A stretch of 64,000 nt of DNA, taken from Patescibacteria group bacterium. GTDB lineage: Bacteria; Patescibacteriota; Patescibacteriia; Patescibacteriales; WJLG01. A program made the translations under genes and the position numbers. Where the stretch lies: NCBI GenBank assembly GCA_028707065.1, contig JAQTUZ010000002.1, positions 6,513 through 70,512 of the forward strand, in the 5' to 3' direction. Shown piece by piece: positions 1 through 64,000 of this stretch. Below the pieces are notes generated by a model. It did not search any database, was not told the DNA's origin, and saw only the letters and a program-made list of their open reading frames with translations. Every line of letters starts with the position of its first letter. Position 1 is the first letter of the stretch.

Positions 1-918
1 GCAATTTAAGCAAGTTGAGCAATTTATTGTTGGGTCTTGGATGCATCCGGCGGCGTTAGTGACGGGCCCGCTGACAGCCGGGCAGCAGCACCAATTAGCA
101 TTGCCGAGCGTGCCGCATTTTTTTACCGCCTCATCGCCGGTCGAGAAAGATTCGTTGGCTTTACAATAATCAGCGCCGTTGTTGCTAATTAGCGTTTGGC
201 TATCGACCGGCGCGGAGGACCAATAACATTTAGTGGTAGGATCCTTGATATAAGAACAGCAACATTTGTAGGTCGAATTTTGGCCAGGGGAAGCGGGCAT
301 TGCCTTGGTGCAGGCGCTTACATCATCAGAAGCTTGGCCGGCGGCAAAACATCCGCCGGTGATGCCCAGACCCGGAATAGTTGTTTGAACTATCCAGTCG
401 CAGACGCCCCTGATTGTCAGTGGCGCGCCCGTGGTGATTTGTTGCGTTACTGTCGGCGTGCCGATTACGCCTGATTGCAGATTTACCAGCGCCGGATTGA
501 TTTGATTGAGAAGCAAATAGGAAACAAGCACCAAGACAAAACCGGTTAGCGAGGCGGTGATCATTGCTTTCGCTTCGGTAACATTGGAGGCATTGCCGCC
601 GGCGGTGATCCACATTAATCCCCCGATCATCAAAATTACGGCCGCGACGATTCCGACTACGCCGACAGCATAGGAGTAGATCGCTTTAATGTAATCGGCG
701 ATCGGCGCGGTAGTACCGTTGAAAGTGACGGTCGCGCTCCCGCCATGAAGAGTGGGGATGGGTACTTGCAAGGTAAGGGGAGGATAGGGAGCCGCTTGCG
801 CCGCGGCAGGCATAAAAAACAAAGCGGTAAAGGCAACGGTTTGCGCCAAAAAGACAACGGCGAAAATAGACATAAATATCGCCGACAAGGATTTTTGGTT
901 GGCAAATTTTTTAAACAT
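1..918 (-). CDS. T4SS pilin-like protein (TrbC/VirB2-type two-helix core) with Cys-rich C-terminal extension; C-terminus lies beyond the left window edge
   Basis: Absent from the supplied ORF track because it has no in-window stop. Minus-strand ATG at 918-916. I read all 306 codons down to base 1 and found no stop. The product starts MFKKFANQKSLSAIFMSIFAVVFLAQTVAF (signal/TM). It contains IADYIKAIYSYAVGVVGIVAAVILMIGGLMWITAGGNASNVTEAKAMITASLTGFVLVLVSYLLLNQINP, which is the conjugative-pilin layout (hydrophobic helix, AGGN loop, AK, hydrophobic helix). A Cys-rich tail follows (..KCCCSYIKD..NWCCCPAV..NCSTCLNC). Confidence 0.6.
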   Translation of the reverse strand, partial: MFKKFANQKSLSAIFMSIFAVVFLAQTVAFTALFFMPAAAQAAPYPPLTLQVPIPTLHGGSATVTFNGTTAPIADYIKAIYSYAVGVVGIVAAVILMIGGLMWITAGGNASNVTEAKAMITASLTGFVLVLVSYLLLNQINPALVNLQSGVIGTPTVTQQITTGAPLTIRGVCDWIVQTTIPGLGITGGCFAAGQASDDVSACTKAMPASPGQNSTYKCCCSYIKDPTTKCYWSSAPVDSQTLISNNGADYCKANESFSTGDEAVKKCGTLGNANWCCCPAVSGPVTNAAGCIQDPTINCSTCLNC

Positions 919-930
919 AATATAATATTG

Positions 931-1015
931 TTGCATTGTTAAACTGTTACATTGCTACGCAACGATTTAAAAAATGATTAGACAAAAAACAATGTAACAA
1001 TTTAACAATGTAACC
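931..1015. repeat. CAATGTAAC word repeats in the porA / pilin-gene spacer
   Basis: gttacattg at 946-954 (inverted), caatgtaac at 990-998 and 1007-1015, related ttgcattg at 931-938. Lies directly upstream of the minus-strand pilin-like start, so it may be operator- or promoter-associated. Confidence 0.6.
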
Positions 1016-1022
1016 AAAAATT

Positions 1023-2252
1023 TTATTTTCCCACAAACTCAACTTCTCCGCCTTTTCCGACCGCTTTAGCAATGATACTTCTGATCATTTCCCGCGTTAC
1101 GTCCCGGCCGCCGAGCCCGACAATGAAATTTTTAACGTTGGCGTTGATTTTTCCCTGCACCGCCGCTTTTACCTCCAGATATAATGGTCCGGCATAGCCT
1201 AAGGAAACGGCTTTTTCCGCGACCGCGACATTTTTGGCGCCGACATCTTTCAAAATTTTTATTATCTCTTCCGCCGGAAAGGGCCGGAAAGTTTTTAATT
1301 TCAAGACGCCGATGCCGCCACCGGCACTGAATATTCCGCCGGACGATTTTTTTTCATCAATCACTTCCTTAATCGTTCCAACTACCGAGCCCATGGCGAC
1401 GATCACGGTCTTGGCCCGCGGCGATCCGTAATATTCAAGAAGTCCGTTGTCGATAATTCCCCTCTCGAGAGGGGTGGATCCGCCCCTGGCGGAGACGGGG
1501 TGTGTTAAGCTTGGAAAAGCTTTATTATATTTTTCATACTCATCTTTAATGACCGGCAACGCAGAAATCAAATCATCGTGCAATTCCTGGCGGATCTCCA
1601 TATAATCAGCCGGCGTCGCGAACGCGCCTAAAGTGCGCGGATTAGCCGGATCAAGATAGGTTCCGTTTTTCGGCTGATAATCCGGCAAGAATTTTTTAAT
1701 GTCTTTTTCCGAGGGTATAGAAACTTCTTCATAGGAATGGGTTAAGACAAAGCCGTCGACGTTGACTATCACCGGCAGATTTAATTTTTCGGCGATTTTG
1801 TAAGCCAAAATATGTTGCGTCACCGCTTCCTGATGATTTTCCGCGAACAGCAAAATCCAGCCGGCATCGCGGATCGTCATCACGTCCTGGGCATCGTTCC
1901 AAATATTGATCGGCGCGGAAACGGCGCGGTTGGCGCAAGTGATCACCACCGGCAAGCGCATGCCGGCGATATTGAAAATCACCTCGGTCATCAATAATAA
2001 TCCTTGCGAGCTGGTTGAACTGTAAACGCGGACGCCGGTCGCCGAAGCGCCCAAGATTATGGAGGCGGCGGCGAATTCGCTTTCGGCCCGCACGTATTCA
2101 TAATCAGCTTCGCCATCGGCTTTGAAGTGCGCCAAATCTTCCACGATATGCGTTTGCGGCGTGATCGGATAAGCGGAAACAACTGAAGGTTTTATGTTCT
2201 TGATTGTTAAGGCAATAGCTCTTGATCCTTCAAGAATTTGTGGCTTAGACAT
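1023..2252 (-). CDS. porA: pyruvate/2-oxoacid:ferredoxin oxidoreductase, alpha subunit
   Basis: 409-aa ORF. The N-terminus MSKPQILEGSRAIALTIKNIKPSVVSAYPITPQTHIVE and the length fit alpha subunits of four-subunit 2-oxoacid:ferredoxin oxidoreductases. Follows gamma and delta subunit genes in the canonical G-D-A order. Confidence 0.9.
   Translation of the reverse strand: MSKPQILEGSRAIALTIKNIKPSVVSAYPITPQTHIVEDLAHFKADGEADYEYVRAESEFAAASIILGASATGVRVYSSTSSQGLLLMTEVIFNIAGMRLPVVITCANRAVSAPINIWNDAQDVMTIRDAGWILLFAENHQEAVTQHILAYKIAEKLNLPVIVNVDGFVLTHSYEEVSIPSEKDIKKFLPDYQPKNGTYLDPANPRTLGAFATPADYMEIRQELHDDLISALPVIKDEYEKYNKAFPSLTHPVSARGGSTPLERGIIDNGLLEYYGSPRAKTVIVAMGSVVGTIKEVIDEKKSSGGIFSAGGGIGVLKLKTFRPFPAEEIIKILKDVGAKNVAVAEKAVSLGYAGPLYLEVKAAVQGKINANVKNFIVGLGGRDVTREMIRSIIAKAVGKGGEVEFVGK
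1457..1506. repeat. family A double-hairpin element, in frame inside porA
   Basis: ttcccctctcgagaggggtggatccgcccctggcggagacggggtgtgtt: hairpins cccctc/gagggg and ccgcc/ggcgg plus a cggggtgtgt tail. The coding strand reads ..HPVSARGGSTPLERGI... Confidence 0.85.
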
Positions 2253-2364
2253 AATATGGAAATAATTTTTAATTTTTATAATTTTTAAAGAAATCCAAAT
2301 TTTTAATTTTTAAAAATTAGACCTTAAAAATTCTTTAAAAATTTAAAAATTACAAAAATTAAAT
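2253..2364. repeat. AT-only spacer repeat, copy 1 (porD-porA spacer)
   Basis: About 100 nt nearly identical to 2656-2764 (shared ..aatttttaatttttaaaaatta..ccttaaaaattctttaaaaatttaaaaattacaaaa..). Contains the palindrome taatttttaaaaatta. Confidence 0.85.
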
Positions 2365-2655
2365 TTATTTTCGTTCCAGTTCCATCTTAATCACCTTGAC
2401 CGGGCATTCGGAGGCGCAGACGCCGCAGCCTTTGCAGAAATCGTAATCGGTCTGCGGCTTGGGTTTCGGAACCACCCCCAGCCCCTCCTTCGGAAGGAGG
2501 GGAGCCGTCATCTTGATGCAATTTTCCGGACAGACGCGGGCGCAGGTGCCGCAGGAAATGCAGTGCTCCAAATCCGTGCTGGGGCGGAAAGTGCGCCAGC
2601 CACCCGTCTTATTAATAGTGGTTGAACCTGGTTGAACAGTAATATCTATAGACAT
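2365..2655 (-). CDS. porD: pyruvate/2-oxoacid:ferredoxin oxidoreductase, delta subunit (2x[4Fe-4S] ferredoxin)
   Basis: 96 aa with two ferredoxin cluster motifs, CISCGTCARVCP and CKGCGVCASECP. Positioned between the gamma and alpha subunit genes. Confidence 0.9.
   Translation of the reverse strand: MSIDITVQPGSTTINKTGGWRTFRPSTDLEHCISCGTCARVCPENCIKMTAPLLPKEGLGVVPKPKPQTDYDFCKGCGVCASECPVKVIKMELERK
2470..2504. repeat. family B hairpin element, in frame inside porD
   Basis: aaccacccccagcccctccttcggaaggaggggag (hairpin cccctcctt/aaggagggg next to a ccaccc box). Encodes ..LLPKEGLGVV.. between the two Fe-S motifs. Confidence 0.85.
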
Positions 2656-2764
2656 ATTGTAGAATTTTTAATTTTTAAATTTTGTAATTTTTAAAGAAAT
2701 CGAAAATTTTTAATTTTTAAAAATTATGCCTTAAAAATTCTTTAAAAATTTAAAAATTACAAAA
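2656..2764. repeat. AT-only spacer repeat, copy 2 (porG-porD spacer)
   Basis: Direct repeat of 2253-2364; see that entry. Confidence 0.85.
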
Positions 2765-3328
2765 TTAACTATTATAGGCTTTCTCTATCGCATTGATATT
2801 TTTATTTACTATCTCTTCTCCTTTTTCTTCGAATTTTTCTTTGATCGCTTCGCGCAAGCCGTTAATACTGACGAGGTCGATGGCTTTGGCCAGTACGCCG
2901 AGAATAGTCGTGTTGGCCAGATTGCGTCCCAAGATTTCCATGGCGATTTTACTGGCATCAACCGCGAAAATATCCGCTACCGGTACCGGTAATTTTTTCG
3001 GTCCATAAGTGAGTTTGAGTTCGCCGGCCGGTTGCGTGGTATTAACGATAATTTTTATGCCCTTGCCGCAATCCGAGGTCATATCGACCAGGCCGATCAA
3101 AGTCGGATCAAGAATAATCAAAATATCCGGATGATAAACCTGCTCGCGGTTGCGGATGAATTTGTCGTCGATGCGGGCAAAGGCCTGGATCGGCGCGCCG
3201 GTCCGCTCCACGCCGAAAGAGGGGAAGGCCTGGGCTTGGCGGCCGTCGGCATAAGCGGCAATGGCGATGAGCTCGGCGGCGGTGACGACTCCCTGTCCGC
3301 CGCGGCCGTGTAATCGGATCTGCTTCAT
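2765..3328 (-). CDS. porG: pyruvate/2-oxoacid:ferredoxin oxidoreductase, gamma subunit
   Basis: 187 aa. MKQIRLHGRGGQGVVTAAELIA is the characteristic GRGGQG N-terminus of gamma subunits. Confidence 0.9.
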   Translation of the reverse strand: MKQIRLHGRGGQGVVTAAELIAIAAYADGRQAQAFPSFGVERTGAPIQAFARIDDKFIRNREQVYHPDILIILDPTLIGLVDMTSDCGKGIKIIVNTTQPAGELKLTYGPKKLPVPVADIFAVDASKIAMEILGRNLANTTILGVLAKAIDLVSINGLREAIKEKFEEKGEEIVNKNINAIEKAYNS

Positions 3329-3366
3329 AAATATTTTTTGCTCAATTGTTGAATTGTTTTGTAAAC

Positions 3367-3459
3367 GTAATACTAATCTACGAATACATACTAATATAAC
3401 GAATATTTTTTAACAGGCATTCGTCATATTAGTATGTATTCGTATTAAATTAGTATTAC
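3367..3459. repeat. long imperfect hairpin built from CGAATAC/TACTAAT words
   Basis: Left arm gtaatactaatctacgaatacatactaatataacgaat. Right arm attcgtcatattagtatgtattcgtattaaattagtattac. Lies between porG and the dsbA-like gene. The same word family occurs at 10438-10545 and 37846-37986. Confidence 0.8.
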
Positions 3460-3477
3460 AATGAGTCAATCCGATTT

Positions 3478-4092
3478 TTACTTTAAAAACCGCTGGATTA
3501 TTTCTTCAAACTTGTCGGCCGGAATTTCTCCGGCCAACTTATAGCCATTGATGAAAAAAGTGGGCGTACCCGCTACTCCTAAAGATTGGCCGTCGGCATA
3601 ATCAGCCCTGATGTCATCTAAATATTTATTGCTCGATAAGCAATTGGTAAAGACGGTTTTATTGGCGCCCACCGAGATCGCCAGATCAATGAGGGAGCTG
3701 GTGGCGAATTGGCCTTGCAAGGCGAATAATTTATCATGCATCGGCCAGAAAAATCCCTGTTCGCCGGCGCAGCGGGCGGCTTGAGCCAGATCAAGCGAGT
3801 TGCCGTGCAAAGGAAAATCTTTAAAAATTATTTTGACTGATTTTTTATATTTATAGCCGATTTCCCTGACGACAGTATAGTCGTTGCGGCAATAGGGGCA
3901 GGCAAAATCGGCGAATTCAACAATAGTGATTTTCGGCGTGGTGGTGCCGAAAGAATAATCGGCCGGCCGATCCGGCACCACGAATTTTTGCGCCGTTTCC
4001 GTTGGTTTGGCCGGCGCCGTAAAATGCGCGATCAGCGCGCCAACAACAATTATCGCCGCGAAAACAATGACCGCGATCGTTTTTTTACTCAT
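3478..4092 (-). CDS. membrane-anchored DsbA-like thiol:disulfide oxidoreductase
   Basis: 204 aa. N-terminal TM (IAVIVFAAIIVVGALIAHF), thioredoxin-fold active site FACPYCRN (CxxC), and C-terminal GTPTFFING typical of the DsbA family. Confidence 0.85.
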   Translation of the reverse strand: MSKKTIAVIVFAAIIVVGALIAHFTAPAKPTETAQKFVVPDRPADYSFGTTTPKITIVEFADFACPYCRNDYTVVREIGYKYKKSVKIIFKDFPLHGNSLDLAQAARCAGEQGFFWPMHDKLFALQGQFATSSLIDLAISVGANKTVFTNCLSSNKYLDDIRADYADGQSLGVAGTPTFFINGYKLAGEIPADKFEEIIQRFLK

Positions 4093-4325
4093 ATTATTAA
4101 TTGCCGGCGATAAAAAAATAATCTATAATACAGCTAGCGGAGAATTGATTTTATTATATCATTTTTTACTTTCTATGGCGATAGCCAATCTTAATCATTG
4201 GGAAAAAAAGGCGTTAGCGAAAAGCGCCAAGCGGGAGAAGAAAAAAAAGCCGAAGATGAAAGTATCGGGGGCTTCAGTAAAAAGGCTGCAAAAAATTATT
4301 AATGAAAAGTGAAAACACCTTTTTT

Positions 4326-4478
4326 TGTCATCCTGATCCCGCTTTGGCGGGAGAAGGATCTAATGGGCGAGAAGTTCGTATAATAACTTTAAAAATTTTT
4401 GTCGAAAAAATCCGCAGTTCCTGCAAATTAGATCCTTCGTGCGGCGCTTCCTCCCCAAGGCGGACAGGCAGGATGACA
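4326..4478. repeat. inverted pair of family C (TGTCATCC..GGATC) hairpin elements flanking about 70 bp
   Basis: tgtcatcctgatcccgctttggcgggagaaggatc (4326-4360) and the inverted gatccttcgtgcggcgcttcctccccaaggcggacaggcaggatgaca (4431-4478). Related copies at 6036-6065 and 36679-36725. Confidence 0.7.
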
Positions 4479-4503
4479 AAAAGGGGGATGTGAATCGAAA
4501 ATT

Positions 4504-5397
4504 ATGAAGATTTTTTCTTGGAATGTAAATGGTATAAGAGCGGTAGTAAAAAAAGGCTTTACGGATTTTTTAAAGAAAGAAAGACCCGATATTTTATGTT
4601 TGCAGGAAATCAAGATTTCCGCTGACGCGCGCAATAAGGAAATTTTTGATTTTGCCGGCTATCAGGAATTCTGGCATTCGGCTCTGCGGCCCGGCTATTC
4701 GGGGACGATGACTTTGGTCAAGGACGATCTTGTCATTGCGAAGAGCGGAAACTCCCAAGTTTTAACACACCCCGTCTCGCGCGGCAGTGATTCTCGGAAA
4801 CCCACCCCGTCCGGCCAGGGGCCGTCCACCCCTCCCGAGGAGGGGAATAGCCACCCCTCCCGAGAGGGGAATAAATTAATTGGGCTCATAGATTTTCCCG
4901 ACGACCCGGAGGGGCGGGTGCAGATTTTGGAATTCGCTAAATTCTATCTGGCCAATGTTTATTTTCCGAACGCCAATCATGAATTGTCGCGGCTGGATTT
5001 TAAATTGAAATTCAATGACCGCTTGTTGAAATTTTTGAAGAAGTTGGAAAAGACCAAGCCGTTAGTTGTCTGCGGCGATTATAACGTCGCTCATGAGCCG
5101 ATCGATCTTTTCCATCCCAAAGAGAACGAAGGCAACGCCGGCTATACGGAGGAAGAGCGGGACTGGATGACTAAGTTCTTAAAAGCCGGTTTTGTCGATA
5201 CTTTCCGCGCCCAAAATCCTAATAAGGCGCAATATTCCTGGTGGAGTTTCCGGATGAACGTCCGAGCGCGTAATATCGGCTGGCGTATTGACTATTTTTG
5301 CGTTTCGTGGTATCTTTTTAAGTCAGTTAAAAGTTCTTTCATAATGGATAAAATACAAGGTTCTGACCATTGCCCGGTCGGGATCGAATTAAAATAA
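4504..5397 (+). CDS. xth: exodeoxyribonuclease III (AP endonuclease)
   Basis: 297 aa. MKIFSWNVNGIRA, LCLQEIK, NVYFPN, VVCGDYNVAH, WWSFR and GSDHCPV are the ExoIII/EEP-family motifs in order. Confidence 0.9.
   Translation: MKIFSWNVNGIRAVVKKGFTDFLKKERPDILCLQEIKISADARNKEIFDFAGYQEFWHSALRPGYSGTMTLVKDDLVIAKSGNSQVLTHPVSRGSDSRKPTPSGQGPSTPPEEGNSHPSREGNKLIGLIDFPDDPEGRVQILEFAKFYLANVYFPNANHELSRLDFKLKFNDRLLKFLKKLEKTKPLVVCGDYNVAHEPIDLFHPKENEGNAGYTEEERDWMTKFLKAGFVDTFRAQNPNKAQYSWWSFRMNVRARNIGWRIDYFCVSWYLFKSVKSSFIMDKIQGSDHCPVGIELK
4764..4872. repeat. compound family A elements (inverted orientation), in frame inside xth
   Basis: A partial copy, a full copy (acccaccccgtccggccaggggccgtccacccctcccgaggaggggaa) and an extra half (ccacccctcccgagaggggaat). 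Encodes ..HPVSRGSDSRKPTPSGQGPSTPPEEGNSHPSREGN.. between conserved ExoIII blocks. Confidence 0.85.
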
Positions 5398-5417
5398 ATA
5401 AATGAAGGGGGTTCAAG

Positions 5418-5651
5418 ATGACACCATATGGGAAAAAAGGATTGATCCGTACAATGGTAAGTTTTTTCGTCGCTATGGTACGCCGTCTCGTTGCCGCGCT
5501 GAAGATTACCGGAGAGGCAATGGTAGAAGGCGCCATTATTTTTTTATTCATGTTCGTGAGCGTATTTTTCTTCCTGATCTGGCGCCGGCGAGCGTACGCA
5601 AAATACCGGGAGTTGATCTGGCGAGAGAGAGACGAAAAAAAGCCGCAATAA
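5418..5651 (+). CDS. small hypothetical membrane protein
   Basis: 77 aa. Good SD (aaggggg, 6 nt before the ATG). Two hydrophobic segments, no recognisable motif. The overlapping 5402..5710 ORF is the less likely frame. Confidence 0.35.
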   Translation: MTPYGKKGLIRTMVSFFVAMVRRLVAALKITGEAMVEGAIIFLFMFVSVFFFLIWRRRAYAKYRELIWRERDEKKPQ

Positions 5652-5709
5652 AAGCAGGGGATCGATATGATTTTATCAACTCACCTTTAACCGCGAGAGG
5701 GCAAGAATA

Positions 5710-5937
5710 ATGTACCAAAAAGTCGTGCGGAAAATCGGAACGGGAACGATGGGGGCGCTGGGATTTAATGCGATTGTCGCCGCTATTCTGGCAGCAGCCA
5801 ACATGTCGGCCTCAAAACCGGTATTTTTTTTCGGAGCTTATGCCGGAGCCAGCGTACTGGCTTTTCTGCTGGCGATTTTCCCGTTTTGGGATAACGTCGA
5901 AAAGAGCAGAAAAAATATCGCGTCAACGCCCGACTAA
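5710..5937 (+). CDS. small hypothetical membrane protein
   Basis: 75 aa with two predicted TM helices. SD-like gagaggg upstream. Followed by a terminator at 5962-5990. Confidence 0.4.
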   Translation: MYQKVVRKIGTGTMGALGFNAIVAAILAAANMSASKPVFFFGAYAGASVLAFLLAIFPFWDNVEKSRKNIASTPD

Positions 5938-5961
5938 AAAACGGGCAAAGCAATCAACGTT

Positions 5962-5990
5962 CGGCTGAAGTAATATTCAGCCGTTTTTTA
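5962..5990 (+). terminator. Rho-independent terminator
   Basis: cggctgaa-gtaatat-tcagccg stem-loop followed by tttttt. Confidence 0.7.
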
Positions 5991-6076
5991 TTTGCTTTTT
6001 TGTGTTTTTTTCGGTAAAATGACATTATGATTTTTGTAATGTCATCACCGCGCGAGCGGGGATCCAGTTTTATTGT

Positions 6077-9000
6077 ATGCAAGACAAATTCGATCATAAA
6101 GGAATTGAAAACAAGTGGCACGGGGTCTGGGAAGAAGAAAAGATCTATCTGACCCCCTCGGCTTCGCTCGGGGCAGGCGGCGAGGATAAAGCCAGGCCGA
6201 AATATTATGTTTTGGATATGTTTCCTTATCCTTCGGGCGCCGGGTTGCATGTCGGCCATCCCAAAGGTTATATCGCCACGGATATTTTGGCGCGGATGAA
6301 AATGATGAGCGGTTTTAATGTTTTGCATCCGATTGGCTGGGACGCTTTCGGCTTGCCGGCGGAAAATTACGCTCTAAAGAATAAAGTTCATCCGCGGATC
6401 GCCACCGAAAAAAATATCGCCACCTTCAAGAGCCAATTGGAAAAGATCGGCCTGACTTATGATTGGGAGCGGGAAATAAATACTACTGACCCGGAATATT
6501 ATAAATGGACGCAATGGGCTTTCATCAAGATGTGGGAAAAAGGCTTGGCTTATGAATCGACCGAGCCGATCATCTGGTGTCCGACTTGCCAGACCGGGCT
6601 GGCGATGGAAGATCTGGAAAACGGCAAATGCGAGCGCTGCGAATCCGAAGTGGTGCGCAAACCGATGCGCCAATGGGTGATCAAGATTACTGATTATGCC
6701 GAGCGATTATTGAACGATTTGGATAAGCTTTCCGGCTGGGAAGATTCGATTAAAGAAATGCAACGCAACTGGATCGGGCGTTCGGAAGGAGCCGAAGTGA
6801 AGTTTGAAGTAAGAAGTAAGAAGGCAGAAGAAAAAAAGTCCCCCCTTGCTTGCCCCGCAAAGCGAAGCGATGCGTGGGAGAGGGGTGGCGCCGCCGCGGC
6901 GACGGGGTGTGTGACGGTTTTTACAACTCGTCCCGATACTTTGTTCGGTTGTACTTATGTGGTTTTGGCGCCGGAACATCCGGAAATTGGAAATTGGAAA
7001 TTGGAAATTGGAAATTGGAAAGAAGTTGAAAGTTATATTAATGAAGCCAAGAAAAAAACTGATCTTCAACGTACTGATTTAAACAAGGATAAGTTTGGAG
7101 TAAAGCTTGAGGGCGTGATGGCAGTCAATCCGGCGAATCAGGAAGAAGTGCCGGTGTTCATCGCCGATTATGTCCTGCCGAATTATGGCACGGGCGCGAT
7201 CATGGCCGTGCCGGCGCATGATCAGCGCGATTTTGAATTCGCGCAAAAATATGATTTGCCGATTAGAACTGTCGTCACAACTAATAAAGATAATATTGTT
7301 GGTGTCGGCGCGATGATCGAAACGAAAGAAGGAAAATTTTTATTTCAAAGACGAGATAAAAAAACTGATCGGAATCCGGGCATGCTGTCTTTTTTTGGCG
7401 GTGGCACAGAAAATAATGAAGACACCAAAGAAACGTTAAAACGAGAAATAAAGGAAGAATTAAACTTGGAAATAAAAAACAATTTTGTTTTATTGAATAA
7501 ATTCGAAAGTATTAATCATCCCGGAAGATTTTTAGATCTTTTTTACGTTAATAATGTTGACGAGGAAAACATGAAGCTTGGTGAAGGAGCGGCGATTGAA
7601 AAATTTGATTTAGCAGAAGCTTTACAGCGCGACGATGTTACGCCGTTTACAAAAAATGTCATAAAATATTTGCAAGATAAAAAATGTTTTACCGAAGAAG
7701 GCATAAATGAGAATTCCGATTTTCTCGATGGCTTAAAAACAGTCGAGGCGAAGAAGAAGATGATCGAGTGGCTGGAAAAAGAGGGGAAGGGGAAAAGAAA
7801 AATTAATTACAAATTGAATGACTGGGTTTTTTCAAGACAGAGATATTGGGGCGAGCCGATCCCGATGGTGCATTGCGAGAAGTGCGGGACCGTGCCGGTT
7901 GCGGAAAAAGATCTGCCGGTGCGCTTGCCCGAAGTTGAACATTATGAACCGACCGGAACAGGGGAATCGCCTTTGGCAAATATCACTGAATGGGTAAATA
8001 CGACCTGCCCGAAATGCGGCGGCCCGGCCAAGCGCGAAACCAATACTATGCCGCAATGGGCCGGTTCGTCTTGGTATTATTTAAGATATATTGATCCGAA
8101 AAATAATCAGGCCTTAGTTGATAAAGAGAAAGAAAAATATTGGTCGCCGGTGGATTTTTACGTCGGCGGCGCCGAGCATGCTACGCGCCATCTTATTTAC
8201 GCGCGCTTTTGGCATAAATTTTTGTTTGATATCGGCGTAGTGAATTACGAAGAGCCGTTTGCCAAATTTACTCATGTCGGCTTGATCATGGCCGAAGATG
8301 GGCGGAAAATGTCCAAGCGCTGGGGCAATGTCATTAATCCGGATGATATAATAGAAAAATTCGGCGCGGACGCGATGCGCGTTTATGAAATGTTTATGGG
8401 ACCATTCACTCAATCTTGCGCCTGGAGCACCAACGGCTTGACCGGCGCGCGTAAATTTTTGGATAAGGTATGGGTCATTGCGGAAAATTCCCCTCTCGAG
8501 AGGGGTGGCGCGCCCCTGGCGCGACGGGGTGTGTTAACGCCGGATAGCACTAAAGAAATTAAATCCTTGCTTCATAAAACAATCAAAAAGGTTTCCGAAG
8601 ATATCGCGGACTTTAAATTTAACACTTGCATTTCGGCAATGATGATTTTGTCCAATATGATTGAGGTGGCAACCACCCCTGACCCCTCCTTGGAAAGGAG
8701 GGGGATTGGCAAAGAAGATTTTGCTAAATTCATCCAGATTCTCGCGCCGTTCGCGCCGCATCTGGCTGAAGAAATCTGGCGGGAGAAATTAGGCAATAAA
8801 GAAAGCGTTTTCAAATCCGCCTGGCCTGAATATGATAAAGAATTGATCAAAGATGAAACGGTAAATTTGGTAGTGCAGGTTAACGGAAAATTGCGCGCGA
8901 CTATCTCCGTTCCCGCGGGAATTTCTAAAGATGAAGCCAGGGATTTGGTTTTAAAAAATGAGAATGTAAAAAAATGGCTGGCAGGGAAAAAAGTGACGAG

Positions 9001-9085
9001 GGATATTTATGTTCCAGACAAACTTTTTAATATCGTGGTTGTCGAATCTTTTGATATGAAGAGCCTTGCAAATCCTAATTCGTGA
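6077..9085 (+). CDS. leuS: leucyl-tRNA synthetase carrying an internal Nudix-domain insertion and several repeat-encoded inserts
   Basis: 1002 aa. Class I signatures PYPSGAGLHVGH (HIGH) and KMSKR (KMSKS). LeuRS-specific blocks RNWIGRSEGAEV, VFTTRPDTLFG, HDQRDFEFAQKY, SRQRYWGEPIP and VQVNGKLRA. Confidence 0.95.
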   Translation: MQDKFDHKGIENKWHGVWEEEKIYLTPSASLGAGGEDKARPKYYVLDMFPYPSGAGLHVGHPKGYIATDILARMKMMSGFNVLHPIGWDAFGLPAENYALKNKVHPRIATEKNIATFKSQLEKIGLTYDWEREINTTDPEYYKWTQWAFIKMWEKGLAYESTEPIIWCPTCQTGLAMEDLENGKCERCESEVVRKPMRQWVIKITDYAERLLNDLDKLSGWEDSIKEMQRNWIGRSEGAEVKFEVRSKKAEEKKSPLACPAKRSDAWERGGAAAATGCVTVFTTRPDTLFGCTYVVLAPEHPEIGNWKLEIGNWKEVESYINEAKKKTDLQRTDLNKDKFGVKLEGVMAVNPANQEEVPVFIADYVLPNYGTGAIMAVPAHDQRDFEFAQKYDLPIRTVVTTNKDNIVGVGAMIETKEGKFLFQRRDKKTDRNPGMLSFFGGGTENNEDTKETLKREIKEELNLEIKNNFVLLNKFESINHPGRFLDLFYVNNVDEENMKLGEGAAIEKFDLAEALQRDDVTPFTKNVIKYLQDKKCFTEEGINENSDFLDGLKTVEAKKKMIEWLEKEGKGKRKINYKLNDWVFSRQRYWGEPIPMVHCEKCGTVPVAEKDLPVRLPEVEHYEPTGTGESPLANITEWVNTTCPKCGGPAKRETNTMPQWAGSSWYYLRYIDPKNNQALVDKEKEKYWSPVDFYVGGAEHATRHLIYARFWHKFLFDIGVVNYEEPFAKFTHVGLIMAEDGRKMSKRWGNVINPDDIIEKFGADAMRVYEMFMGPFTQSCAWSTNGLTGARKFLDKVWVIAENSPLERGGAPLARRGVLTPDSTKEIKSLLHKTIKKVSEDIADFKFNTCISAMMILSNMIEVATTPDPSLERRGIGKEDFAKFIQILAPFAPHLAEEIWREKLGNKESVFKSAWPEYDKELIKDETVNLVVQVNGKLRATISVPAGISKDEARDLVLKNENVKKWLAGKKVTRDIYVPDKLFNIVVVESFDMKSLANPNS
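6794..6913. repeat. compound repeat insert in leuS (AGAAGTAAG words + family A-like element)
   Basis: gaagtgaagtttgaagtaagaagtaagaaggcagaag (same word as 27134-27160), then ..gggagaggggtggcgccgccgcggcgacggggtgtgtg. Encodes RSKKAEEKKSPLACPAKRSDAWERGGAAAATGC between the conserved SEGAEV and VFTTRPDT blocks. Confidence 0.8.
6982..7020. repeat. GGAAATT heptamer tandem array inside leuS
   Basis: ggaaatt x5 then ggaaag. Encodes EIGNWKLEIGNWK right after LAPEHP. Same heptamer at 10886-10915 and 29207-29290. Confidence 0.9.
7278..7690 (+). other. Nudix hydrolase domain embedded in LeuRS
   Basis: Residues about 401-538. The Nudix box GGGTENNEDTKETLKREIKEELNL at 7397-7468 fits G-x5-E-x7-REUxEE, with the trailing G replaced by N. 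The segment is visibly AT-richer than the flanking leuS sequence. Confidence 0.75.
8488..8535. repeat. family A double-hairpin element, in frame inside leuS
   Basis: ttcccctctcgagaggggtggcgcgcccctggcgcgacggggtgtgtt. Encodes NSPLERGGAPLARRGVL. Confidence 0.85.
8671..8705. repeat. family B hairpin element, in frame inside leuS
   Basis: aaccacccctgacccctccttggaaaggaggggga. Encodes TTPDPSLERRGI. Confidence 0.85.
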
Positions 9086-9193
9086 TACCCGATTATAAAT
9101 TTTTTGGCAGAGTCCCGAGGCGGAGACTCCGCCATAGCCAATATCGTTGTAAAATAAATTTTTTACTTTTAACTTTTTACTTTTAACTTATTT

Positions 9194-10432
9194 ATGTTTC
9201 GTCCTTCCTATCTTAGCAACCGCCTTTCCGGAGGCTTGGTCTCGATCTATTCTTCCCGGATAATTTTGAGCATCGCTTCATCACTGATGGGCCTGTTTTT
9301 ACCGATCTTTTTATTTGAGATTTTTGATCTGAAATTAAGCTATACGCTGATTTATTTTTTGATCGATTATGCCATTTACTGCGCTTTTGTTTCTCTGGGC
9401 GCGAAATTCGCCTTGAACAAGCTGGGGATGAAGGCAGCCATCATCATCAGCACTGTCTGGGGCTCGGTTTATTATTTGATATTTTATTTCATGACCGGCG
9501 CGAACAACACGGCCGTATCGGCTTTGGGGATGGGTCATGAAAGAACACTGATACTTCTGGGGGTGTCGATATTCTTTATGAATCTGCATCGCCTTTTGTA
9601 TTGGGTGCCGGTGCATACCGAGATGACCAAGTTCACCGACCGCGCCAATCTTACCCGGGAATTATCCTTGCTCGAGGCGACCTGCATCGCTTTCAATGCC
9701 GTGGTGCCGGCTTTCGCGGGCTGGATTCTGGTCGCTTTCGGCTATAATATCCTTTTTGTCATCACCATTTTTATTTTTTTCCTTTCGGTCGTCCCGCTTT
9801 TTTCCCTGCCCCGGACGGAAGAAAAATTCAGCTGGACTTATTGGCAGACCTGGAAAGAATTTTTTTCCAAGAAGCGGCAAAAAACCGTTTTGGCTTTCAT
9901 GGGCGACGGCGCTGAAAACGTGGTTTCAGGTATAGTCTGGCCGATCTTCATCTGGCAGATCTTGCAAGGCAATTATTTGACGGTCGGCGCGATCTCTTCG
10001 GCGATCGTTTTGTCCACCATTATTTTGGAATTGTTCGTGGGCAAATTCGCCGATTCGGGCAAGCGCGACAAGATCCTCCATTGGGGCACGTTCCTTTACG
10101 CTCTGGGCTGGTTCATTAAAATTTTTATCGATACCGCTTTCCAAATCTTTGTCGTTTCCACTTATCATAATCTTGCCCGTATTTTTACCCGCACGCCGTT
10201 CGATGCCGTGCTTTATGAGCGCGCCGCCGATCAGGGGCATTATGTCGATGAATATACCGTGATCCATGAGATGGCCTTGATGGTCGGCCGCATCTTGATA
10301 ATTCTCCTCATGCTTCTTTTGGTGCCGGTTTTCGGCATCGGCCTGACCTTTATTTTGGCCGCCGCCTCCACTTTATTAATGAATCTTTTGATCGATGAAA
10401 AAACCGTGCAGGAGATCAAAGCGAGAATATAA
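9194..10432 (+). CDS. multi-pass membrane transporter, MFS-like
   Basis: 412 aa with about 10-12 hydrophobic helices in two halves separated by a charged loop (PRTEEKFSWTYWQTWKEFFSKKRQK). No specific substrate motif recognised. Confidence 0.55.
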   Translation: MFRPSYLSNRLSGGLVSIYSSRIILSIASSLMGLFLPIFLFEIFDLKLSYTLIYFLIDYAIYCAFVSLGAKFALNKLGMKAAIIISTVWGSVYYLIFYFMTGANNTAVSALGMGHERTLILLGVSIFFMNLHRLLYWVPVHTEMTKFTDRANLTRELSLLEATCIAFNAVVPAFAGWILVAFGYNILFVITIFIFFLSVVPLFSLPRTEEKFSWTYWQTWKEFFSKKRQKTVLAFMGDGAENVVSGIVWPIFIWQILQGNYLTVGAISSAIVLSTIILELFVGKFADSGKRDKILHWGTFLYALGWFIKIFIDTAFQIFVVSTYHNLARIFTRTPFDAVLYERAADQGHYVDEYTVIHEMALMVGRILIILLMLLLVPVFGIGLTFILAAASTLLMNLLIDEKTVQEIKARI

Positions 10433-10437
10433 ACATG

Positions 10438-10545
10438 ATGCGAATACTACAAATTTTGCGCGAATACCGCGAATAGATTAACGAATTATCTAAAAATAAT
10501 TCGTTAAATAGTTCGTAGTATTCGCGAACGATTCGCAGGTTCGTA
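10438..10545. repeat. CGAATAC-word inverted repeat spacer
   Basis: ..gatgcgaatactacaaattttgcgcgaataccgcgaatagattaacgaatta.. pairs with ..taattcgttaaatagttcgtagtattcgcgaacgattcgc... Confidence 0.75.
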
Positions 10546-10554
10546 TCATATTTT

Positions 10555-11397
10555 ATGGATTTATTAGAAAGAACCAAGAAAATATGCAAACTGTATGATA
10601 TCTGGCCTTCCCGTTCCAAGGGTCAGAATTTTTTAATTACCGAAAGTATTTATGATAAAATAGTCGCGGCGGCGGATTTATCCAAAGATGATATTGTTTT
10701 GGAAGTCGGTCCGGGCTTGGGATTCCTTACCGCCAAACTGGCCAAGGCGGCCAAGCGGGTGATCGCCGTGGAATTGGACGATAAACTCGCCGCCTATCTT
10801 CGCGACGCGATTTCCGCCGGTGATGTCAGTAACGTGGAAATAGTCAACGAAAATATCCTTGATGTTCAGGTTGTGGAATTTTTTTCCAAATTCCAAATTC
10901 CAAATTCCAAATTCCGCATTGTTGCCAACCTTCCTTATAATATAACATCGGTATTTTTACGAAAATTTCTGTCCAACGAACCGCGGCCCGAATCCATGGT
11001 TTTGATGCTGCAAAAAGAAGTGGCCCAGCGCATCTGCGCCAAGCCTGGTGATATGTCGCTCCTTGCCCTGTCAGTGCAATTTTACGCCGATCCGGAAATA
11101 ATCGAAATTGTCCCGAAAAATAATTTTTGGCCCGCGCCGAAAGTGGACTCAGCCATCATTAAGATAAGAGTTAAGAGAGAAGAGAGAAAAGATGTCGAAG
11201 AAAAAAATTTTTTCCGGCTGGCGAAGTTCGGGTTTTCGGCCAAGCGCAAGATGCTGAAGAATAATTTGGCCGGCGGCCTGCGGATCAAACCGGCCGAGGC
11301 GGAAGCGATTTTGGTTAAAGCCGGTTTTAATCCCAAGATAAGAGCGGAAGATCTGGGAGTTGGAGATTGGCGGAAGATAGTAGAACAACGAACATAG
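10555..11397 (+). CDS. rsmA: 16S rRNA (adenine1518/1519-N6)-dimethyltransferase
   Basis: 280 aa. SKGQNFL, VLEVGPGLGFLT (SAM motif I) and NLPYNI are the KsgA/RsmA family signatures. Confidence 0.9.
   Translation: MDLLERTKKICKLYDIWPSRSKGQNFLITESIYDKIVAAADLSKDDIVLEVGPGLGFLTAKLAKAAKRVIAVELDDKLAAYLRDAISAGDVSNVEIVNENILDVQVVEFFSKFQIPNSKFRIVANLPYNITSVFLRKFLSNEPRPESMVLMLQKEVAQRICAKPGDMSLLALSVQFYADPEIIEIVPKNNFWPAPKVDSAIIKIRVKREERKDVEEKNFFRLAKFGFSAKRKMLKNNLAGGLRIKPAEAEAILVKAGFNPKIRAEDLGVGDWRKIVEQRT
10886..10915. repeat. CCAAATT heptamer array (reverse orientation of GGAAATT family) inside rsmA
   Basis: ccaaatt x4 then ccgcatt. Encodes FSKFQIPNSKFRI just before the NLPYNI motif. Confidence 0.9.
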
Positions 11398-11477
11398 AGC
11401 AAAGAGCAAGATACAATTAGCGGTCTTCAGGGAGCAAATATTCAAAGCTTGTTCTTTGTTCGCTGTTCTTTGTTCTG
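11382..11477. repeat. CATAGAAC/GTTCTATG-word hairpin (family E) overlapping the rsmA stop
   Basis: Left arm agaacaacgaacatagagcaaagagcaag. Right arm cttgttctttgttcgctgttctttgttct. Confidence 0.8.
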
Positions 11478-11490
11478 ATCAAATATGTCA

Positions 11491-11520
11491 TTGTCGTTTT
11501 TTGTCCAAATATGTTATAAT
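11491..11520 (+). promoter_or_regulatory. putative sigma70-type promoter with extended -10 (ATGTTATAAT)
   Basis: ttgtcg, 18 nt, tataat, with TG at -14/-15. The same tgttataat box recurs at 20821-20829 and 22566-22574, each upstream of a + strand gene block. Confidence 0.4.
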
Positions 11521-11550
11521 TATGCACAAAGAAGATAAGGGGATTTTCGC

Positions 11551-12147
11551 ATGGCTGAGACGAGGAATAATCTTGATAAAAGGCAAAAGTTGGCTTTAGC
11601 CGGGTTAACCGTTTTTGGCATTTTGTTGGTCGGAATTTGGCTTTTAAAATTAAATAGTGAAATCGTGGGTCCGTTGAGTTATTATTATTCCCCTGATAAT
11701 TACGCCTCGACCACCGTCCAAGACGCGGCGGATAAATTAAAGAGTCAGGATACCGACGGCGACGGCTTGTCCGACTGGGACGAGCTTAATGTTTACGGCA
11801 CTTCGCCTTATTTGGCGGACTCGGATAGCGATGGCATCGCGGATGGCGTGGAAATTAAAAATGGCACTGATCCGAATTGCCCGCAAGGAAAAATTTGCAA
11901 TTCGGTTTTACCGGTCAGCGTCTCAAGTACCATTCCGACGATCGGCCAGCTCGGCGCGGGGCAAAGCGCCGCTTCCAGCAGCCAGCTGGAGATGATCAAT
12001 TTGCTTACCGGCGGGAGCGACGCCGCCACTTTGAGGAATTTGTTATTGCAAGCCGGGGTGGATAAGGCTTCTCTGGATCAAATTTCCGACGAGGACTTAA
12101 TGAAAAATTATCAAGCTTTGGTCGCCAGCAGCACCAAGGGGCAGTGA
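11551..12147 (+). CDS. membrane-anchored secreted protein with thrombospondin type-3-like Ca-binding repeats
   Basis: 198 aa. N-terminal TM (LALAGLTVFGILLVGIWLL), then DTDGDGLSDWDE and DSDSDGIADGVE (DxDxDG repeats). Confidence 0.6.
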   Translation: MAETRNNLDKRQKLALAGLTVFGILLVGIWLLKLNSEIVGPLSYYYSPDNYASTTVQDAADKLKSQDTDGDGLSDWDELNVYGTSPYLADSDSDGIADGVEIKNGTDPNCPQGKICNSVLPVSVSSTIPTIGQLGAGQSAASSSQLEMINLLTGGSDAATLRNLLLQAGVDKASLDQISDEDLMKNYQALVASSTKGQ

Positions 12148-12180
12148 GCAATTTAGAGTTTCAAATATTAATTACAAAGT

Positions 12181-15100
12181 ATGCTTCTTCAAGGGGATCC
12201 AATCAAACGCGGAAAAAAAGGAAAACTGATTAAGATTTTCGCTACCGTATTTTTGATTTTTTTCCTGTCATCCTCTTTTTTGTTCATGGCTCCGGCGCCG
12301 GCCCGGGCCAATTTGCCCGTGGTTGATCTTTTGGGCAACGCGTTAACAACGGGCAAAACCATTTGGGATAAGATTCAAAATGTCTTAAAAGTCTTGTTGG
12401 TTAAGGTGGCGGGTTCCGCGGTGGAATCAGCTCTCTCTAATACTTTGAAAACGATCGTTTACGACGAGGCGACTTATTTGGGGACCGGCCGCGAAGGCCA
12501 GAAGCCGCTTTGGGAAACCGGCAATATCGGCACGATCATGGGCAATATCGGCGATAACGCCGCCGGTAATTTTATTTCCCAGCTCGAAAAGCAATTCGGG
12601 GTTAATCTTTGCCAGCCGTCGCTGCCGACAGTAAAGTTATCGATCGGCTTAGGCCTGGTCGGCGCGAAACGGCCCCCGCAGCCGGATTGTACCGCTTCCA
12701 CGATGGTAAAAAATTGGGACGCGACCCTTAAAGCGTTCGCTTCCCAGAATCGCCAGGATTTCTTGAAACAATTTGCCGGAATTTTTGACGTTACCGGCGG
12801 CAAGAGCGATCTCTCCGCCGCCTTATCCATCCAATCCGGTTTTATCGAAGCGCAAGCCACGGCGACAGCCAATAAGCAATTATCAATGCTCGCCGGCTCG
12901 GCCGGGCTGATGCTTGACAATCGCAATGTCGCCGGAACCGTCAAAGGGATCCCGGGAAAGAGCCAGCAAGATTTCAATAATACAATGGCAGCGGAAAAAG
13001 CTTCCCTGATGAAATCCACCCAGAGCGACTTGTCCGACCTGGTTTCAATCTTTATCAAGCAGCTTTCGATCACCGGCATTCAGACGATAATGAAAAAATT
13101 TACCGAGTCTTTGAACCAGCCCGCGGCCAATTCAAGCATTTCCAATCCCTATGCCGCGCCGCAATCCGGCGGCATTGCCGCGGCCCAAGGCGTGCTGCGC
13201 AAGATAATCGAACCGCAATTTTCCAGCAAGGCGGATTATGATATTTTACAGCAATTGTCAGTTTGCAATGTCGGCGTTTTGGGCGGTGTGGGTCCGACCG
13301 ATTGCGTGATCGACGATAGTTTCAGCCAGGCGATCTCCAACCGCAAAACAGTGGGGCAAGCTTTTGTCAACGATACCAAACCGTTCGGCTTTATCGCCGG
13401 TTCGGCCAATAATTCCGCGCCGATCGAACCGTCCTATACCCAAGGCTATCCTTACCGCTCGATGTCCATTTTGCGCAAATACCGGATCATCCCGGTCGGC
13501 TGGGAATTGGCCGCGCAATATATCGAGGCGCATCCCGAAGTTATCAGCGGCAATCATAATAATTTGAAAAGTTTGATCGCCTGTTACGATCCAAATGATT
13601 TATATCGCGGTTATAATGATAATGGCGACGAGAAATGGTGCCAGGGCTTGGTTGATCCCACCTGGGTTTTGAAAGCGCCGCAGAATTATTGCTCGAAACA
13701 GGGGTATGGCCCGCAGATCTTAAGCGGCCAATCGGTTTCCGGCGGCGTGGATGCCGACGGCAAGGCTTTGCAGACGGAATTTCAGGTGGTTCGTTCCGAT
13801 TCTTATTGCGGCGACGAGAAATCCTGCATCAAAGAAAACGACGACGGTTCCTGTAAATATTTCGGCTATTGCACCGAAGATAAGCGGTTGTGGAAATTCG
13901 GCGCCAGCGGCTCTTGCGACGCGCAATATAATACCTGCCAGACTTTTACCGATAGCCAGGGCGGCCGGGTTTCTTATTTGAAAAATTCGATACAATTTTG
14001 CGACCAGATCAACGCCGGCTGCCATGAATACGCGATCGCCGCGCCCGAAGGTTATAATTCCGCGACGGAAAATTTGGACTGGACGAAAAGTCCGGACTCG
14101 GTTTTTCTTAATAAGAGCGCCAAGACTTGCGATCAAAGCAATGAAGGCTGCCATGAATTTTTACGGTTCTCGAGCGGGCTGGGAACGAATTTAATTATTA
14201 ATTCGGATTTTTCCCTGGATACGGATGGCAACGCGCCGGCTCATTGGCCTGCCGATGTCCTGGCCAGGGTTTCCGGCGCCAATCCGGGCGGACACAGCGG
14301 CAATGTGGTACAAATAAATTCCAACTCGCCGGAAGCTTTTTATACCAAAGATTGGTCAGCCTCCGCGGCCGGTTTTATTTCGGCCTTCCCCGCCGGCTTC
14401 GTGATGCAACCGGAAGTTTCTTATACCTTGAGCGCCGAAGTTAATTTGCAATCAGGCGACAGCGTGACCATCGGCATCGGCCGGAGGGAAAGCACCTGGA
14501 AAGAAGCCAGGACAAAGGTTAAAGGCTGGCAGCCGCTTTCCATCACCCTGCTTAATAATAATGATATTCTGGCCAACGAGATCAGGATTTACGGAACCAG
14601 CGCCAATGGCACGGCGGTATTTTACGTCGCCAATATAAAATTCGAAGTCAGCACCGGTCCGACCGCTTACAGCGCTTACCGCGGCAATAATCTGGTCTAT
14701 GAAAAATTTATGCCCGATTATTTGCGGGACGCCTGCTATGCCGATCCGGCTAACGGCGATTTCCGCTTAAAAGACAAATTGACTCGTCCTTCGGCCTGCG
14801 ATAATTTCGCCCGCCAATGCAACGCCGATGAGGTCGGTTGTGATTCTTACACCAGGAATGACAACCCGGGCCAGCAGCCGATCCCGGCGGCCATTACCGA
14901 AGTTGATAATTGTCCGGCCAAGTGCGTCGGCTACAATACTTATATCCAAAGCCAAAATAATTTTACTACCGCTCACGTTAAATATTTCATTCCTTCGACG
15001 GCGAAAGCCTGCTCGGCGGCTTCAGTCGGCTGCCAGGAATTCACCAACTTGGCTTCCAGCACGGCCGGCGGCGAGCGCAAGGAATATTATTCCTATCTGC

Positions 15101-18100
15101 GGCAATGCGTGAAGCCGACCGACCAGAACGCCAATTGCGGAGATTTTTACGCTTGGGAAGGCAGCGGCACTGGGGGCCAGCAATTGGTCAAGTACAGTTT
15201 GAAAACCAATGGCGGCGCGCCGGCCGTAACCAGCGACGACCAGGCTTTGTGCAACCCCTTTGTTTATGGTCTTAATCCTTTGAACCCGGCCGCTAATGCC
15301 GATTGCCGCCAATTTTACGATAACCAGGGCAATATTTCCTTCCATCTTTATTCCCGCACGATCTCTTGCAGCTCTAATTGTTCCGTTTATCGCCTGACTA
15401 AAAAAGATAAACTTGATAATATCAATAATTCGGCCGATTGCGCCGGCGGCAATTGGGATGACGCGGCCCAGGCCTGTTATGTCTGCAAAAACGGCGGGAC
15501 TTGGAACGCAAATCAGAACGCCTGCGTCTATCAGGCGCTTCCGGCCGGAAGCGCGGCTTGCTCGGCGGCTGACAACGGCTGCGCCGAATACAACGGCAAT
15601 AGCGGCGCCAATACGCAGAATGTTTTCTATAATGATTTTGAAAACGGTACGGCAGACGGCTGGAGCGGCGGGTACGGCGCCAGCGTCAACACTTCCGCTT
15701 ATATCGCCGGCACTCATTCCTTCTCATTCACCAGCGACATCGTTAAGACTATCGGCGCTTCCGCGGTCGTGCCCGGTTCGTCTTACGTCCTGACTTTCTT
15801 GGCGAAAACCGACAATGTCGATGTTACTTTGAGCGCCGAACTTAATAATCAAACCGGCGGGGGCGTGTTGTCTTTTGATAAATCAGTCACGGTCAAACCG
15901 AGCGAATGGCGGATCTATAGTTTGAGCTTGCCGGTGGTCAATCAAATAGTCGCGGCAGGTGAAACTTTGACCATTAAAGTCGTTTCCGGTTCGGACCAAA
16001 TTTACCTCGATAATATCCAGCTGATGAAAATATCCGATCGTTATTATTTGGTCGATGGCTCCTGGAAAACTCCGGCGGTTTGCGATCAGGATACCAATGG
16101 CAATGCTTATCCTTTGTTCACTTTGGGCTGCGCTTCTTATAATAATCTTGCCGGCCAGACGAAATATCTGCATAGCTTTGACCATATTTGCCAGGCTTCG
16201 GCCGCCGGCTGCGAGGCGATCATCGACACGCAGAATACCGATTCGGCCGACGCGGATATTTCTCACGGCGCGACCACGACTATTGCCGCGGATCGCGTGG
16301 TCAATGTTGTTTACGATCAGAATTTGCTTTGCGATAAAACTAATCAGGGCTGCGAGCGCCTGGGTTTGAAAAAACCCTATGCCGGTCAATCAACTTTCCA
16401 GGATACTTATGTCCTTAATAATCCCCAGCTTTACAGTTCCACTCTTTGCTCTCAGCGGGGAGTCGGCTGCGATCTGTACACTTATACTTTGGGCGCCGGA
16501 CAGAGCGTGTCGCAAGCTTATTTCAAAGACCCGGGCGATCAGGTTTGCGAATGGCGCCAGTCGCCGGGAGTCGCTTCCAACAACGGCTGGGGCTGGTATA
16601 AAAAGAAAGTAACGAAATGCGGCGGTGTTGCCGCCGGCGAGGTTTGCGTTTTCAATAAGGATTGCCCGACCGGTTCCTCCTGCGCTCTGGAAAAAACCGA
16701 CACTCCCTGCCCCACGGAAAAATTAAAAACTATCGGTTCGGGCGGCTTAGGCAATGAAGTATTCCAGCCGGGAAGCGACGGGATTTATCAATGGACCGGC
16801 CTTTGTCCGGATACGCAATCAAGCTGCGCGGAATATATCGATCCGGTCAGTGATTTTTCCGGCAATCAGGTGGCCAACGCCGACTTCAGCCAGCATATCG
16901 GCAGTTTGGATGTCGCGGATGATTGGGAGAAAACCAGCGGAATTCAAAATATCAACTTGGAAGGCGGAACTTTATACGTTTTGGCGGTCGAAGGGCAAAA
17001 CACCGCCACCTTGGATTTCAGCACTTTCATTTCCGGCGTTAAACCTTTCCATGTTCTCCAGACTGACAATAGTTTTGCTCCGGCGATTGAAAAGATTCAA
17101 GTTGGTCCTGATTCCAGTGAACTATTTTATACCGATAACACGATAAAAGAAATAAAAGTCGCTAACGTGGCGCCTCGCGCTAATGGCAATCAAAGCACAA
17201 TCATTTTAAGAAAGGCCATTGTCAATTATCATTTGTCCGAGGGTGCTGACGGCGTTGATAATAGTTCTTGCACTCAAGGCGCCAATCCTTCGGCCGGTTG
17301 CGTTTTCTTCAATGAAAGATCGGCGACTGTCTCGGGAACGTTTAAGCCTTTGGATCCGGGTCCGACGATCGACCCTTGGGCAAGCTATGGCATTACCGGC
17401 ATTAATTCCGGCGCGATCAATTTGGCCAACGGCCCCCTGCCGCTTAAAGTGAATCCGGACCGGGATTGCGCCCAATGGCTTGCTTGTAAGAGCTATATCA
17501 AAGATGAAAATACCGACAGCAATGTTTGTTTTGACATTGCCAATTGCAACCGCCTTGACGATTCCGGCAGCTGCGCCAACTTCACGGTTTTGGCCGACAA
17601 TCAAACCGGTAATCGCATTTTCCCGACCTCTACCGCGGAAAATATCGAGACGATCAAAAATCTGACCGGTTATGTCAGGGTCGGCTTTCCGACTGTCAAT
17701 CCCTTGACTGATCTGAGGGATATTCCCGATGATCTGCTTAATCCGGGAGTAATGGCGCAAGTCGGAGCGAACGTGATCATTCCCAACGGCGATTTTGAAT
17801 TAGCTACGGTAACTTCGACGCCGATCAATGCCGGCGTGAACTGGATCGGCAATCCGTCCAATTGGACGCCGGCAGGCGGCGGAAAATGGTCGCGGGACAC
17901 GGCTGACTCGCTCTACTCGGTGATTTCCGATCCGGAGACCGCGCAAAATTACAGTTTCTTTGCTGATCGCCAGAAAAGCGCGAACACTTATCCGATGATC
18001 GGCAAATCATTCCTGCGCTATAATGCCACCAATCGCGACGGCACTTCTCCTAATTTCCCCAAGTCTGACGTAATTTACGTCCAATCGGGCAAAGATTATT

Positions 18101-20631
18101 ATCTTAGTTTTTACGTTGATACTTTTAGCCTAAAGACCGGTTCGGATCTTACTCCTTATGCCCAGGTCAGCATTCTGGACGGTAATGGCAAAGTGATCGA
18201 TTCGGTAACGCAAGACTACCAGGACGGCTGGATATTGAAAACGCAAAAATTCCGCGCCACTTCCAAGACGATCAGATTGCTTTTGGGCGCCACCGCTTCT
18301 TCGTCCGGCAATGTCTATATTGACGATATCGAGATTACCCCGGTGCTCTTGGCGCGCCAAGCTTCCAATTATCATGACGCCACGATCGGTAGCGGCCAGT
18401 CGGCGAATATTCCGGCTCTGTATGATCGGCAAACCTGCCGGCTTTACCCGCAAGAAAATTCTTTAGCTTGTGATTATTATGACAGCGCCGGCATTCTGCA
18501 AAAAGGCGACCGCGGCTATTGTCTGCAATATGATCGCTTCCCGGGCGACCCGAACGCCTGCATTCTCTGGTGGCCGATCGACAAGGTCAAAGGCGCCGGC
18601 ATCCAAACCGGCCAGGCCAAGGGCTATTCCGGGCGCGCGCCATTATACTATTGCACTAAATCCCTCTATACCGATCTTTTTTTCACCCCCGCCGACTTTA
18701 AATATTTCAGCCCTTCGCAATTCGATTATAAAATTACCACTAACAACGGCGCTGGATTTGGGAAGATAGAGGGGAATATTAATCCTGAACCGAGTTGCTG
18801 TTCTATTGTGTGCTCTATTTTTTCTAGTATTTTTGGTTTTGTTCCCGGGTTGGCCGATCTTTTTGACACTATTAATTTTGAGCATCCAGAAAAGATAAGC
18901 AGCGACTTAAGTACTATTATCTCCGATGGAGGCAATGATAAACCTTTGAATTATGGAACAAATTACATTCAAGTAACCCTTATTAAGAATGATCTTAGCT
19001 GTCTCACCAAAGAGCTCCCCTCGTTGTTTCAGTTTTCCGGAAAATATCACTATAAAAATGGCGATCAAACAGTAACCAAAAGTTTTGATTTTGTCCAAAT
19101 GTTTAAAGATTTGCAGGGAAAGAGCTGCGGTAACGGGACTTGTGCCGCCGATCAAGAGCAGATCCACAAATATTCTGACGGAAGCACTTTTCAAGTCTTG
19201 TATAGCTGCGGAACAGCAGCAAATAATGCTCATGACAATGGCGTGCAAGTTAAGTTGATAGGCTCCCAGGAGTTTATTAATTATGCTTCTTGCACGGGAG
19301 GCGATAAATTTGTAAGGTTAACCTATACATTTAACGCTCCCAGCGGTCCCGCTTGCGCGCAGATAGCCAATGTGGTTAATATTGACGGTCAAAACAAAGC
19401 TTGGGCAGAAAGAGTGCGGCAAGGAAGTTCTTATGCGGGGGCTACCTGCAATAAAAATATGCCCCCCGCCTTTTTTAACGCCAGTTTTGATCCTAGTCCG
19501 CCAGTCTTTGTTCCTGCTCCGACAACGGATCCCGCCGTCATCAGCAAGCTAATTCCAATTGATCCCCCGGGGAGTCCTGGCGGCAGTTCTTGTTCGTCGG
19601 TCGCGGCATCGCCTCCTTTTGGTTCGGCCAATTCGCCAGCCGGCGATTTAAGCGATTTGAGCGATCCGGCTGTTTGGAAAAATGCTTTGCCGTATTGGTC
19701 GTTGACTCCCGAGGAATCCGCAATTAATGGTTCGATGGGGCAGCTTTATGACAAGACTGATTTAAGCTATCTTTTCGCGCAAAGTAACGGCATTTGGAAT
19801 TGGGATTCAACCAAGGGTTATTATGTTAAAGCTCCTGATACGGAAAATTGGTCGGCGCCTGCCAACAGATGCGATAATAATGTCCGGTCGGCTTGTTATC
19901 AATATCCTGCTTATGGCGTGGCAGAAACTATGAGGCATATGGTTTGCATCGCTGATCATACTGCCCTGCCGGATTGCCTGCAATTTCTCCGTATCGCCCC
20001 TCCGCTCGGAACTCCTGACTGCAATTGCGCCGTGGCCCCGACAGTTTCCAATATCAGCCTGAATAGCGCCGGCTCGGCTTATATTTACGGGCGGGGATTT
20101 GTGAATCTGACATTCAATTCCCAAGTTGATTCGGAACAAGCGCCACTGGTTTCCTATTCGATTGATTGGGGCGACGGCCTATCTTCGGCGCTGGAAGTTT
20201 CCGGCGCGGATATGAATCCTCGTCCGCCCGGCACGCCGCCGCATTCCGCCTATCACGCCTATGATTATTACGATCTGCTGAACAAATATAATAAGGGCGA
20301 GAGTGATAGTGATGGATTTAAAACGCTGCCGACCCTGGAGTGCAAAGATTCCATCGGCCAATGTGTTGTCAAACCCCGGGTCAAGATCGTCGATAATTGG
20401 GGCTGGTGTTCGGAGGGGGTGACCGGAAATCCTTGCCCGACAACCGATATTGGAAATACTATAAGCGGCCTTTGTATGAATTCCGCTGGAAGTATTGAAA
20501 ATCCGGCTAGGCGTTGCTGGAGTAATAGCACGATTAAAAACGGAAGCAAAATTTGTACCAATAATAATTATCCTTATTGCGGCGATGGCTGGTATGAGTC
20601 AAGCGGACAAATAATCGTCTACAAACAATGA
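12181..20631 (+). CDS. giant Cys-rich extracellular protein (2816 aa) with CBM-like and PKD-like modules
   Basis: Uninterrupted 8451-nt ORF. N-terminal TM/signal (LIKIFATVFLIFFLSSSFLFMAPAPARA). Recurrent beta-sandwich starts (NLIINSDFSLD, NVFYNDFENGTADGW, NQVANADFSQ, VIIPNGDFELA) resemble CBM4/9-type modules. There is a PKD-like YSIDWGDG..HAYHAY near the C-terminus. Cys density is very high. A terminator follows directly. Confidence 0.85.
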   Translation: MLLQGDPIKRGKKGKLIKIFATVFLIFFLSSSFLFMAPAPARANLPVVDLLGNALTTGKTIWDKIQNVLKVLLVKVAGSAVESALSNTLKTIVYDEATYLGTGREGQKPLWETGNIGTIMGNIGDNAAGNFISQLEKQFGVNLCQPSLPTVKLSIGLGLVGAKRPPQPDCTASTMVKNWDATLKAFASQNRQDFLKQFAGIFDVTGGKSDLSAALSIQSGFIEAQATATANKQLSMLAGSAGLMLDNRNVAGTVKGIPGKSQQDFNNTMAAEKASLMKSTQSDLSDLVSIFIKQLSITGIQTIMKKFTESLNQPAANSSISNPYAAPQSGGIAAAQGVLRKIIEPQFSSKADYDILQQLSVCNVGVLGGVGPTDCVIDDSFSQAISNRKTVGQAFVNDTKPFGFIAGSANNSAPIEPSYTQGYPYRSMSILRKYRIIPVGWELAAQYIEAHPEVISGNHNNLKSLIACYDPNDLYRGYNDNGDEKWCQGLVDPTWVLKAPQNYCSKQGYGPQILSGQSVSGGVDADGKALQTEFQVVRSDSYCGDEKSCIKENDDGSCKYFGYCTEDKRLWKFGASGSCDAQYNTCQTFTDSQGGRVSYLKNSIQFCDQINAGCHEYAIAAPEGYNSATENLDWTKSPDSVFLNKSAKTCDQSNEGCHEFLRFSSGLGTNLIINSDFSLDTDGNAPAHWPADVLARVSGANPGGHSGNVVQINSNSPEAFYTKDWSASAAGFISAFPAGFVMQPEVSYTLSAEVNLQSGDSVTIGIGRRESTWKEARTKVKGWQPLSITLLNNNDILANEIRIYGTSANGTAVFYVANIKFEVSTGPTAYSAYRGNNLVYEKFMPDYLRDACYADPANGDFRLKDKLTRPSACDNFARQCNADEVGCDSYTRNDNPGQQPIPAAITEVDNCPAKCVGYNTYIQSQNNFTTAHVKYFIPSTAKACSAASVGCQEFTNLASSTAGGERKEYYSYLRQCVKPTDQNANCGDFYAWEGSGTGGQQLVKYSLKTNGGAPAVTSDDQALCNPFVYGLNPLNPAANADCRQFYDNQGNISFHLYSRTISCSSNCSVYRLTKKDKLDNINNSADCAGGNWDDAAQACYVCKNGGTWNANQNACVYQALPAGSAACSAADNGCAEYNGNSGANTQNVFYNDFENGTADGWSGGYGASVNTSAYIAGTHSFSFTSDIVKTIGASAVVPGSSYVLTFLAKTDNVDVTLSAELNNQTGGGVLSFDKSVTVKPSEWRIYSLSLPVVNQIVAAGETLTIKVVSGSDQIYLDNIQLMKISDRYYLVDGSWKTPAVCDQDTNGNAYPLFTLGCASYNNLAGQTKYLHSFDHICQASAAGCEAIIDTQNTDSADADISHGATTTIAADRVVNVVYDQNLLCDKTNQGCERLGLKKPYAGQSTFQDTYVLNNPQLYSSTLCSQRGVGCDLYTYTLGAGQSVSQAYFKDPGDQVCEWRQSPGVASNNGWGWYKKKVTKCGGVAAGEVCVFNKDCPTGSSCALEKTDTPCPTEKLKTIGSGGLGNEVFQPGSDGIYQWTGLCPDTQSSCAEYIDPVSDFSGNQVANADFSQHIGSLDVADDWEKTSGIQNINLEGGTLYVLAVEGQNTATLDFSTFISGVKPFHVLQTDNSFAPAIEKIQVGPDSSELFYTDNTIKEIKVANVAPRANGNQSTIILRKAIVNYHLSEGADGVDNSSCTQGANPSAGCVFFNERSATVSGTFKPLDPGPTIDPWASYGITGINSGAINLANGPLPLKVNPDRDCAQWLACKSYIKDENTDSNVCFDIANCNRLDDSGSCANFTVLADNQTGNRIFPTSTAENIETIKNLTGYVRVGFPTVNPLTDLRDIPDDLLNPGVMAQVGANVIIPNGDFELATVTSTPINAGVNWIGNPSNWTPAGGGKWSRDTADSLYSVISDPETAQNYSFFADRQKSANTYPMIGKSFLRYNATNRDGTSPNFPKSDVIYVQSGKDYYLSFYVDTFSLKTGSDLTPYAQVSILDGNGKVIDSVTQDYQDGWILKTQKFRATSKTIRLLLGATASSSGNVYIDDIEITPVLLARQASNYHDATIGSGQSANIPALYDRQTCRLYPQENSLACDYYDSAGILQKGDRGYCLQYDRFPGDPNACILWWPIDKVKGAGIQTGQAKGYSGRAPLYYCTKSLYTDLFFTPADFKYFSPSQFDYKITTNNGAGFGKIEGNINPEPSCCSIVCSIFSSIFGFVPGLADLFDTINFEHPEKISSDLSTIISDGGNDKPLNYGTNYIQVTLIKNDLSCLTKELPSLFQFSGKYHYKNGDQTVTKSFDFVQMFKDLQGKSCGNGTCAADQEQIHKYSDGSTFQVLYSCGTAANNAHDNGVQVKLIGSQEFINYASCTGGDKFVRLTYTFNAPSGPACAQIANVVNIDGQNKAWAERVRQGSSYAGATCNKNMPPAFFNASFDPSPPVFVPAPTTDPAVISKLIPIDPPGSPGGSSCSSVAASPPFGSANSPAGDLSDLSDPAVWKNALPYWSLTPEESAINGSMGQLYDKTDLSYLFAQSNGIWNWDSTKGYYVKAPDTENWSAPANRCDNNVRSACYQYPAYGVAETMRHMVCIADHTALPDCLQFLRIAPPLGTPDCNCAVAPTVSNISLNSAGSAYIYGRGFVNLTFNSQVDSEQAPLVSYSIDWGDGLSSALEVSGADMNPRPPGTPPHSAYHAYDYYDLLNKYNKGESDSDGFKTLPTLECKDSIGQCVVKPRVKIVDNWGWCSEGVTGNPCPTTDIGNTISGLCMNSAGSIENPARRCWSNSTIKNGSKICTNNNYPYCGDGWYESSGQIIVYKQ

Positions 20632-20639
20632 AAAATAAG

Positions 20640-20663
20640 ACCGCAATTAATATTGCGGTTTTA
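20640..20663 (+). terminator. Rho-independent terminator of the giant gene
   Basis: accgcaat-taat-attgcggt followed by ttt, 9 nt after the stop. Confidence 0.7.
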
Positions 20664-20886
20664 TGTTATCGCTTCGCGACCCGCGCTACGAATGCGGGAC
20701 ATCCGAATGTTTTTCTGATTTTAGATTCGGACAACCGGTTTGTTTTTGCGATAATAATTTTTTATTTAAAATTAGCTAAGATATCTTAATTTTATTGACC
20801 GTTCCTTGAAAATATGCTATTGTTATAATAGCAATTTATACCCTGCAAAAGGGATAAAGTGATCTTTCAAAAATGAGAAGGAAATG

Positions 20887-20924
20887 TCCCCCTCCTTTTT
20901 AAGGAGGTGTTAGGGGTGGTTTGG
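20887..20924. repeat. family B hairpin element (intergenic)
   Basis: tccccctcctttttaaggaggtgttaggggtggtttgg. Confidence 0.8.
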
Positions 20925-20958
20925 TAAACACAGTAAAATTAACCAATTGGAGGAACAA

Positions 20959-22119
20959 ATGAAAAAGGCATTAGTAACCTTAACGGTTCTGGTTTTCGCG
21001 TTTGTGTCAGCGGCGCAGGATTTTCCCGCGTCGGATTGGAAAGTTCTTAATCTTGTCGGTAACGCCGGCGGTACTCATTTTATCAAAAAGAGTCCCGCGG
21101 GCGCATATTGTCTTGATGGGGCGAATATTGATGCTTCCACCGGGGCAGGTCTTCCTGATTTTCCCCTAAATATTGCCAGAGACGTTGATTGGGATTCGGC
21201 AGGCAACACATACGTAGCTAGCGATAATGGCCTTCGCCGTTATGGTCAGAAGGATACTTCCATCTATTTGATCACGAACGGGATGCCCGCCAATTCGCTG
21301 CGGACGCTGGAGTGGGACAAAGCGAACAACCGTTTGATTGTCGGAACGGACAATGGCTTGTCGGTCGTAAAGCAGGACGCATCAGGCAAACCGCTGTCAT
21401 ACCAGAACTTGTTGGGCGGACAAACTTTCCATAAAGTGGGAACTTATGGCCAGGAAATGTGGGCCGTAAATTCTCTTCGTGTTTATCATATTGTGGGAAG
21501 CGACACCGCTGTCTATGACACGGGTAATTCGACCATCAAATATCCCTACGGCGCCTTTGTCGCTCCAAGCGGCAATGTCTACGTCGGAAGTGATAGTATG
21601 GTTGGCGCCGGCGGCTATGGGTATATCGCCGTTTTTGATCGGCAAGCCGGTTCATGGAGTAAAATCATTCCTGACTCCGGAGCGACCAAAGATTCGCGGA
21701 TTCCGAGCGTTGTAGTTGATAACCAGAATGCTTTGTGGCTAACTTGCATGAAGTATCTGGTACGCGTCGATCTTTCGACGATGAAGCAACGCCGATGGCC
21801 GCTTGATGGAAGCGTAGTGCCCTGGCTCAATGACGAGGGAAGTTCACTGGCGATTCCCACTCTCGGCCTGACTATCGACGGCTATCTGCTGATCGCGGGT
21901 AATGGCGCCATCGCTGAAAGGAAAAGCACTAACGCCGTGCGTTGGTATCCGGTCCTCGCGCCTAAAGTCGCCCGCGGGAGTTTCAAAATCATCGGCCAGA
22001 TCGACCCGCTCGGTCGGCTCGTCAAATCCTTCTCGCAAAATTCGGCTTCCGGGGTCAGCTTTACGCTTATCCGGACAACCGAAGGACTGCAAGCGGTTAA
22101 AACGCTTATCGCTCGATAA
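20959..22119 (+). CDS. secreted beta-propeller-like repeat protein
   Basis: The ORF track starts at TTG 20947. I prefer ATG 20959, preceded by ggagg. Signal peptide MKKALVTLTVLVFAFVSAAQ. Repeated ..DNGL.. blades (VASDNGLRRYG, VGTDNGLSVV) resemble two-component-regulator propeller repeats. Confidence 0.6.
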   Translation: MKKALVTLTVLVFAFVSAAQDFPASDWKVLNLVGNAGGTHFIKKSPAGAYCLDGANIDASTGAGLPDFPLNIARDVDWDSAGNTYVASDNGLRRYGQKDTSIYLITNGMPANSLRTLEWDKANNRLIVGTDNGLSVVKQDASGKPLSYQNLLGGQTFHKVGTYGQEMWAVNSLRVYHIVGSDTAVYDTGNSTIKYPYGAFVAPSGNVYVGSDSMVGAGGYGYIAVFDRQAGSWSKIIPDSGATKDSRIPSVVVDNQNALWLTCMKYLVRVDLSTMKQRRWPLDGSVVPWLNDEGSSLAIPTLGLTIDGYLLIAGNGAIAERKSTNAVRWYPVLAPKVARGSFKIIGQIDPLGRLVKSFSQNSASGVSFTLIRTTEGLQAVKTLIAR

Positions 22120-22180
22120 GCTTCCGCTCGTTCTTCTTCATGGAGCTCGCGACACAATTGTTGCGGGCTCTCTTTTTTTA

Positions 22181-22228
22181 TTCCCCTCCCCGGGAGGGGT
22201 GGCCGCCCCGGGCGGACGGGGTGGGTAT
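22181..22228. repeat. family A double-hairpin element (intergenic)
   Basis: ttcccctccccgggaggggtggccgccccgggcggacggggtgggtat. Confidence 0.85.
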
Positions 22229-22294
22229 ATTCCCGACAATATTAATAAATTTTCAAAAATCTTTGCCACTTTTTTAAAAAAAAGTGGCGCAAAC

Positions 22295-22331
22295 AAACCA
22301 CCCCCAAACCCCTCCTTGGAAAGGAGGGGAG
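22295..22331. repeat. family B hairpin element (intergenic)
   Basis: aaaccacccccaaacccctccttggaaaggaggggag, preceded by the perfect palindrome gccacttttttaaaaaaaagtggc (22265-22288). Confidence 0.85.
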
Positions 22332-22545
22332 ACGCGCAGGGCTTGTTTCCTATCACTCCGCCAGTCCCGCCGCGGCGGGATACGCTGCGTGATGACGGAA
22401 ATTTTCCAATGCGCGCTATAAAGGAATTTATTTAAATTTAGGTATATAAATACTAAAAATTGCAATCAGATAAATTATGGAAAAAGGCGATTTTTATTTG
22501 TCTTGCTCCATGTTTTATGCTCTATGTTCCGTGTCTTTTTCCCTA

Positions 22546-22574
22546 TTCAATATTTTTATCGATTATGTTATAAT
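22546..22574 (+). promoter_or_regulatory. putative promoter of the T4SS-like gene block (extended -10 TGTTATAAT)
   Basis: ttcaat, 17 nt, tataat, with upstream TG. A 110-nt leader follows with two hairpins (gggaa/ttccc + T-run; taggaacgc/gcgttccta). Confidence 0.4.
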
Positions 22575-22683
22575 AAAGTCAGTAAAATGCGCAGGGAAAT
22601 TCCCGTGTTTTTTGGTATTTGTCTAGCTATTTATCGTAGGAACGCAATATCTCGCGTTCCTATAAATTGAACGATCAAATCGC

Positions 22684-23244
22684 ATGCCCAATAAAAATTT
22701 AGAATTACCAAATCAGCCGACTTTGGCGTCCGGGCAAGAGCCAGAAGCCGCCAGACAATTAGGGAGCGAACAGGCGCAAGCCAGAAATGGCAATGTTCCC
22801 GAAAATGAACCGCAAGGGGATACTTTGGAACAGCAGCAAAGCGCGGCCCGGATCGCCCAGGAAAAAGAAGCTTCGGCCAAGACTTCCGCCGGGGAGGAAG
22901 GAGCGCTCGACGCCAAACTCAATCCCACCACCAAACTTTTGCAAGGAGCCGAGCGCATCCTTATTACCCCGGGATTTGCCTTAGGTTTTGCCTGGATCAA
23001 TATTCATGTTTGGTTTTTAAACAGGATTTTCGGCGAAAAATTATTTTGTAATCTGGGCAAGGAATGGGCTCCCACCGATCCGAGCCTGGCCGCGAGTTTA
23101 GGCCTGGGGGAAAAAATACTGCTGATCATTCTGGATGTTGTCGCCTTGGTCGCTTTGCTTGTGGCAGCGTATGTTATTTTGGAAATAGTCAGAAAATTAT
23201 ATCCGTTATTGAAAGTTTATTTATGGTTCGCGCAATTTTCTTAG
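22684..23244 (+). CDS. hypothetical membrane protein, first gene of the T4SS-like block
   Basis: 186 aa. Low-complexity hydrophilic N-terminal half, then two hydrophobic helices (ILITPGFALGFAWINIHVWFL; ILLIILDVVALVALLVAAYVIL). Confidence 0.5.
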   Translation: MPNKNLELPNQPTLASGQEPEAARQLGSEQAQARNGNVPENEPQGDTLEQQQSAARIAQEKEASAKTSAGEEGALDAKLNPTTKLLQGAERILITPGFALGFAWINIHVWFLNRIFGEKLFCNLGKEWAPTDPSLAASLGLGEKILLIILDVVALVALLVAAYVILEIVRKLYPLLKVYLWFAQFS

Positions 23245-23340
23245 GATGGTTTATTCCGCGTCGAATATTTTGAGCAGTTTTTTTTCAGGATTCATTCGGT
23301 ATTTTTTCAGGATATTTTGAAGTCAATAATTTTTTTCGCG

Positions 23341-26184
23341 ATGGGAGAAAGAAAGATGAAAAATAAAAAATTTCATTTCTTGAATGCCAAGACAGTTTTT
23401 TTTGTTGTCTTGTTTTTGCTGGTCGGCTTATTTTTTGCCAATCATTTTGTTTTCGCCCAACCCGTACCTGCCCAACAGACCGCGGGCATTCCTGCGGTTA
23501 CGGGTGGCACCACTTTAACGGGAGGTACCGGCAGCACGGCTGCTACCGGTAGCGGCGGCGGCAGCGGTATTTCCGACTGGATCGCCAATACCCTTTCTTT
23601 CATCGTCGGCGGCCTGATCAGCACTGTGGGGGTTCTGCTCATGATATTAATGAAAGGAGTGATTTTCGTGGCCCAGTATAATGATTTTACCAGCTCGGCT
23701 CCGGTTACCAACGGCTGGGTGATCGTGCGCGATCTCTGCAATATGTTTTTTATTCTGATCCTCTTGCTCATCGCTTTTGCCACGATCTTGCGCGTCGAAG
23801 GATATGATATCAAGAAAATGGTGCCTAAGCTGATCATCATGGCAGTCCTTATTAATTTTTCCAAAACCATCTGCGGCCTGATCATTGATTTCGCCCAGGT
23901 CATCATGAACGCTTTTCTTAGTCCGATCGCGGTGATCGGCCCCGCGAATATCACCAGCATGCTCGGTTTGCAAGATTTGATGAAGTTTTCTCCCGGTACC
24001 ACCACAGCCGCGGATAGTTGGAAAATTTTTGGCGCCTATGTTTTCGCTTTAGCTTATGTCTTGATCGCCTCCGTGGTCTTGCTGGTTATTTTCGCTGTCT
24101 TGATCGTCAGGGTCATTATGCTTTGGATTTACATCGTGCTTTCACCATTGTCTTATTTGTTAGCGACTTTTCCTCAAGGGCAAAAATACGTTTCGCAATG
24201 GTGGGATGAATTCACCAAAAATGTCATTGTCGGCCCGGTCTTGGCTTTTTTTCTCTGGCTGTCTTTTATTTCTCTGGGCAATTCAACTCCGGGAACCACT
24301 ATTTTGGGAAATAACGCGCCAAGCGGTGATTTAGTCAAAATAACCGATTCAATGCCCAAGGAGTTAACCAGCGCGATGACTCTTGACGCGCTGATCAAAT
24401 TCGCCATTGCTATCGGGATGCTCGTCGGCGGCCTGATCGTCACCCAGCAGATGGGCGGCTATATGGGCAAGATCGCCGGCCAGGGCATGGCCAAGATCCA
24501 AGGCGGCGCCAAACTCTTGGCCAAGGGCGCGCGGAAAGCCGTGACTGCTCCCGTGAAATATGCGGGTGGTTTAGGTATTGACGCGCTCCAACATAAAGGC
24601 ATCGTTGATTTGAATATTCCCCGGGCTTGGAAAGGATTTCAGGAGAGAAGACAGGAAAGGAAAGCATCGCTGTATAACCTGGGCCAAAAGCAGGCCGCGG
24701 AACGTTTACAAAAGACCGGTATTGTTGGCGGCGCCTTGGCTTTGACCGCCATGCCGCGCGATGCCTATAATCAACTTAACAGCAGGGAGGGATTAGTGGA
24801 AAGACTGCGGGGAGGCAAGAGAACGGCGGAGTTAAGAACTGAAAAAGGGAAACAGCTTGCCGCAGAGGAGAAGAAATTAACCGTCGCTCAACGTTTAAAA
24901 GAGATTGATGATCGGTCAATTCCCGCGGTGATGGCAGAGCAGGACGACAAGGCAAGAATTCAGGCGCAAATGGCGGGATTGGATCACGACCAGCGCAAGA
25001 ACGGTATTACTAGCGAGAAAGATGAAATTACTGCCGCTAAAAATAGAATAGCAACGCTTCAAGAGGGTCCGGCCAAAGATCAGGCTGAAGCAGAAGTGCG
25101 CGAAAAAGAGAAGAGGCTGGATTGGATGAAGCAAGTTGACGCAGATATCGGCGATGAAAAAGGCGAGAAAGCCGATCCGGAAGCGATTGCGGATAAAAAA
25201 GCGGCTTATACTGCTGCTGCAGACCCGGTCGCGAGGGCGGAGCAAAGGCAAAAAGAAGCGGCCAAGAGACAAGAACTGGCAAAGGAATTAAGTTCTGCCG
25301 ATTTGGCGACTTATGAAAAAGAAAAATCAACTGAGCCTTTTGAACAAAGGGTGAGAGCGGCGAGGGCAAAGCAAGGCGCTTATGCGCCTTTCTACAATGC
25401 CGAAGCCAGAAACGCCGGGCAGCAAGCTGAAGCGGTGGAGGGGGCAAAGACTAAAGATATTCTGGATTCCGACGAAAAATTAAGAATGTTAATTTCCGCG
25501 ATTAAAAATAAAAACCAGCCGGCGGTTAGGGCGATTTTCAAGCAAATGGCGATGAATGGCGATGATAATGAAGCTCTGCAGCCTTTGGTGGGGGATACTT
25601 CCGCTTTCGGCATCCAAAAGCTGATGAGAGCTTTATCCGGTACTTGCACTAAGGAAGAATTGGCGGAAAACCCCGATTTAGCCAATCTTAACGCCGGCTT
25701 CTCCGAGCAGGACTCTATGGCTTTGGGTTCTGAAATCGGCATGATTAACAAACAGACTAATCATTGGAACGCTACGGCGCCTTATAAGATGCGAGGCGGC
25801 GTTTGGGAGAAAAGCACGGAAAAAGATATGTCGGATTTCCGCAGCGCGGAAATATCCAAAATGGATCCCCAGGTGATCGCCAGAGCTTTTAACCGGTTGG
25901 CTTACGGCCGTGAAAATAACAAGAGAGAATTTAAGTTGGATGCTGCCGGCGTGATCAGTTTGAGGCTATTGGATAACGAGAACGGCATTAAGCAGATTGA
26001 CGGAAGAATGACGCAAAATACGGCGACGAAGTTGACTCAGGGTGATTCAGGCAAGAAGCTGATTGAATTGGCTAAAAATGGAATTTTATCCCAGCAGATT
26101 GTCGATATGCTTTTTAAGCGGGCGAGAACTACGGCTAAAAATCCAGCAGCCGATTTGGATGAGATACATAAGGTTTTGGGGTAA
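23341..26184 (+). CDS. VirB6/TrbL-like polytopic T4SS membrane protein with long hydrophilic coiled-coil C-terminal domain
   Basis: ORF track start is TTG 23317; ATG candidates at 23341 and 23356. Signal/TM, a Gly/Thr-rich stretch, then at least 6 hydrophobic helices (..LISTVGVLLMILM.., ..MFFILILLLIAFATIL.., ..IIMAVLINFSKTICGLIIDFAQVIMNAFL..) as in TrbL/VirB6. About 550 aa of charged, K/E/A-rich tail. Confidence 0.6.
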   Translation: MGERKMKNKKFHFLNAKTVFFVVLFLLVGLFFANHFVFAQPVPAQQTAGIPAVTGGTTLTGGTGSTAATGSGGGSGISDWIANTLSFIVGGLISTVGVLLMILMKGVIFVAQYNDFTSSAPVTNGWVIVRDLCNMFFILILLLIAFATILRVEGYDIKKMVPKLIIMAVLINFSKTICGLIIDFAQVIMNAFLSPIAVIGPANITSMLGLQDLMKFSPGTTTAADSWKIFGAYVFALAYVLIASVVLLVIFAVLIVRVIMLWIYIVLSPLSYLLATFPQGQKYVSQWWDEFTKNVIVGPVLAFFLWLSFISLGNSTPGTTILGNNAPSGDLVKITDSMPKELTSAMTLDALIKFAIAIGMLVGGLIVTQQMGGYMGKIAGQGMAKIQGGAKLLAKGARKAVTAPVKYAGGLGIDALQHKGIVDLNIPRAWKGFQERRQERKASLYNLGQKQAAERLQKTGIVGGALALTAMPRDAYNQLNSREGLVERLRGGKRTAELRTEKGKQLAAEEKKLTVAQRLKEIDDRSIPAVMAEQDDKARIQAQMAGLDHDQRKNGITSEKDEITAAKNRIATLQEGPAKDQAEAEVREKEKRLDWMKQVDADIGDEKGEKADPEAIADKKAAYTAAADPVARAEQRQKEAAKRQELAKELSSADLATYEKEKSTEPFEQRVRAARAKQGAYAPFYNAEARNAGQQAEAVEGAKTKDILDSDEKLRMLISAIKNKNQPAVRAIFKQMAMNGDDNEALQPLVGDTSAFGIQKLMRALSGTCTKEELAENPDLANLNAGFSEQDSMALGSEIGMINKQTNHWNATAPYKMRGGVWEKSTEKDMSDFRSAEISKMDPQVIARAFNRLAYGRENNKREFKLDAAGVISLRLLDNENGIKQIDGRMTQNTATKLTQGDSGKKLIELAKNGILSQQIVDMLFKRARTTAKNPAADLDEIHKVLG

Positions 26185-26207
26185 TATTAAATTTTTGAGC
26201 TTGAATT

Positions 26208-27155
26208 ATGGCGATAAATTCTTTGCCGACAAATAAAACCAGCTATCAAGACCCGTCGTTTTTAACCAAGGTTGAGGATTTTTTAAATTCTGCCGCGGCC
26301 GAGGATGATTCTAAGCGGGCCCTGGTTTTAAGCCGGATTATTGCGGAATTTTTGACGCGGAAAAAAAGTGAGTTAGAACGCAATCCTGACATTTACGATT
26401 TTTACCGGAAGGCCTTGGTAAAAGCGCAATTCATCGCTTTGCCGCTTTTGGACAATAATGTTGTTATTGATCTCCTTAAAAATCATTTTGTCAGCCAGTT
26501 CGAGATTGATCTGTATAATCTCGCGGATAAATTTAGGACTAAATTGATTGGTATTCCAGTCTATGAAGACCGCGACGCTTTGCGGAGAGAAGTCGGCAAA
26601 ATTATTTTAGCCAGCGGGCAACTTTTGACCGGCGGGGCAACGCCGCCGCGCACGGTCGGCGAATGGATCAAGGATTACAGCGCCAAATTAGGCGTCGGCC
26701 GCGTGGACAGCTTGAAAAGAACCCAATATTTTCTTGATCTGGGCCGGGAGAAAAAGTTAAACGAGAAAGACCAGGGAAAATTAAAAATATTGTTTGATCT
26801 TTATGAGGAAACCAAATTATCCTCCTTGGATCCTTTTGGCTATGATTATGACGTTCCCGTGATAGTCCAAAATCAATATTTTAGCTACAAAAGAGGCTTG
26901 CTGGAAAAATTGGGAGGAAATGAAAATGAATTGGCGAAGATCAATGAGTTATTAAAAACCGGTACGTTGACCGCGGCAGTAGCCGGAGAAAAACCGGCAA
27001 CTGTCCCGGGCGCGCCGAGCCGGCCGCCGGATGCCGCCGCCGACAAGCGGATCGCCGACTTAAAACAAACCGCGGCCCGATATCGTCCCGGCAGCCTGGA
27101 AAGAAAAGCGGTGGAAGCGGAAATACGGAAATTAGAAGTTAGAAGTAAGAAGTAA
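26208..27155 (+). CDS. hypothetical protein of the T4SS-like block
   Basis: 315 aa, no motif recognised. The last codons (..LEVRSKK) are encoded by the left inverted repeat of the downstream cassette. Confidence 0.55.
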   Translation: MAINSLPTNKTSYQDPSFLTKVEDFLNSAAAEDDSKRALVLSRIIAEFLTRKKSELERNPDIYDFYRKALVKAQFIALPLLDNNVVIDLLKNHFVSQFEIDLYNLADKFRTKLIGIPVYEDRDALRREVGKIILASGQLLTGGATPPRTVGEWIKDYSAKLGVGRVDSLKRTQYFLDLGREKKLNEKDQGKLKILFDLYEETKLSSLDPFGYDYDVPVIVQNQYFSYKRGLLEKLGGNENELAKINELLKTGTLTAAVAGEKPATVPGAPSRPPDAAADKRIADLKQTAARYRPGSLERKAVEAEIRKLEVRSKK

Positions 27156-27160
27156 GAAAT
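27134..27160. repeat. left 27-bp inverted repeat flanking the four-helix-bundle gene
   Basis: agaagttagaagtaagaagtaagaaat is the exact reverse complement of 27553-27579. Confidence 0.95.
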
Positions 27161-27178
27161 ATTAAACAGTTATTTAAT

Positions 27179-27553
27179 ATGAGGGAGGGAAGTTATCAAG
27201 ATATTGATCAGCGGACGTTTAATTTTGCCAATAGAGTTATAAAGATGGTTCCTCAATTGCCTAATAATGTGGCAACTTGGAAAATTGGCGCCCAGGTAAT
27301 TGATTCGGCCACGTCGGTTAATTCTAATATTGTTCAAGCTCGCGGAGGATTATCAAAAAAGGATTTTACCCACCACTTAAGGATCTCTTTAAAAGAAGCG
27401 CGGGAAACAAAGAGATGGCTGGAAATGATCGTTGCTGTCGGCTTGACCGATATTCAGAGAATGCAGCCTTTGTTGAATGAAAACGAGGAAATAATTTGCA
27501 TATTAGTAACAATGATAATAAATTCTCAAGATGAAGATTTGAACAAGAAGTAA
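27179..27553 (+). CDS. four-helix-bundle protein (23S rRNA intervening-sequence protein family)
   Basis: 124 aa. FNFANRVIKMVPQLP..IGAQVIDSATSVNSNIVQARGGLSKKDFTHHLRISLKEARETKRWLEMI matches the family pattern (F.F...V...LP....Q..RS..SI..NI.EG.GR.S.KDF..FL.IA.GS..E...WL). Confidence 0.8.
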   Translation: MREGSYQDIDQRTFNFANRVIKMVPQLPNNVATWKIGAQVIDSATSVNSNIVQARGGLSKKDFTHHLRISLKEARETKRWLEMIVAVGLTDIQRMQPLLNENEEIICILVTMIINSQDEDLNKK

Positions 27554-27579
27554 TTTCTTACTTCTTACTTCTAACTTCT
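27553..27579. repeat. right 27-bp inverted repeat flanking the four-helix-bundle gene
   Basis: atttcttacttcttacttctaacttct, a perfect complement of 27134-27160. Begins at the last base of the stop codon. Confidence 0.95.
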
Positions 27580-27589
27580 TACTTCAACT

Positions 27590-29161
27590 GTGTTGGAATA
27601 TTTAGAAAAATTTAATAATTTGCCCTCCGAGGTTAAGCAGAAAATTTCTTCCGGCGCGGTAATGGCCGCAATCGAAGAGTTGGAGGGCGAATATGGCCTG
27701 GAACTGGCCGGCTTTGTCATCAGAGTCATGGTGGGCGAATTGTATTATAAAAATCTTACCGCTAATCTGATCATTGAATATGATTTAGAACCGGAGGTGG
27801 CCGAAAAGTTGGCTCAGGATTTGCAGAATAAGATTTTTGATTCAGTGACGGACTATTTAAGCGGAGCAAGGCCGGCGATGAGTCTCAAACAGCCGGAAGC
27901 CGGTTCGCCATTTTTTGGCAATCAAGCCCCGTTAAAATCGCCCTTGCCCCGGGTAGCGGCACCGGCTGGGAGCAACCCGGCTGTTGCCAAGCCGATCGCT
28001 CCGATAGTGCGGCGCGCGCCGATAAATCCGGCGGCCGCGGCCAATTACTTGGAAGAAGATCAGGCGGATATCACCGCGGCGGGAAAAATAACCACGGCGA
28101 TGAAAACGATGCCGCAGGAAAAATTCAGCGCGCTATTGGCGGGAATAATCGCGGAAGCGAAAATCAGTTTTGCCAGCGAAACTTTGTCCAAAAGATTCCA
28201 GGAAATTTTGCTTTCTTATTTGCGCGGCGTGCGGACTAAAGTCGGGGTTAAAGAAAATTTATTGAAAGATTTTGCCTCGGGCGGCGTGAAAATGTCCGAG
28301 TCCGAAGCGGACCGGATCTTGAATATCGCGCAAAAAAAATTGGCCGGCGATGAAGAAAAATTTTCTCCCAGCCCCGGCAAAGTCACGGCCAAAAGTAACG
28401 CGGGCGGCACCAATTTTATTTTTAACGAGGAAGAGATCAAACAGGCTCTTGCCCAGCGAAACGGGATGATGAAAAGCAAGACGCTTGATTTGGGGGTGTC
28501 TGGCGCTCGCGATGTCGGTTATGATCTATCGGCTTTGAAAAATTCCTCCTCCGCCAAGGCTTCCGCCTACGCTAAGGCTTCGGCGGACAAGACGGAGGAC
28601 AAGACGGAGGACAAGTCGGAGGGCAAGCCGGCCGCGGCTCAAGCCCCGGTGAAAAATATTCCGCCCAGCGTTCCTGAAACTACAGAAATCATACTCAAGC
28701 CGCTCGCGGCAATTCCGGCTAGTCCGGCAAAGGTTGAAACCCCGGCGCCGGAAAAAATATCAGGTAACGAACCGAAGCGAACGGCGGCCGTGGTGGGAAA
28801 TAAAAAAAGAATGGAAGATATCAAGCCTTCGCCGCGCGTCATGAGCCCGATTGACGAATTGGCTTATATGGATTTGGTTAATTTTCGCCGGCTTGATATT
28901 GCGCCGGCCAATCGGGTGGCCAAGATCGAAGCCAAGATCGCCCTTTTGGAAAAAGAAGGGATTGATAAAAAGATCGAGGGCATCCGGGTCTGGCGGCTCA
29001 ATCCGGTCAATAAAACTTATTTGGCGATGGGGCAGGAAAGCATCGGTTCAGGCAAAACCATTACTGATATAATCAAAGAGCGCAAAGACCAGGGATTGAA
29101 CTACCTTTCCCAGGAAGAATTCGAAGCGGTGATGGATTTAAATAACAATCTTAGGTTTTAG
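27590..29161 (+). CDS. hypothetical protein of the T4SS-like block (low-complexity centre)
   Basis: 523 aa, GTG start. Central Ala/Pro/Lys-rich region with KASAYAKASADKTEDKTEDKSEGK repeats. Structured N- and C-terminal parts, no motif recognised. Confidence 0.5.
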   Translation: MLEYLEKFNNLPSEVKQKISSGAVMAAIEELEGEYGLELAGFVIRVMVGELYYKNLTANLIIEYDLEPEVAEKLAQDLQNKIFDSVTDYLSGARPAMSLKQPEAGSPFFGNQAPLKSPLPRVAAPAGSNPAVAKPIAPIVRRAPINPAAAANYLEEDQADITAAGKITTAMKTMPQEKFSALLAGIIAEAKISFASETLSKRFQEILLSYLRGVRTKVGVKENLLKDFASGGVKMSESEADRILNIAQKKLAGDEEKFSPSPGKVTAKSNAGGTNFIFNEEEIKQALAQRNGMMKSKTLDLGVSGARDVGYDLSALKNSSSAKASAYAKASADKTEDKTEDKSEGKPAAAQAPVKNIPPSVPETTEIILKPLAAIPASPAKVETPAPEKISGNEPKRTAAVVGNKKRMEDIKPSPRVMSPIDELAYMDLVNFRRLDIAPANRVAKIEAKIALLEKEGIDKKIEGIRVWRLNPVNKTYLAMGQESIGSGKTITDIIKERKDQGLNYLSQEEFEAVMDLNNNLRF

Positions 29162-29206
29162 TAAAAAATAATTTCGAAAAGCAGAACATTAACCCATTTT
29201 AAATTA

Positions 29207-29290
29207 CGGAAATTTGATATTAGAAATTGGAAATTTGTCGCTTCGGTAGTGACCATGAAACCAATTTCCAATTTCCAATTTCCAATTTCG
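29207..29290. repeat. GGAAATT/CCAATTT heptamer inverted repeat
   Basis: Left arm cggaaatttgatattagaaattggaaatttg. Right arm ccaatttccaatttccaatttccaatttcg. Confidence 0.85.
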
Positions 29291-29299
29291 TCCGTGCAG

Positions 29300-29746
29300 A
29301 TGTTCACTGTTCCTCAATTCATCGATGTTGAGGATAAAATTATCGGGCCGATCACTACCAGGCAATTCATCATTTGTCTGGTGGGTTTGGGCGTTTTGGT
29401 TCCGGCTTGGCGATTGTTGGATCTTGTCTGGTTTATTTTGGTGGGCTTGCTTGATTTCGTGATCGTCGGCGCTTTCGCTTTTGCCAAGATCAACGGCCGA
29501 CCTTTTCATTATTTTGTTTTGAATGTCATTCAGACCATGAAAAAACCGAATTTGCGCATTTGGAATCATCATAATCCGCTGAAGGATCTGCTTTCGGCCG
29601 AAGAAATAGCCGCCGAGGAAGTGCGGACAGTGACCAAGCCAACGGCAACCCGCGAACGCCTGGTCAGCTCCCATCTTAAGGAATTATCTTTGATTGTTGA
29701 TACCAAGGGAGTTTACAAGGGTGAAGAAGGGGAGGAGATTGTTTAG
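29300..29746 (+). CDS. PrgI-family / VirB3-like small T4SS membrane protein
   Basis: ORF track start 29249 lies in the heptamer repeat; I prefer the in-frame ATG 29300. MFTVPQFIDVEDKIIGPITTRQFIICLVGLGVLVPAW..INGRPFHYFVLNVIQTMKKPNLRIW follows the PrgI pattern (..K..G.LT.RQ, two TM helices, ..dG.P........p..R.W). Confidence 0.65.
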   Translation: MFTVPQFIDVEDKIIGPITTRQFIICLVGLGVLVPAWRLLDLVWFILVGLLDFVIVGAFAFAKINGRPFHYFVLNVIQTMKKPNLRIWNHHNPLKDLLSAEEIAAEEVRTVTKPTATRERLVSSHLKELSLIVDTKGVYKGEEGEEIV

Positions 29747-29817
29747 AAGAACATAGAGCATAGAACAGAGAGCAGGCACGTGGAAATGTTCTTTGTTCTA
29801 TGTTCTATGCTCTTGCT
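29746..29817. repeat. family E (CATAGAAC-word) hairpin
   Basis: agaagaacatagagcatagaacagagagca / tgttctttgttctatgttctatgctcttgct. Confidence 0.85.
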
Positions 29818-29866
29818 TGAATCAGCCGAACAGTTTGTTAAAAATAAAACACCAATTAATTATTGT

Positions 29867-30547
29867 ATGCCAACAAATCAGCTCGCTAAGGGAAAGATTT
29901 CCATTTCCACCCAGCAGTATTTGGATATTGCCGAGGTTAAGGATGACGTGGTGGTGATGCGCGACGGCACTTTGCGGGCCGTACTTTTGGTTTCCAGCAT
30001 CAATTTCGCTTTGAAAAGCGAAGACGAACAGGAAGCGATCGTTTCCTCTTACGTCGGCTTTTTGAATAATATCAATTTTCCGGTGCAGATCGTCATCCAG
30101 TCGCGCCGGCTGAATATCGAAGGCTATTTGGCTGAATTGAAGCAAAAAGAAAAAGAGCAATTGAACGAACTGCTGAAGATCCAAACGCATGAATACATCC
30201 AATATATCCAGGAATTGGTGTCCTTGGGAGATATTATGAGCAAGAGTTTTTACGTGGTGGTGCCGTACAATCCTTTATCCGACAAGCACAAAGGATTTTT
30301 TTCCTCGATCAACGAAGTTTTGAAACCGGCGACCTTGGTGCGGATGAAAGGAAAAAGATTTGATCGCTACAAAAAAGAATTGGACCGCCGTTTGGAATCG
30401 ATCGCCTCGGGTCTTGCTTCGGCCGGCCTGAAAACCGTGCAGCTGGATACGCAAGGTTTGATCGAATTGTATTATAATACTTACAATCCGGTAACTTCGG
30501 AAAACGAAAAATTGACCGAGATGAAGAATCTGCAGATAACCGAATAA
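29867..30547 (+). CDS. T4SS protein resembling the detached N-terminal domain of VirB4/TrsE/PrgJ-type ATPases
   Basis: ORF track start GTG 29780 lies in the hairpin; I prefer ATG 29867. YLDIAEVKDDVVVMRDGTLRAVLLVSSINFALKSEDEQEAIVSSYVGFLNNINFPVQIVIQSRRLNIEGYL follows the pattern I recall for the N-terminal region of Gram-positive VirB4 homologues. Confidence 0.5.
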   Translation: MPTNQLAKGKISISTQQYLDIAEVKDDVVVMRDGTLRAVLLVSSINFALKSEDEQEAIVSSYVGFLNNINFPVQIVIQSRRLNIEGYLAELKQKEKEQLNELLKIQTHEYIQYIQELVSLGDIMSKSFYVVVPYNPLSDKHKGFFSSINEVLKPATLVRMKGKRFDRYKKELDRRLESIASGLASAGLKTVQLDTQGLIELYYNTYNPVTSENEKLTEMKNLQITE

Positions 30548-30549
30548 TT

Positions 30550-30655
30550 CTCGCAACCCGTAACCCGTAACTCGTAACCCGTTACGCGACGAGATAATAA
30601 TTTAGAAAAATATTCATAAGCACGCGTTACGAGTTGTGAGTTACGCGTTATGAGA
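30550..30655. repeat. CGTAAC-word hairpin (family F)
   Basis: tctcgcaacccgtaacccgtaactcgtaacccgttacgcg / cacgcgttacgagttgtgagttacgcgttatgaga. Confidence 0.85.
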
Positions 30656-30660
30656 ATCAA

Positions 30661-32586
30661 ATGATTGACATAAGAAGATCTAATTTAGAAGAAAAAAAGC
30701 CGCCAACCGAAGAGGAGGTGCTGAACGCGCAGGCCGGCAACGAGAACGTGGCGGTCGTTTCCGAGCTGATCGAGGAGGAAAAAGCTTTCCGCCGCGGAGT
30801 TTTGTCAGTGCTGGATCTGATCGCTCCGGCCGCGATGCAGATGTTTCCCGATCATCTCCGCCTGGGCGATAAATTCGTGCGGACGATTTTTATCATCGGT
30901 TATCCGCGCTACATCAGCGTCGGCTGGTTCGCGCCGGTCATTAATTTGAACGAAGTTTTCGATGTGGCGATGTTTTTCTATCCGGTCAATACGGCGATCA
31001 TTCTTAAGCAATTAAAGAAAAAAGTAGGTTCGCTCGAAGCGCAGATAATTTCCGACGCGGAAAAAGGCGCGGCCCGCGATCCGCTGCGCGAGACCGCCCT
31101 GAAAGATATCGAATATTTGCGCGACGCGCTGACGCAAGGCATTGAGAAATTTTTCCAGTTTTCTCTTTATGTCACGATTTACGCTGATAATAAAGAAAAT
31201 TTGGATAAGCTGTCCAATCAGGTCGAAGATATTTTCGGTTCCCGCCTGGTCTATTCCAAAAAAGTTTTTTTCCAATCCGAGCAGGGCTTTAATTCCACTA
31301 TTCCGCTTTGCAATGACGAACTGTACATCACTTTTAATATGAATTCTTCGCCGGCCGCTTCTTCTTTCCCTTTTATTTCGAGCGATCTGACCTCTGATCA
31401 CGGAATTCTATACGGCATCAATCGCCATAATAACAGCTTGATCCTCTTTGATCGTTTCAGTTTGCAGAATGCCAACAATGTCGTTTTTGCCACTTCCGGA
31501 GCGGGCAAAAGCTATGCCATCAAGCTGGAAATTCTGCGTTCGCTGATGATGGGCACGGACGTGATCATCATTGATCCGGAATATGAATACAAGCATTTAG
31601 CCGAATCGGTCGGCGGCACCTACATTAATATCTCGCTGGCTTCGGAAGAGAAGATCAATCCGTTTGATCTGCCCCAGTCGATCGGCGGCGAATCCAAGCC
31701 GGCCGATATCATCCGCGGCGCGGTGATCACCGTCAAAGGTTTGGTCAGGCTGATGCTGGGCGATCTCACTCATACCGAGGATTCCATCGTTGACCGGGGA
31801 CTTTTGGAAACTTACGCCAAGAAAGATATCACTCCCGACGCCGATCTGTCGCAAGTCGAGCCGCCGGTGATGGAAGATTTCCAGGAGGTTTTGGAAGGCA
31901 TTGAAGGCGGCGCCGACCTGGCGATGCGTTTGCGCAAATACACCGAGGGAACTTTTGCCGGCATTTTGAACAATCCGACCAACGTCAAATTGGACAATCA
32001 GCTGGTGTGTTTTTCCGTCCGCGATCTGGAAGACGAATTGCGGCCGCTGGCGATCTACACGATCATCAACTACATCTGGAATATTGTCCGCTCGGAATTG
32101 AAGAAAAGAATTTTGGTGATTGACGAGGCCTGGTGGCTGATGCAGAACGATGACAGCGCCAAGTTCATTTACGCTTTGGTCAAGCGCTGCCGCAAATATT
32201 ATCTCGGTGTTACTACCATCACCCAAGACGTCAATGATTTTTTGCGCTCGCCGTACGGGCAGGCGATCGTCACCAATTCTTCTTTGCAGTTGTTATTGAA
32301 GCAGTCGCCGGCGGCAATCGATCTGATCCAGAAAACTTTTGTCTTGACCGAGGGCGAAAAATATTTGCTGTTGGAATCGGGCGTGGGCGAGGGGATTATT
32401 TTCGCCGGCAACAAGCACGCCGCGATCAAGATCGTCGCTTCTTACAGCGAAGATCAATTGATCACTTCCGACCCGCGGCAATTATTGGAGATCGAAGAAG
32501 CCAAAAAAGAATTTGCCGCTTCAATGGGCCAGGAAGCGCAAGGAGAGCCGGCTGCCGCTCCGGCCTTGCCGGATATGGAAATATAA
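30661..32586 (+). CDS. virB4: type IV secretion ATPase VirB4 (TraC/TrsE/PrgJ family), ATPase portion
   Basis: 641 aa. VRTIFIIGYPRYISVGWFAPV (VirB4 middle-domain pattern), Walker A FATSGAGKSYAIK, Walker B RILVIDEAWWLM, and a TTITQDV motif. Confidence 0.9.
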   Translation: MIDIRRSNLEEKKPPTEEEVLNAQAGNENVAVVSELIEEEKAFRRGVLSVLDLIAPAAMQMFPDHLRLGDKFVRTIFIIGYPRYISVGWFAPVINLNEVFDVAMFFYPVNTAIILKQLKKKVGSLEAQIISDAEKGAARDPLRETALKDIEYLRDALTQGIEKFFQFSLYVTIYADNKENLDKLSNQVEDIFGSRLVYSKKVFFQSEQGFNSTIPLCNDELYITFNMNSSPAASSFPFISSDLTSDHGILYGINRHNNSLILFDRFSLQNANNVVFATSGAGKSYAIKLEILRSLMMGTDVIIIDPEYEYKHLAESVGGTYINISLASEEKINPFDLPQSIGGESKPADIIRGAVITVKGLVRLMLGDLTHTEDSIVDRGLLETYAKKDITPDADLSQVEPPVMEDFQEVLEGIEGGADLAMRLRKYTEGTFAGILNNPTNVKLDNQLVCFSVRDLEDELRPLAIYTIINYIWNIVRSELKKRILVIDEAWWLMQNDDSAKFIYALVKRCRKYYLGVTTITQDVNDFLRSPYGQAIVTNSSLQLLLKQSPAAIDLIQKTFVLTEGEKYLLLESGVGEGIIFAGNKHAAIKIVASYSEDQLITSDPRQLLEIEEAKKEFAASMGQEAQGEPAAAPALPDMEI

Positions 32587-32589
32587 TCA

Positions 32590-32672
32590 GAGAACATAAA
32601 ACATAGAACATAGAACATGAAAAAGAAAGAACATGATTAAGCTAATGTTCTATGCTCTTTGTTCTTTGCTCT
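32590..32672. repeat. family E (CATAGAAC-word) hairpin after virB4
   Basis: agagaacataaaacatagaacatagaacatg / atgttctatgctctttgttctttgctct. Confidence 0.85.
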
Positions 32673-32683
32673 ATTTATAAAAT

Positions 32684-33298
32684 ATGAATAAACGAACAAT
32701 CAGGACGATTATTTTGATCGCTGTCATTATTTTGCTGCTTCTCATCATTGCCTATTTTCTTTGGATGTTTAAGTTTCCGGGAAGCGTGATTCCCAAAGCG
32801 GTTAGCAAGGCCACGACCAGCCCGATAACCAATACGATCGGTCAGAATTCAACTATTGCCGCGACCACGCCGGTTACGCCGGTTAAACCAAGCGTTCCGC
32901 CGGCCTCCAGCGAGACGATTACCCAGGCCAACTTGGTCAAGATCGCCGACTCGTTCGCCGAACGCCTGGGCAGTTATTCCAATCAATCCAATTTCAGCAA
33001 TATCAATGACTTAAAACTTTTGATGACCGCCTCGATGCAATCTTGGGCGGATAAATATATCGCCGCCAACCAAAAAGCGGCTTATTCCGGCGTTTACCAG
33101 GGAGTAACCACCCGCGCGATTTCGACCGAAACCATTGATTTTAATGACGCCAAAGGCCAGGCTGACTTTTTGGTGCATACGCAAAAAGTGGCGCAAACCG
33201 GCGCGGACAAGCCGGTGGTCACTTATCAAGACATCAGTATTGCTTTCGTCAAGCAAAATAATATCTGGCTGGTGGACAATGCGGTGTGGAAAAAATAG
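32684..33298 (+). CDS. membrane-anchored hypothetical protein
   Basis: 204 aa. N-terminal TM (TIILIAVIILLLLIIAYFLW), a Thr/Pro-rich linker and a globular C-terminal domain. No motif recognised. Confidence 0.55.
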   Translation: MNKRTIRTIILIAVIILLLLIIAYFLWMFKFPGSVIPKAVSKATTSPITNTIGQNSTIAATTPVTPVKPSVPPASSETITQANLVKIADSFAERLGSYSNQSNFSNINDLKLLMTASMQSWADKYIAANQKAAYSGVYQGVTTRAISTETIDFNDAKGQADFLVHTQKVAQTGADKPVVTYQDISIAFVKQNNIWLVDNAVWKK

Positions 33299-33333
33299 AA
33301 AATTAGAAAATTAGAAAATTAGAAAATTAGAAT
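33297..33333. repeat. AGAAAATT octamer tandem array
   Basis: agaaaatt x4 then agaat, starting at the stop codon of the preceding gene. Confidence 0.9.
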
Positions 33334-33382
33334 CTCTTCTTATTTCTCGCCTATTAAATTATCGAAACAAGGAATTATTGCA

Positions 33383-34726
33383 ATGGCTAATAAGGTAAAG
33401 AACGTTTACGTCTGCACGAATTGCGGCGCCCAATCCATCAAATGGAGCGGGCGTTGTTTGGAATGCGGCGGCTGGGGAACTCTGACGCTTGAAACCGTGG
33501 CCGAAGGCGAAGCTAAGATAGCGGCAAGCGCGGTGCCGGCGGAAATCGTTGACTTGAGCAAGATCAAGGAGACAAATTTGAACCGGCTCGCGACCGGGAT
33601 CGGCGAATTTGATCGCGTGGTCGGCGGCGGCATCGTGCCTGGCTCATTATTGCTTCTTTCCGGCGAGCCGGGGATCGGCAAATCAACTATCGTGGCGCAA
33701 GTGGCGGACAAGATCGGGCTCTCGGGCATTGGAAAAGTTTTTTATGTTTCCGGCGAAGAATCGGCCGCGCAGGTGAAATCGCGCCTGGACCGGCTCAATT
33801 GCGGTTTGGATAATATCAAGTTCATCAGTGAAACCGACGCGGATAAAATTTGCGCCGCGCTCGTCAAAGAAAAGCCGGCTTTGGCGATCATTGATTCCAT
33901 CCAAACCGTTTATTGTCCCGAAGTCGCTTCCGAAGCCGGCGGCTTGAGTCAGATTCGCGCCGCGGCCGTAAAATTTTTGGAAGTGGCCAAGCAAAAGGGG
34001 GTTGCCGTGCTCTTGATCGGCCATATTACCAAGGACGGGCAGATTGCCGGGCCGAAATCTTTGGAGCATATCGTTGATACGGTGATATATCTGGAAGCGG
34101 ATACGACCAATGATTACCGCGTCTTGCGGGCGATGAAAAATCGCTTTGGTTCGGTGAATGAATTGGGAATTTTTGAGATGACCGGCGCCGGCTTCAAAGA
34201 AATCATCAATCCGTCGCTTGTTTTTGTGGAAACCGGTTTGGAAAATATTTCCGGCTCGGTCTTGTCGGCGGTGATGGAAGGCACGCGTCCGTTTATTGTC
34301 AATGTCCAGGCTTTGGCTACTAAAACGGTTTTTGGTTATCCCCAGCGCCGCGCTTCGGGCTTTGATCTTAATCGTTTGCAAGTTCTGGCCGCGGTGCTGA
34401 CTAAAAAAGCCAAAATAAATCTGATGGCCGAAGATGTGGTTTTAAATATTGTCGGCGGCTTGAAACTAAATGATCCGGCCATGGACTTGGCGGTTTGTCT
34501 GGCGATCATTTCTTCTTTATTAAATAAAGTCATCGATAATAAAACGATCGTTTTGGGCGAGGTCGGCTTGGGCGGGGAAGTGCGCTCGGTGCCGAAATTA
34601 GCCGAGCGCCTTAAAGAAGCGGAAAAACTTGGCTTCACGCGCGCCATAATTCCCGATGCCAAAATTTCCAGCGGCAAATTAAAACTTACCAAGATCAAGA
34701 GTGTTTCCGAGTTATTGGACATTTGA
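33383..34726 (+). CDS. radA: DNA repair protein RadA/Sms
   Basis: 447 aa. Zn finger CTNCGAQSIKWSGRCLECGGWG, Walker A GEPGIGKST, the KNRFG motif and a Lon-like C-terminal domain. Confidence 0.95.
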   Translation: MANKVKNVYVCTNCGAQSIKWSGRCLECGGWGTLTLETVAEGEAKIAASAVPAEIVDLSKIKETNLNRLATGIGEFDRVVGGGIVPGSLLLLSGEPGIGKSTIVAQVADKIGLSGIGKVFYVSGEESAAQVKSRLDRLNCGLDNIKFISETDADKICAALVKEKPALAIIDSIQTVYCPEVASEAGGLSQIRAAAVKFLEVAKQKGVAVLLIGHITKDGQIAGPKSLEHIVDTVIYLEADTTNDYRVLRAMKNRFGSVNELGIFEMTGAGFKEIINPSLVFVETGLENISGSVLSAVMEGTRPFIVNVQALATKTVFGYPQRRASGFDLNRLQVLAAVLTKKAKINLMAEDVVLNIVGGLKLNDPAMDLAVCLAIISSLLNKVIDNKTIVLGEVGLGGEVRSVPKLAERLKEAEKLGFTRAIIPDAKISSGKLKLTKIKSVSELLDI

Positions 34727-34803
34727 CAAAAATAGTAAAATGAGCTATGGTGCCTTGAAGCGTTTTTTTATCGAAATAAAAACATTTTCAAGGGAGGTTT
34801 ATT

Positions 34804-35097
34804 TTGCAAGTTAAAATTTGCATTCCCGAAGGGCATGCTGCTGCGAATGGAACTTCTTTCATTGGAAGTTTTTTTCTTTTTAAATCAATGAGCAGGAGGG
34901 GAAAGCCCAGATTCGATTTTCACGATAGCGCTGAAAAAACTAAATTTAGCCGCGTGATCGAGGTACTGGAAAAAAAAGAAGGCGCAAGGTTGGATAATTT
35001 TTTCACCGAAGCCAGAAGCCGGCACATGGCGAAACGGCTCGGAGTGGTAGTAGTTGTTGAAAAACAGGCCTATTTTCCGGAATTGATCGTGGCTTAA
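34804..35097 (+). CDS. hypothetical small protein
   Basis: 97 aa, TTG start 7 nt after gggagg. Followed by the terminator at 35131-35164. No motif. Confidence 0.3.
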   Translation: MQVKICIPEGHAAANGTSFIGSFFLFKSMSRRGKPRFDFHDSAEKTKFSRVIEVLEKKEGARLDNFFTEARSRHMAKRLGVVVVVEKQAYFPELIVA

Positions 35098-35130
35098 AAA
35101 CAGCGAATTTAGCTCAAAAATGACGAAAAT

Positions 35131-35164
35131 AATAGCGGTTTCCCAATGAAATCGCTATTTTTAT
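35131..35164 (+). terminator. Rho-independent terminator
   Basis: aatagcggtttc-ccaat-gaaatcgctatt stem (one mismatch) followed by a T-run. Confidence 0.6.
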
Positions 35165-35169
35165 TACTA

Positions 35170-35198
35170 TTGACTTTTTATTATTTTTATGCTATGAT
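35170..35198 (+). promoter_or_regulatory. sigma70-type promoter TTGACT-17-TATGAT
   Basis: ttgact at 35170-35175, a 17-nt spacer, tatgat at 35193-35198. About 70 nt upstream of the 35267 ORF, which has an aagggg SD. Confidence 0.5.
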
Positions 35199-35266
35199 AA
35201 TAACAGGTTTATAATTAATATTTGAACCTTGAAATATACTAATTTAACCTAATAGAAGGGGCTAAA

Positions 35267-35554
35267 ATGGAAAATGCCGCTATCGGTTTTCAATCAGGAA
35301 CGATGTTAAGGACAGTGAAAACAGTATGGGTCAGAAATATTTGGCGCAAAATTACTCCGAAGATTAAGAGCTGCTGGCACATTTTACTGCAGATAACCCG
35401 CCTTTGCTTCTATTTTTTCATCAGTCTTTATTTTGTTGGCATTTTTCTTCTCTATCAGATTTCCACCAAAGAAATCGCTGATGGATGGACGAGATTTCCT
35501 TTTCATATGGCATCGCATCTTTGGCAATATTTACTGCGTAATTTCGCGGGATGA
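35267..35554 (+). CDS. hypothetical small membrane protein
   Basis: 95 aa. Has a promoter and SD upstream and one clear TM (LCFYFFISLYFVGIFLLY). Confidence 0.4.
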   Translation: MENAAIGFQSGTMLRTVKTVWVRNIWRKITPKIKSCWHILLQITRLCFYFFISLYFVGIFLLYQISTKEIADGWTRFPFHMASHLWQYLLRNFAG

Positions 35555-35579
35555 TTGCATTTTTTTTCACAGTAATAAT

Positions 35580-35617
35580 GAGCCCGGTTCGAAATCGAAC
35601 CGGGCTCAAATTTTTTT
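35580..35617. terminator. strong hairpin between convergent genes (bidirectional terminator candidate)
   Basis: gagcccggttcgaaatcgaaccgggctc (12-bp stem) followed by aaattttttt on the + strand. Lies 6 nt beyond the recG stop on the - strand. Confidence 0.6.
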
Positions 35618-35622
35618 AAATG

Positions 35623-37845
35623 CTATTCCAAATGAATTTTTTCTTCGAAAATTTCCATTTCCTGCTTTAAGGCAGGATTTTTTTTAAGGTCTGGATCGAT
35701 GTTGAGCAAGGCGACGGCTTCGTTTTGCGCTTGTTGCATTAATTCATAATCCCAGAGCGTGGCGATCTTCAATCCGGGGAAGCCGGATTGGGCCGTGCCG
35801 AAAATTTCGCCCGAACCGCGCAATTTTAAATCCATCTTGGCCAAGGCAAAACCGTCGGAAATTTTTTCCATCGCTTCCAGGCGGCGGCGAGTTTTTTCAT
35901 CGTTGGAAGAAGGGAAGAGAAAACAATATGATTGCTCGGCGCCGCGCCCGACCCGGCCGCGGAATTGATGCAATTGCGCCAAGCCGAAACGATCGGCGCC
36001 TTCGATCATCATAATAGTTGCGTTGGGAACATCGACGCCGACTTCGATCACGGAAGTGGAAACCAAGATTTTATATTCATTATCCAAAAAGCCGCGCATG
36101 ATTTCTTCTTTGTCTTTGGCCTTAAGTTTTCCGTGCAGGGCGGCCATCTTTATTTCCGGAAAAATTGCTTTGTCTAGTTTGATAAATTCTTCTTTGACTG
36201 ATTTCACGCCATAAAGATCAGATTCTTCAATCAGGGGACAAATGACAAAAGTTTGCCGGCCGGCCTTGATTTGTTTCCTGATAAAATCATAAGCGGCGGC
36301 GCGTTTTTCTTCCGGAACGATACGGGTCATGATCGGTTTGCGCCCGATCGGCATCTGTTTGATCACGGAAATATCCAGATCGCCAAACAGCGCCAGCGCC
36401 AGCGAGCGGGGGATCGGCGTGGCCGTCATCGATAATAAATGCGGCGTCAAATCCGAATGGCCGGATTTGGCCATTAAAGTTTTTCTCTGCTCCACGCCGA
36501 AGCGGTGCTGTTCGTCGATTACGGCTAAAGCCAAATTTTTAAATTTCACATCTTCCTGCAATAACGCATGCGTGCCGATAATGATATCTATTTCGCCCGC
36601 CCCGACCATCTTTAAAATTTCCGCCCTGCCGATTTTTTTCCCTCCTTGCGAAGGAGAGGTTAGGGGTGGTTTGTTTTTGTCATCCCGCCTGCCCGGCCAG
36701 GGAGCACAGGCCGCCTCGGCGACGGGGCAAGCAGCTGAAAAATCCCCTCTTGGGAGGGGTGGCCGCGCCGCGCGGACGGGGTGGGTATATTTATTTTCGT
36801 TATTTAAGAGTCGATAATTATTTGTCAGTAAGGCAATTCTTAATGGAAAATTATTTAGCAATCGCGAAAGCGAATTAAAATGCTGCTGCGCGAGAATTTC
36901 CGTCGGCGCCATCAAAACGCCCTGCTTATTATTCAGCGCCACGTTTAGCAAGGCGATGACCGCTACCAAAGTTTTTCCCGAGCCAACATCGCCGTTCAAG
37001 AGCCGCGACATCGGCCGCGTTTTGCCCAAATCGCCTAAGATCGCCCAAGCGGCTTGCCGCTGGTCGTCAGTTAATTTGAAAGGCAAACCGGCCACAAATT
37101 CCTTGGTATCTTTTTCCTTGAATTCGATTTTTACAGCAGTTGCCAAATCGCGGTCTTTTTTTACCAATTGCGATTTTAATTGCAGCAAAAATAATTCATC
37201 GAAGGCCAGGCGGCGGCGCGCCGTCTCCGCGTCAGCCCATTTTTTGGGGAAATGGATCAGTTTTATCGTTTCCTTGAGCGGTAATAAATTAAGTTTTTTT
37301 CTGATTTCTTCCGGCAGAGCGTCGGGTAAATTATGGCTAAGATCGATAACCTGGCTGATTAAAAATCTTAATTGTTTTTGGGTGATCTTTTCAGTCAAAT
37401 GATAATTGGGCACCAAGCCGGAAGTGTGAATCAGTCCTGATGTGCTGACCCGTTCATAAACCGGCGAGGCCATGGTCAAAACGCCCTGATCTTCGGCTCG
37501 GCCGGCGAGCGAGATTGTGTCGCCGACGCGCAAGGTTTTGCCGATGAACGGCTGATTGAACCAGATCACTTTTAAAGTTTCCGTTCCATCGTTAATGAGC
37601 GCTTCAGTGATATACATGCGGCGATGGTGGGCGCGGCGATTCTCGATCAATTCGATCTGGCCGATGACATTGGCGGCAATTCCCGGCCGCAAATCCTTAA
37701 TTTTGGTCGAATGGGTAAAATCGTCATAACGATAGGGAAAATAAAAAAGCAGATCTTCTGCGTTATTAAGACCGATCATTGCCAGACGCTTGCCGATGCT
37801 CGCGCCCACGCCTTTGAGGGAAGTTAGAGGAGTATTTAAGTCCAT
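35623..37845 (-). CDS. recG: ATP-dependent DNA helicase RecG with repeat-encoded internal insert
   Basis: ORF track start 37884 lies in CGAATAC-word repeats; I prefer the ATG at 37845 (MDLNTPLTSLKGVG). Wedge/OB N-terminus, helicase motifs GDVGSGKT, VIDEQHRFG, LSMTATPIPR, QLHQFRGRVGRG. Confidence 0.9.
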   Translation of the reverse strand: MDLNTPLTSLKGVGASIGKRLAMIGLNNAEDLLFYFPYRYDDFTHSTKIKDLRPGIAANVIGQIELIENRRAHHRRMYITEALINDGTETLKVIWFNQPFIGKTLRVGDTISLAGRAEDQGVLTMASPVYERVSTSGLIHTSGLVPNYHLTEKITQKQLRFLISQVIDLSHNLPDALPEEIRKKLNLLPLKETIKLIHFPKKWADAETARRRLAFDELFLLQLKSQLVKKDRDLATAVKIEFKEKDTKEFVAGLPFKLTDDQRQAAWAILGDLGKTRPMSRLLNGDVGSGKTLVAVIALLNVALNNKQGVLMAPTEILAQQHFNSLSRLLNNFPLRIALLTNNYRLLNNENKYTHPVRAARPPLPRGDFSAACPVAEAACAPWPGRRDDKNKPPLTSPSQGGKKIGRAEILKMVGAGEIDIIIGTHALLQEDVKFKNLALAVIDEQHRFGVEQRKTLMAKSGHSDLTPHLLSMTATPIPRSLALALFGDLDISVIKQMPIGRKPIMTRIVPEEKRAAAYDFIRKQIKAGRQTFVICPLIEESDLYGVKSVKEEFIKLDKAIFPEIKMAALHGKLKAKDKEEIMRGFLDNEYKILVSTSVIEVGVDVPNATIMMIEGADRFGLAQLHQFRGRVGRGAEQSYCFLFPSSNDEKTRRRLEAMEKISDGFALAKMDLKLRGSGEIFGTAQSGFPGLKIATLWDYELMQQAQNEAVALLNIDPDLKKNPALKQEMEIFEEKIHLE
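36639..36788. repeat. compound B + C + A element insert, in frame inside recG
   Basis: Family B 36639-36673, tgtcatcc-type hairpin 36679-36725, family A 36743-36788. The coding strand reads ..YTHPVRAARPPLPRGDFSAACPVAEAACAPWPGRRDDKNKPPLTSPSQGGKK... Confidence 0.85.
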
Positions 37846-37898
37846 AAATATAACGCGAATACTGCGAATTTTACGCGAATACAACGAACTATTTTTAA

Positions 37899-37946
37899 TT
37901 CCCCTCCGCGGGAGGGGTGGTCCGCCCTGGGCGGACCGGGGTGTGT
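37899..37946. repeat. family A double-hairpin element (intergenic, upstream of recG)
   Basis: ttcccctccgcgggaggggtggtccgccctgggcggaccggggtgtgt, followed by catcc. Confidence 0.85.
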
Positions 37947-38014
37947 CATCCGATTCATAGAGTTTGCGGTATTCGCATTATGTATCTGATTTTACCTTTT
38001 TTCACCTTTTATTT

Positions 38015-38066
38015 CAAATAAAAATCCCGCACCTTTTGTAGAGAGTATTCTCAAAAAGGTGCGGGA
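38015..38066 (-). terminator. Rho-independent terminator of the 38075-38527 gene
   Basis: Minus strand: cccgcaccttttt-loop-aaaaggtgcggg followed by atttttatttg. Confidence 0.6.
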
Positions 38067-38074
38067 TGCGAGAT

Positions 38075-38527
38075 TTAAGCAAGCAATTTGGCGACTGCTT
38101 GTTTTATTTTTTTGTTGAGTTTGATGGAAATGTTCGGGTCGCCATCGCGGCCTGTTCCGGGACAGGGGATGCAAAGATAATTATGATCGCGGATAAACTT
38201 GGCTTGCTCGGCCGCGTCGCCCCCGTAGTGATTGATCAGCCATTGGCTTTGATTATCGATAGTGGCCTCGATTAAGCCAAAAGCATTTTGTAATGACTCC
38301 TTTTTCATTATCCTGCACCCAGTCACTATTTCAGAAGGGCCGTGAACGACTCGCCAGGCTACGTCATAATAATTTTCGGTGAAGTTTTTTGATATTGTTA
38401 ATTGTTCCGCTCTTCCGCCAATGGCCAGATAGCCATTTTCTCTGATAAAATTTGTTATCCGCATTTCATCGCCATGACTGTGCCACCAATCGGGACGCTG
38501 TTTTAACCGAGGTATTTTTGTCGCCAT
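38075..38527 (-). CDS. hypothetical protein
   Basis: 150 aa, no motif recognised. A terminator lies downstream. Confidence 0.55.
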   Translation of the reverse strand: MATKIPRLKQRPDWWHSHGDEMRITNFIRENGYLAIGGRAEQLTISKNFTENYYDVAWRVVHGPSEIVTGCRIMKKESLQNAFGLIEATIDNQSQWLINHYGGDAAEQAKFIRDHNYLCIPCPGTGRDGDPNISIKLNKKIKQAVAKLLA

Positions 38528-38654
38528 CAGAACCTCCGTTTTTGTTTTTAAGTTGCAAATTTAAGCCGATTAGCTTAACAGATTATATTAAGGCAAAACA
38601 ACAAAAAAGGCAAGAAATAAAAAAGCCTGGTTTTTGAGGCCAAGCTTTTGCGAG

Positions 38655-39611
38655 TCAGAGTGAAAAAAAACTCGATTTCTTCTTTTTTTGCTTAGTATTT
38701 TTGCTTTTTTCCGGAGCGGGCGGCAATTTGATTATGTCATTAATCGGGTGGCAAATGGTTTCGGTTGGCGCTTTGCGACGTTTAGGAGACTCCGCCGAAG
38801 CCGTTTCGATGCCATATTTTTTTCCCAGCGCCAGATAGATTTCCATGAAGATTTTTTCCGCTTCCTTGATCATTGATGAGCCCGGGGGATAATTGATGAT
38901 CGGGTCTTTGATAACCAGATAGTCGGCGTTGGAATTGATTGCCGCGGTCGGGGTAATCGTTTTCCCCAGACAATTTGACGAACCTTTCGGGTCAACACCA
39001 TAGATCATTTTCTTAATGTGTCCAAAAGCGATTTTGTCGTCGTATGATTTAATATCTCTGGGGCTGCAAATCACCCCATCTAATTCGCGTCTGGAAACAA
39101 TATCCTGGAAAGATTTCATCCGGCCATAAAATTCGCCAAAAATCGGCGCAGCAGCACACGGTTCAAGGTTAATGGGTATGGTAATGGCAAAGATCAACGG
39201 TCGGAACGGCAAACTGGACGAGCTTTCTTCCGGCTGGATTTCCCATGCTTCCCGAAATGGCCTGGTGCCTTTGTTCATTTCATCAACGAAATTTTCGATT
39301 GCTTTAAACCCGGCGGAACAATGGATGCTGACCATTGCCGCTCCGCTGTCTTTGAGCTTTTTTCCCAGATTACCCATTTCATCGTCAGGCACATTGATGT
39401 TCAAATTAAGGAAAATGCGCGTCTTTAAGTCTTTAGCCGCCAAGAGTATCGCATAGTAAGAACTTAGGCTGGCTGCCAGATTTACGCAAAACCCTCCGAC
39501 ATGGGGAGATAATTCCCGCATAATCGGATGGGCCTCATCAAAATAAGCAAAATCAGACATGTCGACCATCATTATGCCTCGAGCTTTTAGTTTCAGGGTG
39601 GCTTCATCCAT
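38655..39611 (-). CDS. hypothetical protein with weak, degenerate OMP-decarboxylase-like (TIM-barrel) pattern
   Basis: 318 aa. IMMVDM.., ..RIFLNLNINVPDDE.. and ..AAMVSIHCSAG.. loosely parallel the OMPDC blocks (..vALD.., ..iFLDlKlhDIpnT.., ..vtvH...G), but the catalytic Asp/Lys positions are replaced. Lys-rich C-terminal tail. Confidence 0.45.
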   Translation of the reverse strand: MDEATLKLKARGIMMVDMSDFAYFDEAHPIMRELSPHVGGFCVNLAASLSSYYAILLAAKDLKTRIFLNLNINVPDDEMGNLGKKLKDSGAAMVSIHCSAGFKAIENFVDEMNKGTRPFREAWEIQPEESSSSLPFRPLIFAITIPINLEPCAAAPIFGEFYGRMKSFQDIVSRRELDGVICSPRDIKSYDDKIAFGHIKKMIYGVDPKGSSNCLGKTITPTAAINSNADYLVIKDPIINYPPGSSMIKEAEKIFMEIYLALGKKYGIETASAESPKRRKAPTETICHPINDIIKLPPAPEKSKNTKQKKKKSSFFSL

Positions 39612-39720
39612 GATAATGTCCTTTTTTAAAGTGTTTAAAGAGCATTACAAGTTTTCTATCTAAAATACCATAAAGATTAAAATTAATCAATGGGTACGTA
39701 TGTAGCGGGATATTGATAAA

Positions 39721-39748
39721 ATAAAAACAGGCCTCGTCGGCCTGCTTT
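39721..39748 (-). terminator. Rho-independent terminator closing the tRNA-Arg/repeat transcription unit
   Basis: Minus strand: aaagcaggcc-gacg-aggcctg followed by tttttat. Confidence 0.65.
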
Positions 39749-39752
39749 AAAT

Positions 39753-40094
39753 TGTGCTCTCGACAGGAAATCGAATCGTCGCTTCGCTCCTCTTTGGAAG
39801 GGGTTTCCACCCCTTCCAATACCATCCCCCGAAAACAGCGGGGAACTACCGTTCCCCAAACCCCTCCCGTTCGATTCCTGTCGGACAAAACAAAAACGGC
39901 CGCCGATGCGTCCGCTTTTGTTTTGTGCTCTCGACAGGAAATCGAATCGTCGCTTCGCTCCTCTTTGGAAGGGGTTTTCACCCCTTCCAATACCATCCCC
40001 CGAAAACAGCGGGGAACTACCGTTCCCCAAACCCCTCCCGTTCGATTCCTGTCGGACAAAACAAAAACGGCCGCCGATGCGTCCGCTTTTGTTT
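39753..40094. repeat. two tandem 171-bp units, each starting with a copy of the tRNA-Arg 3' end
   Basis: Units 39753-39923 and 39924-40094 differ at one base that I could see. Each begins tgtgctctcgacaggaaatcgaa (compare the tRNA 3' end tgtgctctcgacaggaatcgaa at 40095) and carries an inverted partner gttcgattcctgtcggac. Each holds three internal hairpins (ttggaagggg/ccccttccaa, ccccg/cgggg, gggaac/gttccc) and a terminator-like aaaacaaaa..ttttgtttt hairpin. Confidence 0.9.
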
Positions 40095-40096
40095 TG

Positions 40097-40168
40097 TGCT
40101 CTCGACAGGAATCGAACCTGTATCACAAGCTTCGGAGGCCTGCGTCCTATCCGTTGAACGACGAGAGC
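40097..40168 (-). tRNA. tRNA-Arg (anticodon CCG)
   Basis: 72 nt folded by hand: acceptor GCTCTCG/CGAGAGC, D arm GTTC-AACGGATA-GGAC, anticodon arm CAGGC-CTCCGAA-GCTTG, T arm ACAGG-TTCGATT-CCTGT, discriminator A. Confidence 0.85.
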
Positions 40169-40233
40169 TAAATGTGTTTCTTTATCTTTTTTTACTTTGT
40201 AAAAAGTGTAAAACGCGCCCGGCCCTGCCGGGC

Positions 40234-40283
40234 ATCCGTTGCCACCCAGAGGGTGGTCCGCCTTTGGCGGAAACGACGAGAGC
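40234..40283 (-). pseudogene. tRNA-Arg 5' fragment (acceptor + D arm) interrupted by a 30-bp double-hairpin element
   Basis: The plus strand reads atccgttg[ccacccagagggtggtccgcctttggcgga]aacgacgagagc. Without the bracketed insert (40242-40271) it equals the 5' 20 nt of the CCG tRNA. No anticodon or T arm follows; a hairpin gcccggc/gccgggc follows instead. Confidence 0.6.
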
Positions 40284-40446
40284 TTCTAGTTAATTATAAA
40301 TTAAAAATTATAAATTATAAATAGGCGATTTGTTCATAACAAATAAAACCCTTCAAAGGGTTCTATTTGTACAATTTTTCATCTTTAATTTTTAATTGAT
40401 TCATGTGCCCTTATGGGGACTGGATTGGAACCGAATACTGCGGGAA

Positions 40447-41061
40447 TTAAGGTTTTGGCAGGGAGTGCTCCAGTCCGCCGAATAAGCGTTTCCTGTATAT
40501 GGAAAAAAGTATTAACGTGTTCGCAATAAGTAAATAGATTTGAAATGCAGAATTTTCTATGTTCCATCTTGGAATAGACGGAAGAACCAACACTACTGCA
40601 ACCAGGCTAGCAATAAAGGTAACCCCAGTCTCTGTTTCGGGATGCGTCCAGGCTTTACGAATTGTAGGAAGTGATGCAAGGCCATCACCAAGAGCCGCTA
40701 GTAGTATTGCACTACGAGGAGAATCAGCTAACGCCCAAACAATTAGTGCCAACACCGAACATAAACCACACGCCAAATCAAATCTTGTTAGTTTCCAATA
40801 GCTCTGCTTATTAACAAATGAAACAAGAAAGACGAGTAAGGGTAAAAAACCAGCGAGGAAAATTCTAACCGTTGCCCAAACATCAGCGTGGGCATAAAGA
40901 GCGGCGGCAGTTCCTATAAGTGGGGCAAGTGCCCACATAGACCAAGAGATGCGGTTGGGTTTTGTTTTACCATTCAACGTATCTCGAATATAGGCAAATG
41001 AGCCAAGCACGCTTATAACCGCACTTATTATGACCAGCCAATGAATTAAAGGTAATCCCAT
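40447..41061 (-). CDS. hypothetical polytopic membrane protein
   Basis: 204 aa with about 6-7 hydrophobic helices, no motif recognised. It is the only gene between the two tRNA-Arg clusters. A hairpin with a T-rich tract lies downstream at about 40330-40364. Confidence 0.55.
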   Translation of the reverse strand: MGLPLIHWLVIISAVISVLGSFAYIRDTLNGKTKPNRISWSMWALAPLIGTAAALYAHADVWATVRIFLAGFLPLLVFLVSFVNKQSYWKLTRFDLACGLCSVLALIVWALADSPRSAILLAALGDGLASLPTIRKAWTHPETETGVTFIASLVAVVLVLPSIPRWNIENSAFQIYLLIANTLILFSIYRKRLFGGLEHSLPKP

Positions 41062-41104
41062 ATTTGTAGCTTATCGTAGATTCAAATAGTTTATTATGGA
41101 TTGG

Positions 41105-41200
41105 TGCTCTCGGCAGGAATCGAACCTGCATTACAAGATCCGCAATCTTGCGTCCTATCCATTGCCACCCAGTGGGTGGTCACCCTCTGGGTGAAACGAC
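41105..41200 (-). pseudogene. tRNA-Arg(GCG) near-full duplicate with a 30-bp double-hairpin element in the D arm and no 5' acceptor strand
   Basis: 41105-41164 is identical to the 3' 60 nt of the adjacent tRNA. Then comes the insert ccacccagtgggtggtcaccctctgggtga (41165-41194), then aacgac, then unrelated ttgtgtaa instead of gagagc. Confidence 0.65.
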
Positions 41201-41209
41201 TTGTGTAAG

Positions 41210-41281
41210 TGCTCTCGGCAGGAATCGAACCTGCATTACAAGATCCGCAATCTTGCGTCCTATCCATTGAACGACGAGAGC
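41210..41281 (-). tRNA. tRNA-Arg (anticodon GCG)
   Basis: 72 nt: acceptor GCTCTCG/CGAGAGC, D arm GTTC-AATGGATA-GGAC, anticodon arm CAAGA-TTGCGGA-TCTTG, T arm GCAGG-TTCGATT-CCTGC, discriminator A. Confidence 0.8.
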
Positions 41282-41290
41282 TCAATAATT

Positions 41291-41377
41291 TATCCATTGC
41301 CCGCTACATCGGCCTTTGGCCGTGAGCGGGTCCGCGCACGCCGCATCTGGCGGCGATGTCGCGGAAACGACGGGCGC
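41291..41377 (-). pseudogene. tRNA 5' fragment interrupted by a 66-bp double-hairpin element at the same D-arm position
   Basis: tatccattg[cccgct..agcgggtccgcg..cgcgga]aacgacgggcgc. Acceptor strand GCGCCCG. Insert at 41300-41365. Confidence 0.55.
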
Positions 41378-41388
41378 TTTTTTAAAAT

Positions 41389-41423
41389 ACCCCTCCTTTC
41401 CAAGGAGGGGATGGGGTGGTTTG
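41389..41423. repeat. family B hairpin element (intergenic)
   Basis: acccctcctttccaaggaggggatggggtggtttg. Confidence 0.85.
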
Positions 41424-41445
41424 ATTCACCGCTATGAACATCTTG

Positions 41446-42021
41446 CTATAACCGGAACAGTTTTGTCAACTGTTCGGACAGGGGGATGGTCGTTCTTTCC
41501 AGATTTTCTTTGACGTATTTAAGCAGATTCCGGCGGATGACGATCGGATTCATATCATCCAAGGGGATGGAAAAGCGGGTGCGGGCGAAATTGACCAGCC
41601 AAAAAAGCCAGCTATAGCGGGCCGGTTCGTTGGCCGGCAAAGCGGGTCGGGCAAATCTCTTGAATTCCAAATAAAGATTTTTTACTCCCTCGTCCGGCTC
41701 ATAAATTATAAAAAAATCCTGAATAAGGCCATAATCATAAAATTCTTTGCCCACTGTCACGCCCCGATCGCTTAAAGTGACATTAAGCGATCCTGGTCTG
41801 CCACCGTCAAAAATTACGAGCAAGACCGCCGCAAAAATAATAATGATGGCAAAAATCAGATTTTGCGTAAAAATCGCGTAGGTCAAAAGAGCGATGGCGA
41901 TGAGCGAGTAGATCGCGTACCAAAGCTTTGTTTTCCCTTCGCTTTGATATTCGGGTATTTGCCAGCTGATGACGTCGGTTTCGGATTTGATGTCTTGAGT
42001 CGGCTTGTATTCTTCGGCCAT
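41446..42021 (-). CDS. hypothetical membrane protein (two TM helices + soluble C-terminal domain)
   Basis: 191 aa. TM hairpin LWYAIYSLIAIALLTYAIF / LIFAIIIIFAAVLLVIF. No motif recognised. Confidence 0.55.
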   Translation of the reverse strand: MAEEYKPTQDIKSETDVISWQIPEYQSEGKTKLWYAIYSLIAIALLTYAIFTQNLIFAIIIIFAAVLLVIFDGGRPGSLNVTLSDRGVTVGKEFYDYGLIQDFFIIYEPDEGVKNLYLEFKRFARPALPANEPARYSWLFWLVNFARTRFSIPLDDMNPIVIRRNLLKYVKENLERTTIPLSEQLTKLFRL

Positions 42022-42138
42022 ATTGTTTGACAGTCAATTTTTTATCTTATATTATGATTATATCATATTTGTAAGTTAACGTAAAATATACCAATAGATA
42101 AATCGAAAATCTGAAATCTTAAATCGAAAATCGAAAGA

Positions 42139-42228
42139 GGAGAGGTGGCTGAGTGGCTGAAAGCAGCACACTGCTAATGTGTTAACCTAGCAATAGGTTC
42201 ATGGGTTCGAATCCCATCCTCTCCGCCA
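42139..42228 (+). tRNA. tRNA-Ser (anticodon GCT), class II with long variable arm, CCA encoded
   Basis: GGAGAGG..CCTCTCC acceptor, anticodon loop CTGCTAA, variable-arm hairpin aacct-agcaat-aggtt, T arm ATGGG-TTCGAAT-CCCAT, then GCCA. Confidence 0.9.
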
Positions 42229-42468
42229 AGATAACTAAGTATCGTGCAGACCCGAGTGGCTTTAAAGTGGGGAGTTCGCTGATAATAAAAAAATAACGAT
42301 TTTAAAGTCGTTATTTTTTTATAGCAGAGGAATTTATACTCATTTGATAAGCGATTTTGAAGCCCACAGGCCGTCGCCAATCCGATACCAGCCATTTTTT
42401 TCTTCAAACGCTTGTATTGCAGCATCTCATCATTTACAAGACTCGTTTTTCGCGTTATTATTTTGAAT

Positions 42469-44730
42469 ATGTTCAAACATTTAAAAACGAAAAAATGGGT
42501 TGTTTATGTGTCAACTTTTCCGCCCCGCGAGTGCGGAATTGCCACCTTTACCGAGGATTTAATGGATTACTTCGACGAAATGTATAAGCCTCATGAAGAG
42601 GCGAAAGTTATTGCCATGAATCTTGATCGGACTTCCCGATATGCTTATGATCAATCGAGGGTTATTTATCAGATTCCCCAGCCGAGCGAATCCCGTTATG
42701 AGGACGCCGCAAAATACCTGAATTCTCTTGACCAAGTAGCCCTTGTCCACGTTCAGCATGAATTTGGAATTTTTGGCGGATTATATGGCGGTCATCTGAT
42801 TCTTTTTCTGCGTGAGCTCAAAAAACCAGCGATAGTTACTTTTCATACGGTATTACCTTCGCCTAATCCCGAGCTGAAAGATATGGTGGGCGCGATCAAT
42901 AATCACGTACAGAAGATCGTGGTCATAACGGAAACCTCAAAGCGGATACTGATTGCCGAATACGGAATCGACCCGGAAAAAATCGTCATTATTGCCCACG
43001 GCATCCATCCGGTTAATTTTTCTAACGGCCAAAAAAATCGCGCGGATTTAGGGCTCGAAAAATCCGTGGTTATTTCAACCTTCGGCTTGATTGGAAGAGG
43101 CAAGGGGATAGAGTACGGCATTGAGGCCATGGCGGAAGTCGTCAAAAAAAATCCCAACGCCATTTATCTTATCATCGGCGCTACGCATCCGGTTGTTTTA
43201 AAAAACGAAGGCGAAGCTTATCGGAATTCGTTAGAGCAAAAGGTCCATGATCTTGGCCTCGAGGATCATGTTTTCTTTTATGATAAATATCTTGAACTCC
43301 ACGAGTTGCTTTATTTTCTGGATGCCACGAATATTTATTTGGCGCTTTCCCAAGATCCGAATCAAGCTGTTTCCGGAACTTTATCTTATGCGCTGGGCTG
43401 CGGCCGTCCGGTTGTTTCTACGTCGTTCGCCCAGGCCAAGGAAGATGTCACCGAAGATATCGGCATCTTAGTCGGTTTTAAGGATGTAACCGGCATAGCT
43501 GAAGCTCTTTCTCATTTGATAAATAATTCAGAGCTTCGCGGCCAGATGGGCAAGAATGCTTATTTTAAGACGCGAGTCAGAACGTGGAGAAATTCCGTGC
43601 TCCGCCATATGAATGAATATATCCGCCTGGTGCCCTCTTTGGGAGAAGAAGAAAAAAATCTGCCCAGGATACGGCTTACCCATCTTAACGCCATGACTGA
43701 CAGCTTTGGCATCATCCAATTCGCCAATCTGATAACGCCGGATCCGTCCTCCGGATATACTCTTGATGATAACGCACGGGCATTGGCGGCGGCGGTAAAA
43801 TATTATGAAATTTCCGGCAAGAAAAAAGTTTTTCCGCTCATTCATACTTATCTGAATTTTATCGAGTATGTTCAAAAGGACGGCGGAGGTTTTCATAATT
43901 ACGTGGATGCTAAAAGAAAAATTATCGGTAATGAGCAGCTTGATGAAAATCTCGAAAGCGCCAGCACCAGGGCGATGCATGCTTTGGCGGCAACCGCCGC
44001 TTCTCCTTCTTTGCCGCAACAGTTCCGCGAAAAGGCGATTGCAATGTTTAAAAAGAACCTGCCTATGCTATTAGCCGTAACTTCTCCCCGCTCAATCGCC
44101 TATGCTATCAAGGCGCTCCGTTTTTGGAATTCCGCTTATCCTTCTCCCGATACGGTCCAGGCCGCGGCCAAGCTTGCCGACAAGCTGGTTGAATATTACG
44201 AAAAGACCAGCGCTCCCGATTGGCATTGGTTTGAAGATATCCTGGCTTATGCCAACGGCATCATGCCCGATTCCCTGATCGACGCGTATTTGCTTACTAA
44301 GAACGAAAAATATTTGAGCATCGCCCGCGAATCGCTCGATTTTCTCATCGGCAACAGCTTTAAGGAAAATATTTGCGTCCCGATCGGCCAGAACGGCTGG
44401 CTGAAGCGCGGCGAAAAGAAATATAACTACGATCAGCAGCCGGAAGAGGCGGCCAGTCTGGTTATAGCTTTAAAGTCAATGCACGAGGCCACTCGCGATG
44501 AAAAATACGCGCGCCGGATGCGCCAGGCTTTTGATTGGTTTTTAGGGAACAATCTTCTTCGCCGCGTCGTTTATGATCAGAATTCCGGCGGCTGCTTTGA
44601 CGGCCTCGGCGAAAACGAGGTTAATCTTAATCAGGGCGCGGAATCCACTATCATGTATCTTCTGGCGCGCCTTGAATTCGAGCAGTCTTTAGTAGGGCGG
44701 CAAAACGAGGACATTAAGGACGCGGTTTAG
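42469..44730 (+). CDS. GT4-family glycosyltransferase fused to a large C-terminal domain of unknown function
   Basis: ORF track start 42412; I prefer ATG 42469 (MFKHLKTKKWVVYVSTFPPRECGIATFTEDL). The GT-B/GT4 pattern extends to about residue 400 (..GRGKGIEY.., ..EDHVFF..YLALSQDPNQAVSGTLSYALGCGRPVVST..). About 350 further residues carry no recognised motif. Confidence 0.75.
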   Translation: MFKHLKTKKWVVYVSTFPPRECGIATFTEDLMDYFDEMYKPHEEAKVIAMNLDRTSRYAYDQSRVIYQIPQPSESRYEDAAKYLNSLDQVALVHVQHEFGIFGGLYGGHLILFLRELKKPAIVTFHTVLPSPNPELKDMVGAINNHVQKIVVITETSKRILIAEYGIDPEKIVIIAHGIHPVNFSNGQKNRADLGLEKSVVISTFGLIGRGKGIEYGIEAMAEVVKKNPNAIYLIIGATHPVVLKNEGEAYRNSLEQKVHDLGLEDHVFFYDKYLELHELLYFLDATNIYLALSQDPNQAVSGTLSYALGCGRPVVSTSFAQAKEDVTEDIGILVGFKDVTGIAEALSHLINNSELRGQMGKNAYFKTRVRTWRNSVLRHMNEYIRLVPSLGEEEKNLPRIRLTHLNAMTDSFGIIQFANLITPDPSSGYTLDDNARALAAAVKYYEISGKKKVFPLIHTYLNFIEYVQKDGGGFHNYVDAKRKIIGNEQLDENLESASTRAMHALAATAASPSLPQQFREKAIAMFKKNLPMLLAVTSPRSIAYAIKALRFWNSAYPSPDTVQAAAKLADKLVEYYEKTSAPDWHWFEDILAYANGIMPDSLIDAYLLTKNEKYLSIARESLDFLIGNSFKENICVPIGQNGWLKRGEKKYNYDQQPEEAASLVIALKSMHEATRDEKYARRMRQAFDWFLGNNLLRRVVYDQNSGGCFDGLGENEVNLNQGAESTIMYLLARLEFEQSLVGRQNEDIKDAV

Positions 44731-44776
44731 AGTATTTTTTGGTGAAGTAATTTTTCATAGGACGGATACCGCTCAT

Positions 44777-44805
44777 AAGCCTTATTTTTGGGAGGCTTTT
44801 TTATT
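44777..44805 (+). terminator. Rho-independent terminator
   Basis: aagcct-loop-aggctt followed by ttttttatttg. Confidence 0.5.
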
Positions 44806-44851
44806 TGTCTTAATTGGATTTTTATGATTTTTTGTGTTATTTTTAAGATAT

Positions 44852-47245
44852 ATGACTGATCAAGATTATCCCGGACTATCAACCATTGAGGCGGAAAAAA
44901 GATTGGAAAAATTCGGGCTGAACGATGTTGAAGAAAGGAAGAGCGGCTTGGTGAAAAAGTTTTTAGCGCCTCTATACTCTCCCATCTCGCTCATGCTTTT
45001 GGGAGCGGCTTTTTTGTCGTATATAAACGGCAAGATTTTCGATTTTTATTTCATTATCGCCCTGTATTTCGTTAATTACTCAATCCAAAAATGGCAGGAA
45101 TTCAAAGCGGACAAAGCCATCAAGGAGTTGCAGGACAAACTGTCGTTCGATGTCTGGACTTGGCGCGACGGAAAATGGGATTATGTCAATGCCAAACGGT
45201 TAGTTCCCGGCGATCGCATCCGCCTGGGTTTAGGCAGTATTATTCCGGCCGATGGAACAGTCCTGTCAGCCAAGAATCTTTCCGTGAATGAAGCGGTCCT
45301 GACCGGAGAATCGCTGCCAAAAGATAAAAAAACAGGTGATAAGATATTTTCCGGTTCGTTCATCGCCGCCGGTAATTTTGAAGCCGAGATCACGGCTACG
45401 GGAAAAGATACGAATTTCGGCAAGACAATATTTTCTATCGAACAATCGACGGAAAAAAGCATTTTGGAAAAAGACATTTTAAACATTACCCGATTCTTAA
45501 CAATTGTCAGCATTGTGTCAGTAATAATTCTTTCCGTTGTTTTTTTTCTCCGTGGTTTTTCCATCGCCGATCTTCTGACGCTTGACCTGAGCTTGATAAT
45601 CGCGGGCATCCCGATCGCCTTGCCAGCAGTGATGGCAATAATCTTGAGTATCGGGGCCGGCGGCTTGGCCAAAAAGCAAGTGGTGGTTAGGCGGCTCTCG
45701 GCCTTGCAGGATTTGGCCAATGTCAATTTGCTTTTGACTGATAAGACAGGGACGCTGACCAAGAATGAAATCAGCGTCGTCAGCGTCGTTTGCTATCAGC
45801 CGAATTTGAGCACCGATGATGTTATTGAATTGGCGAGCTATGCCGCTTCCAACGATATTCCCGATGCGATTGACTCGGCAGTTGTCAAAAAATTCAAGGA
45901 GACCGGCCGGCAGCCAGCCAAGATTGAAATTATCCATTACACTCCTTACGACTCAGACCGGAAGAGATCGACAGCCTTCATTAAGAAGGGCGAAGAAAAA
46001 ATACTGATCAGCCTGGGCGCGCCGCAAGTGATAATGGCTTTTGATGAATTCGGCTCGAAAGAAACGGCGGAAAAGTTCGAAAAAGATATTCAGGATGCGG
46101 CCAATGAGGGCTATCGGGTTTTGGCAGTGGCGGTCAAGAATGGCGGCGGCGATGAAGAAAAGCATATGCGGATCGCCGGCTTGCTTTTGCTGGCCGATCC
46201 CTTGGACGAAACTTCGAAAGAAGCGATGAGGTTTATGCGGGATAACGGCATCGGCGTCAAAATGCTTACTGGCGATAATAAGGTCATTGCCGAACGGATC
46301 GCCAATGAGCTGGAATTTTCCGGAACGATTTTGGCCGCGGCGGAAGCGAGAAAATTATATGAAAACAAAAAAACTTTTCAAAAGAAGCTGAATGACATTT
46401 CGGTTTTCGCAGAAATCCTGCCCAAAGATAAATATGAGATCGCCAAAGCCTTCGAGAAGAAATACGTTGTCGCCGTTACCGGCGATGGCATCAATGATCT
46501 ACCCGCTCTTAAAGTTGCCGATGTCGGCATTGCCGTTTCCGGCGCCGTCAGCGCCCTGAAAAGTCTGGCAGACATAGTTTTGCTCGGCCAAGGACTCTCG
46601 GTTATCAAAGACGCTATTTTGGAATCGCGGAAGATTTTTGTCCGTCTTTATAATTATACGGTTTATCGCATCTCCGAAAGTTTCCGGCTCATCATCACTA
46701 TTTTGATCCTCGGTTTATGGATCGGCGCTTATCCGCTTCAGCCCTTGCAGCTTATCCTTTTGGCTTTTCTTAATGATATTCCGATAATCTCCTTGGCTTT
46801 TGACCGGGTAAAAATTTCCGCCAAGCCATCAGAAATAAATAACAAAGAAAGATTGGTTTCTAGTTTGTTGTTCGGTTTGGTAGGAGTATTGAACAGTATG
46901 CTGATGTTTTTTCTGATGGCTAATATTTTTCATCTATCTTTGCCGGTTATCCAAACGATGTTTTTCCTTAAGCTGACCGTGTCCGGCCATGCCTTGATTT
47001 TTGTGGCTCATACCAAGGAGCGCTGGTTTAAATTCTTGCCTGCCAAGCAGGTGATCATCGCCACCTTGGCCACGCAAGCGATTGCGACTACCTTGGCCAT
47101 TACCGGTTTTATGATGCCGGCGGGAATCAATCCTTTGTATGCCTTTTTCGTCTGGTGCTGGGCTTTATTCTGGATGCAGATCGGTGAATTAACCAAAGAT
47201 TTACAGACAAAGTATGTGAAAATAATAAAAAATGGAACAAGATAA
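44852..47245 (+). CDS. cation-transporting P-type ATPase (type III H+/Mg2+-like)
   Basis: ORF track start GTG 44834; ATG at 44852. Motifs LTGES, DKTGTLT (phosphorylation site), MLTGDN, TGDGINDLPALKVADVGIAV, with 8-10 TM helices. Confidence 0.9.
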   Translation: MTDQDYPGLSTIEAEKRLEKFGLNDVEERKSGLVKKFLAPLYSPISLMLLGAAFLSYINGKIFDFYFIIALYFVNYSIQKWQEFKADKAIKELQDKLSFDVWTWRDGKWDYVNAKRLVPGDRIRLGLGSIIPADGTVLSAKNLSVNEAVLTGESLPKDKKTGDKIFSGSFIAAGNFEAEITATGKDTNFGKTIFSIEQSTEKSILEKDILNITRFLTIVSIVSVIILSVVFFLRGFSIADLLTLDLSLIIAGIPIALPAVMAIILSIGAGGLAKKQVVVRRLSALQDLANVNLLLTDKTGTLTKNEISVVSVVCYQPNLSTDDVIELASYAASNDIPDAIDSAVVKKFKETGRQPAKIEIIHYTPYDSDRKRSTAFIKKGEEKILISLGAPQVIMAFDEFGSKETAEKFEKDIQDAANEGYRVLAVAVKNGGGDEEKHMRIAGLLLLADPLDETSKEAMRFMRDNGIGVKMLTGDNKVIAERIANELEFSGTILAAAEARKLYENKKTFQKKLNDISVFAEILPKDKYEIAKAFEKKYVVAVTGDGINDLPALKVADVGIAVSGAVSALKSLADIVLLGQGLSVIKDAILESRKIFVRLYNYTVYRISESFRLIITILILGLWIGAYPLQPLQLILLAFLNDIPIISLAFDRVKISAKPSEINNKERLVSSLLFGLVGVLNSMLMFFLMANIFHLSLPVIQTMFFLKLTVSGHALIFVAHTKERWFKFLPAKQVIIATLATQAIATTLAITGFMMPAGINPLYAFFVWCWALFWMQIGELTKDLQTKYVKIIKNGTR

Positions 47246-47840
47246 AAAAATAAAAAAAATATTTGCATTAATTTTTCCTCACACAAGGCTGAATAATAGC
47301 CTGCGAATTTTGGTAACAACTAACGCCATTTTCGTTTTTATTATAGGCCTGTTTGCGCCATTTTATGCAGTGTTTATCCAGCATATCGGCGGGAACATTG
47401 CTTTTGCCGGATTATCGTGGGCTATATTTTCAATTGTTAGCGGCGTGCTGATATTTCTTTTTTCGAAGTGGGAATTAAAGGTAAAAGAGCCAGAGCTTTT
47501 GATTGCATTGGGATATATTTTGCGCAGCGGCGTATTCTTGAGCTATGCTTTTATGACAAGCATTACCCAGCTAATTGTCACCCAAGTTTTTTGGGGAGTG
47601 GCAACGGCTTTGGGAACACCGGCATTTGATTCTGTCTATGCTAACCACACAACTAAAGAAAATTCCATTGTTGAATGGGGACAATGGGAGGGTATTTCAG
47701 CTATTGTCACGGGCACAGCGGCGCTTGTCGGCGGATTCTTTATTCAAACATTCGGCTACCAGGTAATTTTTATTATTATGGCGATAATATCTGCTAGTTT
47801 GGGAATTTATATTTGGAAGTTGCCGCGTGAAGTTTTATAA
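47232..47840 (+). CDS. six-TM membrane protein (MFS-half-like)
   Basis: 202 aa with six hydrophobic helices. Overlaps the ATPase stop by 14 nt. Confidence 0.5.
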   Translation: MEQDKKIKKIFALIFPHTRLNNSLRILVTTNAIFVFIIGLFAPFYAVFIQHIGGNIAFAGLSWAIFSIVSGVLIFLFSKWELKVKEPELLIALGYILRSGVFLSYAFMTSITQLIVTQVFWGVATALGTPAFDSVYANHTTKENSIVEWGQWEGISAIVTGTAALVGGFFIQTFGYQVIFIIMAIISASLGIYIWKLPREVL

Positions 47841-47873
47841 AATAAATAATTATTTTAATAAAATTATAAATTT

Positions 47874-48332
47874 ATGCGCCGAAAATTTATCCTATCCGTA
47901 TTAAACGTTTTAACACTCTGTGTTGTCATCGCCGCCGTTAGCATATCTTTTGTTGAAAACAACAAATGGATGGGCATTGTGTTAATTGTTCTTGCTATTC
48001 TTTGCGTTGTTTCTCTTATACCTTTTAAAATTAATTTAAAATCCGCCTTGCCTGATATTTTTTTTGGCGTAATTGATAATGGTATTTTGGCCATTTTAGC
48101 TATATTTGGCGGTCATTTTGCGGGCGTAGTCGGCGCAATTATCGGCGGAGTTGTCGGCAACGCTATAACCGATGGCATCGCTGGCATATTTGAAGGACAT
48201 ATGGCAGAAAGATTAAGATTACGGTTTGTTAATGAGGAGAGAACGATGCTTAAGTCGGCCGTCGGGAAAATGGCAGGCTGTCTTTTGGGTGCGGGAGCTG
48301 TTTTGGCCGCAAACAGTATTATAAAATTTTAA
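47874..48332 (+). CDS. hypothetical membrane protein with Gly-zipper segment
   Basis: 152 aa with TM helices and GVVGAIIGGVVGNAITDGIAGIF. Its stop overlaps the convergent recombinase stop (48329-48332). Confidence 0.5.
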   Translation: MRRKFILSVLNVLTLCVVIAAVSISFVENNKWMGIVLIVLAILCVVSLIPFKINLKSALPDIFFGVIDNGILAILAIFGGHFAGVVGAIIGGVVGNAITDGIAGIFEGHMAERLRLRFVNEERTMLKSAVGKMAGCLLGAGAVLAANSIIKF

Positions 48333-49690
48333 GTTCTTTCATATTTTAAAAGAGTTAAAGTTTTGTCTTTGTAGACTATTTTTGATCTTAGATTTCCAAG
48401 CAGTTCGCGTTTTTCCGATACCGACCCCTCTTTAAGAATATATTTAGCGTAATTACGAATATCCATATCATCCCTGGTTTTTACTTTATCTGTACTGCCC
48501 AGCACCGATCTTTGGAAGATATTGAACCGGGCAATTTCGTCTTCTAGCCGTTTTCTCATGCCAAGTTCGTTGATATCTACCTTGTCTAATATTTTTAACA
48601 GTTCTTCTATTAATTCTTCTTCCCGGATATATTTATTTTTGCAATTCCGGTCTCTCGCCCTAGAACAAGAATAATAGACATATCTGTTGTGCGTGCCGTC
48701 TTTAAGCTGTTTGTATTTTTCTTCGGCCGAGATGCCCGATCCGCAATAGCCGCAAGTGAATAATTTGGTGAAGGAAAATTCATGATTTTTTCTCGTGATA
48801 TTATCCCTCTCTAATTGCGCCTTAGCCTTTTCGAATAACTCCTGGGTGATAATCGGCTCGTGTTTGCCGGTATACCAATTGCCGCTGTTCAGCGGACGTT
48901 CGAATACTCCATAATAGAAAGGATTATTCAGGATGCGATAGACTCCGCTTAATGTCAGCGGTTTGTTGCCCCGAGTATAAAAATTCAGTTCATGCCTGAG
49001 CCAGTTATATATCTTTCGGCCTGAATAATTATCAAAAGCGACTTTCTCAAACATTTTTTTGATAACCGGCGCCCTTTGCGGGTCTAATATAATTTGGCAT
49101 TTTTTATCCATCCGATTTTGATTCAGATAACCCAACGGCGCCAGCCCTGCCCAGAGCCCCATCTCGGCTCTAGTCCGCAGACCGCGTTTAACATTTACTC
49201 CTCGGTTATCGTTTTCTAATTTTGCCTGCGATCCTAAAATCATTAGTAAAAATTTTTCATTGGGGTTGTTGCCGAACCTTTGGCCGTAAGTTCGGATGTC
49301 TTGCAGTAACCCCGAATCCATTAAATCGACGATTCTGCCTAAGTCCCCGGCATTCCTGGAAATGCGATCCGGTGCCCATGTCAGAATACCATTAAATTTT
49401 TTCTGCTTGATTTCATCGATAATCTCATTAAAAACCGGCCGTTGGCCGGTTTCTTTGGCAGAATGGGATTCTCGCTTCATGGTCACTACTTCCAGATTTT
49501 CCTTTTCGGCCAGCAAAAGCATCTCTTTAATTTGACTGTCGATTGAAAGGACTTGCCGTTCCTCGGATTCGCTCGATTTCCTAGCATATAAGCAGTACTT
49601 CACCGGAACGTCCAAAGAAACTGAATTTGACCCCGAATTTCGCCCCGGGCTCGCGGATAATACCGCCGTGTTTGTTGCCTGTTGTTGCAT
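48329..49690 (-). CDS. large serine recombinase (phage-integrase type)
   Basis: 453 aa. Resolvase-type catalytic N-terminus (YCLYARKSSESEERQVLSIDSQ, catalytic Ser context YxRxSS..Q), a recombinase domain, then the zinc-ribbon CGYCGSG..YYSCSRARDRNCKNKY and a coiled-coil tail. Confidence 0.85.
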   Translation of the reverse strand: MQQQATNTAVLSASPGRNSGSNSVSLDVPVKYCLYARKSSESEERQVLSIDSQIKEMLLLAEKENLEVVTMKRESHSAKETGQRPVFNEIIDEIKQKKFNGILTWAPDRISRNAGDLGRIVDLMDSGLLQDIRTYGQRFGNNPNEKFLLMILGSQAKLENDNRGVNVKRGLRTRAEMGLWAGLAPLGYLNQNRMDKKCQIILDPQRAPVIKKMFEKVAFDNYSGRKIYNWLRHELNFYTRGNKPLTLSGVYRILNNPFYYGVFERPLNSGNWYTGKHEPIITQELFEKAKAQLERDNITRKNHEFSFTKLFTCGYCGSGISAEEKYKQLKDGTHNRYVYYSCSRARDRNCKNKYIREEELIEELLKILDKVDINELGMRKRLEDEIARFNIFQRSVLGSTDKVKTRDDMDIRNYAKYILKEGSVSEKRELLGNLRSKIVYKDKTLTLLKYERT

Positions 49691-49726
49691 AATGTTGTTG
49701 GTTAGTTACTTAATTACAACAACATT
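49691..49726. promoter_or_regulatory. perfect 10-bp inverted repeat abutting the recombinase start codon
   Basis: aatgttgttg-(16 nt)-caacaacatt. Candidate autoregulatory operator or recombination-site half. Confidence 0.35.
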
Positions 49727-49875
49727 GATGACGCAACGGTTGGAAGGAGTCCAGAGGGTCCCGAGTAGGTAAAATGTTGATAACCCTAAGTAAAATAGAC
49801 TGAAAATTGTCTATAATCCGCCTTTACTTTTGGCTAAAAGTATTGTAAATTAGATATATAACCATAAAAAATATT

Positions 49876-52800
49876 ATGCCAGCTATAACTAATACGGGAA
49901 CAAATACGCTATCTAGCAAGCTAAAAAGTATGCTTCCCGATTGCGATAAAATCGACGCCCTTGTCGGCTATTTTTATTTTTCCGGGTTTAAAGACTTGCA
50001 CAATGAGTTGAGGGATAAACAGATAAGGATTCTTGTTGGCATGGATATTGACAAAAAGATCATTGAAAAGGTTTCAACGCTAAAAGATCTTGATTTGGAT
50101 TCCCATGTCGTTGAAACAAAAAAATCTTCTAGAACGGGAGCAAAAGAGGACTATATTGAAAATTTTTCGAAGATTTTTAATGATACGGACTATTTTGATA
50201 ATGATGAGTCCCAAAAAGCATTTGAAATATTTTTGGATAAAATAAAAGATGGAAGTCTTCAGATTAAAAAAACGGCGGTCGCTAATCACTCGAAATTTTA
50301 TATTCTTCACAACAAGACCGGTGACGGCGTTGTGATTGTTGGATCAAGTAATTTAACTGTCTCCGGCCTTAGAGAGCAGAGAGAGCATAATATTTTGCTT
50401 TCAGAAAAACATTATTATGATAGCCATGTAAAAGATTTTGAAGAGTGCTGGGATGACGAGGATAATATAACAATTACGGATATTGGTTCGTCAGATAATT
50501 TTATTACTGAAATAAAAAGTAGAATCTGGCTTTATTCCTTGCCTGACCCAATTTTGATGTATTACCGCGTTTTAAGTGAGTATTTTGCCGTAAGCGAATC
50601 TGCTGATATGAAAACGCCGATGCGCATTACCGGCGGCAAATTTTTTGACCTCAAGTATCAGAAGGACGCGATCAATCTTGGTATAGATAGAATTAAAAAA
50701 TTTGGCGGCGTTATTATTGCTGATGTCGTCGGTCTTGGTAAAAGTATTATCGCTTCTGCGATTGCGCATAATCTTGGCATGCAAACGATTATCATTGCTC
50801 CGCCTCATCTCGAAAGTCAGTGGAAGGATTATATGGCTGAATTTGATTTCAAGGGCCAGGTTTATACGACCGGCAGAATCGAGGAGGCCCTCGAAAGACA
50901 TAAGGACAATGGAGGGAAGCTTTTGATTATTCTTGACGAAGCCCATAAACATCGTAATGAAGATACTGATAATTATAAGGTGTTGCATAGATTGTGCGCC
51001 GGTAATTTTGTCATGGCTTTGTCGGCGACACCGTTCAATAATGATCCGAAAGATATTTACGCCTTGATAAAATTGTTTAGTACCCCCGGACAATCTACTG
51101 TTCGAACCGTAGAGAATTTGAGCATGTCTTTTCATATGCTTTTCAAGCGATATAAAAAGGTTAGAAAAGATTTGAGAAAAAACAGCGATGGTGATGAAAA
51201 AGATAAATTAGAAGTTAAGACAGAATTGCATTCTATCGCAGATGAGCTCAGAAAAATGATTGAGCCACTTGTTATTCGCCGTTCGCGTTTAGACCTAGAA
51301 GAGATTGAAGACTATCGTGAAGATTTAAAGAGGCAAGGAATTTCCTTTGCCAAGGTGAAAGATCCGGAATTGCTCGAATATAATCTTGGCGACATGCTTA
51401 ATTTGTATATAGACACTCTTGAAAAAATATCACCGGACGATAAAAGTACCAGCTTTATTGGCACACGCTATAAACCGGCAAGCTATATTAGGGAAGGTTC
51501 AGAATTTATAAAGAAATTGGCAGAGAGTGAGGATGATGATGAAAGTGGCGCTTCCCCGGAGGAACAGATGCAAAGAATTAAGCAAGCTCAGGTTAACGTG
51601 GCAAAGTTCATGAGAAGATTGTTGGTTAGGCGCTTTGAAAGCTCGATCGGTGCCTTTAAGATATCCCTTGATCATATGATCACTTCTTCGGAAACAATGC
51701 TGGATTGGTATGTAAACAGACAGCAAGTTCCAATTTTTAAAAAAGGAGCACTCCCTGAAGTCGATGAATTGGAAGAAATGGAAGATAAGGAAAGGGAGGA
51801 GCTATTTTCAAAGCTAGAAGGAAAAGGACTTATACTTATCCCAGCCAAGGAAATTGATTTGAATTTTGAGCGCGATTTAAAAGCCGATATTGAATTGTTG
51901 AAAAAAATTCAAACGGAATGGTCTCAAAATAGCAATGATTATAAATATGAATTTCTTAAACAAAGATTATCAGAATCAATTGCCAAAGATAGGAGTAGGA
52001 AAATAATTATATTTACTGAGTTTTCAGATACGGCTAATTATGTTTACGAAAAATTAAGCAAAGATGGTTTTAAACGCGTGTTTAAATATAGCTCGGCGGA
52101 TTCATCGGACGAAAATAAAAAAATAATTCGGACTAATTTTGATGCCGGCTTAGATTTAGCAAAACAATCCGATGATTTTGATATAATTATCGCGACCGAC
52201 GCGATTTCGGAAGGTTTCAATCTTCATCGCGCCGGGACGATTATTAATTATGATATTCCCTATAATCCGACCAGAGTTATTCAGCGCGTTGGCCGTATAA
52301 ATCGTGTCAATAAAAAAGTTTTTGACGAGCTTTATATCTATAATTTTTTTCCGACAGCCACCGGCGAGCAGGAAACGCAGACAAAAGCAATTTCAACTTT
52401 AAAAATGGACCTTATCCATACTCTTTTGGGTGAGGATACAAAAACTTTAACATCGGACGAAGATTTAAAAAATTATTTTGCTAAACAGTACAAAGAAGAA
52501 AACGCGGAAAATGAAAGTCTGTCATGGGATGCGCCGTATAGGAACACTTGGCTGAAAATTAAGGATGATCAAGCGATAATGCAAAAGATTTCGGAAATTC
52601 CTCATCGTTCAAGAATTGCCAGAAAAGGAAAAGTGGCCGGGGTGGTGGCGTTTGCCAAGAAAAGCGGGAATTATATTTTTGCCTTTGGTGAAACGCCGGA
52701 AACGGTTAGTATTGTGTCGCCGCAAGTGGCATTGCCGCTATTTGACGATACGACTGATTCAGAAAAGGCATTACAAACAAGCGTCAACTTTGACCCCATT

Positions 52801-53148
52801 TATAAAATGGCTAAGGAGCATATTTTTAAAGAAAATACTAAGCCGCCGGTTGAAACCGGAAGGAGACAGGATGCTTTAAACAAAATTAAGATTTTAGCCG
52901 ATAATTACCCCCAGGCGCATGATTTGTGTCTTGATGTGATCAAAATAATTAAAGATCTTGATGGCTTGCCCAATGGATTGCTCAAGGACATTGCCGAAAT
53001 AAAGATTGATAAAAAGGATTTTGATTCTGCGCTTAAAGCACTAAAACAGTTGGTGCCAATTAAATATATTGAAAGTATTTTTAATACGGCGGAGCGGGCT
53101 AACGATACCGGCAAGCTTATTGTTTTATCGGAAGAATTATTTATATGA
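49876..53148 (+). CDS. PLD(HKD)-nuclease-like domain fused to SNF2-family helicase
   Basis: 1090 aa. N-terminal HKD-like motif HSKFYILH..VIVGSSNLT. SF2/SNF2 motifs ADVVGLGKS (I), LLIILDEAHKHRN (II, DEAH), ALSATPFNN (III), ATDAISEGFNLH (V), QRVGRINR (VI). Confidence 0.85.
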   Translation: MPAITNTGTNTLSSKLKSMLPDCDKIDALVGYFYFSGFKDLHNELRDKQIRILVGMDIDKKIIEKVSTLKDLDLDSHVVETKKSSRTGAKEDYIENFSKIFNDTDYFDNDESQKAFEIFLDKIKDGSLQIKKTAVANHSKFYILHNKTGDGVVIVGSSNLTVSGLREQREHNILLSEKHYYDSHVKDFEECWDDEDNITITDIGSSDNFITEIKSRIWLYSLPDPILMYYRVLSEYFAVSESADMKTPMRITGGKFFDLKYQKDAINLGIDRIKKFGGVIIADVVGLGKSIIASAIAHNLGMQTIIIAPPHLESQWKDYMAEFDFKGQVYTTGRIEEALERHKDNGGKLLIILDEAHKHRNEDTDNYKVLHRLCAGNFVMALSATPFNNDPKDIYALIKLFSTPGQSTVRTVENLSMSFHMLFKRYKKVRKDLRKNSDGDEKDKLEVKTELHSIADELRKMIEPLVIRRSRLDLEEIEDYREDLKRQGISFAKVKDPELLEYNLGDMLNLYIDTLEKISPDDKSTSFIGTRYKPASYIREGSEFIKKLAESEDDDESGASPEEQMQRIKQAQVNVAKFMRRLLVRRFESSIGAFKISLDHMITSSETMLDWYVNRQQVPIFKKGALPEVDELEEMEDKEREELFSKLEGKGLILIPAKEIDLNFERDLKADIELLKKIQTEWSQNSNDYKYEFLKQRLSESIAKDRSRKIIIFTEFSDTANYVYEKLSKDGFKRVFKYSSADSSDENKKIIRTNFDAGLDLAKQSDDFDIIIATDAISEGFNLHRAGTIINYDIPYNPTRVIQRVGRINRVNKKVFDELYIYNFFPTATGEQETQTKAISTLKMDLIHTLLGEDTKTLTSDEDLKNYFAKQYKEENAENESLSWDAPYRNTWLKIKDDQAIMQKISEIPHRSRIARKGKVAGVVAFAKKSGNYIFAFGETPETVSIVSPQVALPLFDDTTDSEKALQTSVNFDPIYKMAKEHIFKENTKPPVETGRRQDALNKIKILADNYPQAHDLCLDVIKIIKDLDGLPNGLLKDIAEIKIDKKDFDSALKALKQLVPIKYIESIFNTAERANDTGKLIVLSEELFI

Positions 53149-56100
53149 TTAAATTTAATGAGAAATATGATTCAGGCAATTTTTTGCAATTTCTGCAGGA
53201 TTTTTTGCCTTCTGATTTTGTAGAAAAAGAAGAAGATGTAGTTATAAACAAAGATAGGTATAAAGAAATAACCAAGGCTAAGATATTGGGCTATTGTGAA
53301 TCTCTTGATCTTTACATCTTAGAAATGGAGCACTCTAGAGAAAAAGATCCTAGGGTGACTATTGCCACTGATGCATTCAAAATTTTAGCTGATCACTGGA
53401 TCCATAAGGCGTTGGTTATTTTTGAAAATAAGGACTCTGATAATTATAGATTTTCCTATCTCACAATCTCTTTAGATTTGAATGAAAAAAATAAGGCGGT
53501 AAAAAAATATTCAAACGCTCGCCGGTATTCTTTTTATTTGGGGGTTAATGCGAAAGTTAGAACGCCAGAGCAGCAACTCATTAAGAAGGGGAGACTTCAG
53601 AACATAGAAGATTTGTTTAACAGATTTTCCGTCGAGGTGGTAAATAAACAATTTTATTTAGAGGTTGCAAGATTTTTTGATGAATTAGTTTCTGGATTAT
53701 CACTTCCCAGTGTTTCCCAGGAGAATATAAATATCAAAAAGACTTTTGCTGTCAGATTGATCGGCCGGCTTATGTTTTGCTGGTTTTTGAAGCAGAAAAA
53801 ATCAGCATCCGGTCAGCTTATACCTGATGAAATACTTTCTTCTAAAGTCGTATCGAATAATTATTATCACGGGATTATTGAGCCGCTTTTCTTTGAGGTG
53901 CTAAATACCAGCATTGAAACCCGTGGAATAAGAAATGATTTATTTGATAAAGTTCCATATTTAAATGGCGGTTTATTTAATCCCCAGTCAGAAGATTATT
54001 ACGAATTAGACAGGGGAACGTTCACCTCGAAATTTATCAACACTCTAAAGATAAGTGATGATTGGTTTAAGAATTTTTTTGAGCTTCTTGAAACGTATAA
54101 TTTTACTATTGATGAAAATACTGTTTTTGATCAAGAGCTTTCGGTTGACCCGGAAATGCTCGGGAGAATTTTTGAAAATTTGCTCGCTGAAATTGATCAT
54201 AAAGAAGGCAGTAGCGAACAAAAAAGAACAGGGAGCTTCTATACCCCACGTCAAATAGTGGAATACATGGTAGATCAATCGCTCATTGAATATTTAAAAA
54301 CAAAGACTGGCATAGAATCGGAAAAGCTCTCAGCTCTTTTAAGTTATGATTTAAATGACGACGAAGATTATCCGCTTAATGATATTGAAAAGCAAGAAAT
54401 TGTTGAAGCTATTGGTTCTTTGAAAATTTTAGATCCGGCGTGTGGGTCAGGCGCTTATCCCATTGGTGCACTTCAAAAAATTGTTTACGCCCTACAATTA
54501 GTTGATCCGGATTGTAAATTGTGGCTTGATTTAAAATTAAAAGGCGTCCCAGATTTATATAAGCAAAAAATAATCAATGAGGTGCAAGAAAACCCTTTTG
54601 ATTATGTCCGCAAGCTTGATGTTATAAAATATTCAATCTTCGGAGTTGATATTCAGCCAATAGCCGTAGACGTATCGCGCTTGCGTTGTTTTTTAACCCT
54701 TGTTGTTGAATCTGAAATTGACGACGCTAAATCAAATAGGGGAATTGAGCCGTTGCCTAACCTGGATTTTAAATTTGTCTGCGCCAACACTTTGATTGGT
54801 TTGCCGAAGGTTGAAAAGACCGGACTTTTTGATGATCATTCCGGGATCGCCGAGCTTTCAAACATAATGTCAGAATATTTTTCTTGCAATAGTCAAGGTA
54901 AAAATGAAATAAAATTAAAGTTTGCCAATTCACAAAAGATGATTCTGGAAAAAACAATATCGGCTTTTAGGGGAAGCACGGGGGATTTGACTTTAAAACT
55001 AGTTAGCTGGAACCCTTTTAGTAATAATTGCAATCCTTGGTTTGATCCGGAGTGGATGTTCGGAACTGAGGAAAAATTTGACATCGTGATTGGTAATCCG
55101 CCCTATATCAAAGAATACACTAACAGAGGCGCATTTGATGGGGTAAGAGAAAGTGATTATTATCAGGGCAAGATGGATATTTGGTACATGTTTGCCTGTA
55201 TGGGGTTTGATTTTTTGAAGGAAAATGGCGTTGAGTGTTTTATAGCTCAAAATAACTGGGTAACAAGTAGCGGCGCTTCAAAGATGAGAAATAAAATAAT
55301 AAGAGATAATCAAATAGTAAGTATTCTTGATTTTGGAAATTATAAAATTTTTGAAACGGCTGGGATACAAACAATGGTTATGCTTTTTAAAAAAAGCAGC
55401 TCATTGGATAATTATCAAATTGATTATAGGAGGCTCAAGGGTGAAGACCTTGTTATTGGTGACGCCCTTGATCTTCTGATGAAAAAAACAAACCCCAACG
55501 CTGAGTATCTAACCCCAGAAATCAGCAGAAAGGAGTTGTTTGATAAGAAAATTACATTTAGTGATTCGGTGTCGGACAAAATACTTAAAAAGATTGTCAA
55601 AAATTCAAATTTTAAATTGACCGAAAAAGAAGTTGCAAATGGTATACACCATCATCACGATAGGATAAATAAGGATAGAAAAAATATTCTTAATGGCCGG
55701 TATAAAGTTGGCGATGGAATTTTTGTGCTTAGCAATCAAGAAAAAGATAAAATTTGCTTTACTCAAAAAGAATTAGAATTAATAAAGCCATCGTATACTA
55801 CCAAGGAATTGATAAAATGGTACGGAAACCCTCATAATAAGGAATGGGTAATTTACACCGATTCAAGTTTTAGAAATGAGGACAAAATTAATGAATATCC
55901 AAATATAAAAAAACATCTTGATCAATTCAAAGAGGTTATAACTTCGGATAACAAGCCATATGGATTGCATAGATCTAGAGAAGAGTATTTTTTTAAAGGA
56001 GAAAAAATAATTGCAGTTAGAAAATGTCTAACCCCGACATTTACGTATACTGATTTTGATTGTTATGTTTCGGCGACTTTTTATGTAATTAAAACAGAAA

Positions 56101-56405
56101 GATTAAATCAAAAATATTTAACTGGATTGTTAAACTCAAGCTTGATAAAGTTTTGGTTAAGGAATAAAGGCAAGATGCAGGGTAATAATTTCCAGATAGA
56201 TAAAGACCCTATAATGGATTTGCCACTGAGCATCGCTACTAAAGAAAAGCAATATGAAATTTCTAATTTAGTAGATAATATTTTGGCATTAAAAAGGAAT
56301 GACCGTAATGCGGATATCAAAAGTTTTGAATCGCAAATTGATAAACTAGTTTATGAAATTTATGGTTTAACCGAAGACGATATTAAAATTGTCGAAGCCT
56401 CTTAA
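53145..56405 (+). CDS. gamma-class N6-adenine DNA methyltransferase with target-recognition domain (Eco57I/PglX/MmeI-like architecture, no evident nuclease motif)
   Basis: 1086 aa. The start overlaps the helicase stop (ATGA at 53145-53148). RTGSFYTPRQIVEYMV, motif I ILDPACGSGAY, motif IV VIGNPPYI. The C-terminal region resembles Eco57I/TaqI-type specificity domains. Confidence 0.85.
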   Translation: MIKFNEKYDSGNFLQFLQDFLPSDFVEKEEDVVINKDRYKEITKAKILGYCESLDLYILEMEHSREKDPRVTIATDAFKILADHWIHKALVIFENKDSDNYRFSYLTISLDLNEKNKAVKKYSNARRYSFYLGVNAKVRTPEQQLIKKGRLQNIEDLFNRFSVEVVNKQFYLEVARFFDELVSGLSLPSVSQENINIKKTFAVRLIGRLMFCWFLKQKKSASGQLIPDEILSSKVVSNNYYHGIIEPLFFEVLNTSIETRGIRNDLFDKVPYLNGGLFNPQSEDYYELDRGTFTSKFINTLKISDDWFKNFFELLETYNFTIDENTVFDQELSVDPEMLGRIFENLLAEIDHKEGSSEQKRTGSFYTPRQIVEYMVDQSLIEYLKTKTGIESEKLSALLSYDLNDDEDYPLNDIEKQEIVEAIGSLKILDPACGSGAYPIGALQKIVYALQLVDPDCKLWLDLKLKGVPDLYKQKIINEVQENPFDYVRKLDVIKYSIFGVDIQPIAVDVSRLRCFLTLVVESEIDDAKSNRGIEPLPNLDFKFVCANTLIGLPKVEKTGLFDDHSGIAELSNIMSEYFSCNSQGKNEIKLKFANSQKMILEKTISAFRGSTGDLTLKLVSWNPFSNNCNPWFDPEWMFGTEEKFDIVIGNPPYIKEYTNRGAFDGVRESDYYQGKMDIWYMFACMGFDFLKENGVECFIAQNNWVTSSGASKMRNKIIRDNQIVSILDFGNYKIFETAGIQTMVMLFKKSSSLDNYQIDYRRLKGEDLVIGDALDLLMKKTNPNAEYLTPEISRKELFDKKITFSDSVSDKILKKIVKNSNFKLTEKEVANGIHHHHDRINKDRKNILNGRYKVGDGIFVLSNQEKDKICFTQKELELIKPSYTTKELIKWYGNPHNKEWVIYTDSSFRNEDKINEYPNIKKHLDQFKEVITSDNKPYGLHRSREEYFFKGEKIIAVRKCLTPTFTYTDFDCYVSATFYVIKTERLNQKYLTGLLNSSLIKFWLRNKGKMQGNNFQIDKDPIMDLPLSIATKEKQYEISNLVDNILALKRNDRNADIKSFESQIDKLVYEIYGLTEDDIKIVEAS

Positions 56406-56409
56406 AATT

Positions 56410-58749
56410 ATGCCCACCACTTCGCTTTCAATAAAATATCGTCCGGTAAAAATAGGCTTTTTGGTTAGAGATGGAAATATCGAAGATTTAGTTAGGGCCG
56501 CTGAAATCAATACCTTGTTATGGGGAGGTGTGCGCAACCCCATAATTCCAGTTTCAGCATCAAATAAAGATTTTTTTGACCAGCTTGTAAAACTGTTTTC
56601 CGTCGATGTTTTTTTTGCAATTTCCCATACGCCTGAAATTGATAAAATAATTAGTGACAACCAATTCCTTAAAAATCCTAATCATTATGCCGAAAATATA
56701 TTTTATGAGGATTGGGATACTAAAAAGAATGCGCTCGGGTATTTAGATTCAATAAACATCGTTAATTATTATTGGGAAAAAGAATTTAAAAATAAATCTA
56801 AAGGTTATAGAAGTAATTGCACTCTAGTTGAGTGGGATGGAAACGATCCTTGTAACGATTTATTTTCAATACTTTTTGGACGCTTTCCAGAATCGTTCAA
56901 TCTAAAAGATGATTTTAAAAACGCTTTTCTTAAAGGGTTGTGTTCAAGGGAGGTTATTATTGCTCAAGGCGGTATTATTGACAAGGTTATTTCTAAAAGT
57001 GTTAACCCGCTTACAGCGACAACACTCGAGTTAAGCGGTTACGGAGGGACATGGCGTGGTAATGGACTTTATGTAGGCTCTGGAAACAACTTTTCAGACT
57101 TAATGTCTTTTTGGAACTTACGCGCATCTGGATTAATGCTTGAATTTTTGCCCAGAGAGCATGTTGATAGATTTGATGAATTTATCAAAGCTTATTTAAA
57201 GAGGCTTGACGATTATCCTAATAGAAATCCAAATATTGAAGATTGGATAACCGTCTATTATGGTGGTGGCCATGAGGTCGTTAAAGAAGTAATCAAAGGT
57301 TTTACAGTAAAGAAACGTTTTGTTCTTTCGCATTGCGATGAGGTTACTTGGAATGGTTTAAATATTAAACCGGCCGATTTTTATTTTAATTGGCAACAAG
57401 TAACAGCAAGTGTAGAAAAAAACTATGATAGATATAATGTTTCTGTGACATTGCCAAACAAAAAATTTCTTGATCCCGATCAGGGTAGACGAGATAGGAA
57501 TATTGATTATCAGAGTTTGGTTGTTTCGATAGATCCGATTGGTGAATTTGGATATCCTGAGCACACACTAAAACCGCCGTTCATTAGAGAATTAAATGAA
57601 TTTTATAGTAGGGAAATCGAATTTGATCCGTGGCGTGTCAGGTCTGAACAAAATGGCATTGGCATATTAATACAGGCTCACGATAATTCACTTTCTCTTT
57701 ACCCAATCGCTCATTATAAATTGATGGAAAAAATTTTCGAGCTCGCTGGGTACAGGGCAGATATGAGTCAGGCTGGGTTACTCGCTAAACAGATTGTACG
57801 CGGAATGAGGGAGGATAACCCCCTTGAAGCTTGTCGAGTATTTAAGATAACAGGCGCACGAAAACTCATTAGTTCACTGAAAGCCGATGAAGATGTTGAA
57901 TGGAAAAAAGCAATTAAAACAATAGGAGAAAATAGTTTTGATAAATTCAAAAAATTATATATCGAATCAAGAGAGACACCAGAGCTGACCCCAATTGATG
58001 TTTTCAGTTTTTTGCTAAAGAAAAAAGTTTTTTCCCCAAAAATTAGAATCCGATACAAGATGCTTAGATCAAAATGGAAATTTAAATGTATAAATTGTGG
58101 ACTGGAGGAAAAAATTTTAGTTAAAGATTTTGAGAGTTTTTGGGATTGCCCTTATTGTGGGTACAAACATTATATGCCTTCTTACATAGCAGAATCTTTC
58201 AAACGCAACCAGAATATTTATTGGAATTTTAAGAAAAGCGGTTTGTTTGCAAAAGACAATAATCAGGAAGGAGCTGTTCCGGTAATTGTTAGCTTACTTA
58301 CTTTTGCCAGAATTTTTAATAATAATAAATTAATTTATTCCACATCGTTAAATTTACAAAATTCTAAAAAATGCGAGATTGATTTTTGCGTTCTGCAACA
58401 TGATCGTGGCGATAAGATCCAACTTGGAATCGCGGAATGTAAAAGCGAGGGGCAGGAAGTTAACCAACAAGATGTTAATAATTTAAAGCGTGTTCAAGAC
58501 GATATCAATAAAGTTGGGATTGACTGCTACATTATTTTTTCTAAAACCGCAGACAATTATGAGGCGTCTGAGATAGAGCTTTTTAGGACATTAAAAAATG
58601 AAGGTCGAAAATTTGTAATTTTGAGTAACAAAGAACTCGAACCATATCATCCGTATTGGGAAATGGAAAAAACCGACAAGTTGCCGGAAAAATACGCCCT
58701 AGATTTAATGGGCATGTATAGAAATTCATTATTTTTATACCTCAATTAA
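56410..58749 (+). CDS. uncharacterised large protein ending in Zn-ribbon + PD-(D/E)xK nuclease-like domain
   Basis: ATG 56410 is 4 nt after the MTase stop; the ORF track uses TTG 56389, overlapping by 17 nt. The first 560 aa or so carry no motif I can name. Then CINCG-x16-CPYCG (CxxC..CxxC), then ..KCEIDFCVL..-x-..LGIAECKSEG (D-x17-ExK). Confidence 0.75.
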   Translation: MPTTSLSIKYRPVKIGFLVRDGNIEDLVRAAEINTLLWGGVRNPIIPVSASNKDFFDQLVKLFSVDVFFAISHTPEIDKIISDNQFLKNPNHYAENIFYEDWDTKKNALGYLDSINIVNYYWEKEFKNKSKGYRSNCTLVEWDGNDPCNDLFSILFGRFPESFNLKDDFKNAFLKGLCSREVIIAQGGIIDKVISKSVNPLTATTLELSGYGGTWRGNGLYVGSGNNFSDLMSFWNLRASGLMLEFLPREHVDRFDEFIKAYLKRLDDYPNRNPNIEDWITVYYGGGHEVVKEVIKGFTVKKRFVLSHCDEVTWNGLNIKPADFYFNWQQVTASVEKNYDRYNVSVTLPNKKFLDPDQGRRDRNIDYQSLVVSIDPIGEFGYPEHTLKPPFIRELNEFYSREIEFDPWRVRSEQNGIGILIQAHDNSLSLYPIAHYKLMEKIFELAGYRADMSQAGLLAKQIVRGMREDNPLEACRVFKITGARKLISSLKADEDVEWKKAIKTIGENSFDKFKKLYIESRETPELTPIDVFSFLLKKKVFSPKIRIRYKMLRSKWKFKCINCGLEEKILVKDFESFWDCPYCGYKHYMPSYIAESFKRNQNIYWNFKKSGLFAKDNNQEGAVPVIVSLLTFARIFNNNKLIYSTSLNLQNSKKCEIDFCVLQHDRGDKIQLGIAECKSEGQEVNQQDVNNLKRVQDDINKVGIDCYIIFSKTADNYEASEIELFRTLKNEGRKFVILSNKELEPYHPYWEMEKTDKLPEKYALDLMGMYRNSLFLYLN

Positions 58750-58855
58750 TCTCGTAGTTATTGGGTCAATTTTAAATAGGTAATGAATTTAACAATTAAA
58801 ACAGCCCTTGATCTTCATACGTGGAGTGGGATACGGTCAAGAGGGGGTTGATAAT

Positions 58856-59554
58856 ATGAGTTTAATAGAATTTATAAAAGAATATCAGACTTTAATCGGT
58901 TCTCTTGTCGGTTCGTTTTTTGCTATAATATCATCTATCGGATTGTGGTGCCTAAAAACATATGTTGAAAAAAAGCGTCAGATAAAGGGGGATAAAAAAG
59001 AAGTAGAGAATATTTTTCTCAGGGCTTCCAGGGAGTGTCAAGATTCAATCGGCAATCTTAAAAATTTTGTAAATAAGTCGGGGGAGATATTAAAAAATAG
59101 GACAGCAGAATTAAATGTAATTTTTCCGGCGAAATTTAATAAAATATATATTAATGAAGAAAGACTGTTTGTTTTAAGTAAGAATTTTCATTATATTATT
59201 TCACAACAAATTGACATAGCTGTTTCTGCGGCTAAAAAATTTAATTCTTGGCTGGAGATGTACGAGGAATTCCCTGAAATTTTTTATAATCATAACATCG
59301 AAGATCTGAAGGTGAATATTAAGTCAAAAGACGAGATGATAAAAAGTTTTCAAGAAGATCAAAGACAATATATTTTAGGAATAGAAGATTGTTTGAAGAA
59401 TAAAGTTAAAACAATTCAAATTCAGTTGTTAAGACCTGCGGTTGCACTGCAAAAAAAAGATAATGAACTGGAGGGGATGGCGCTATCTGGTAATTTGGAT
59501 AAAATTCTAGATCATGAAGCAAGATTTAATTTAGAGTCGAATGATGCGATTTAA
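58856..59554 (+). CDS. hypothetical membrane-anchored coiled-coil protein
   Basis: ORF track start TTG 58808; I prefer ATG 58856, 8 nt after gaggggg. One N-terminal TM (LIGSLVGSFFAIISSIGLWCL); the rest is helical and charged. Confidence 0.55.
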   Translation: MSLIEFIKEYQTLIGSLVGSFFAIISSIGLWCLKTYVEKKRQIKGDKKEVENIFLRASRECQDSIGNLKNFVNKSGEILKNRTAELNVIFPAKFNKIYINEERLFVLSKNFHYIISQQIDIAVSAAKKFNSWLEMYEEFPEIFYNHNIEDLKVNIKSKDEMIKSFQEDQRQYILGIEDCLKNKVKTIQIQLLRPAVALQKKDNELEGMALSGNLDKILDHEARFNLESNDAI

Positions 59555-59600
59555 TTTCGGTTTGCATTTTTGGCGTTATTTAAATTAGCAATTTGTAAAA

Positions 59601-60386
59601 ATGAAAACTATCGGAAATAAAAAATCATATTCTGAAAGCCAGCTTAGAAAAAATAGAATAATAAAATATAGCGCGCTAGTGACTCTTTTGGTGATTTTTA
59701 TAGTTCTAATAAAATACGCCATCTTGCCTATATTTCAACCCAAGGTATGGATGAATGCGAATTCTTGGGTAATTTTAATACTTATAGTTTTGGGGGCTAT
59801 TACCGGAATTGCCGCGCTGGCTATGTCAAAGTGGTTAGAATCATTTTTCGACAAGGTGAATTATAATATAAGCATTTCGGCAGCAGGGGACGAGGGTGAG
59901 AAAAAAGTTTATGATGAGTTGCGTAAAGTTTTAGACGATAAATATACCGTTTATCCTAACTATATTATTCCCGGACATAAATTCGATCTCGATTTTTTGA
60001 TAGTCGGGCCAAAAGGATTGATAGTGATGGAAGTTAAGAATTTTTCCAATTCGACTGTTTTTTCTGAAGATAAAGCCCTTAGTGTAAAAGAGTCTGGGTA
60101 TAAGAAAGAAGTTACAAAACTGGTCGGCAGTTCCGATCCGCGCAATAAAATTGATATTCATTGCAAGGTTATGAATAGTTATTTAAATTATTTGAATTTT
60201 GATAATATTAAAATCAGAAAAGTTTTAGTGTTTGCGAAAGATCACATTACAATTGAAGGAAAATCTAAAATTTATATCGTTAAAAAAATTAACGAATTAG
60301 GTCAATATTTTGATAGTCTTTATCGAGACGAAAGATTTACGCCGGAATTTTGCGAGGAAATAAATAAAAAGTTATTAATTAATTAA
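59601..60386 (+). CDS. membrane-anchored NERD (nuclease-related domain) protein
   Basis: 261 aa. Two N-terminal TM helices, then GDEGEKKVYDELRKVL..KFDLDFLIVGPKGLIVMEVKNFS, which is the NERD pattern (GxxGE..., D-h-h-h, hhhhE.K). Confidence 0.7.
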   Translation: MKTIGNKKSYSESQLRKNRIIKYSALVTLLVIFIVLIKYAILPIFQPKVWMNANSWVILILIVLGAITGIAALAMSKWLESFFDKVNYNISISAAGDEGEKKVYDELRKVLDDKYTVYPNYIIPGHKFDLDFLIVGPKGLIVMEVKNFSNSTVFSEDKALSVKESGYKKEVTKLVGSSDPRNKIDIHCKVMNSYLNYLNFDNIKIRKVLVFAKDHITIEGKSKIYIVKKINELGQYFDSLYRDERFTPEFCEEINKKLLIN

Positions 60387-60534
60387 CTTAATTATAAAAT
60401 TTTTAATTATTTAAAATTTGTTCCAGAAAATGTAGTAGATAAGATGTAGACAACTAGCCCTTCGCAAATTAGCTATTCTAAGCTAAGATACACTGGACTT
60501 TAACCCATATATTGGTTAAACTATAATTGACAAT

Positions 60535-60732
60535 TTAAGCCGGGTAAAACCGGGCGCCTAAACTCGTAAGACCTCTTGCGGGCATGGTGCGAAAACTCGT
60601 TGAAAATACTGATCCCCACGATCAGCGACTTTTCAACGAGTCATATCTGGAAACGGGTATGGGACCGCAAGGTCTAGCTGGCGTGGGGTTTAGTGTTTCT
60701 ATGACCAGCTAAACCACTTAGTTGGTTTTTTA
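60535..60732 (+). ncRNA. candidate structured RNA / 5' leader of unknown class upstream of the thermonuclease gene
   Basis: tataat at 60522-60527. Nested helices: agacct(c)ttgcgg 60569-60581 with accgcaaggtct 60664-75; perfect 12-bp actcgttgaaaa/ttttcaacgagt (60594-605 / 60629-40) enclosing ctgatc/gatcag. Terminator-like accagct/agttggt + tttttt at 60704-60732. Confidence 0.35.
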
Positions 60733-60751
60733 TTATTAATTAATAAAAAAT

Positions 60752-61912
60752 ATGGAAAATTTAGTCGCCACTTTATTTTTAGCCTCATTTGTTTGTCTGA
60801 TTATCGGCCTGGTTCGTCCGAATTCATTTAAGGGATTATTTAAGGGTAAAGAACTGAATAGAAAATCCATTCTTAAAATATTCGGAACAGCTACGGCTGT
60901 TTTATTTGTTTTCACGTTGTTTTTGGCTCCGCCGGCAGAAAAGTTAAGTAATGACACAAAGCAAAGCACTGCAACCACTTCGAAGATCACGGATCAGAAT
61001 AGTGCTTCGCCGTCGGCAGGGGATTTGGAAAAAACGCAGTCGCAAACGGCTCCGGCGGCCACCGGCACGGAGGAGGTTATTGATAACGGATCAGGTATTG
61101 TTGCTGACGCACCAGTTAATAATAAGTTGGCAGATAATTCAATATCGGGGCGGGCGACAATTTCAGCCGAAAAGAATACTCCGCCCGCAACGGCGCCAGT
61201 TAAGACGAATGATCCGGCGCCAACCATTCCGGTTACTGCTAAACCGAACTCCCAGTATGTATTTTATTCGGTGACCGATGTTGTCGATGGCGATACGATC
61301 AAGGTAAATATAGGCGGTACGATTACGACGCTTCGTCTTATCGGTATCGACACGCCGGAAACAGTGGATCCGAGAAAGCCGGTTCAATGCTTCGGCAAAG
61401 AGGCGTCGAACAAAGCCAAAGAACTCCTTTCCGGCCAAAAGGTCCGGCTGGAAAAAGACCCTTCGCAAGGCGAACTGGATAAATACGGCCGCACCCTTGC
61501 CTATGTCTATCGCGTAGATGGTTTGTTTTACAACAAATATATGATCGCTCAGGGCTATGCCCACGAATATACTTACGATACTCCCTATAAATATCAGGCC
61601 GAATTCAAAGCGGCGCAAAAGACGGCCCAGGATAACCAGTTGGGATTGTGGTCGCCCAGCACTTGCAATGGCGACACTACGCAAGCCGCCGTGTCCTCGG
61701 TACCATCCGCAAATACGAGCGCGACTGCCGATTCTACACCGTCCGGTAAATTTTACACATCTTCATATAGCACTTCTAAGTATTATTATCCGGCCGATTG
61801 TTCGGGCTGGCAGAGCCTGACTCCTAAATATCTTAAGGCGTTTGATTCTCTGGCCGCGCTATTAGCCGCTTATCCATCCCGGACTTTAAGTCCGCAGTGT
61901 CAGAAAGAGTAA
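60752..61912 (+). CDS. membrane-anchored secreted thermonuclease (SNase family) with Cys-containing C-terminal domain
   Basis: 386 aa. N-terminal TM, a Thr/Ala/Pro-rich linker, and an SNase core VVDGDTIKV..LRLIGIDTPET..CFGKEA..LEKD..DKYGRTLAYVY..GYA. C-terminal YY.ADC.GW..L..-..LSPQC segment. Confidence 0.85.
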   Translation: MENLVATLFLASFVCLIIGLVRPNSFKGLFKGKELNRKSILKIFGTATAVLFVFTLFLAPPAEKLSNDTKQSTATTSKITDQNSASPSAGDLEKTQSQTAPAATGTEEVIDNGSGIVADAPVNNKLADNSISGRATISAEKNTPPATAPVKTNDPAPTIPVTAKPNSQYVFYSVTDVVDGDTIKVNIGGTITTLRLIGIDTPETVDPRKPVQCFGKEASNKAKELLSGQKVRLEKDPSQGELDKYGRTLAYVYRVDGLFYNKYMIAQGYAHEYTYDTPYKYQAEFKAAQKTAQDNQLGLWSPSTCNGDTTQAAVSSVPSANTSATADSTPSGKFYTSSYSTSKYYYPADCSGWQSLTPKYLKAFDSLAALLAAYPSRTLSPQCQKE

Positions 61913-61946
61913 AAAAAGCTTTGTGATCCCGTTACCCGTTTCAATA

Positions 61947-63482
61947 TTAATCGCAAACAACGTCTTGCGGGTACTCGTCGTCATCTTCGCCAATAATTAT
62001 TACGGGACTATCGATGTATAGGGTGTGATCTCGATGGATCATTTTAGTCGTCAAACAGGTAAAAGCATCTACCAAGTCATCGTGTTTTTCTTTGCCGAAA
62101 TTAACCATTTGATTTATTAACTCCTCGGCGCCATGCTTCGGAAATAATATTTTACCGTTTTGAATATAAGGGCTGATAGCCGCCAACCTGGCTCTTTTAT
62201 CTCCTTTTGGTATATAATCCTCAATTTTTAATCGTTTAGGTTCACCCCAGGTTTTGTAGACATTATCAATATCTTTTTGAAGCAATTGAATTAATGCTTG
62301 CTGATATCCAACACCTTCGATAAATATTCGATTTTTTTTGTAGGAGCTGTTCAGCTCAATTAATTCTCTGACGGTTTCCACCGTTTTCGGAAAAGTCAGT
62401 CTCTGGTTAAGGGGATTGGGTAAAATATATATTCGAAAAAATTCTTCCGCCCCGAACATTTCCGCTGATACCATAGCCGTATAATCGGCTGATTCCTTCT
62501 CTGAAATTGCCAGATCAATGCCGGTGCCGTGAAAGCGGAATCTGTCCTCTTTGGTCTGCGTTTCGTAGTCGTTTGGTATTTCGTCGTAATAATGTATCCA
62601 TTCGGGATGAACAACCCTTTCCTGGTCGGAAATTATTCTTAAAAGATATTCTCTCTGCCAAGATGATTCGTTGGCGATTTTTTTTCTCTCTATTTCAATT
62701 TCGTCCATATTCTTAAATTTTCCAGTCCAGGTTATTTGGTTTGCTTCGTCAATCAAAGGAACGGTCAGCAGTCTGGCATTCATTTCTCCGGCTTCAATTT
62801 TTTCTTTTATTCTCATAAGCAAAGAATCCTCGTGGAGCAAGTTGCCGACGAATATTATTTTAGTGCTTTTATCCCCGGCCGGAATAACTTCGCCTGATAT
62901 CCATTGATGGATTTTGTCCCTGCCCTCTTTTGTTTTAACGCTTTGCAGATCCTCAATATCGTCGCAGATTATTAAATCCGGACGATACTGCATGTGCTTC
63001 ATGCCCCGGATGGTTTGCTCCATGGAAGCGGCAGTAATGCGCGCTTCATATTTCGGAATTACTAAAGACATCGATCCCCACTCATCTTCAATTTGCTGAA
63101 ACGGTCCGAGGTCTGCTCTTAGCAATTCGTTTCCTTCCAATTCTTTGCGGATATTTATCAGATGTTGCCTGGCTTGCCGCTGGGTTTGCCCAAGAATGAT
63201 AACAAATTTTTTTTGCGGTTTGCCAAGGATGGACCAAATGGGATAAGACAAGGTAAAGATCGTCGATTTTGCGCTGCCCCTGAAAGCCATGATTAAGGCT
63301 GTGTTGATTGTTTCATCTTCCGTTATATTGAACATTTTGTAATGAAAATCGGCAAAGGGATAAAACATGTAATGGTTGAAGTAAACGCTGAAAAACCAAA
63401 GATGGCTGTCGTTGGTTACGGCGACTCTTGATTTGCGGTCGCGAATCATTTCTTCAACTTGCTCTTTGTTGATCTCGGCCAT
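61947..63482 (-). CDS. phage terminase large subunit
   Basis: ORF track start 63548; I prefer the ATG at 63482 (MAEINKEQ), 13 nt after the upstream gene. Walker A-like AFRGSAKST, Walker B-like DLIICDDIED, and a C-terminal nuclease-like region with conserved acidic residues (..HDDLVDAF..). Confidence 0.8.
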   Translation of the reverse strand: MAEINKEQVEEMIRDRKSRVAVTNDSHLWFFSVYFNHYMFYPFADFHYKMFNITEDETINTALIMAFRGSAKSTIFTLSYPIWSILGKPQKKFVIILGQTQRQARQHLINIRKELEGNELLRADLGPFQQIEDEWGSMSLVIPKYEARITAASMEQTIRGMKHMQYRPDLIICDDIEDLQSVKTKEGRDKIHQWISGEVIPAGDKSTKIIFVGNLLHEDSLLMRIKEKIEAGEMNARLLTVPLIDEANQITWTGKFKNMDEIEIERKKIANESSWQREYLLRIISDQERVVHPEWIHYYDEIPNDYETQTKEDRFRFHGTGIDLAISEKESADYTAMVSAEMFGAEEFFRIYILPNPLNQRLTFPKTVETVRELIELNSSYKKNRIFIEGVGYQQALIQLLQKDIDNVYKTWGEPKRLKIEDYIPKGDKRARLAAISPYIQNGKILFPKHGAEELINQMVNFGKEKHDDLVDAFTCLTTKMIHRDHTLYIDSPVIIIGEDDDEYPQDVVCD

Positions 63483-63495
63483 ATGTTTTTTATAG

Positions 63496-63924
63496 TTAAG
63501 AAGAAGCAGGTTTTTCTTCTTGGCTAGTAAGTAAATTATTGTTTTCAAACAATGAGGCGAGTTTTAATGCTTGCTTGATGCTTTCCTCTTGCTCGGGCGT
63601 CAGGCGGCCGTTGTCAGTTTTTACTCTCCCGTCTATCTCCAGTTTGTTGGCGTAGTTTTTATGATTGTGGTTGAGCCAGTAAATAATCGCCGTAAGATTG
63701 TTATTTTTAATAGCGGTGAGCAGTTGTGATTCGGCAAAATCATTTATCAAGTGCCGTCCGTCGCAGATAGCTTTGTTGACGGCTTCGGCGAATTTTTCGT
63801 CATTTTCTTTCCAGCGGTAAAAGGTTGTCCGGGGAAGACCGATTTTTTCGCAAACGACCTGCACAATCGGAGTTTTATTCAATTGCTCGATGGCTAATTG
63901 TTTTAATTTTTCATCGTCTTTCAT
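63496..63924 (-). CDS. terminase small subunit-like HTH protein
   Basis: 142 aa. An N-terminal helix-turn-helix (VCEKIGLPRTTFYRWKENDEKF) directly upstream of the TerL gene. Confidence 0.6.
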   Translation of the reverse strand: MKDDEKLKQLAIEQLNKTPIVQVVCEKIGLPRTTFYRWKENDEKFAEAVNKAICDGRHLINDFAESQLLTAIKNNNLTAIIYWLNHNHKNYANKLEIDGRVKTDNGRLTPEQEESIKQALKLASLFENNNLLTSQEEKPASS

Positions 63925-64000
63925 ATTTTTTCAGATTTTAAGCCTGCGATTTTTTCCCAGCGGGCGATAATAGTTGAACAATGGCCTTCGTCTATTTCGA

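Follow-up and report, generated by a model that had tools for sequence, protein, structure and literature searches.

Hairpin-interrupted tRNA-Arg fragments in a Patescibacteria chromosome as probable remnants of GIY-YIG nuclease cassettes

The genomes of Patescibacteria (CPR) are tiny and usually hold one copy of each tRNA gene. Several known kinds of genetic element can be compared with interrupted or duplicated tRNA genes. Integrative elements that target tRNA genes replace the 3' part of the tRNA and employ a tyrosine integrase. REP/BIME sequences, elements derived from IS200/IS605 and the Rickettsia palindromic elements are short GC-rich palindromic units, paired in inverted orientation and repeated over the genome. 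Archaeal non-canonical tRNA introns are short GC-rich inserts at several positions outside the anticodon, and split tRNA genes are encoded in pieces. Group I introns contain a ribozyme core of at least about 200 nt and usually reside in the anticodon loop. Additionally, phage T4 carries SegB, a free-standing GIY-YIG homing endonuclease in a tRNA gene region (PMC2330249). The rRNA genes of CPR bacteria contain short insertions without ORFs, some others encoding GIY-YIG proteins, which are neither group I nor group II introns and are found for the most part at stem-loop tips or bases (PMC11270868).

The window analysed here, a stretch of 64,000 nucleotides (64 kb), belongs to a Patescibacteria chromosome and contains three partial tRNA-Arg copies. 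All three are interrupted by a double GC hairpin exactly at tRNA nucleotides 12/13, and each adjoins an intact tRNA-Arg (GCG or CCG). The same anatomy recurs in other genomes and is linked there to genes for GIY-YIG nucleases. The fragments are probably remnants of selfish GIY-YIG cassettes that invade tRNA genes, with the nuclease gene lost. If true, selfish cassettes seated inside essential tRNA genes without killing them would represent a new parasite strategy on a highly conserved target. It would also help to explain the partial tRNA copies that litter CPR genomes and confuse tRNA annotation, the movement of tRNA alleles between lineages, and the possible nature of the short insertions in structured-RNA genes of CPR.

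The tRNA-Arg locus and its three interrupted copies

The features of the locus are collected in Table 1. Homologues of p191 are located immediately 5' of tRNA-Arg(GCG) in 46 CPR loci (tblastn). As p191 has been kept as the upstream neighbour of this tRNA, the locus is chromosomal and ancestral, representing a conserved 'p191 -> tRNA-Arg(GCG) ... tRNA-Arg(CCG)' cluster of a Patescibacteria chromosome. The intact tRNA-Arg(GCG) starts 6 nt past copy (a) and ends 5 nt ahead of the CAAG junction of copy (b). Its anticodon had been considered worth noting in the original prediction; judged from the sequences compared, GCG is the clade-normal anticodon of CPR tRNA-Arg, found in 103 of 135 Arg tRNAs from CPR loci with ACG in none, in a sample picked by D-arm sequence that a tRNA-Arg(ACG) of different build would escape. 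Literature searches for tadA or tRNA-Arg(ACG) in CPR found nothing.

Table 1. Features of the tRNA-Arg locus, in coordinates of the 64-kb window
Feature	Position	Strand	Evidence and remarks
Two tandem 171-bp units after tRNA-Arg(CCG)	39752-40093	-	Repeats 99% identical
tRNA-Arg(CCG), intact	40096-40168	-	ARAGORN; Rfam 59.6 bits; 65 nt downstream of copy (c)
Copy (c), displaced 5' fragment of tRNA-Arg(CCG), nt 1-20	40217-40283	-	Sequence; fold z = -4.34
Three overlapping sigma-70-like promoter matches	40293-40342	-	Consensus scan, 10/12 each; pattern match only
p204, 204-aa membrane-protein gene	40447-41061	-	Leader conserved, 41103-41062; no Pfam family
Copy (b), near-whole tRNA-Arg(GCG) without nt 1-6/7	41104-41203	-	Identity to intact gene; Rfam partial match
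tRNA-Arg(GCG), intact	41209-41281	-	ARAGORN; Rfam 64.4 bits
Copy (a), displaced 5' fragment, nt 1-21	41290-41377	-	Sequence; fold z = -5.06
p191, 191-aa membrane-protein gene, with GC hairpin	41385-42021 (gene 41446-42021; hairpin 41390-41410)	-	tblastn; terminator-like site
tRNA-Ser(GCT), intact	42139-42228	+	ARAGORN and Rfam

ARAGORN, Rfam and the sequence itself agree that the three broken, hairpin-bearing copies beside intact tRNAs are real. Copy (a), read on the minus strand from 41377 to 41290, comes after a terminator-like GC hairpin and consists of GCGCCCGTCGTT (nt 1-12, 41377-41366), 66 nt of hairpins (41365-41331 and 41330-41300) and CAATGGATAA (nt 13-21, 41299-41290). The loop of each hairpin holds a second, nested hairpin. 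Its acceptor strand is GCGCCCG as against GCTCTCG in the adjacent tRNA; GCGCCCG is a genuine acceptor of CPR tRNA-Arg, for instance at locus L110, and copy (a) is apparently from an older tRNA-Arg allele. Copy (b), on the minus strand from 41203 to 41104, begins with ..CAAGTCGTT (CAAG|TCGTT, 41203-41195), continues with the 30-nt double hairpin TCACCCAGAGGGTGA CCACCCACTGGGTGG (41194-41165) and runs from CAATGGATAGG... to the tRNA 3' end (nt 13-76, 41164-41104, CCA encoded). It lies downstream of its own tRNA, the intact tRNA-Arg(GCG), and is identical to it at 61 of 61 nt (positions 13-73), with a partial Rfam tRNA match at 41112-41168(-) of 29.9 bits. This copy had been described as lacking its 5' acceptor strand, which needs correction: only the first 6-7 nucleotides are missing, and G7/T8-T12 are retained. 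The 'hairpin+CAAG|TCGTT' junction recurs at 7/8 in locus L090. Copy (c), on the minus strand from 40283 to 40234, comprises GCTCTCGTCGTT (nt 1-12, 40283-40272), the 30-nt double hairpin TCCGCCAAAGGCGGA CCACCCTCTGGGTGG (40271-40242) and CAACGGAT (nt 13-20, 40241-40234), its 20 tRNA nucleotides all matching the 5' end of tRNA-Arg(CCG). A third hairpin, GCCCGGCAGGGCCGGGC (40233-40217), followed by GCGTTTT, lies just beyond the part first noticed. The promoter-like matches end 10-31 nt 5' of nucleotide 1 of copy (c) and are likely the original tRNA promoter, retained by the displaced 5' end. As single strands all three copies fold more stably than shuffled sequence (z of -5.1, -2.9 and -4.3 for (a), (b) and (c), respectively), copy (c) into a three-way junction plus a hairpin. 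None of the window copies has both acceptor strands together and none could mature into a tRNA, in agreement with the original view of them as non-functional genes. Apart from the partial match to copy (b), neither the fragments nor the 171-bp units have any Rfam match at the gathering cut-off or at E<=10.

The leader of p204 begins directly after the CCA of copy (b). This gene had been proposed as cargo trapped between duplicated tRNA pieces, but (b) is a 3' piece and (c) a 5' piece of different tRNA genes; p204 therefore lies in the DNA between those genes. It has 1299 homologues, 70-87% identical across CPR lineages, and the homologue search also returned an NCBI record identical to p204 although exact look-up had matched nothing. 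At this position p204 is absent from all 127 compared tRNA-Arg loci. Its closest homologues follow tRNA-Leu or tRNA-Gly with the same leader (about 84% identical to that of L128), on which grounds p204 may be mobile in its own right. No relatives of a 318-aa neighbour protein were found in a protein-based genome scan.

The 171-bp units, whose homologues follow many CPR tRNAs, are each built of a hairpin, a T-arm copy in inverted orientation and a conserved core, together with a displaced 3' fragment that directly repeats the tRNA 3' end. Units ending in tRNA 3'-end copies are what would be predicted if the fragments were attL/attR-type footprints of decayed, integrase-driven phage- or island-like elements in tRNA-Arg, the hairpins being later and unrelated; partial tRNA duplication beside tRNA genes is the classic mark of such elements. 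Nevertheless, this origin is very unlikely. It is normally the 3' part that integrative elements duplicate, but (a) and (c) derive from the 5' part. The fragments lie just 6-190 nt from the tRNA, no integrase was found among the neighbouring ORFs (33-47 kb), and the gene within the duplication, where present, encodes a GIY-YIG nuclease.

The hairpin module and its recurrence in CPR genomes

In the module a single 15-nt unit (6-bp stem, 3-nt loop) is duplicated in inverted orientation, giving a quasi-palindrome of about 30 bp in which the second hairpin is roughly the reverse complement of the first, as in paired inverted units of the REP/BIME type. The inserts are related, as had been proposed: those of (b) and (c) are identical at 24 of 30 positions, with two compensatory differences in the first-hairpin stem, and the 66-nt insert of (a) shares their outer stems. 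The window has two occurrences of GTCGTT-N30-CAAYGGAT, for which 100 shuffles give an expectation of 0.00. Over 10 different stem sequences, 186 of 192 stem pairs are Watson-Crick and just one is G.T. Purines occupy 40/48 first-loop and 8/48 second-loop positions, and the two loops are complementary to each other at 33/48. A strand call from the C-rich-arm-first stems or the purine-then-pyrimidine loop order was dropped, both being unchanged by reverse complementation. With its two-fold symmetry, the pair looks more like a feature of duplex DNA. Related GC hairpins are also present in this genome away from tRNAs, some within ORFs, and the TCCGCCnnnGGCGGA unit belongs to 'family A' repeats at 1455-1510, 8486-8537 and 37897-37948 as well. 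GC-hairpin repeats, candidates for net insertions, occur within LeuRS too, at places where solved LeuRS structures have linkers of similar length.

Eight other CPR contigs carry the 12/13 double hairpin in a 5' tRNA-Arg fragment just 5' of an intact tRNA-Arg. The pattern GTCGTT-TCnnCCnnnGGnnGA-N15-CAAYGGA was found 8 times on 7 metagenome contigs, and in every instance an intact tRNA-Arg of the same orientation follows 15-190 nt downstream; viral contigs gave 0 matches to the hairpin-tRNA pattern. Tandem arrangements are seen in L121 (two identical units) and L092 (two further copies of the 12/13 form). Moreover, the displacement is not confined to 5' ends. At L123 the intact tRNA lies between two pieces of an old gene (1-30 and 31-76), which bear hairpin pairs at 12/13 and 56/57, while L125 has displaced pieces 1-53 and 57-76, and in L104 and L076 tRNA-Ser pieces lie on either side of the tRNA. 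Other pairs in Ser, Glu and Arg tRNAs of CPR are situated at 35/36, 56/57, 13/14, 9/10, 21/22, 7/8 and 16/17. Hairpin pairs were found only in displaced partial copies adjoining an intact tRNA, never in live copies, and lie 5-8 nt from the end of the displaced copy. A 'double hairpin' candidate at L020 proved to be an ordinary tRNA-Ala. The acceptor strand of the fragment is usually that of its tRNA, as in L121, L123, L124, L126 and L127; the displaced piece represents another allele than the live tRNA in copy (a), L089, L104, L122, L125 and L146. The distribution is patchy, with the 12/13 form in about 1-2 of 120 CPR tRNA-Arg loci, any upstream 5' fragment in about 7 of 120, and a variable copy number. 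Such presence/absence variation in a conserved target gene is a feature of homing cassettes. For CPR, no account of tRNA fragments interrupted by hairpins was found in the literature searched.

Two readings at the RNA level deserve attention. The inserts are clean, with otherwise intact flanking tRNA sequence, the outer gene of L123 becomes a perfect tRNA-Arg(GCG) when all inserts are removed, the 5' acceptor strand of copy (c) could pair with the 3' strand of copy (b), and CPR rRNA genes carry many short uncharacterised insertions (PMC11270868). All this would suit a new tRNA intervening sequence, the interrupted copies being matured, alone or as halves joined in trans, into a working tRNA. 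Such maturation is extremely improbable, as the copies are incomplete (nt 1-21 in (a), 1-20 in (c), without 1-6/7 in (b)) and an intact counterpart always lies next to them. The three-way junction of copy (c) has no bulge-helix-bulge and no 3-nt bulges, a group I intron is excluded by size (30 and 66 nt), by the D-arm site and by the lack of an Rfam intron match up to E = 10, and the intron mode of ARAGORN gave a single match, a false positive inside a coding region.

Alternatively, the 5' fragments may be functional RNA, a structured leader or small RNA made from the tRNA promoter, whose role could be transcript stabilisation or mimicry of the tRNA-Arg D-arm, including the identity base A20; in copy (c) such an RNA would comprise nt 1-12, two hairpins, nt 13-20, the third hairpin and a U-run. 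Promoter-like sites 5' and a hairpin with GCGTTTT 3' of copy (c) are consistent with this, as are the conserved place upstream of tRNA-Arg in at least 9 lineages, the stem-preserving compensatory changes, a fold much more stable than shuffled sequence and a fragment acceptor that tracks its own tRNA. However, duplication explains that tracking equally well, and the fragments occur in just a few per cent of CPR tRNA-Arg loci with variable copy number. The near-absence of G.U pairs across many stem variants is unusual for a selected RNA helix, and the symmetry of the pair suggests duplex DNA. Furthermore, copy (b) is located 3' of its tRNA, and a terminator-like hairpin precedes copy (a). An RNA function is thus regarded as unlikely.

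GIY-YIG nuclease genes and the origin of the fragments

Fuller versions of the arrangement, in tRNA-Ser, Glu and Arg, hold an 80-95 aa GIY-YIG gene between the hairpin-bearing fragment and the intact tRNA. The complete order is displaced tRNA piece, GC double hairpin (5-8 nt before the end of that piece), short leader, GIY-YIG gene and intact tRNA. Six small ORFs in this position passed the cut-off of Pfam PF01541. An HMM search of 127 loci found 12 GIY-YIG ORFs, and a tRNA lies no more than 64 nt away from 11 of these. In a sample of six from the family, which has more than 3000 members, every gene adjoins tRNA-Ser or tRNA-Arg and is accompanied by displaced fragments and GC hairpins. The ORF lies in the inserted segment at L090, L089, L101, L104, L076, L121, L131, L141, L146, L154 and L155. 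At L090 it directly follows a tRNA-Arg(GCG) fragment that stops at about nt 21, like copies (a) and (c). The combination of TCAGCCnnnGGCTGA and TCCGCCnnnGGCGGA is shared by the tRNA-Ser cassette of L146, which has the ORF, and by the tRNA-Arg 12/13 fragments of L127 and L092, which lack it; L121 has ORF-bearing and ORF-less forms on one contig. The proteins are bare catalytic domains of about 85 aa with no obvious DNA-binding domain. Together with the 15-nt hairpin unit, this domain makes a simple, testable candidate pair of nuclease and substrate. No report of GIY-YIG genes nested in CPR tRNA genes came up in literature searches.

HMM and six-frame translation searches (E<=1) found neither a GIY-YIG ORF nor a recognisable remnant in the 64-kb window, so the window copies can be named only as remnants or derivatives. 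Likewise, no ORF-bearing cassette with the pair at tRNA-Arg 12/13 was found; the nucleases nearest to that of L090, sampled for such a cassette, are located at tRNA-Arg(TCG) and tRNA-Ser. Since every 12/13 example is ORF-less, this form could be an independent, non-autonomous element.

The original prediction had gone further, with a hairpin element directed to TTG^AAC. A tiny autonomous or trans-mobilised element of the MITE, REP or BIME kind would insert at GTT^CAA, and separate tRNA duplications would merely let the insertions be tolerated. The break point is indeed identical in the three window copies and 9 others, the units are modular and recur outside tRNAs in this genome ('family A'), the nested hairpin-in-loop of copy (a) suggests repeated insertion, and the identical tandem units of L121 suggest recent activity. 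On the other hand, 39 GTTCAA sites in the window, a chance-level number that includes both live tRNAs, are unoccupied, and pairs occur at many other positions in Ser, Glu and Arg tRNAs with unrelated flanks, in displaced partial copies only. Independent insertion does not predict the constant place 5-8 nt from the end of the displaced copy, and the pairs are often accompanied by a GIY-YIG gene, a strong association. No transposase was found among the ORFs scanned, and no Y1 transposase/RAYT among 17 ORFs scanned in the 64-kb window. Insertion of a free hairpin element is therefore an improbable origin.

The origin from nuclease cassettes, favoured here, retains the earlier idea of a tRNA-Arg hot-spot with repeated duplication and insertion. 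The locus would have been invaded repeatedly by small selfish cassettes living inside tRNA genes. A cassette would enter the body of a tRNA gene and supply new sequence for the whole tRNA or a part of it. This would restore a working gene and displace one end of the old one, either the 5' piece along with its promoter or the 3' piece. Copies (a) and (c) would be displaced 5' pieces, copy (b) a displaced 3' piece, and the 30- and 66-nt inserts the hairpin module of the cassette. Spread may proceed by the nuclease cutting naive tRNA genes and repair copying the cassette, which would use the tRNA promoter. The hairpin module may act in the DNA itself. It may form a symmetric or cruciform site there; alternatively, it may break the homology between displaced piece and live gene and so hinder cassette loss. 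Several points speak against the cassette origin, among them the missing nuclease gene in the window, the ORF-less state of every 12/13 example, the bare catalytic domains and the related GC hairpins away from tRNAs. Copy (b) equals the live gene at 61/61 nt, whereas the acceptor of (a), its supposed partner, is a different one, and an extra step such as gene conversion is needed to account for this. In addition, a nuclease that targets tRNA genes should cut the rebuilt tRNA as well.

More tentatively, these cassettes may constitute a new class of mobile element in CPR, with a minimal GIY-YIG nuclease and a palindrome of about 30 bp. Such elements would invade tRNA genes at structure-defined points (loop tips, helix junctions), carry a replacement 5' part, 3' part or whole tRNA and use the tRNA promoter, and their ORF-less derivatives would be mobilised in trans or co-opted as small structured RNAs.

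Comparison with known systems

The CPR cassettes resemble SegB in that a small GIY-YIG gene lies among or against tRNA genes (PMC2330249), and the displaced pieces are often of another tRNA allele, which would be expected of a nuclease gene that spreads along with flanking tRNA DNA. Unlike SegB, the CPR gene is located inside a partial duplication of the tRNA that it abuts, with a GC double-hairpin palindrome. The proteins are bare predicted catalytic domains of about 85 aa, the hosts are CPR chromosomes instead of phages, and the window itself lacks the nuclease gene. With integrative elements the cassettes share a replacement segment that saves the target tRNA, a displaced partial copy as direct repeat and the possibility of tandem arrays, but in the cassettes displacement affects 5' parts, promoter included, and 3' parts equally often, the units measure tens to hundreds of bp and the gene encodes a GIY-YIG nuclease.

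The CPR rRNA insertions have in common with the present fragments the clade, short ORF-less inserts and a structured-RNA gene as site (PMC11270868). They reside in the sole functional rRNA copy and have to be removed or tolerated in the RNA (PMC11270868), whereas the hairpins described here are found only in non-functional tRNA pieces beside an intact gene. These hairpins are similar to REP/BIME, IS200/IS605-derived and Rickettsia palindromes, some even lying inside ORFs of the window, but their units are far smaller (15 nt), show no short fixed target sequence in the 64-kb window and are tied tightly to displaced tRNA fragments and GIY-YIG genes. Archaeal introns and split tRNAs likewise combine short GC-rich inserts with tRNA genes in pieces; the present case differs from them in its bacterial host, the lack of a bulge-helix-bulge, the incompleteness of the pieces and the intact copy that is always adjacent.

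The tRNA-Arg locus and its interrupted copies

Three partial tRNA-Arg copies interrupted by GC hairpins, (a), (b) and (c), accompany two intact tRNA-Arg genes in the window, and their original description was correct, all three being broken between tRNA nucleotides 12 and 13. Each 30-nt insert comprises two adjoining 15-nt hairpins (stem 6 bp, loop 3 nt), and the 66-nt insert of copy (a) has the same outer stems with an extra hairpin inside both loops. The window contains two instances of GTCGTT-N30-CAAYGGAT, compared with 0.00 in 100 shuffles.

Features of the window (coordinates in nucleotides)
Feature	Coordinates	Strand	Description
tRNA-Arg(CCG)	40096-40168	-	intact
tRNA-Arg(GCG)	41209-41281	-	intact
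tRNA-Ser(GCT)	42139-42228	+	
Copy (a)	41377 to 41290		tRNA sense: GCGCCCGTCGTT, 66-nt insert, CAATGGATAA
Copy (b)	41203 to 41104		tRNA sense: ..CAAGTCGTT, 30-nt insert, CAATGGATAGG..., on to tRNA 3' end
Copy (c)	40283 to 40234		tRNA sense: GCTCTCGTCGTT, 30-nt insert, CAACGGAT; third hairpin next at 40233-40217
p191	41446-42021		191-aa membrane protein
p204 gene and leader	40447-41103	-	204-aa membrane protein
171-bp units	39752-40093		two in tandem, after tRNA-Arg(CCG)
GC-hairpin repeats, two families	1455-1510, 8486-8537, 22180-22232, 37897-37948; also 2470-2505, 8670-8706, 22296-22333, 41385-41425, 4790-4880		
PFOR alpha ORF	1023-2252	-	contains repeats in frame
Endonuclease/exonuclease/phosphatase ORF	4504-5397	+	contains repeats in frame
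Leucyl-tRNA synthetase (LeuRS) ORF	6077-9085	+	1002 aa; contains repeats in frame
Palindrome	35579-35608		just 3' of recG
LOOT RNA	60555-60675	+	full-length match
Low-G+C block	50000-60000		

Chromosomal genes nearby include radA, recG, a glycosyltransferase and a P-type ATPase. Since homologues of p191 lie immediately 5' of tRNA-Arg(GCG) in 46 compared loci, the window represents the ancestral tRNA-Arg locus. The D-arm GTCGTTCAAYGGATAGGACGC typifies Patescibacteria (CPR); a scan of the genome collection for it gave at least 120 loci, and the 80 titles among the matches listed were MAGs, mostly Patescibacteria/CPR, some only 'bacterium' and a few 'Gammaproteobacteria'. The GCG anticodon, originally regarded as noteworthy, is not specific to the window: 103 of 135 Arg tRNAs in the CPR loci (L001-L127, picked by D-arm sequence) carry GCG and none carries ACG, so that GCG is the norm for these tRNAs. 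The anticodons found were GCG, CCG, TCT, TCG and CCT, and from these gene sequences CGN decoding in CPR may proceed without the TadA/inosine route.

Copies (a) and (c) are displaced 5' ends, separated from the live tRNA by 6 and 65 nt, respectively, and copy (b), which covers nucleotides 7/8-76 and lies immediately behind the live gene, is a displaced 3' piece. Copy (b) is identical to the adjacent tRNA-Arg(GCG) across 61 nt, and copy (c) matches tRNA-Arg(CCG) at 20/20 nt. Reading the copies as tRNA genes with intron-like inserts fails in the window, because each lacks at least one acceptor strand and always has an intact gene next to it. The acceptor of copy (a), GCGCCCG, is a genuine CPR acceptor unlike that of the live GCG gene; thus, the live gene appears to have arrived as a different allele, as in comparison loci L089, L104, L122, L125 and L146. 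Upstream of copy (c), promoter-like sites end 10-31 nt before its first nucleotide, which fits an original promoter left on the displaced piece.

The p204 gene was originally suggested as possible trapped cargo, but it does not show this, as no matching att-like repeats bracket it. None of the other compared loci has p204 at a tRNA-Arg locus; an NCBI protein identical to p204 comes from a 'Patescibacteria group bacterium'. The family is highly conserved in CPR (70-87% identity across named lineages), and its closest homologues occur in other contexts, yet immediately 3' of tRNA-Leu or tRNA-Gly (L128, L129, L130; Arg in the window). The L128 leader begins just past the tRNA CCA and has ~84% identity to the window leader. 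This suggests p204 and its leader as a plausible tRNA-linked mobile module, moving between genomes.

Nature of the hairpin pair and other repeats

The stems of the hairpins are almost perfectly paired, with 186 Watson-Crick, 1 G.T and 1 A.C among 192 stem pairs (32 units, ten stem sequences). In 16 hairpin pairs from various tRNAs and genomes, purines fill 40/48 positions of the first loops and 8/48 of the second, and the paired loops complement each other at 33/48 positions, with identity at 1/48. In L122 the pair forms a perfect palindrome of 30 nt. One 15-nt unit in inverted duplication, i.e. a two-fold symmetric duplex site, thus makes up the 'double hairpin'. Symmetry and the near-lack of wobble pairs, in samples that are non-independent, indicate, but do not prove, that the pair works as DNA rather than as an RNA helix under selection. 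The fragments may instead act as a functional leader or small RNA, above all copy (c) with its predicted promoter, three hairpins and T-run; their rarity, their varying copy number and the DNA-like symmetry speak against this as the ancestral function.

Insertion points are mostly tRNA loop tips or helix junctions (D loop, anticodon loop 34-36, T loop 56/57, 7/8), the nested hairpins of copy (a) are placed in hairpin loops, and position 12/13 is the middle of a local palindrome, CGTT-C-AACG. A hairpin transposon with a sequence-specific target, originally proposed to be TTG^AAC, is weakened by 39 free GTTCAA sites, by varied insertion positions and by the confinement of hairpins to displaced copies.

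Each 171-bp unit contains a hairpin, an inverted T-arm copy, a conserved core of ~95 nt (GGGGAAC..GTTCCCC, ..CAAAGAGGAGCGAAGCGACGA) and a direct tRNA 3'-end copy. In CPR loci, homologues are found behind tRNAs for Arg, Ser and Gly and a related variant behind those for Gly, Lys and Cys; the closing helix covaries with the host tRNA. The units are a further layer of displaced tRNA 3'-end copies within a conserved unit, which matches nothing in Rfam and could be an element or RNA not described before.

GC-hairpin repeats are also scattered through the window. Family A includes the TCCGCCnnnGGCGGA unit, as in the tRNA inserts; one repeat is a terminator-like hairpin behind p191, and those in LeuRS fill variable linkers of ordinary length, so that they need not be net insertions. 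Similar repeats lie within an ORF of L009, another Patescibacteria MAG. LeuRS additionally bears a NUDIX domain (aa 408-530) right behind its editing domain, an unusual domain insertion. The palindrome behind recG is perfect, with 13-bp arms (TGAGCCCGGTTCGAA/ATCGAACCGGGCTCA) and tRNA T-arm-like halves. The LOOT match scores 84.5 bits (gathering score 46.4). In the low-G+C block, which may be acquired DNA, G+C falls from ~0.45 to 0.32-0.38 and ORFs reach 1090, 1086 and 786 aa.

Displaced tRNA pieces in other genomes

The same anatomy recurs across divergent CPR lineages with a patchy distribution. Scanning metagenomes for GTCGTT-TCnnCCnnnGGnnGA-N15-CAAYGGA found this junction 8 times on 7 contigs, all eight copies in the orientation of an intact tRNA-Arg and 15-190 nt 5' of it; the viral collection scan gave no hairpin-tRNA junction. 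Two tandem copies occur in L092 from the genome collection. The fragment shares the acceptor strand of its own tRNA in L121, L123, L124, L126 and L127, and identity between the window p191 and its homologues in L121, L124 and L126 is only 32-36%.

Some loci retain both pieces of the old gene. L123 has an old tRNA-Arg(GCG) divided exactly at 30/31 by a segment containing an intact tRNA-Arg(GCG), its pieces carrying hairpin pairs at 12/13 and 56/57 and single hairpins besides. The intact tRNA of L125 lies between pieces 1-53 and 57-76, and in L104 and L076 an intact tRNA-Ser lies between tRNA-Ser(TGA) pieces that both have the same hairpin pair at 35/36. Inverted repeats of 12-15 bp around the nested tRNA-Arg, pairing leader with trailer, lengthen the acceptor stem in L123 (tRNA-Arg 347-418; TTTTTCTTAAGCCC..GGGCTTAAGAAAAA) and L125 (tRNA-Arg 782-854; CCCCCACACCAA..TTGGTATGGGGG).

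By BLAST of locus tRNAs against their own flanks, same-strand 5' fragments in CPR lie upstream and 3' fragments downstream, for Arg, Ser, Glu, Gly, Lys, Cys, Phe and Leu tRNAs. Footprints of an integrase at the tRNA genes do not fit 5' pieces lying 6-190 nt from the tRNA, and a nearby recombinase was not found.

GIY-YIG nuclease cassettes

Hairpin-bearing tRNA pieces are associated with GIY-YIG nuclease genes. In many comparison loci a small ORF separates the hairpin-bearing fragment from the intact tRNA, and six of these ORFs (82-94 aa) score above the Pfam gathering threshold for a GIY-YIG catalytic domain. An HMM built from these six found 12 ORFs in the 127 loci, 11 of them within 64 nt of a tRNA, and none in the window. 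At E<=1e-8 the family numbers over 3000 proteins, many of them carrying Patescibacteria names, and 6/6 members sampled for context adjoin tRNA-Ser or tRNA-Arg and are accompanied by GC hairpins and a displaced fragment.

The cassette order is constant: tRNA 1..x, hairpin pair, 5-8 tRNA nt, a leader of 5-25 nt, the ORF and the intact tRNA, which starts 2-20 nt past the stop codon or overlaps it. A mirror form (tRNA, ORF, displaced 3' piece) occurs in L027 and L038. The closest parallel to the window is L090, where a tRNA-Arg(GCG) fragment bears hairpins at 7/8 and 16/17, ends at about nucleotide 21 and leads directly into the ORF, followed by the intact tRNA. Units with and without ORFs are connected: TCAGCCnnnGGCTGA + TCCGCCnnnGGCGGA occur in the ORF-bearing tRNA-Ser cassette of L146 and, without an ORF, in the tRNA-Arg 12/13 fragments of L127 and L092, and on the L121 contig a tRNA-Ser cassette with the ORF is joined by two tRNA-Arg units that lack it. 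Copies (a) and (b) share TCGTT-hairpins-CAATGGATA, resembling L104, where the hairpin pair is doubled, one on either side of the cassette. The 5' edge of copy (b) bears a relic, the hairpin-CAAG/TCGTT junction also present in L090. The nuclease ORFs have probably been lost from the window, leaving remnants only.

In the proposed mechanism, the nuclease would cleave naive tRNA genes, and repair off a cassette-bearing allele would copy the cassette plus nearby hairpins. The replacement tRNA segment would keep the host viable, and the tRNA promoter would drive ORF transcription. The palindrome may be the structural site of the nuclease, or may break up the direct repeat between displaced piece and live gene, slowing cassette loss.

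Each component is already known: GIY-YIG homing nucleases occur close to tRNA genes (T4 SegB), integrating elements duplicate tRNA sequence, and palindromic repeats have been described. Their combination, of which the window has remnants only, appears to be new, with no prior account of hairpins, GIY-YIG and tRNA together in the searchable literature. Insertions in CPR rRNA are comparable: they are reported at stem-loop tips or bases, with their GIY-YIG ORFs in non-intron insertions (PMC11270868); the tRNA hairpin sites are likewise mostly loop tips and helix junctions.
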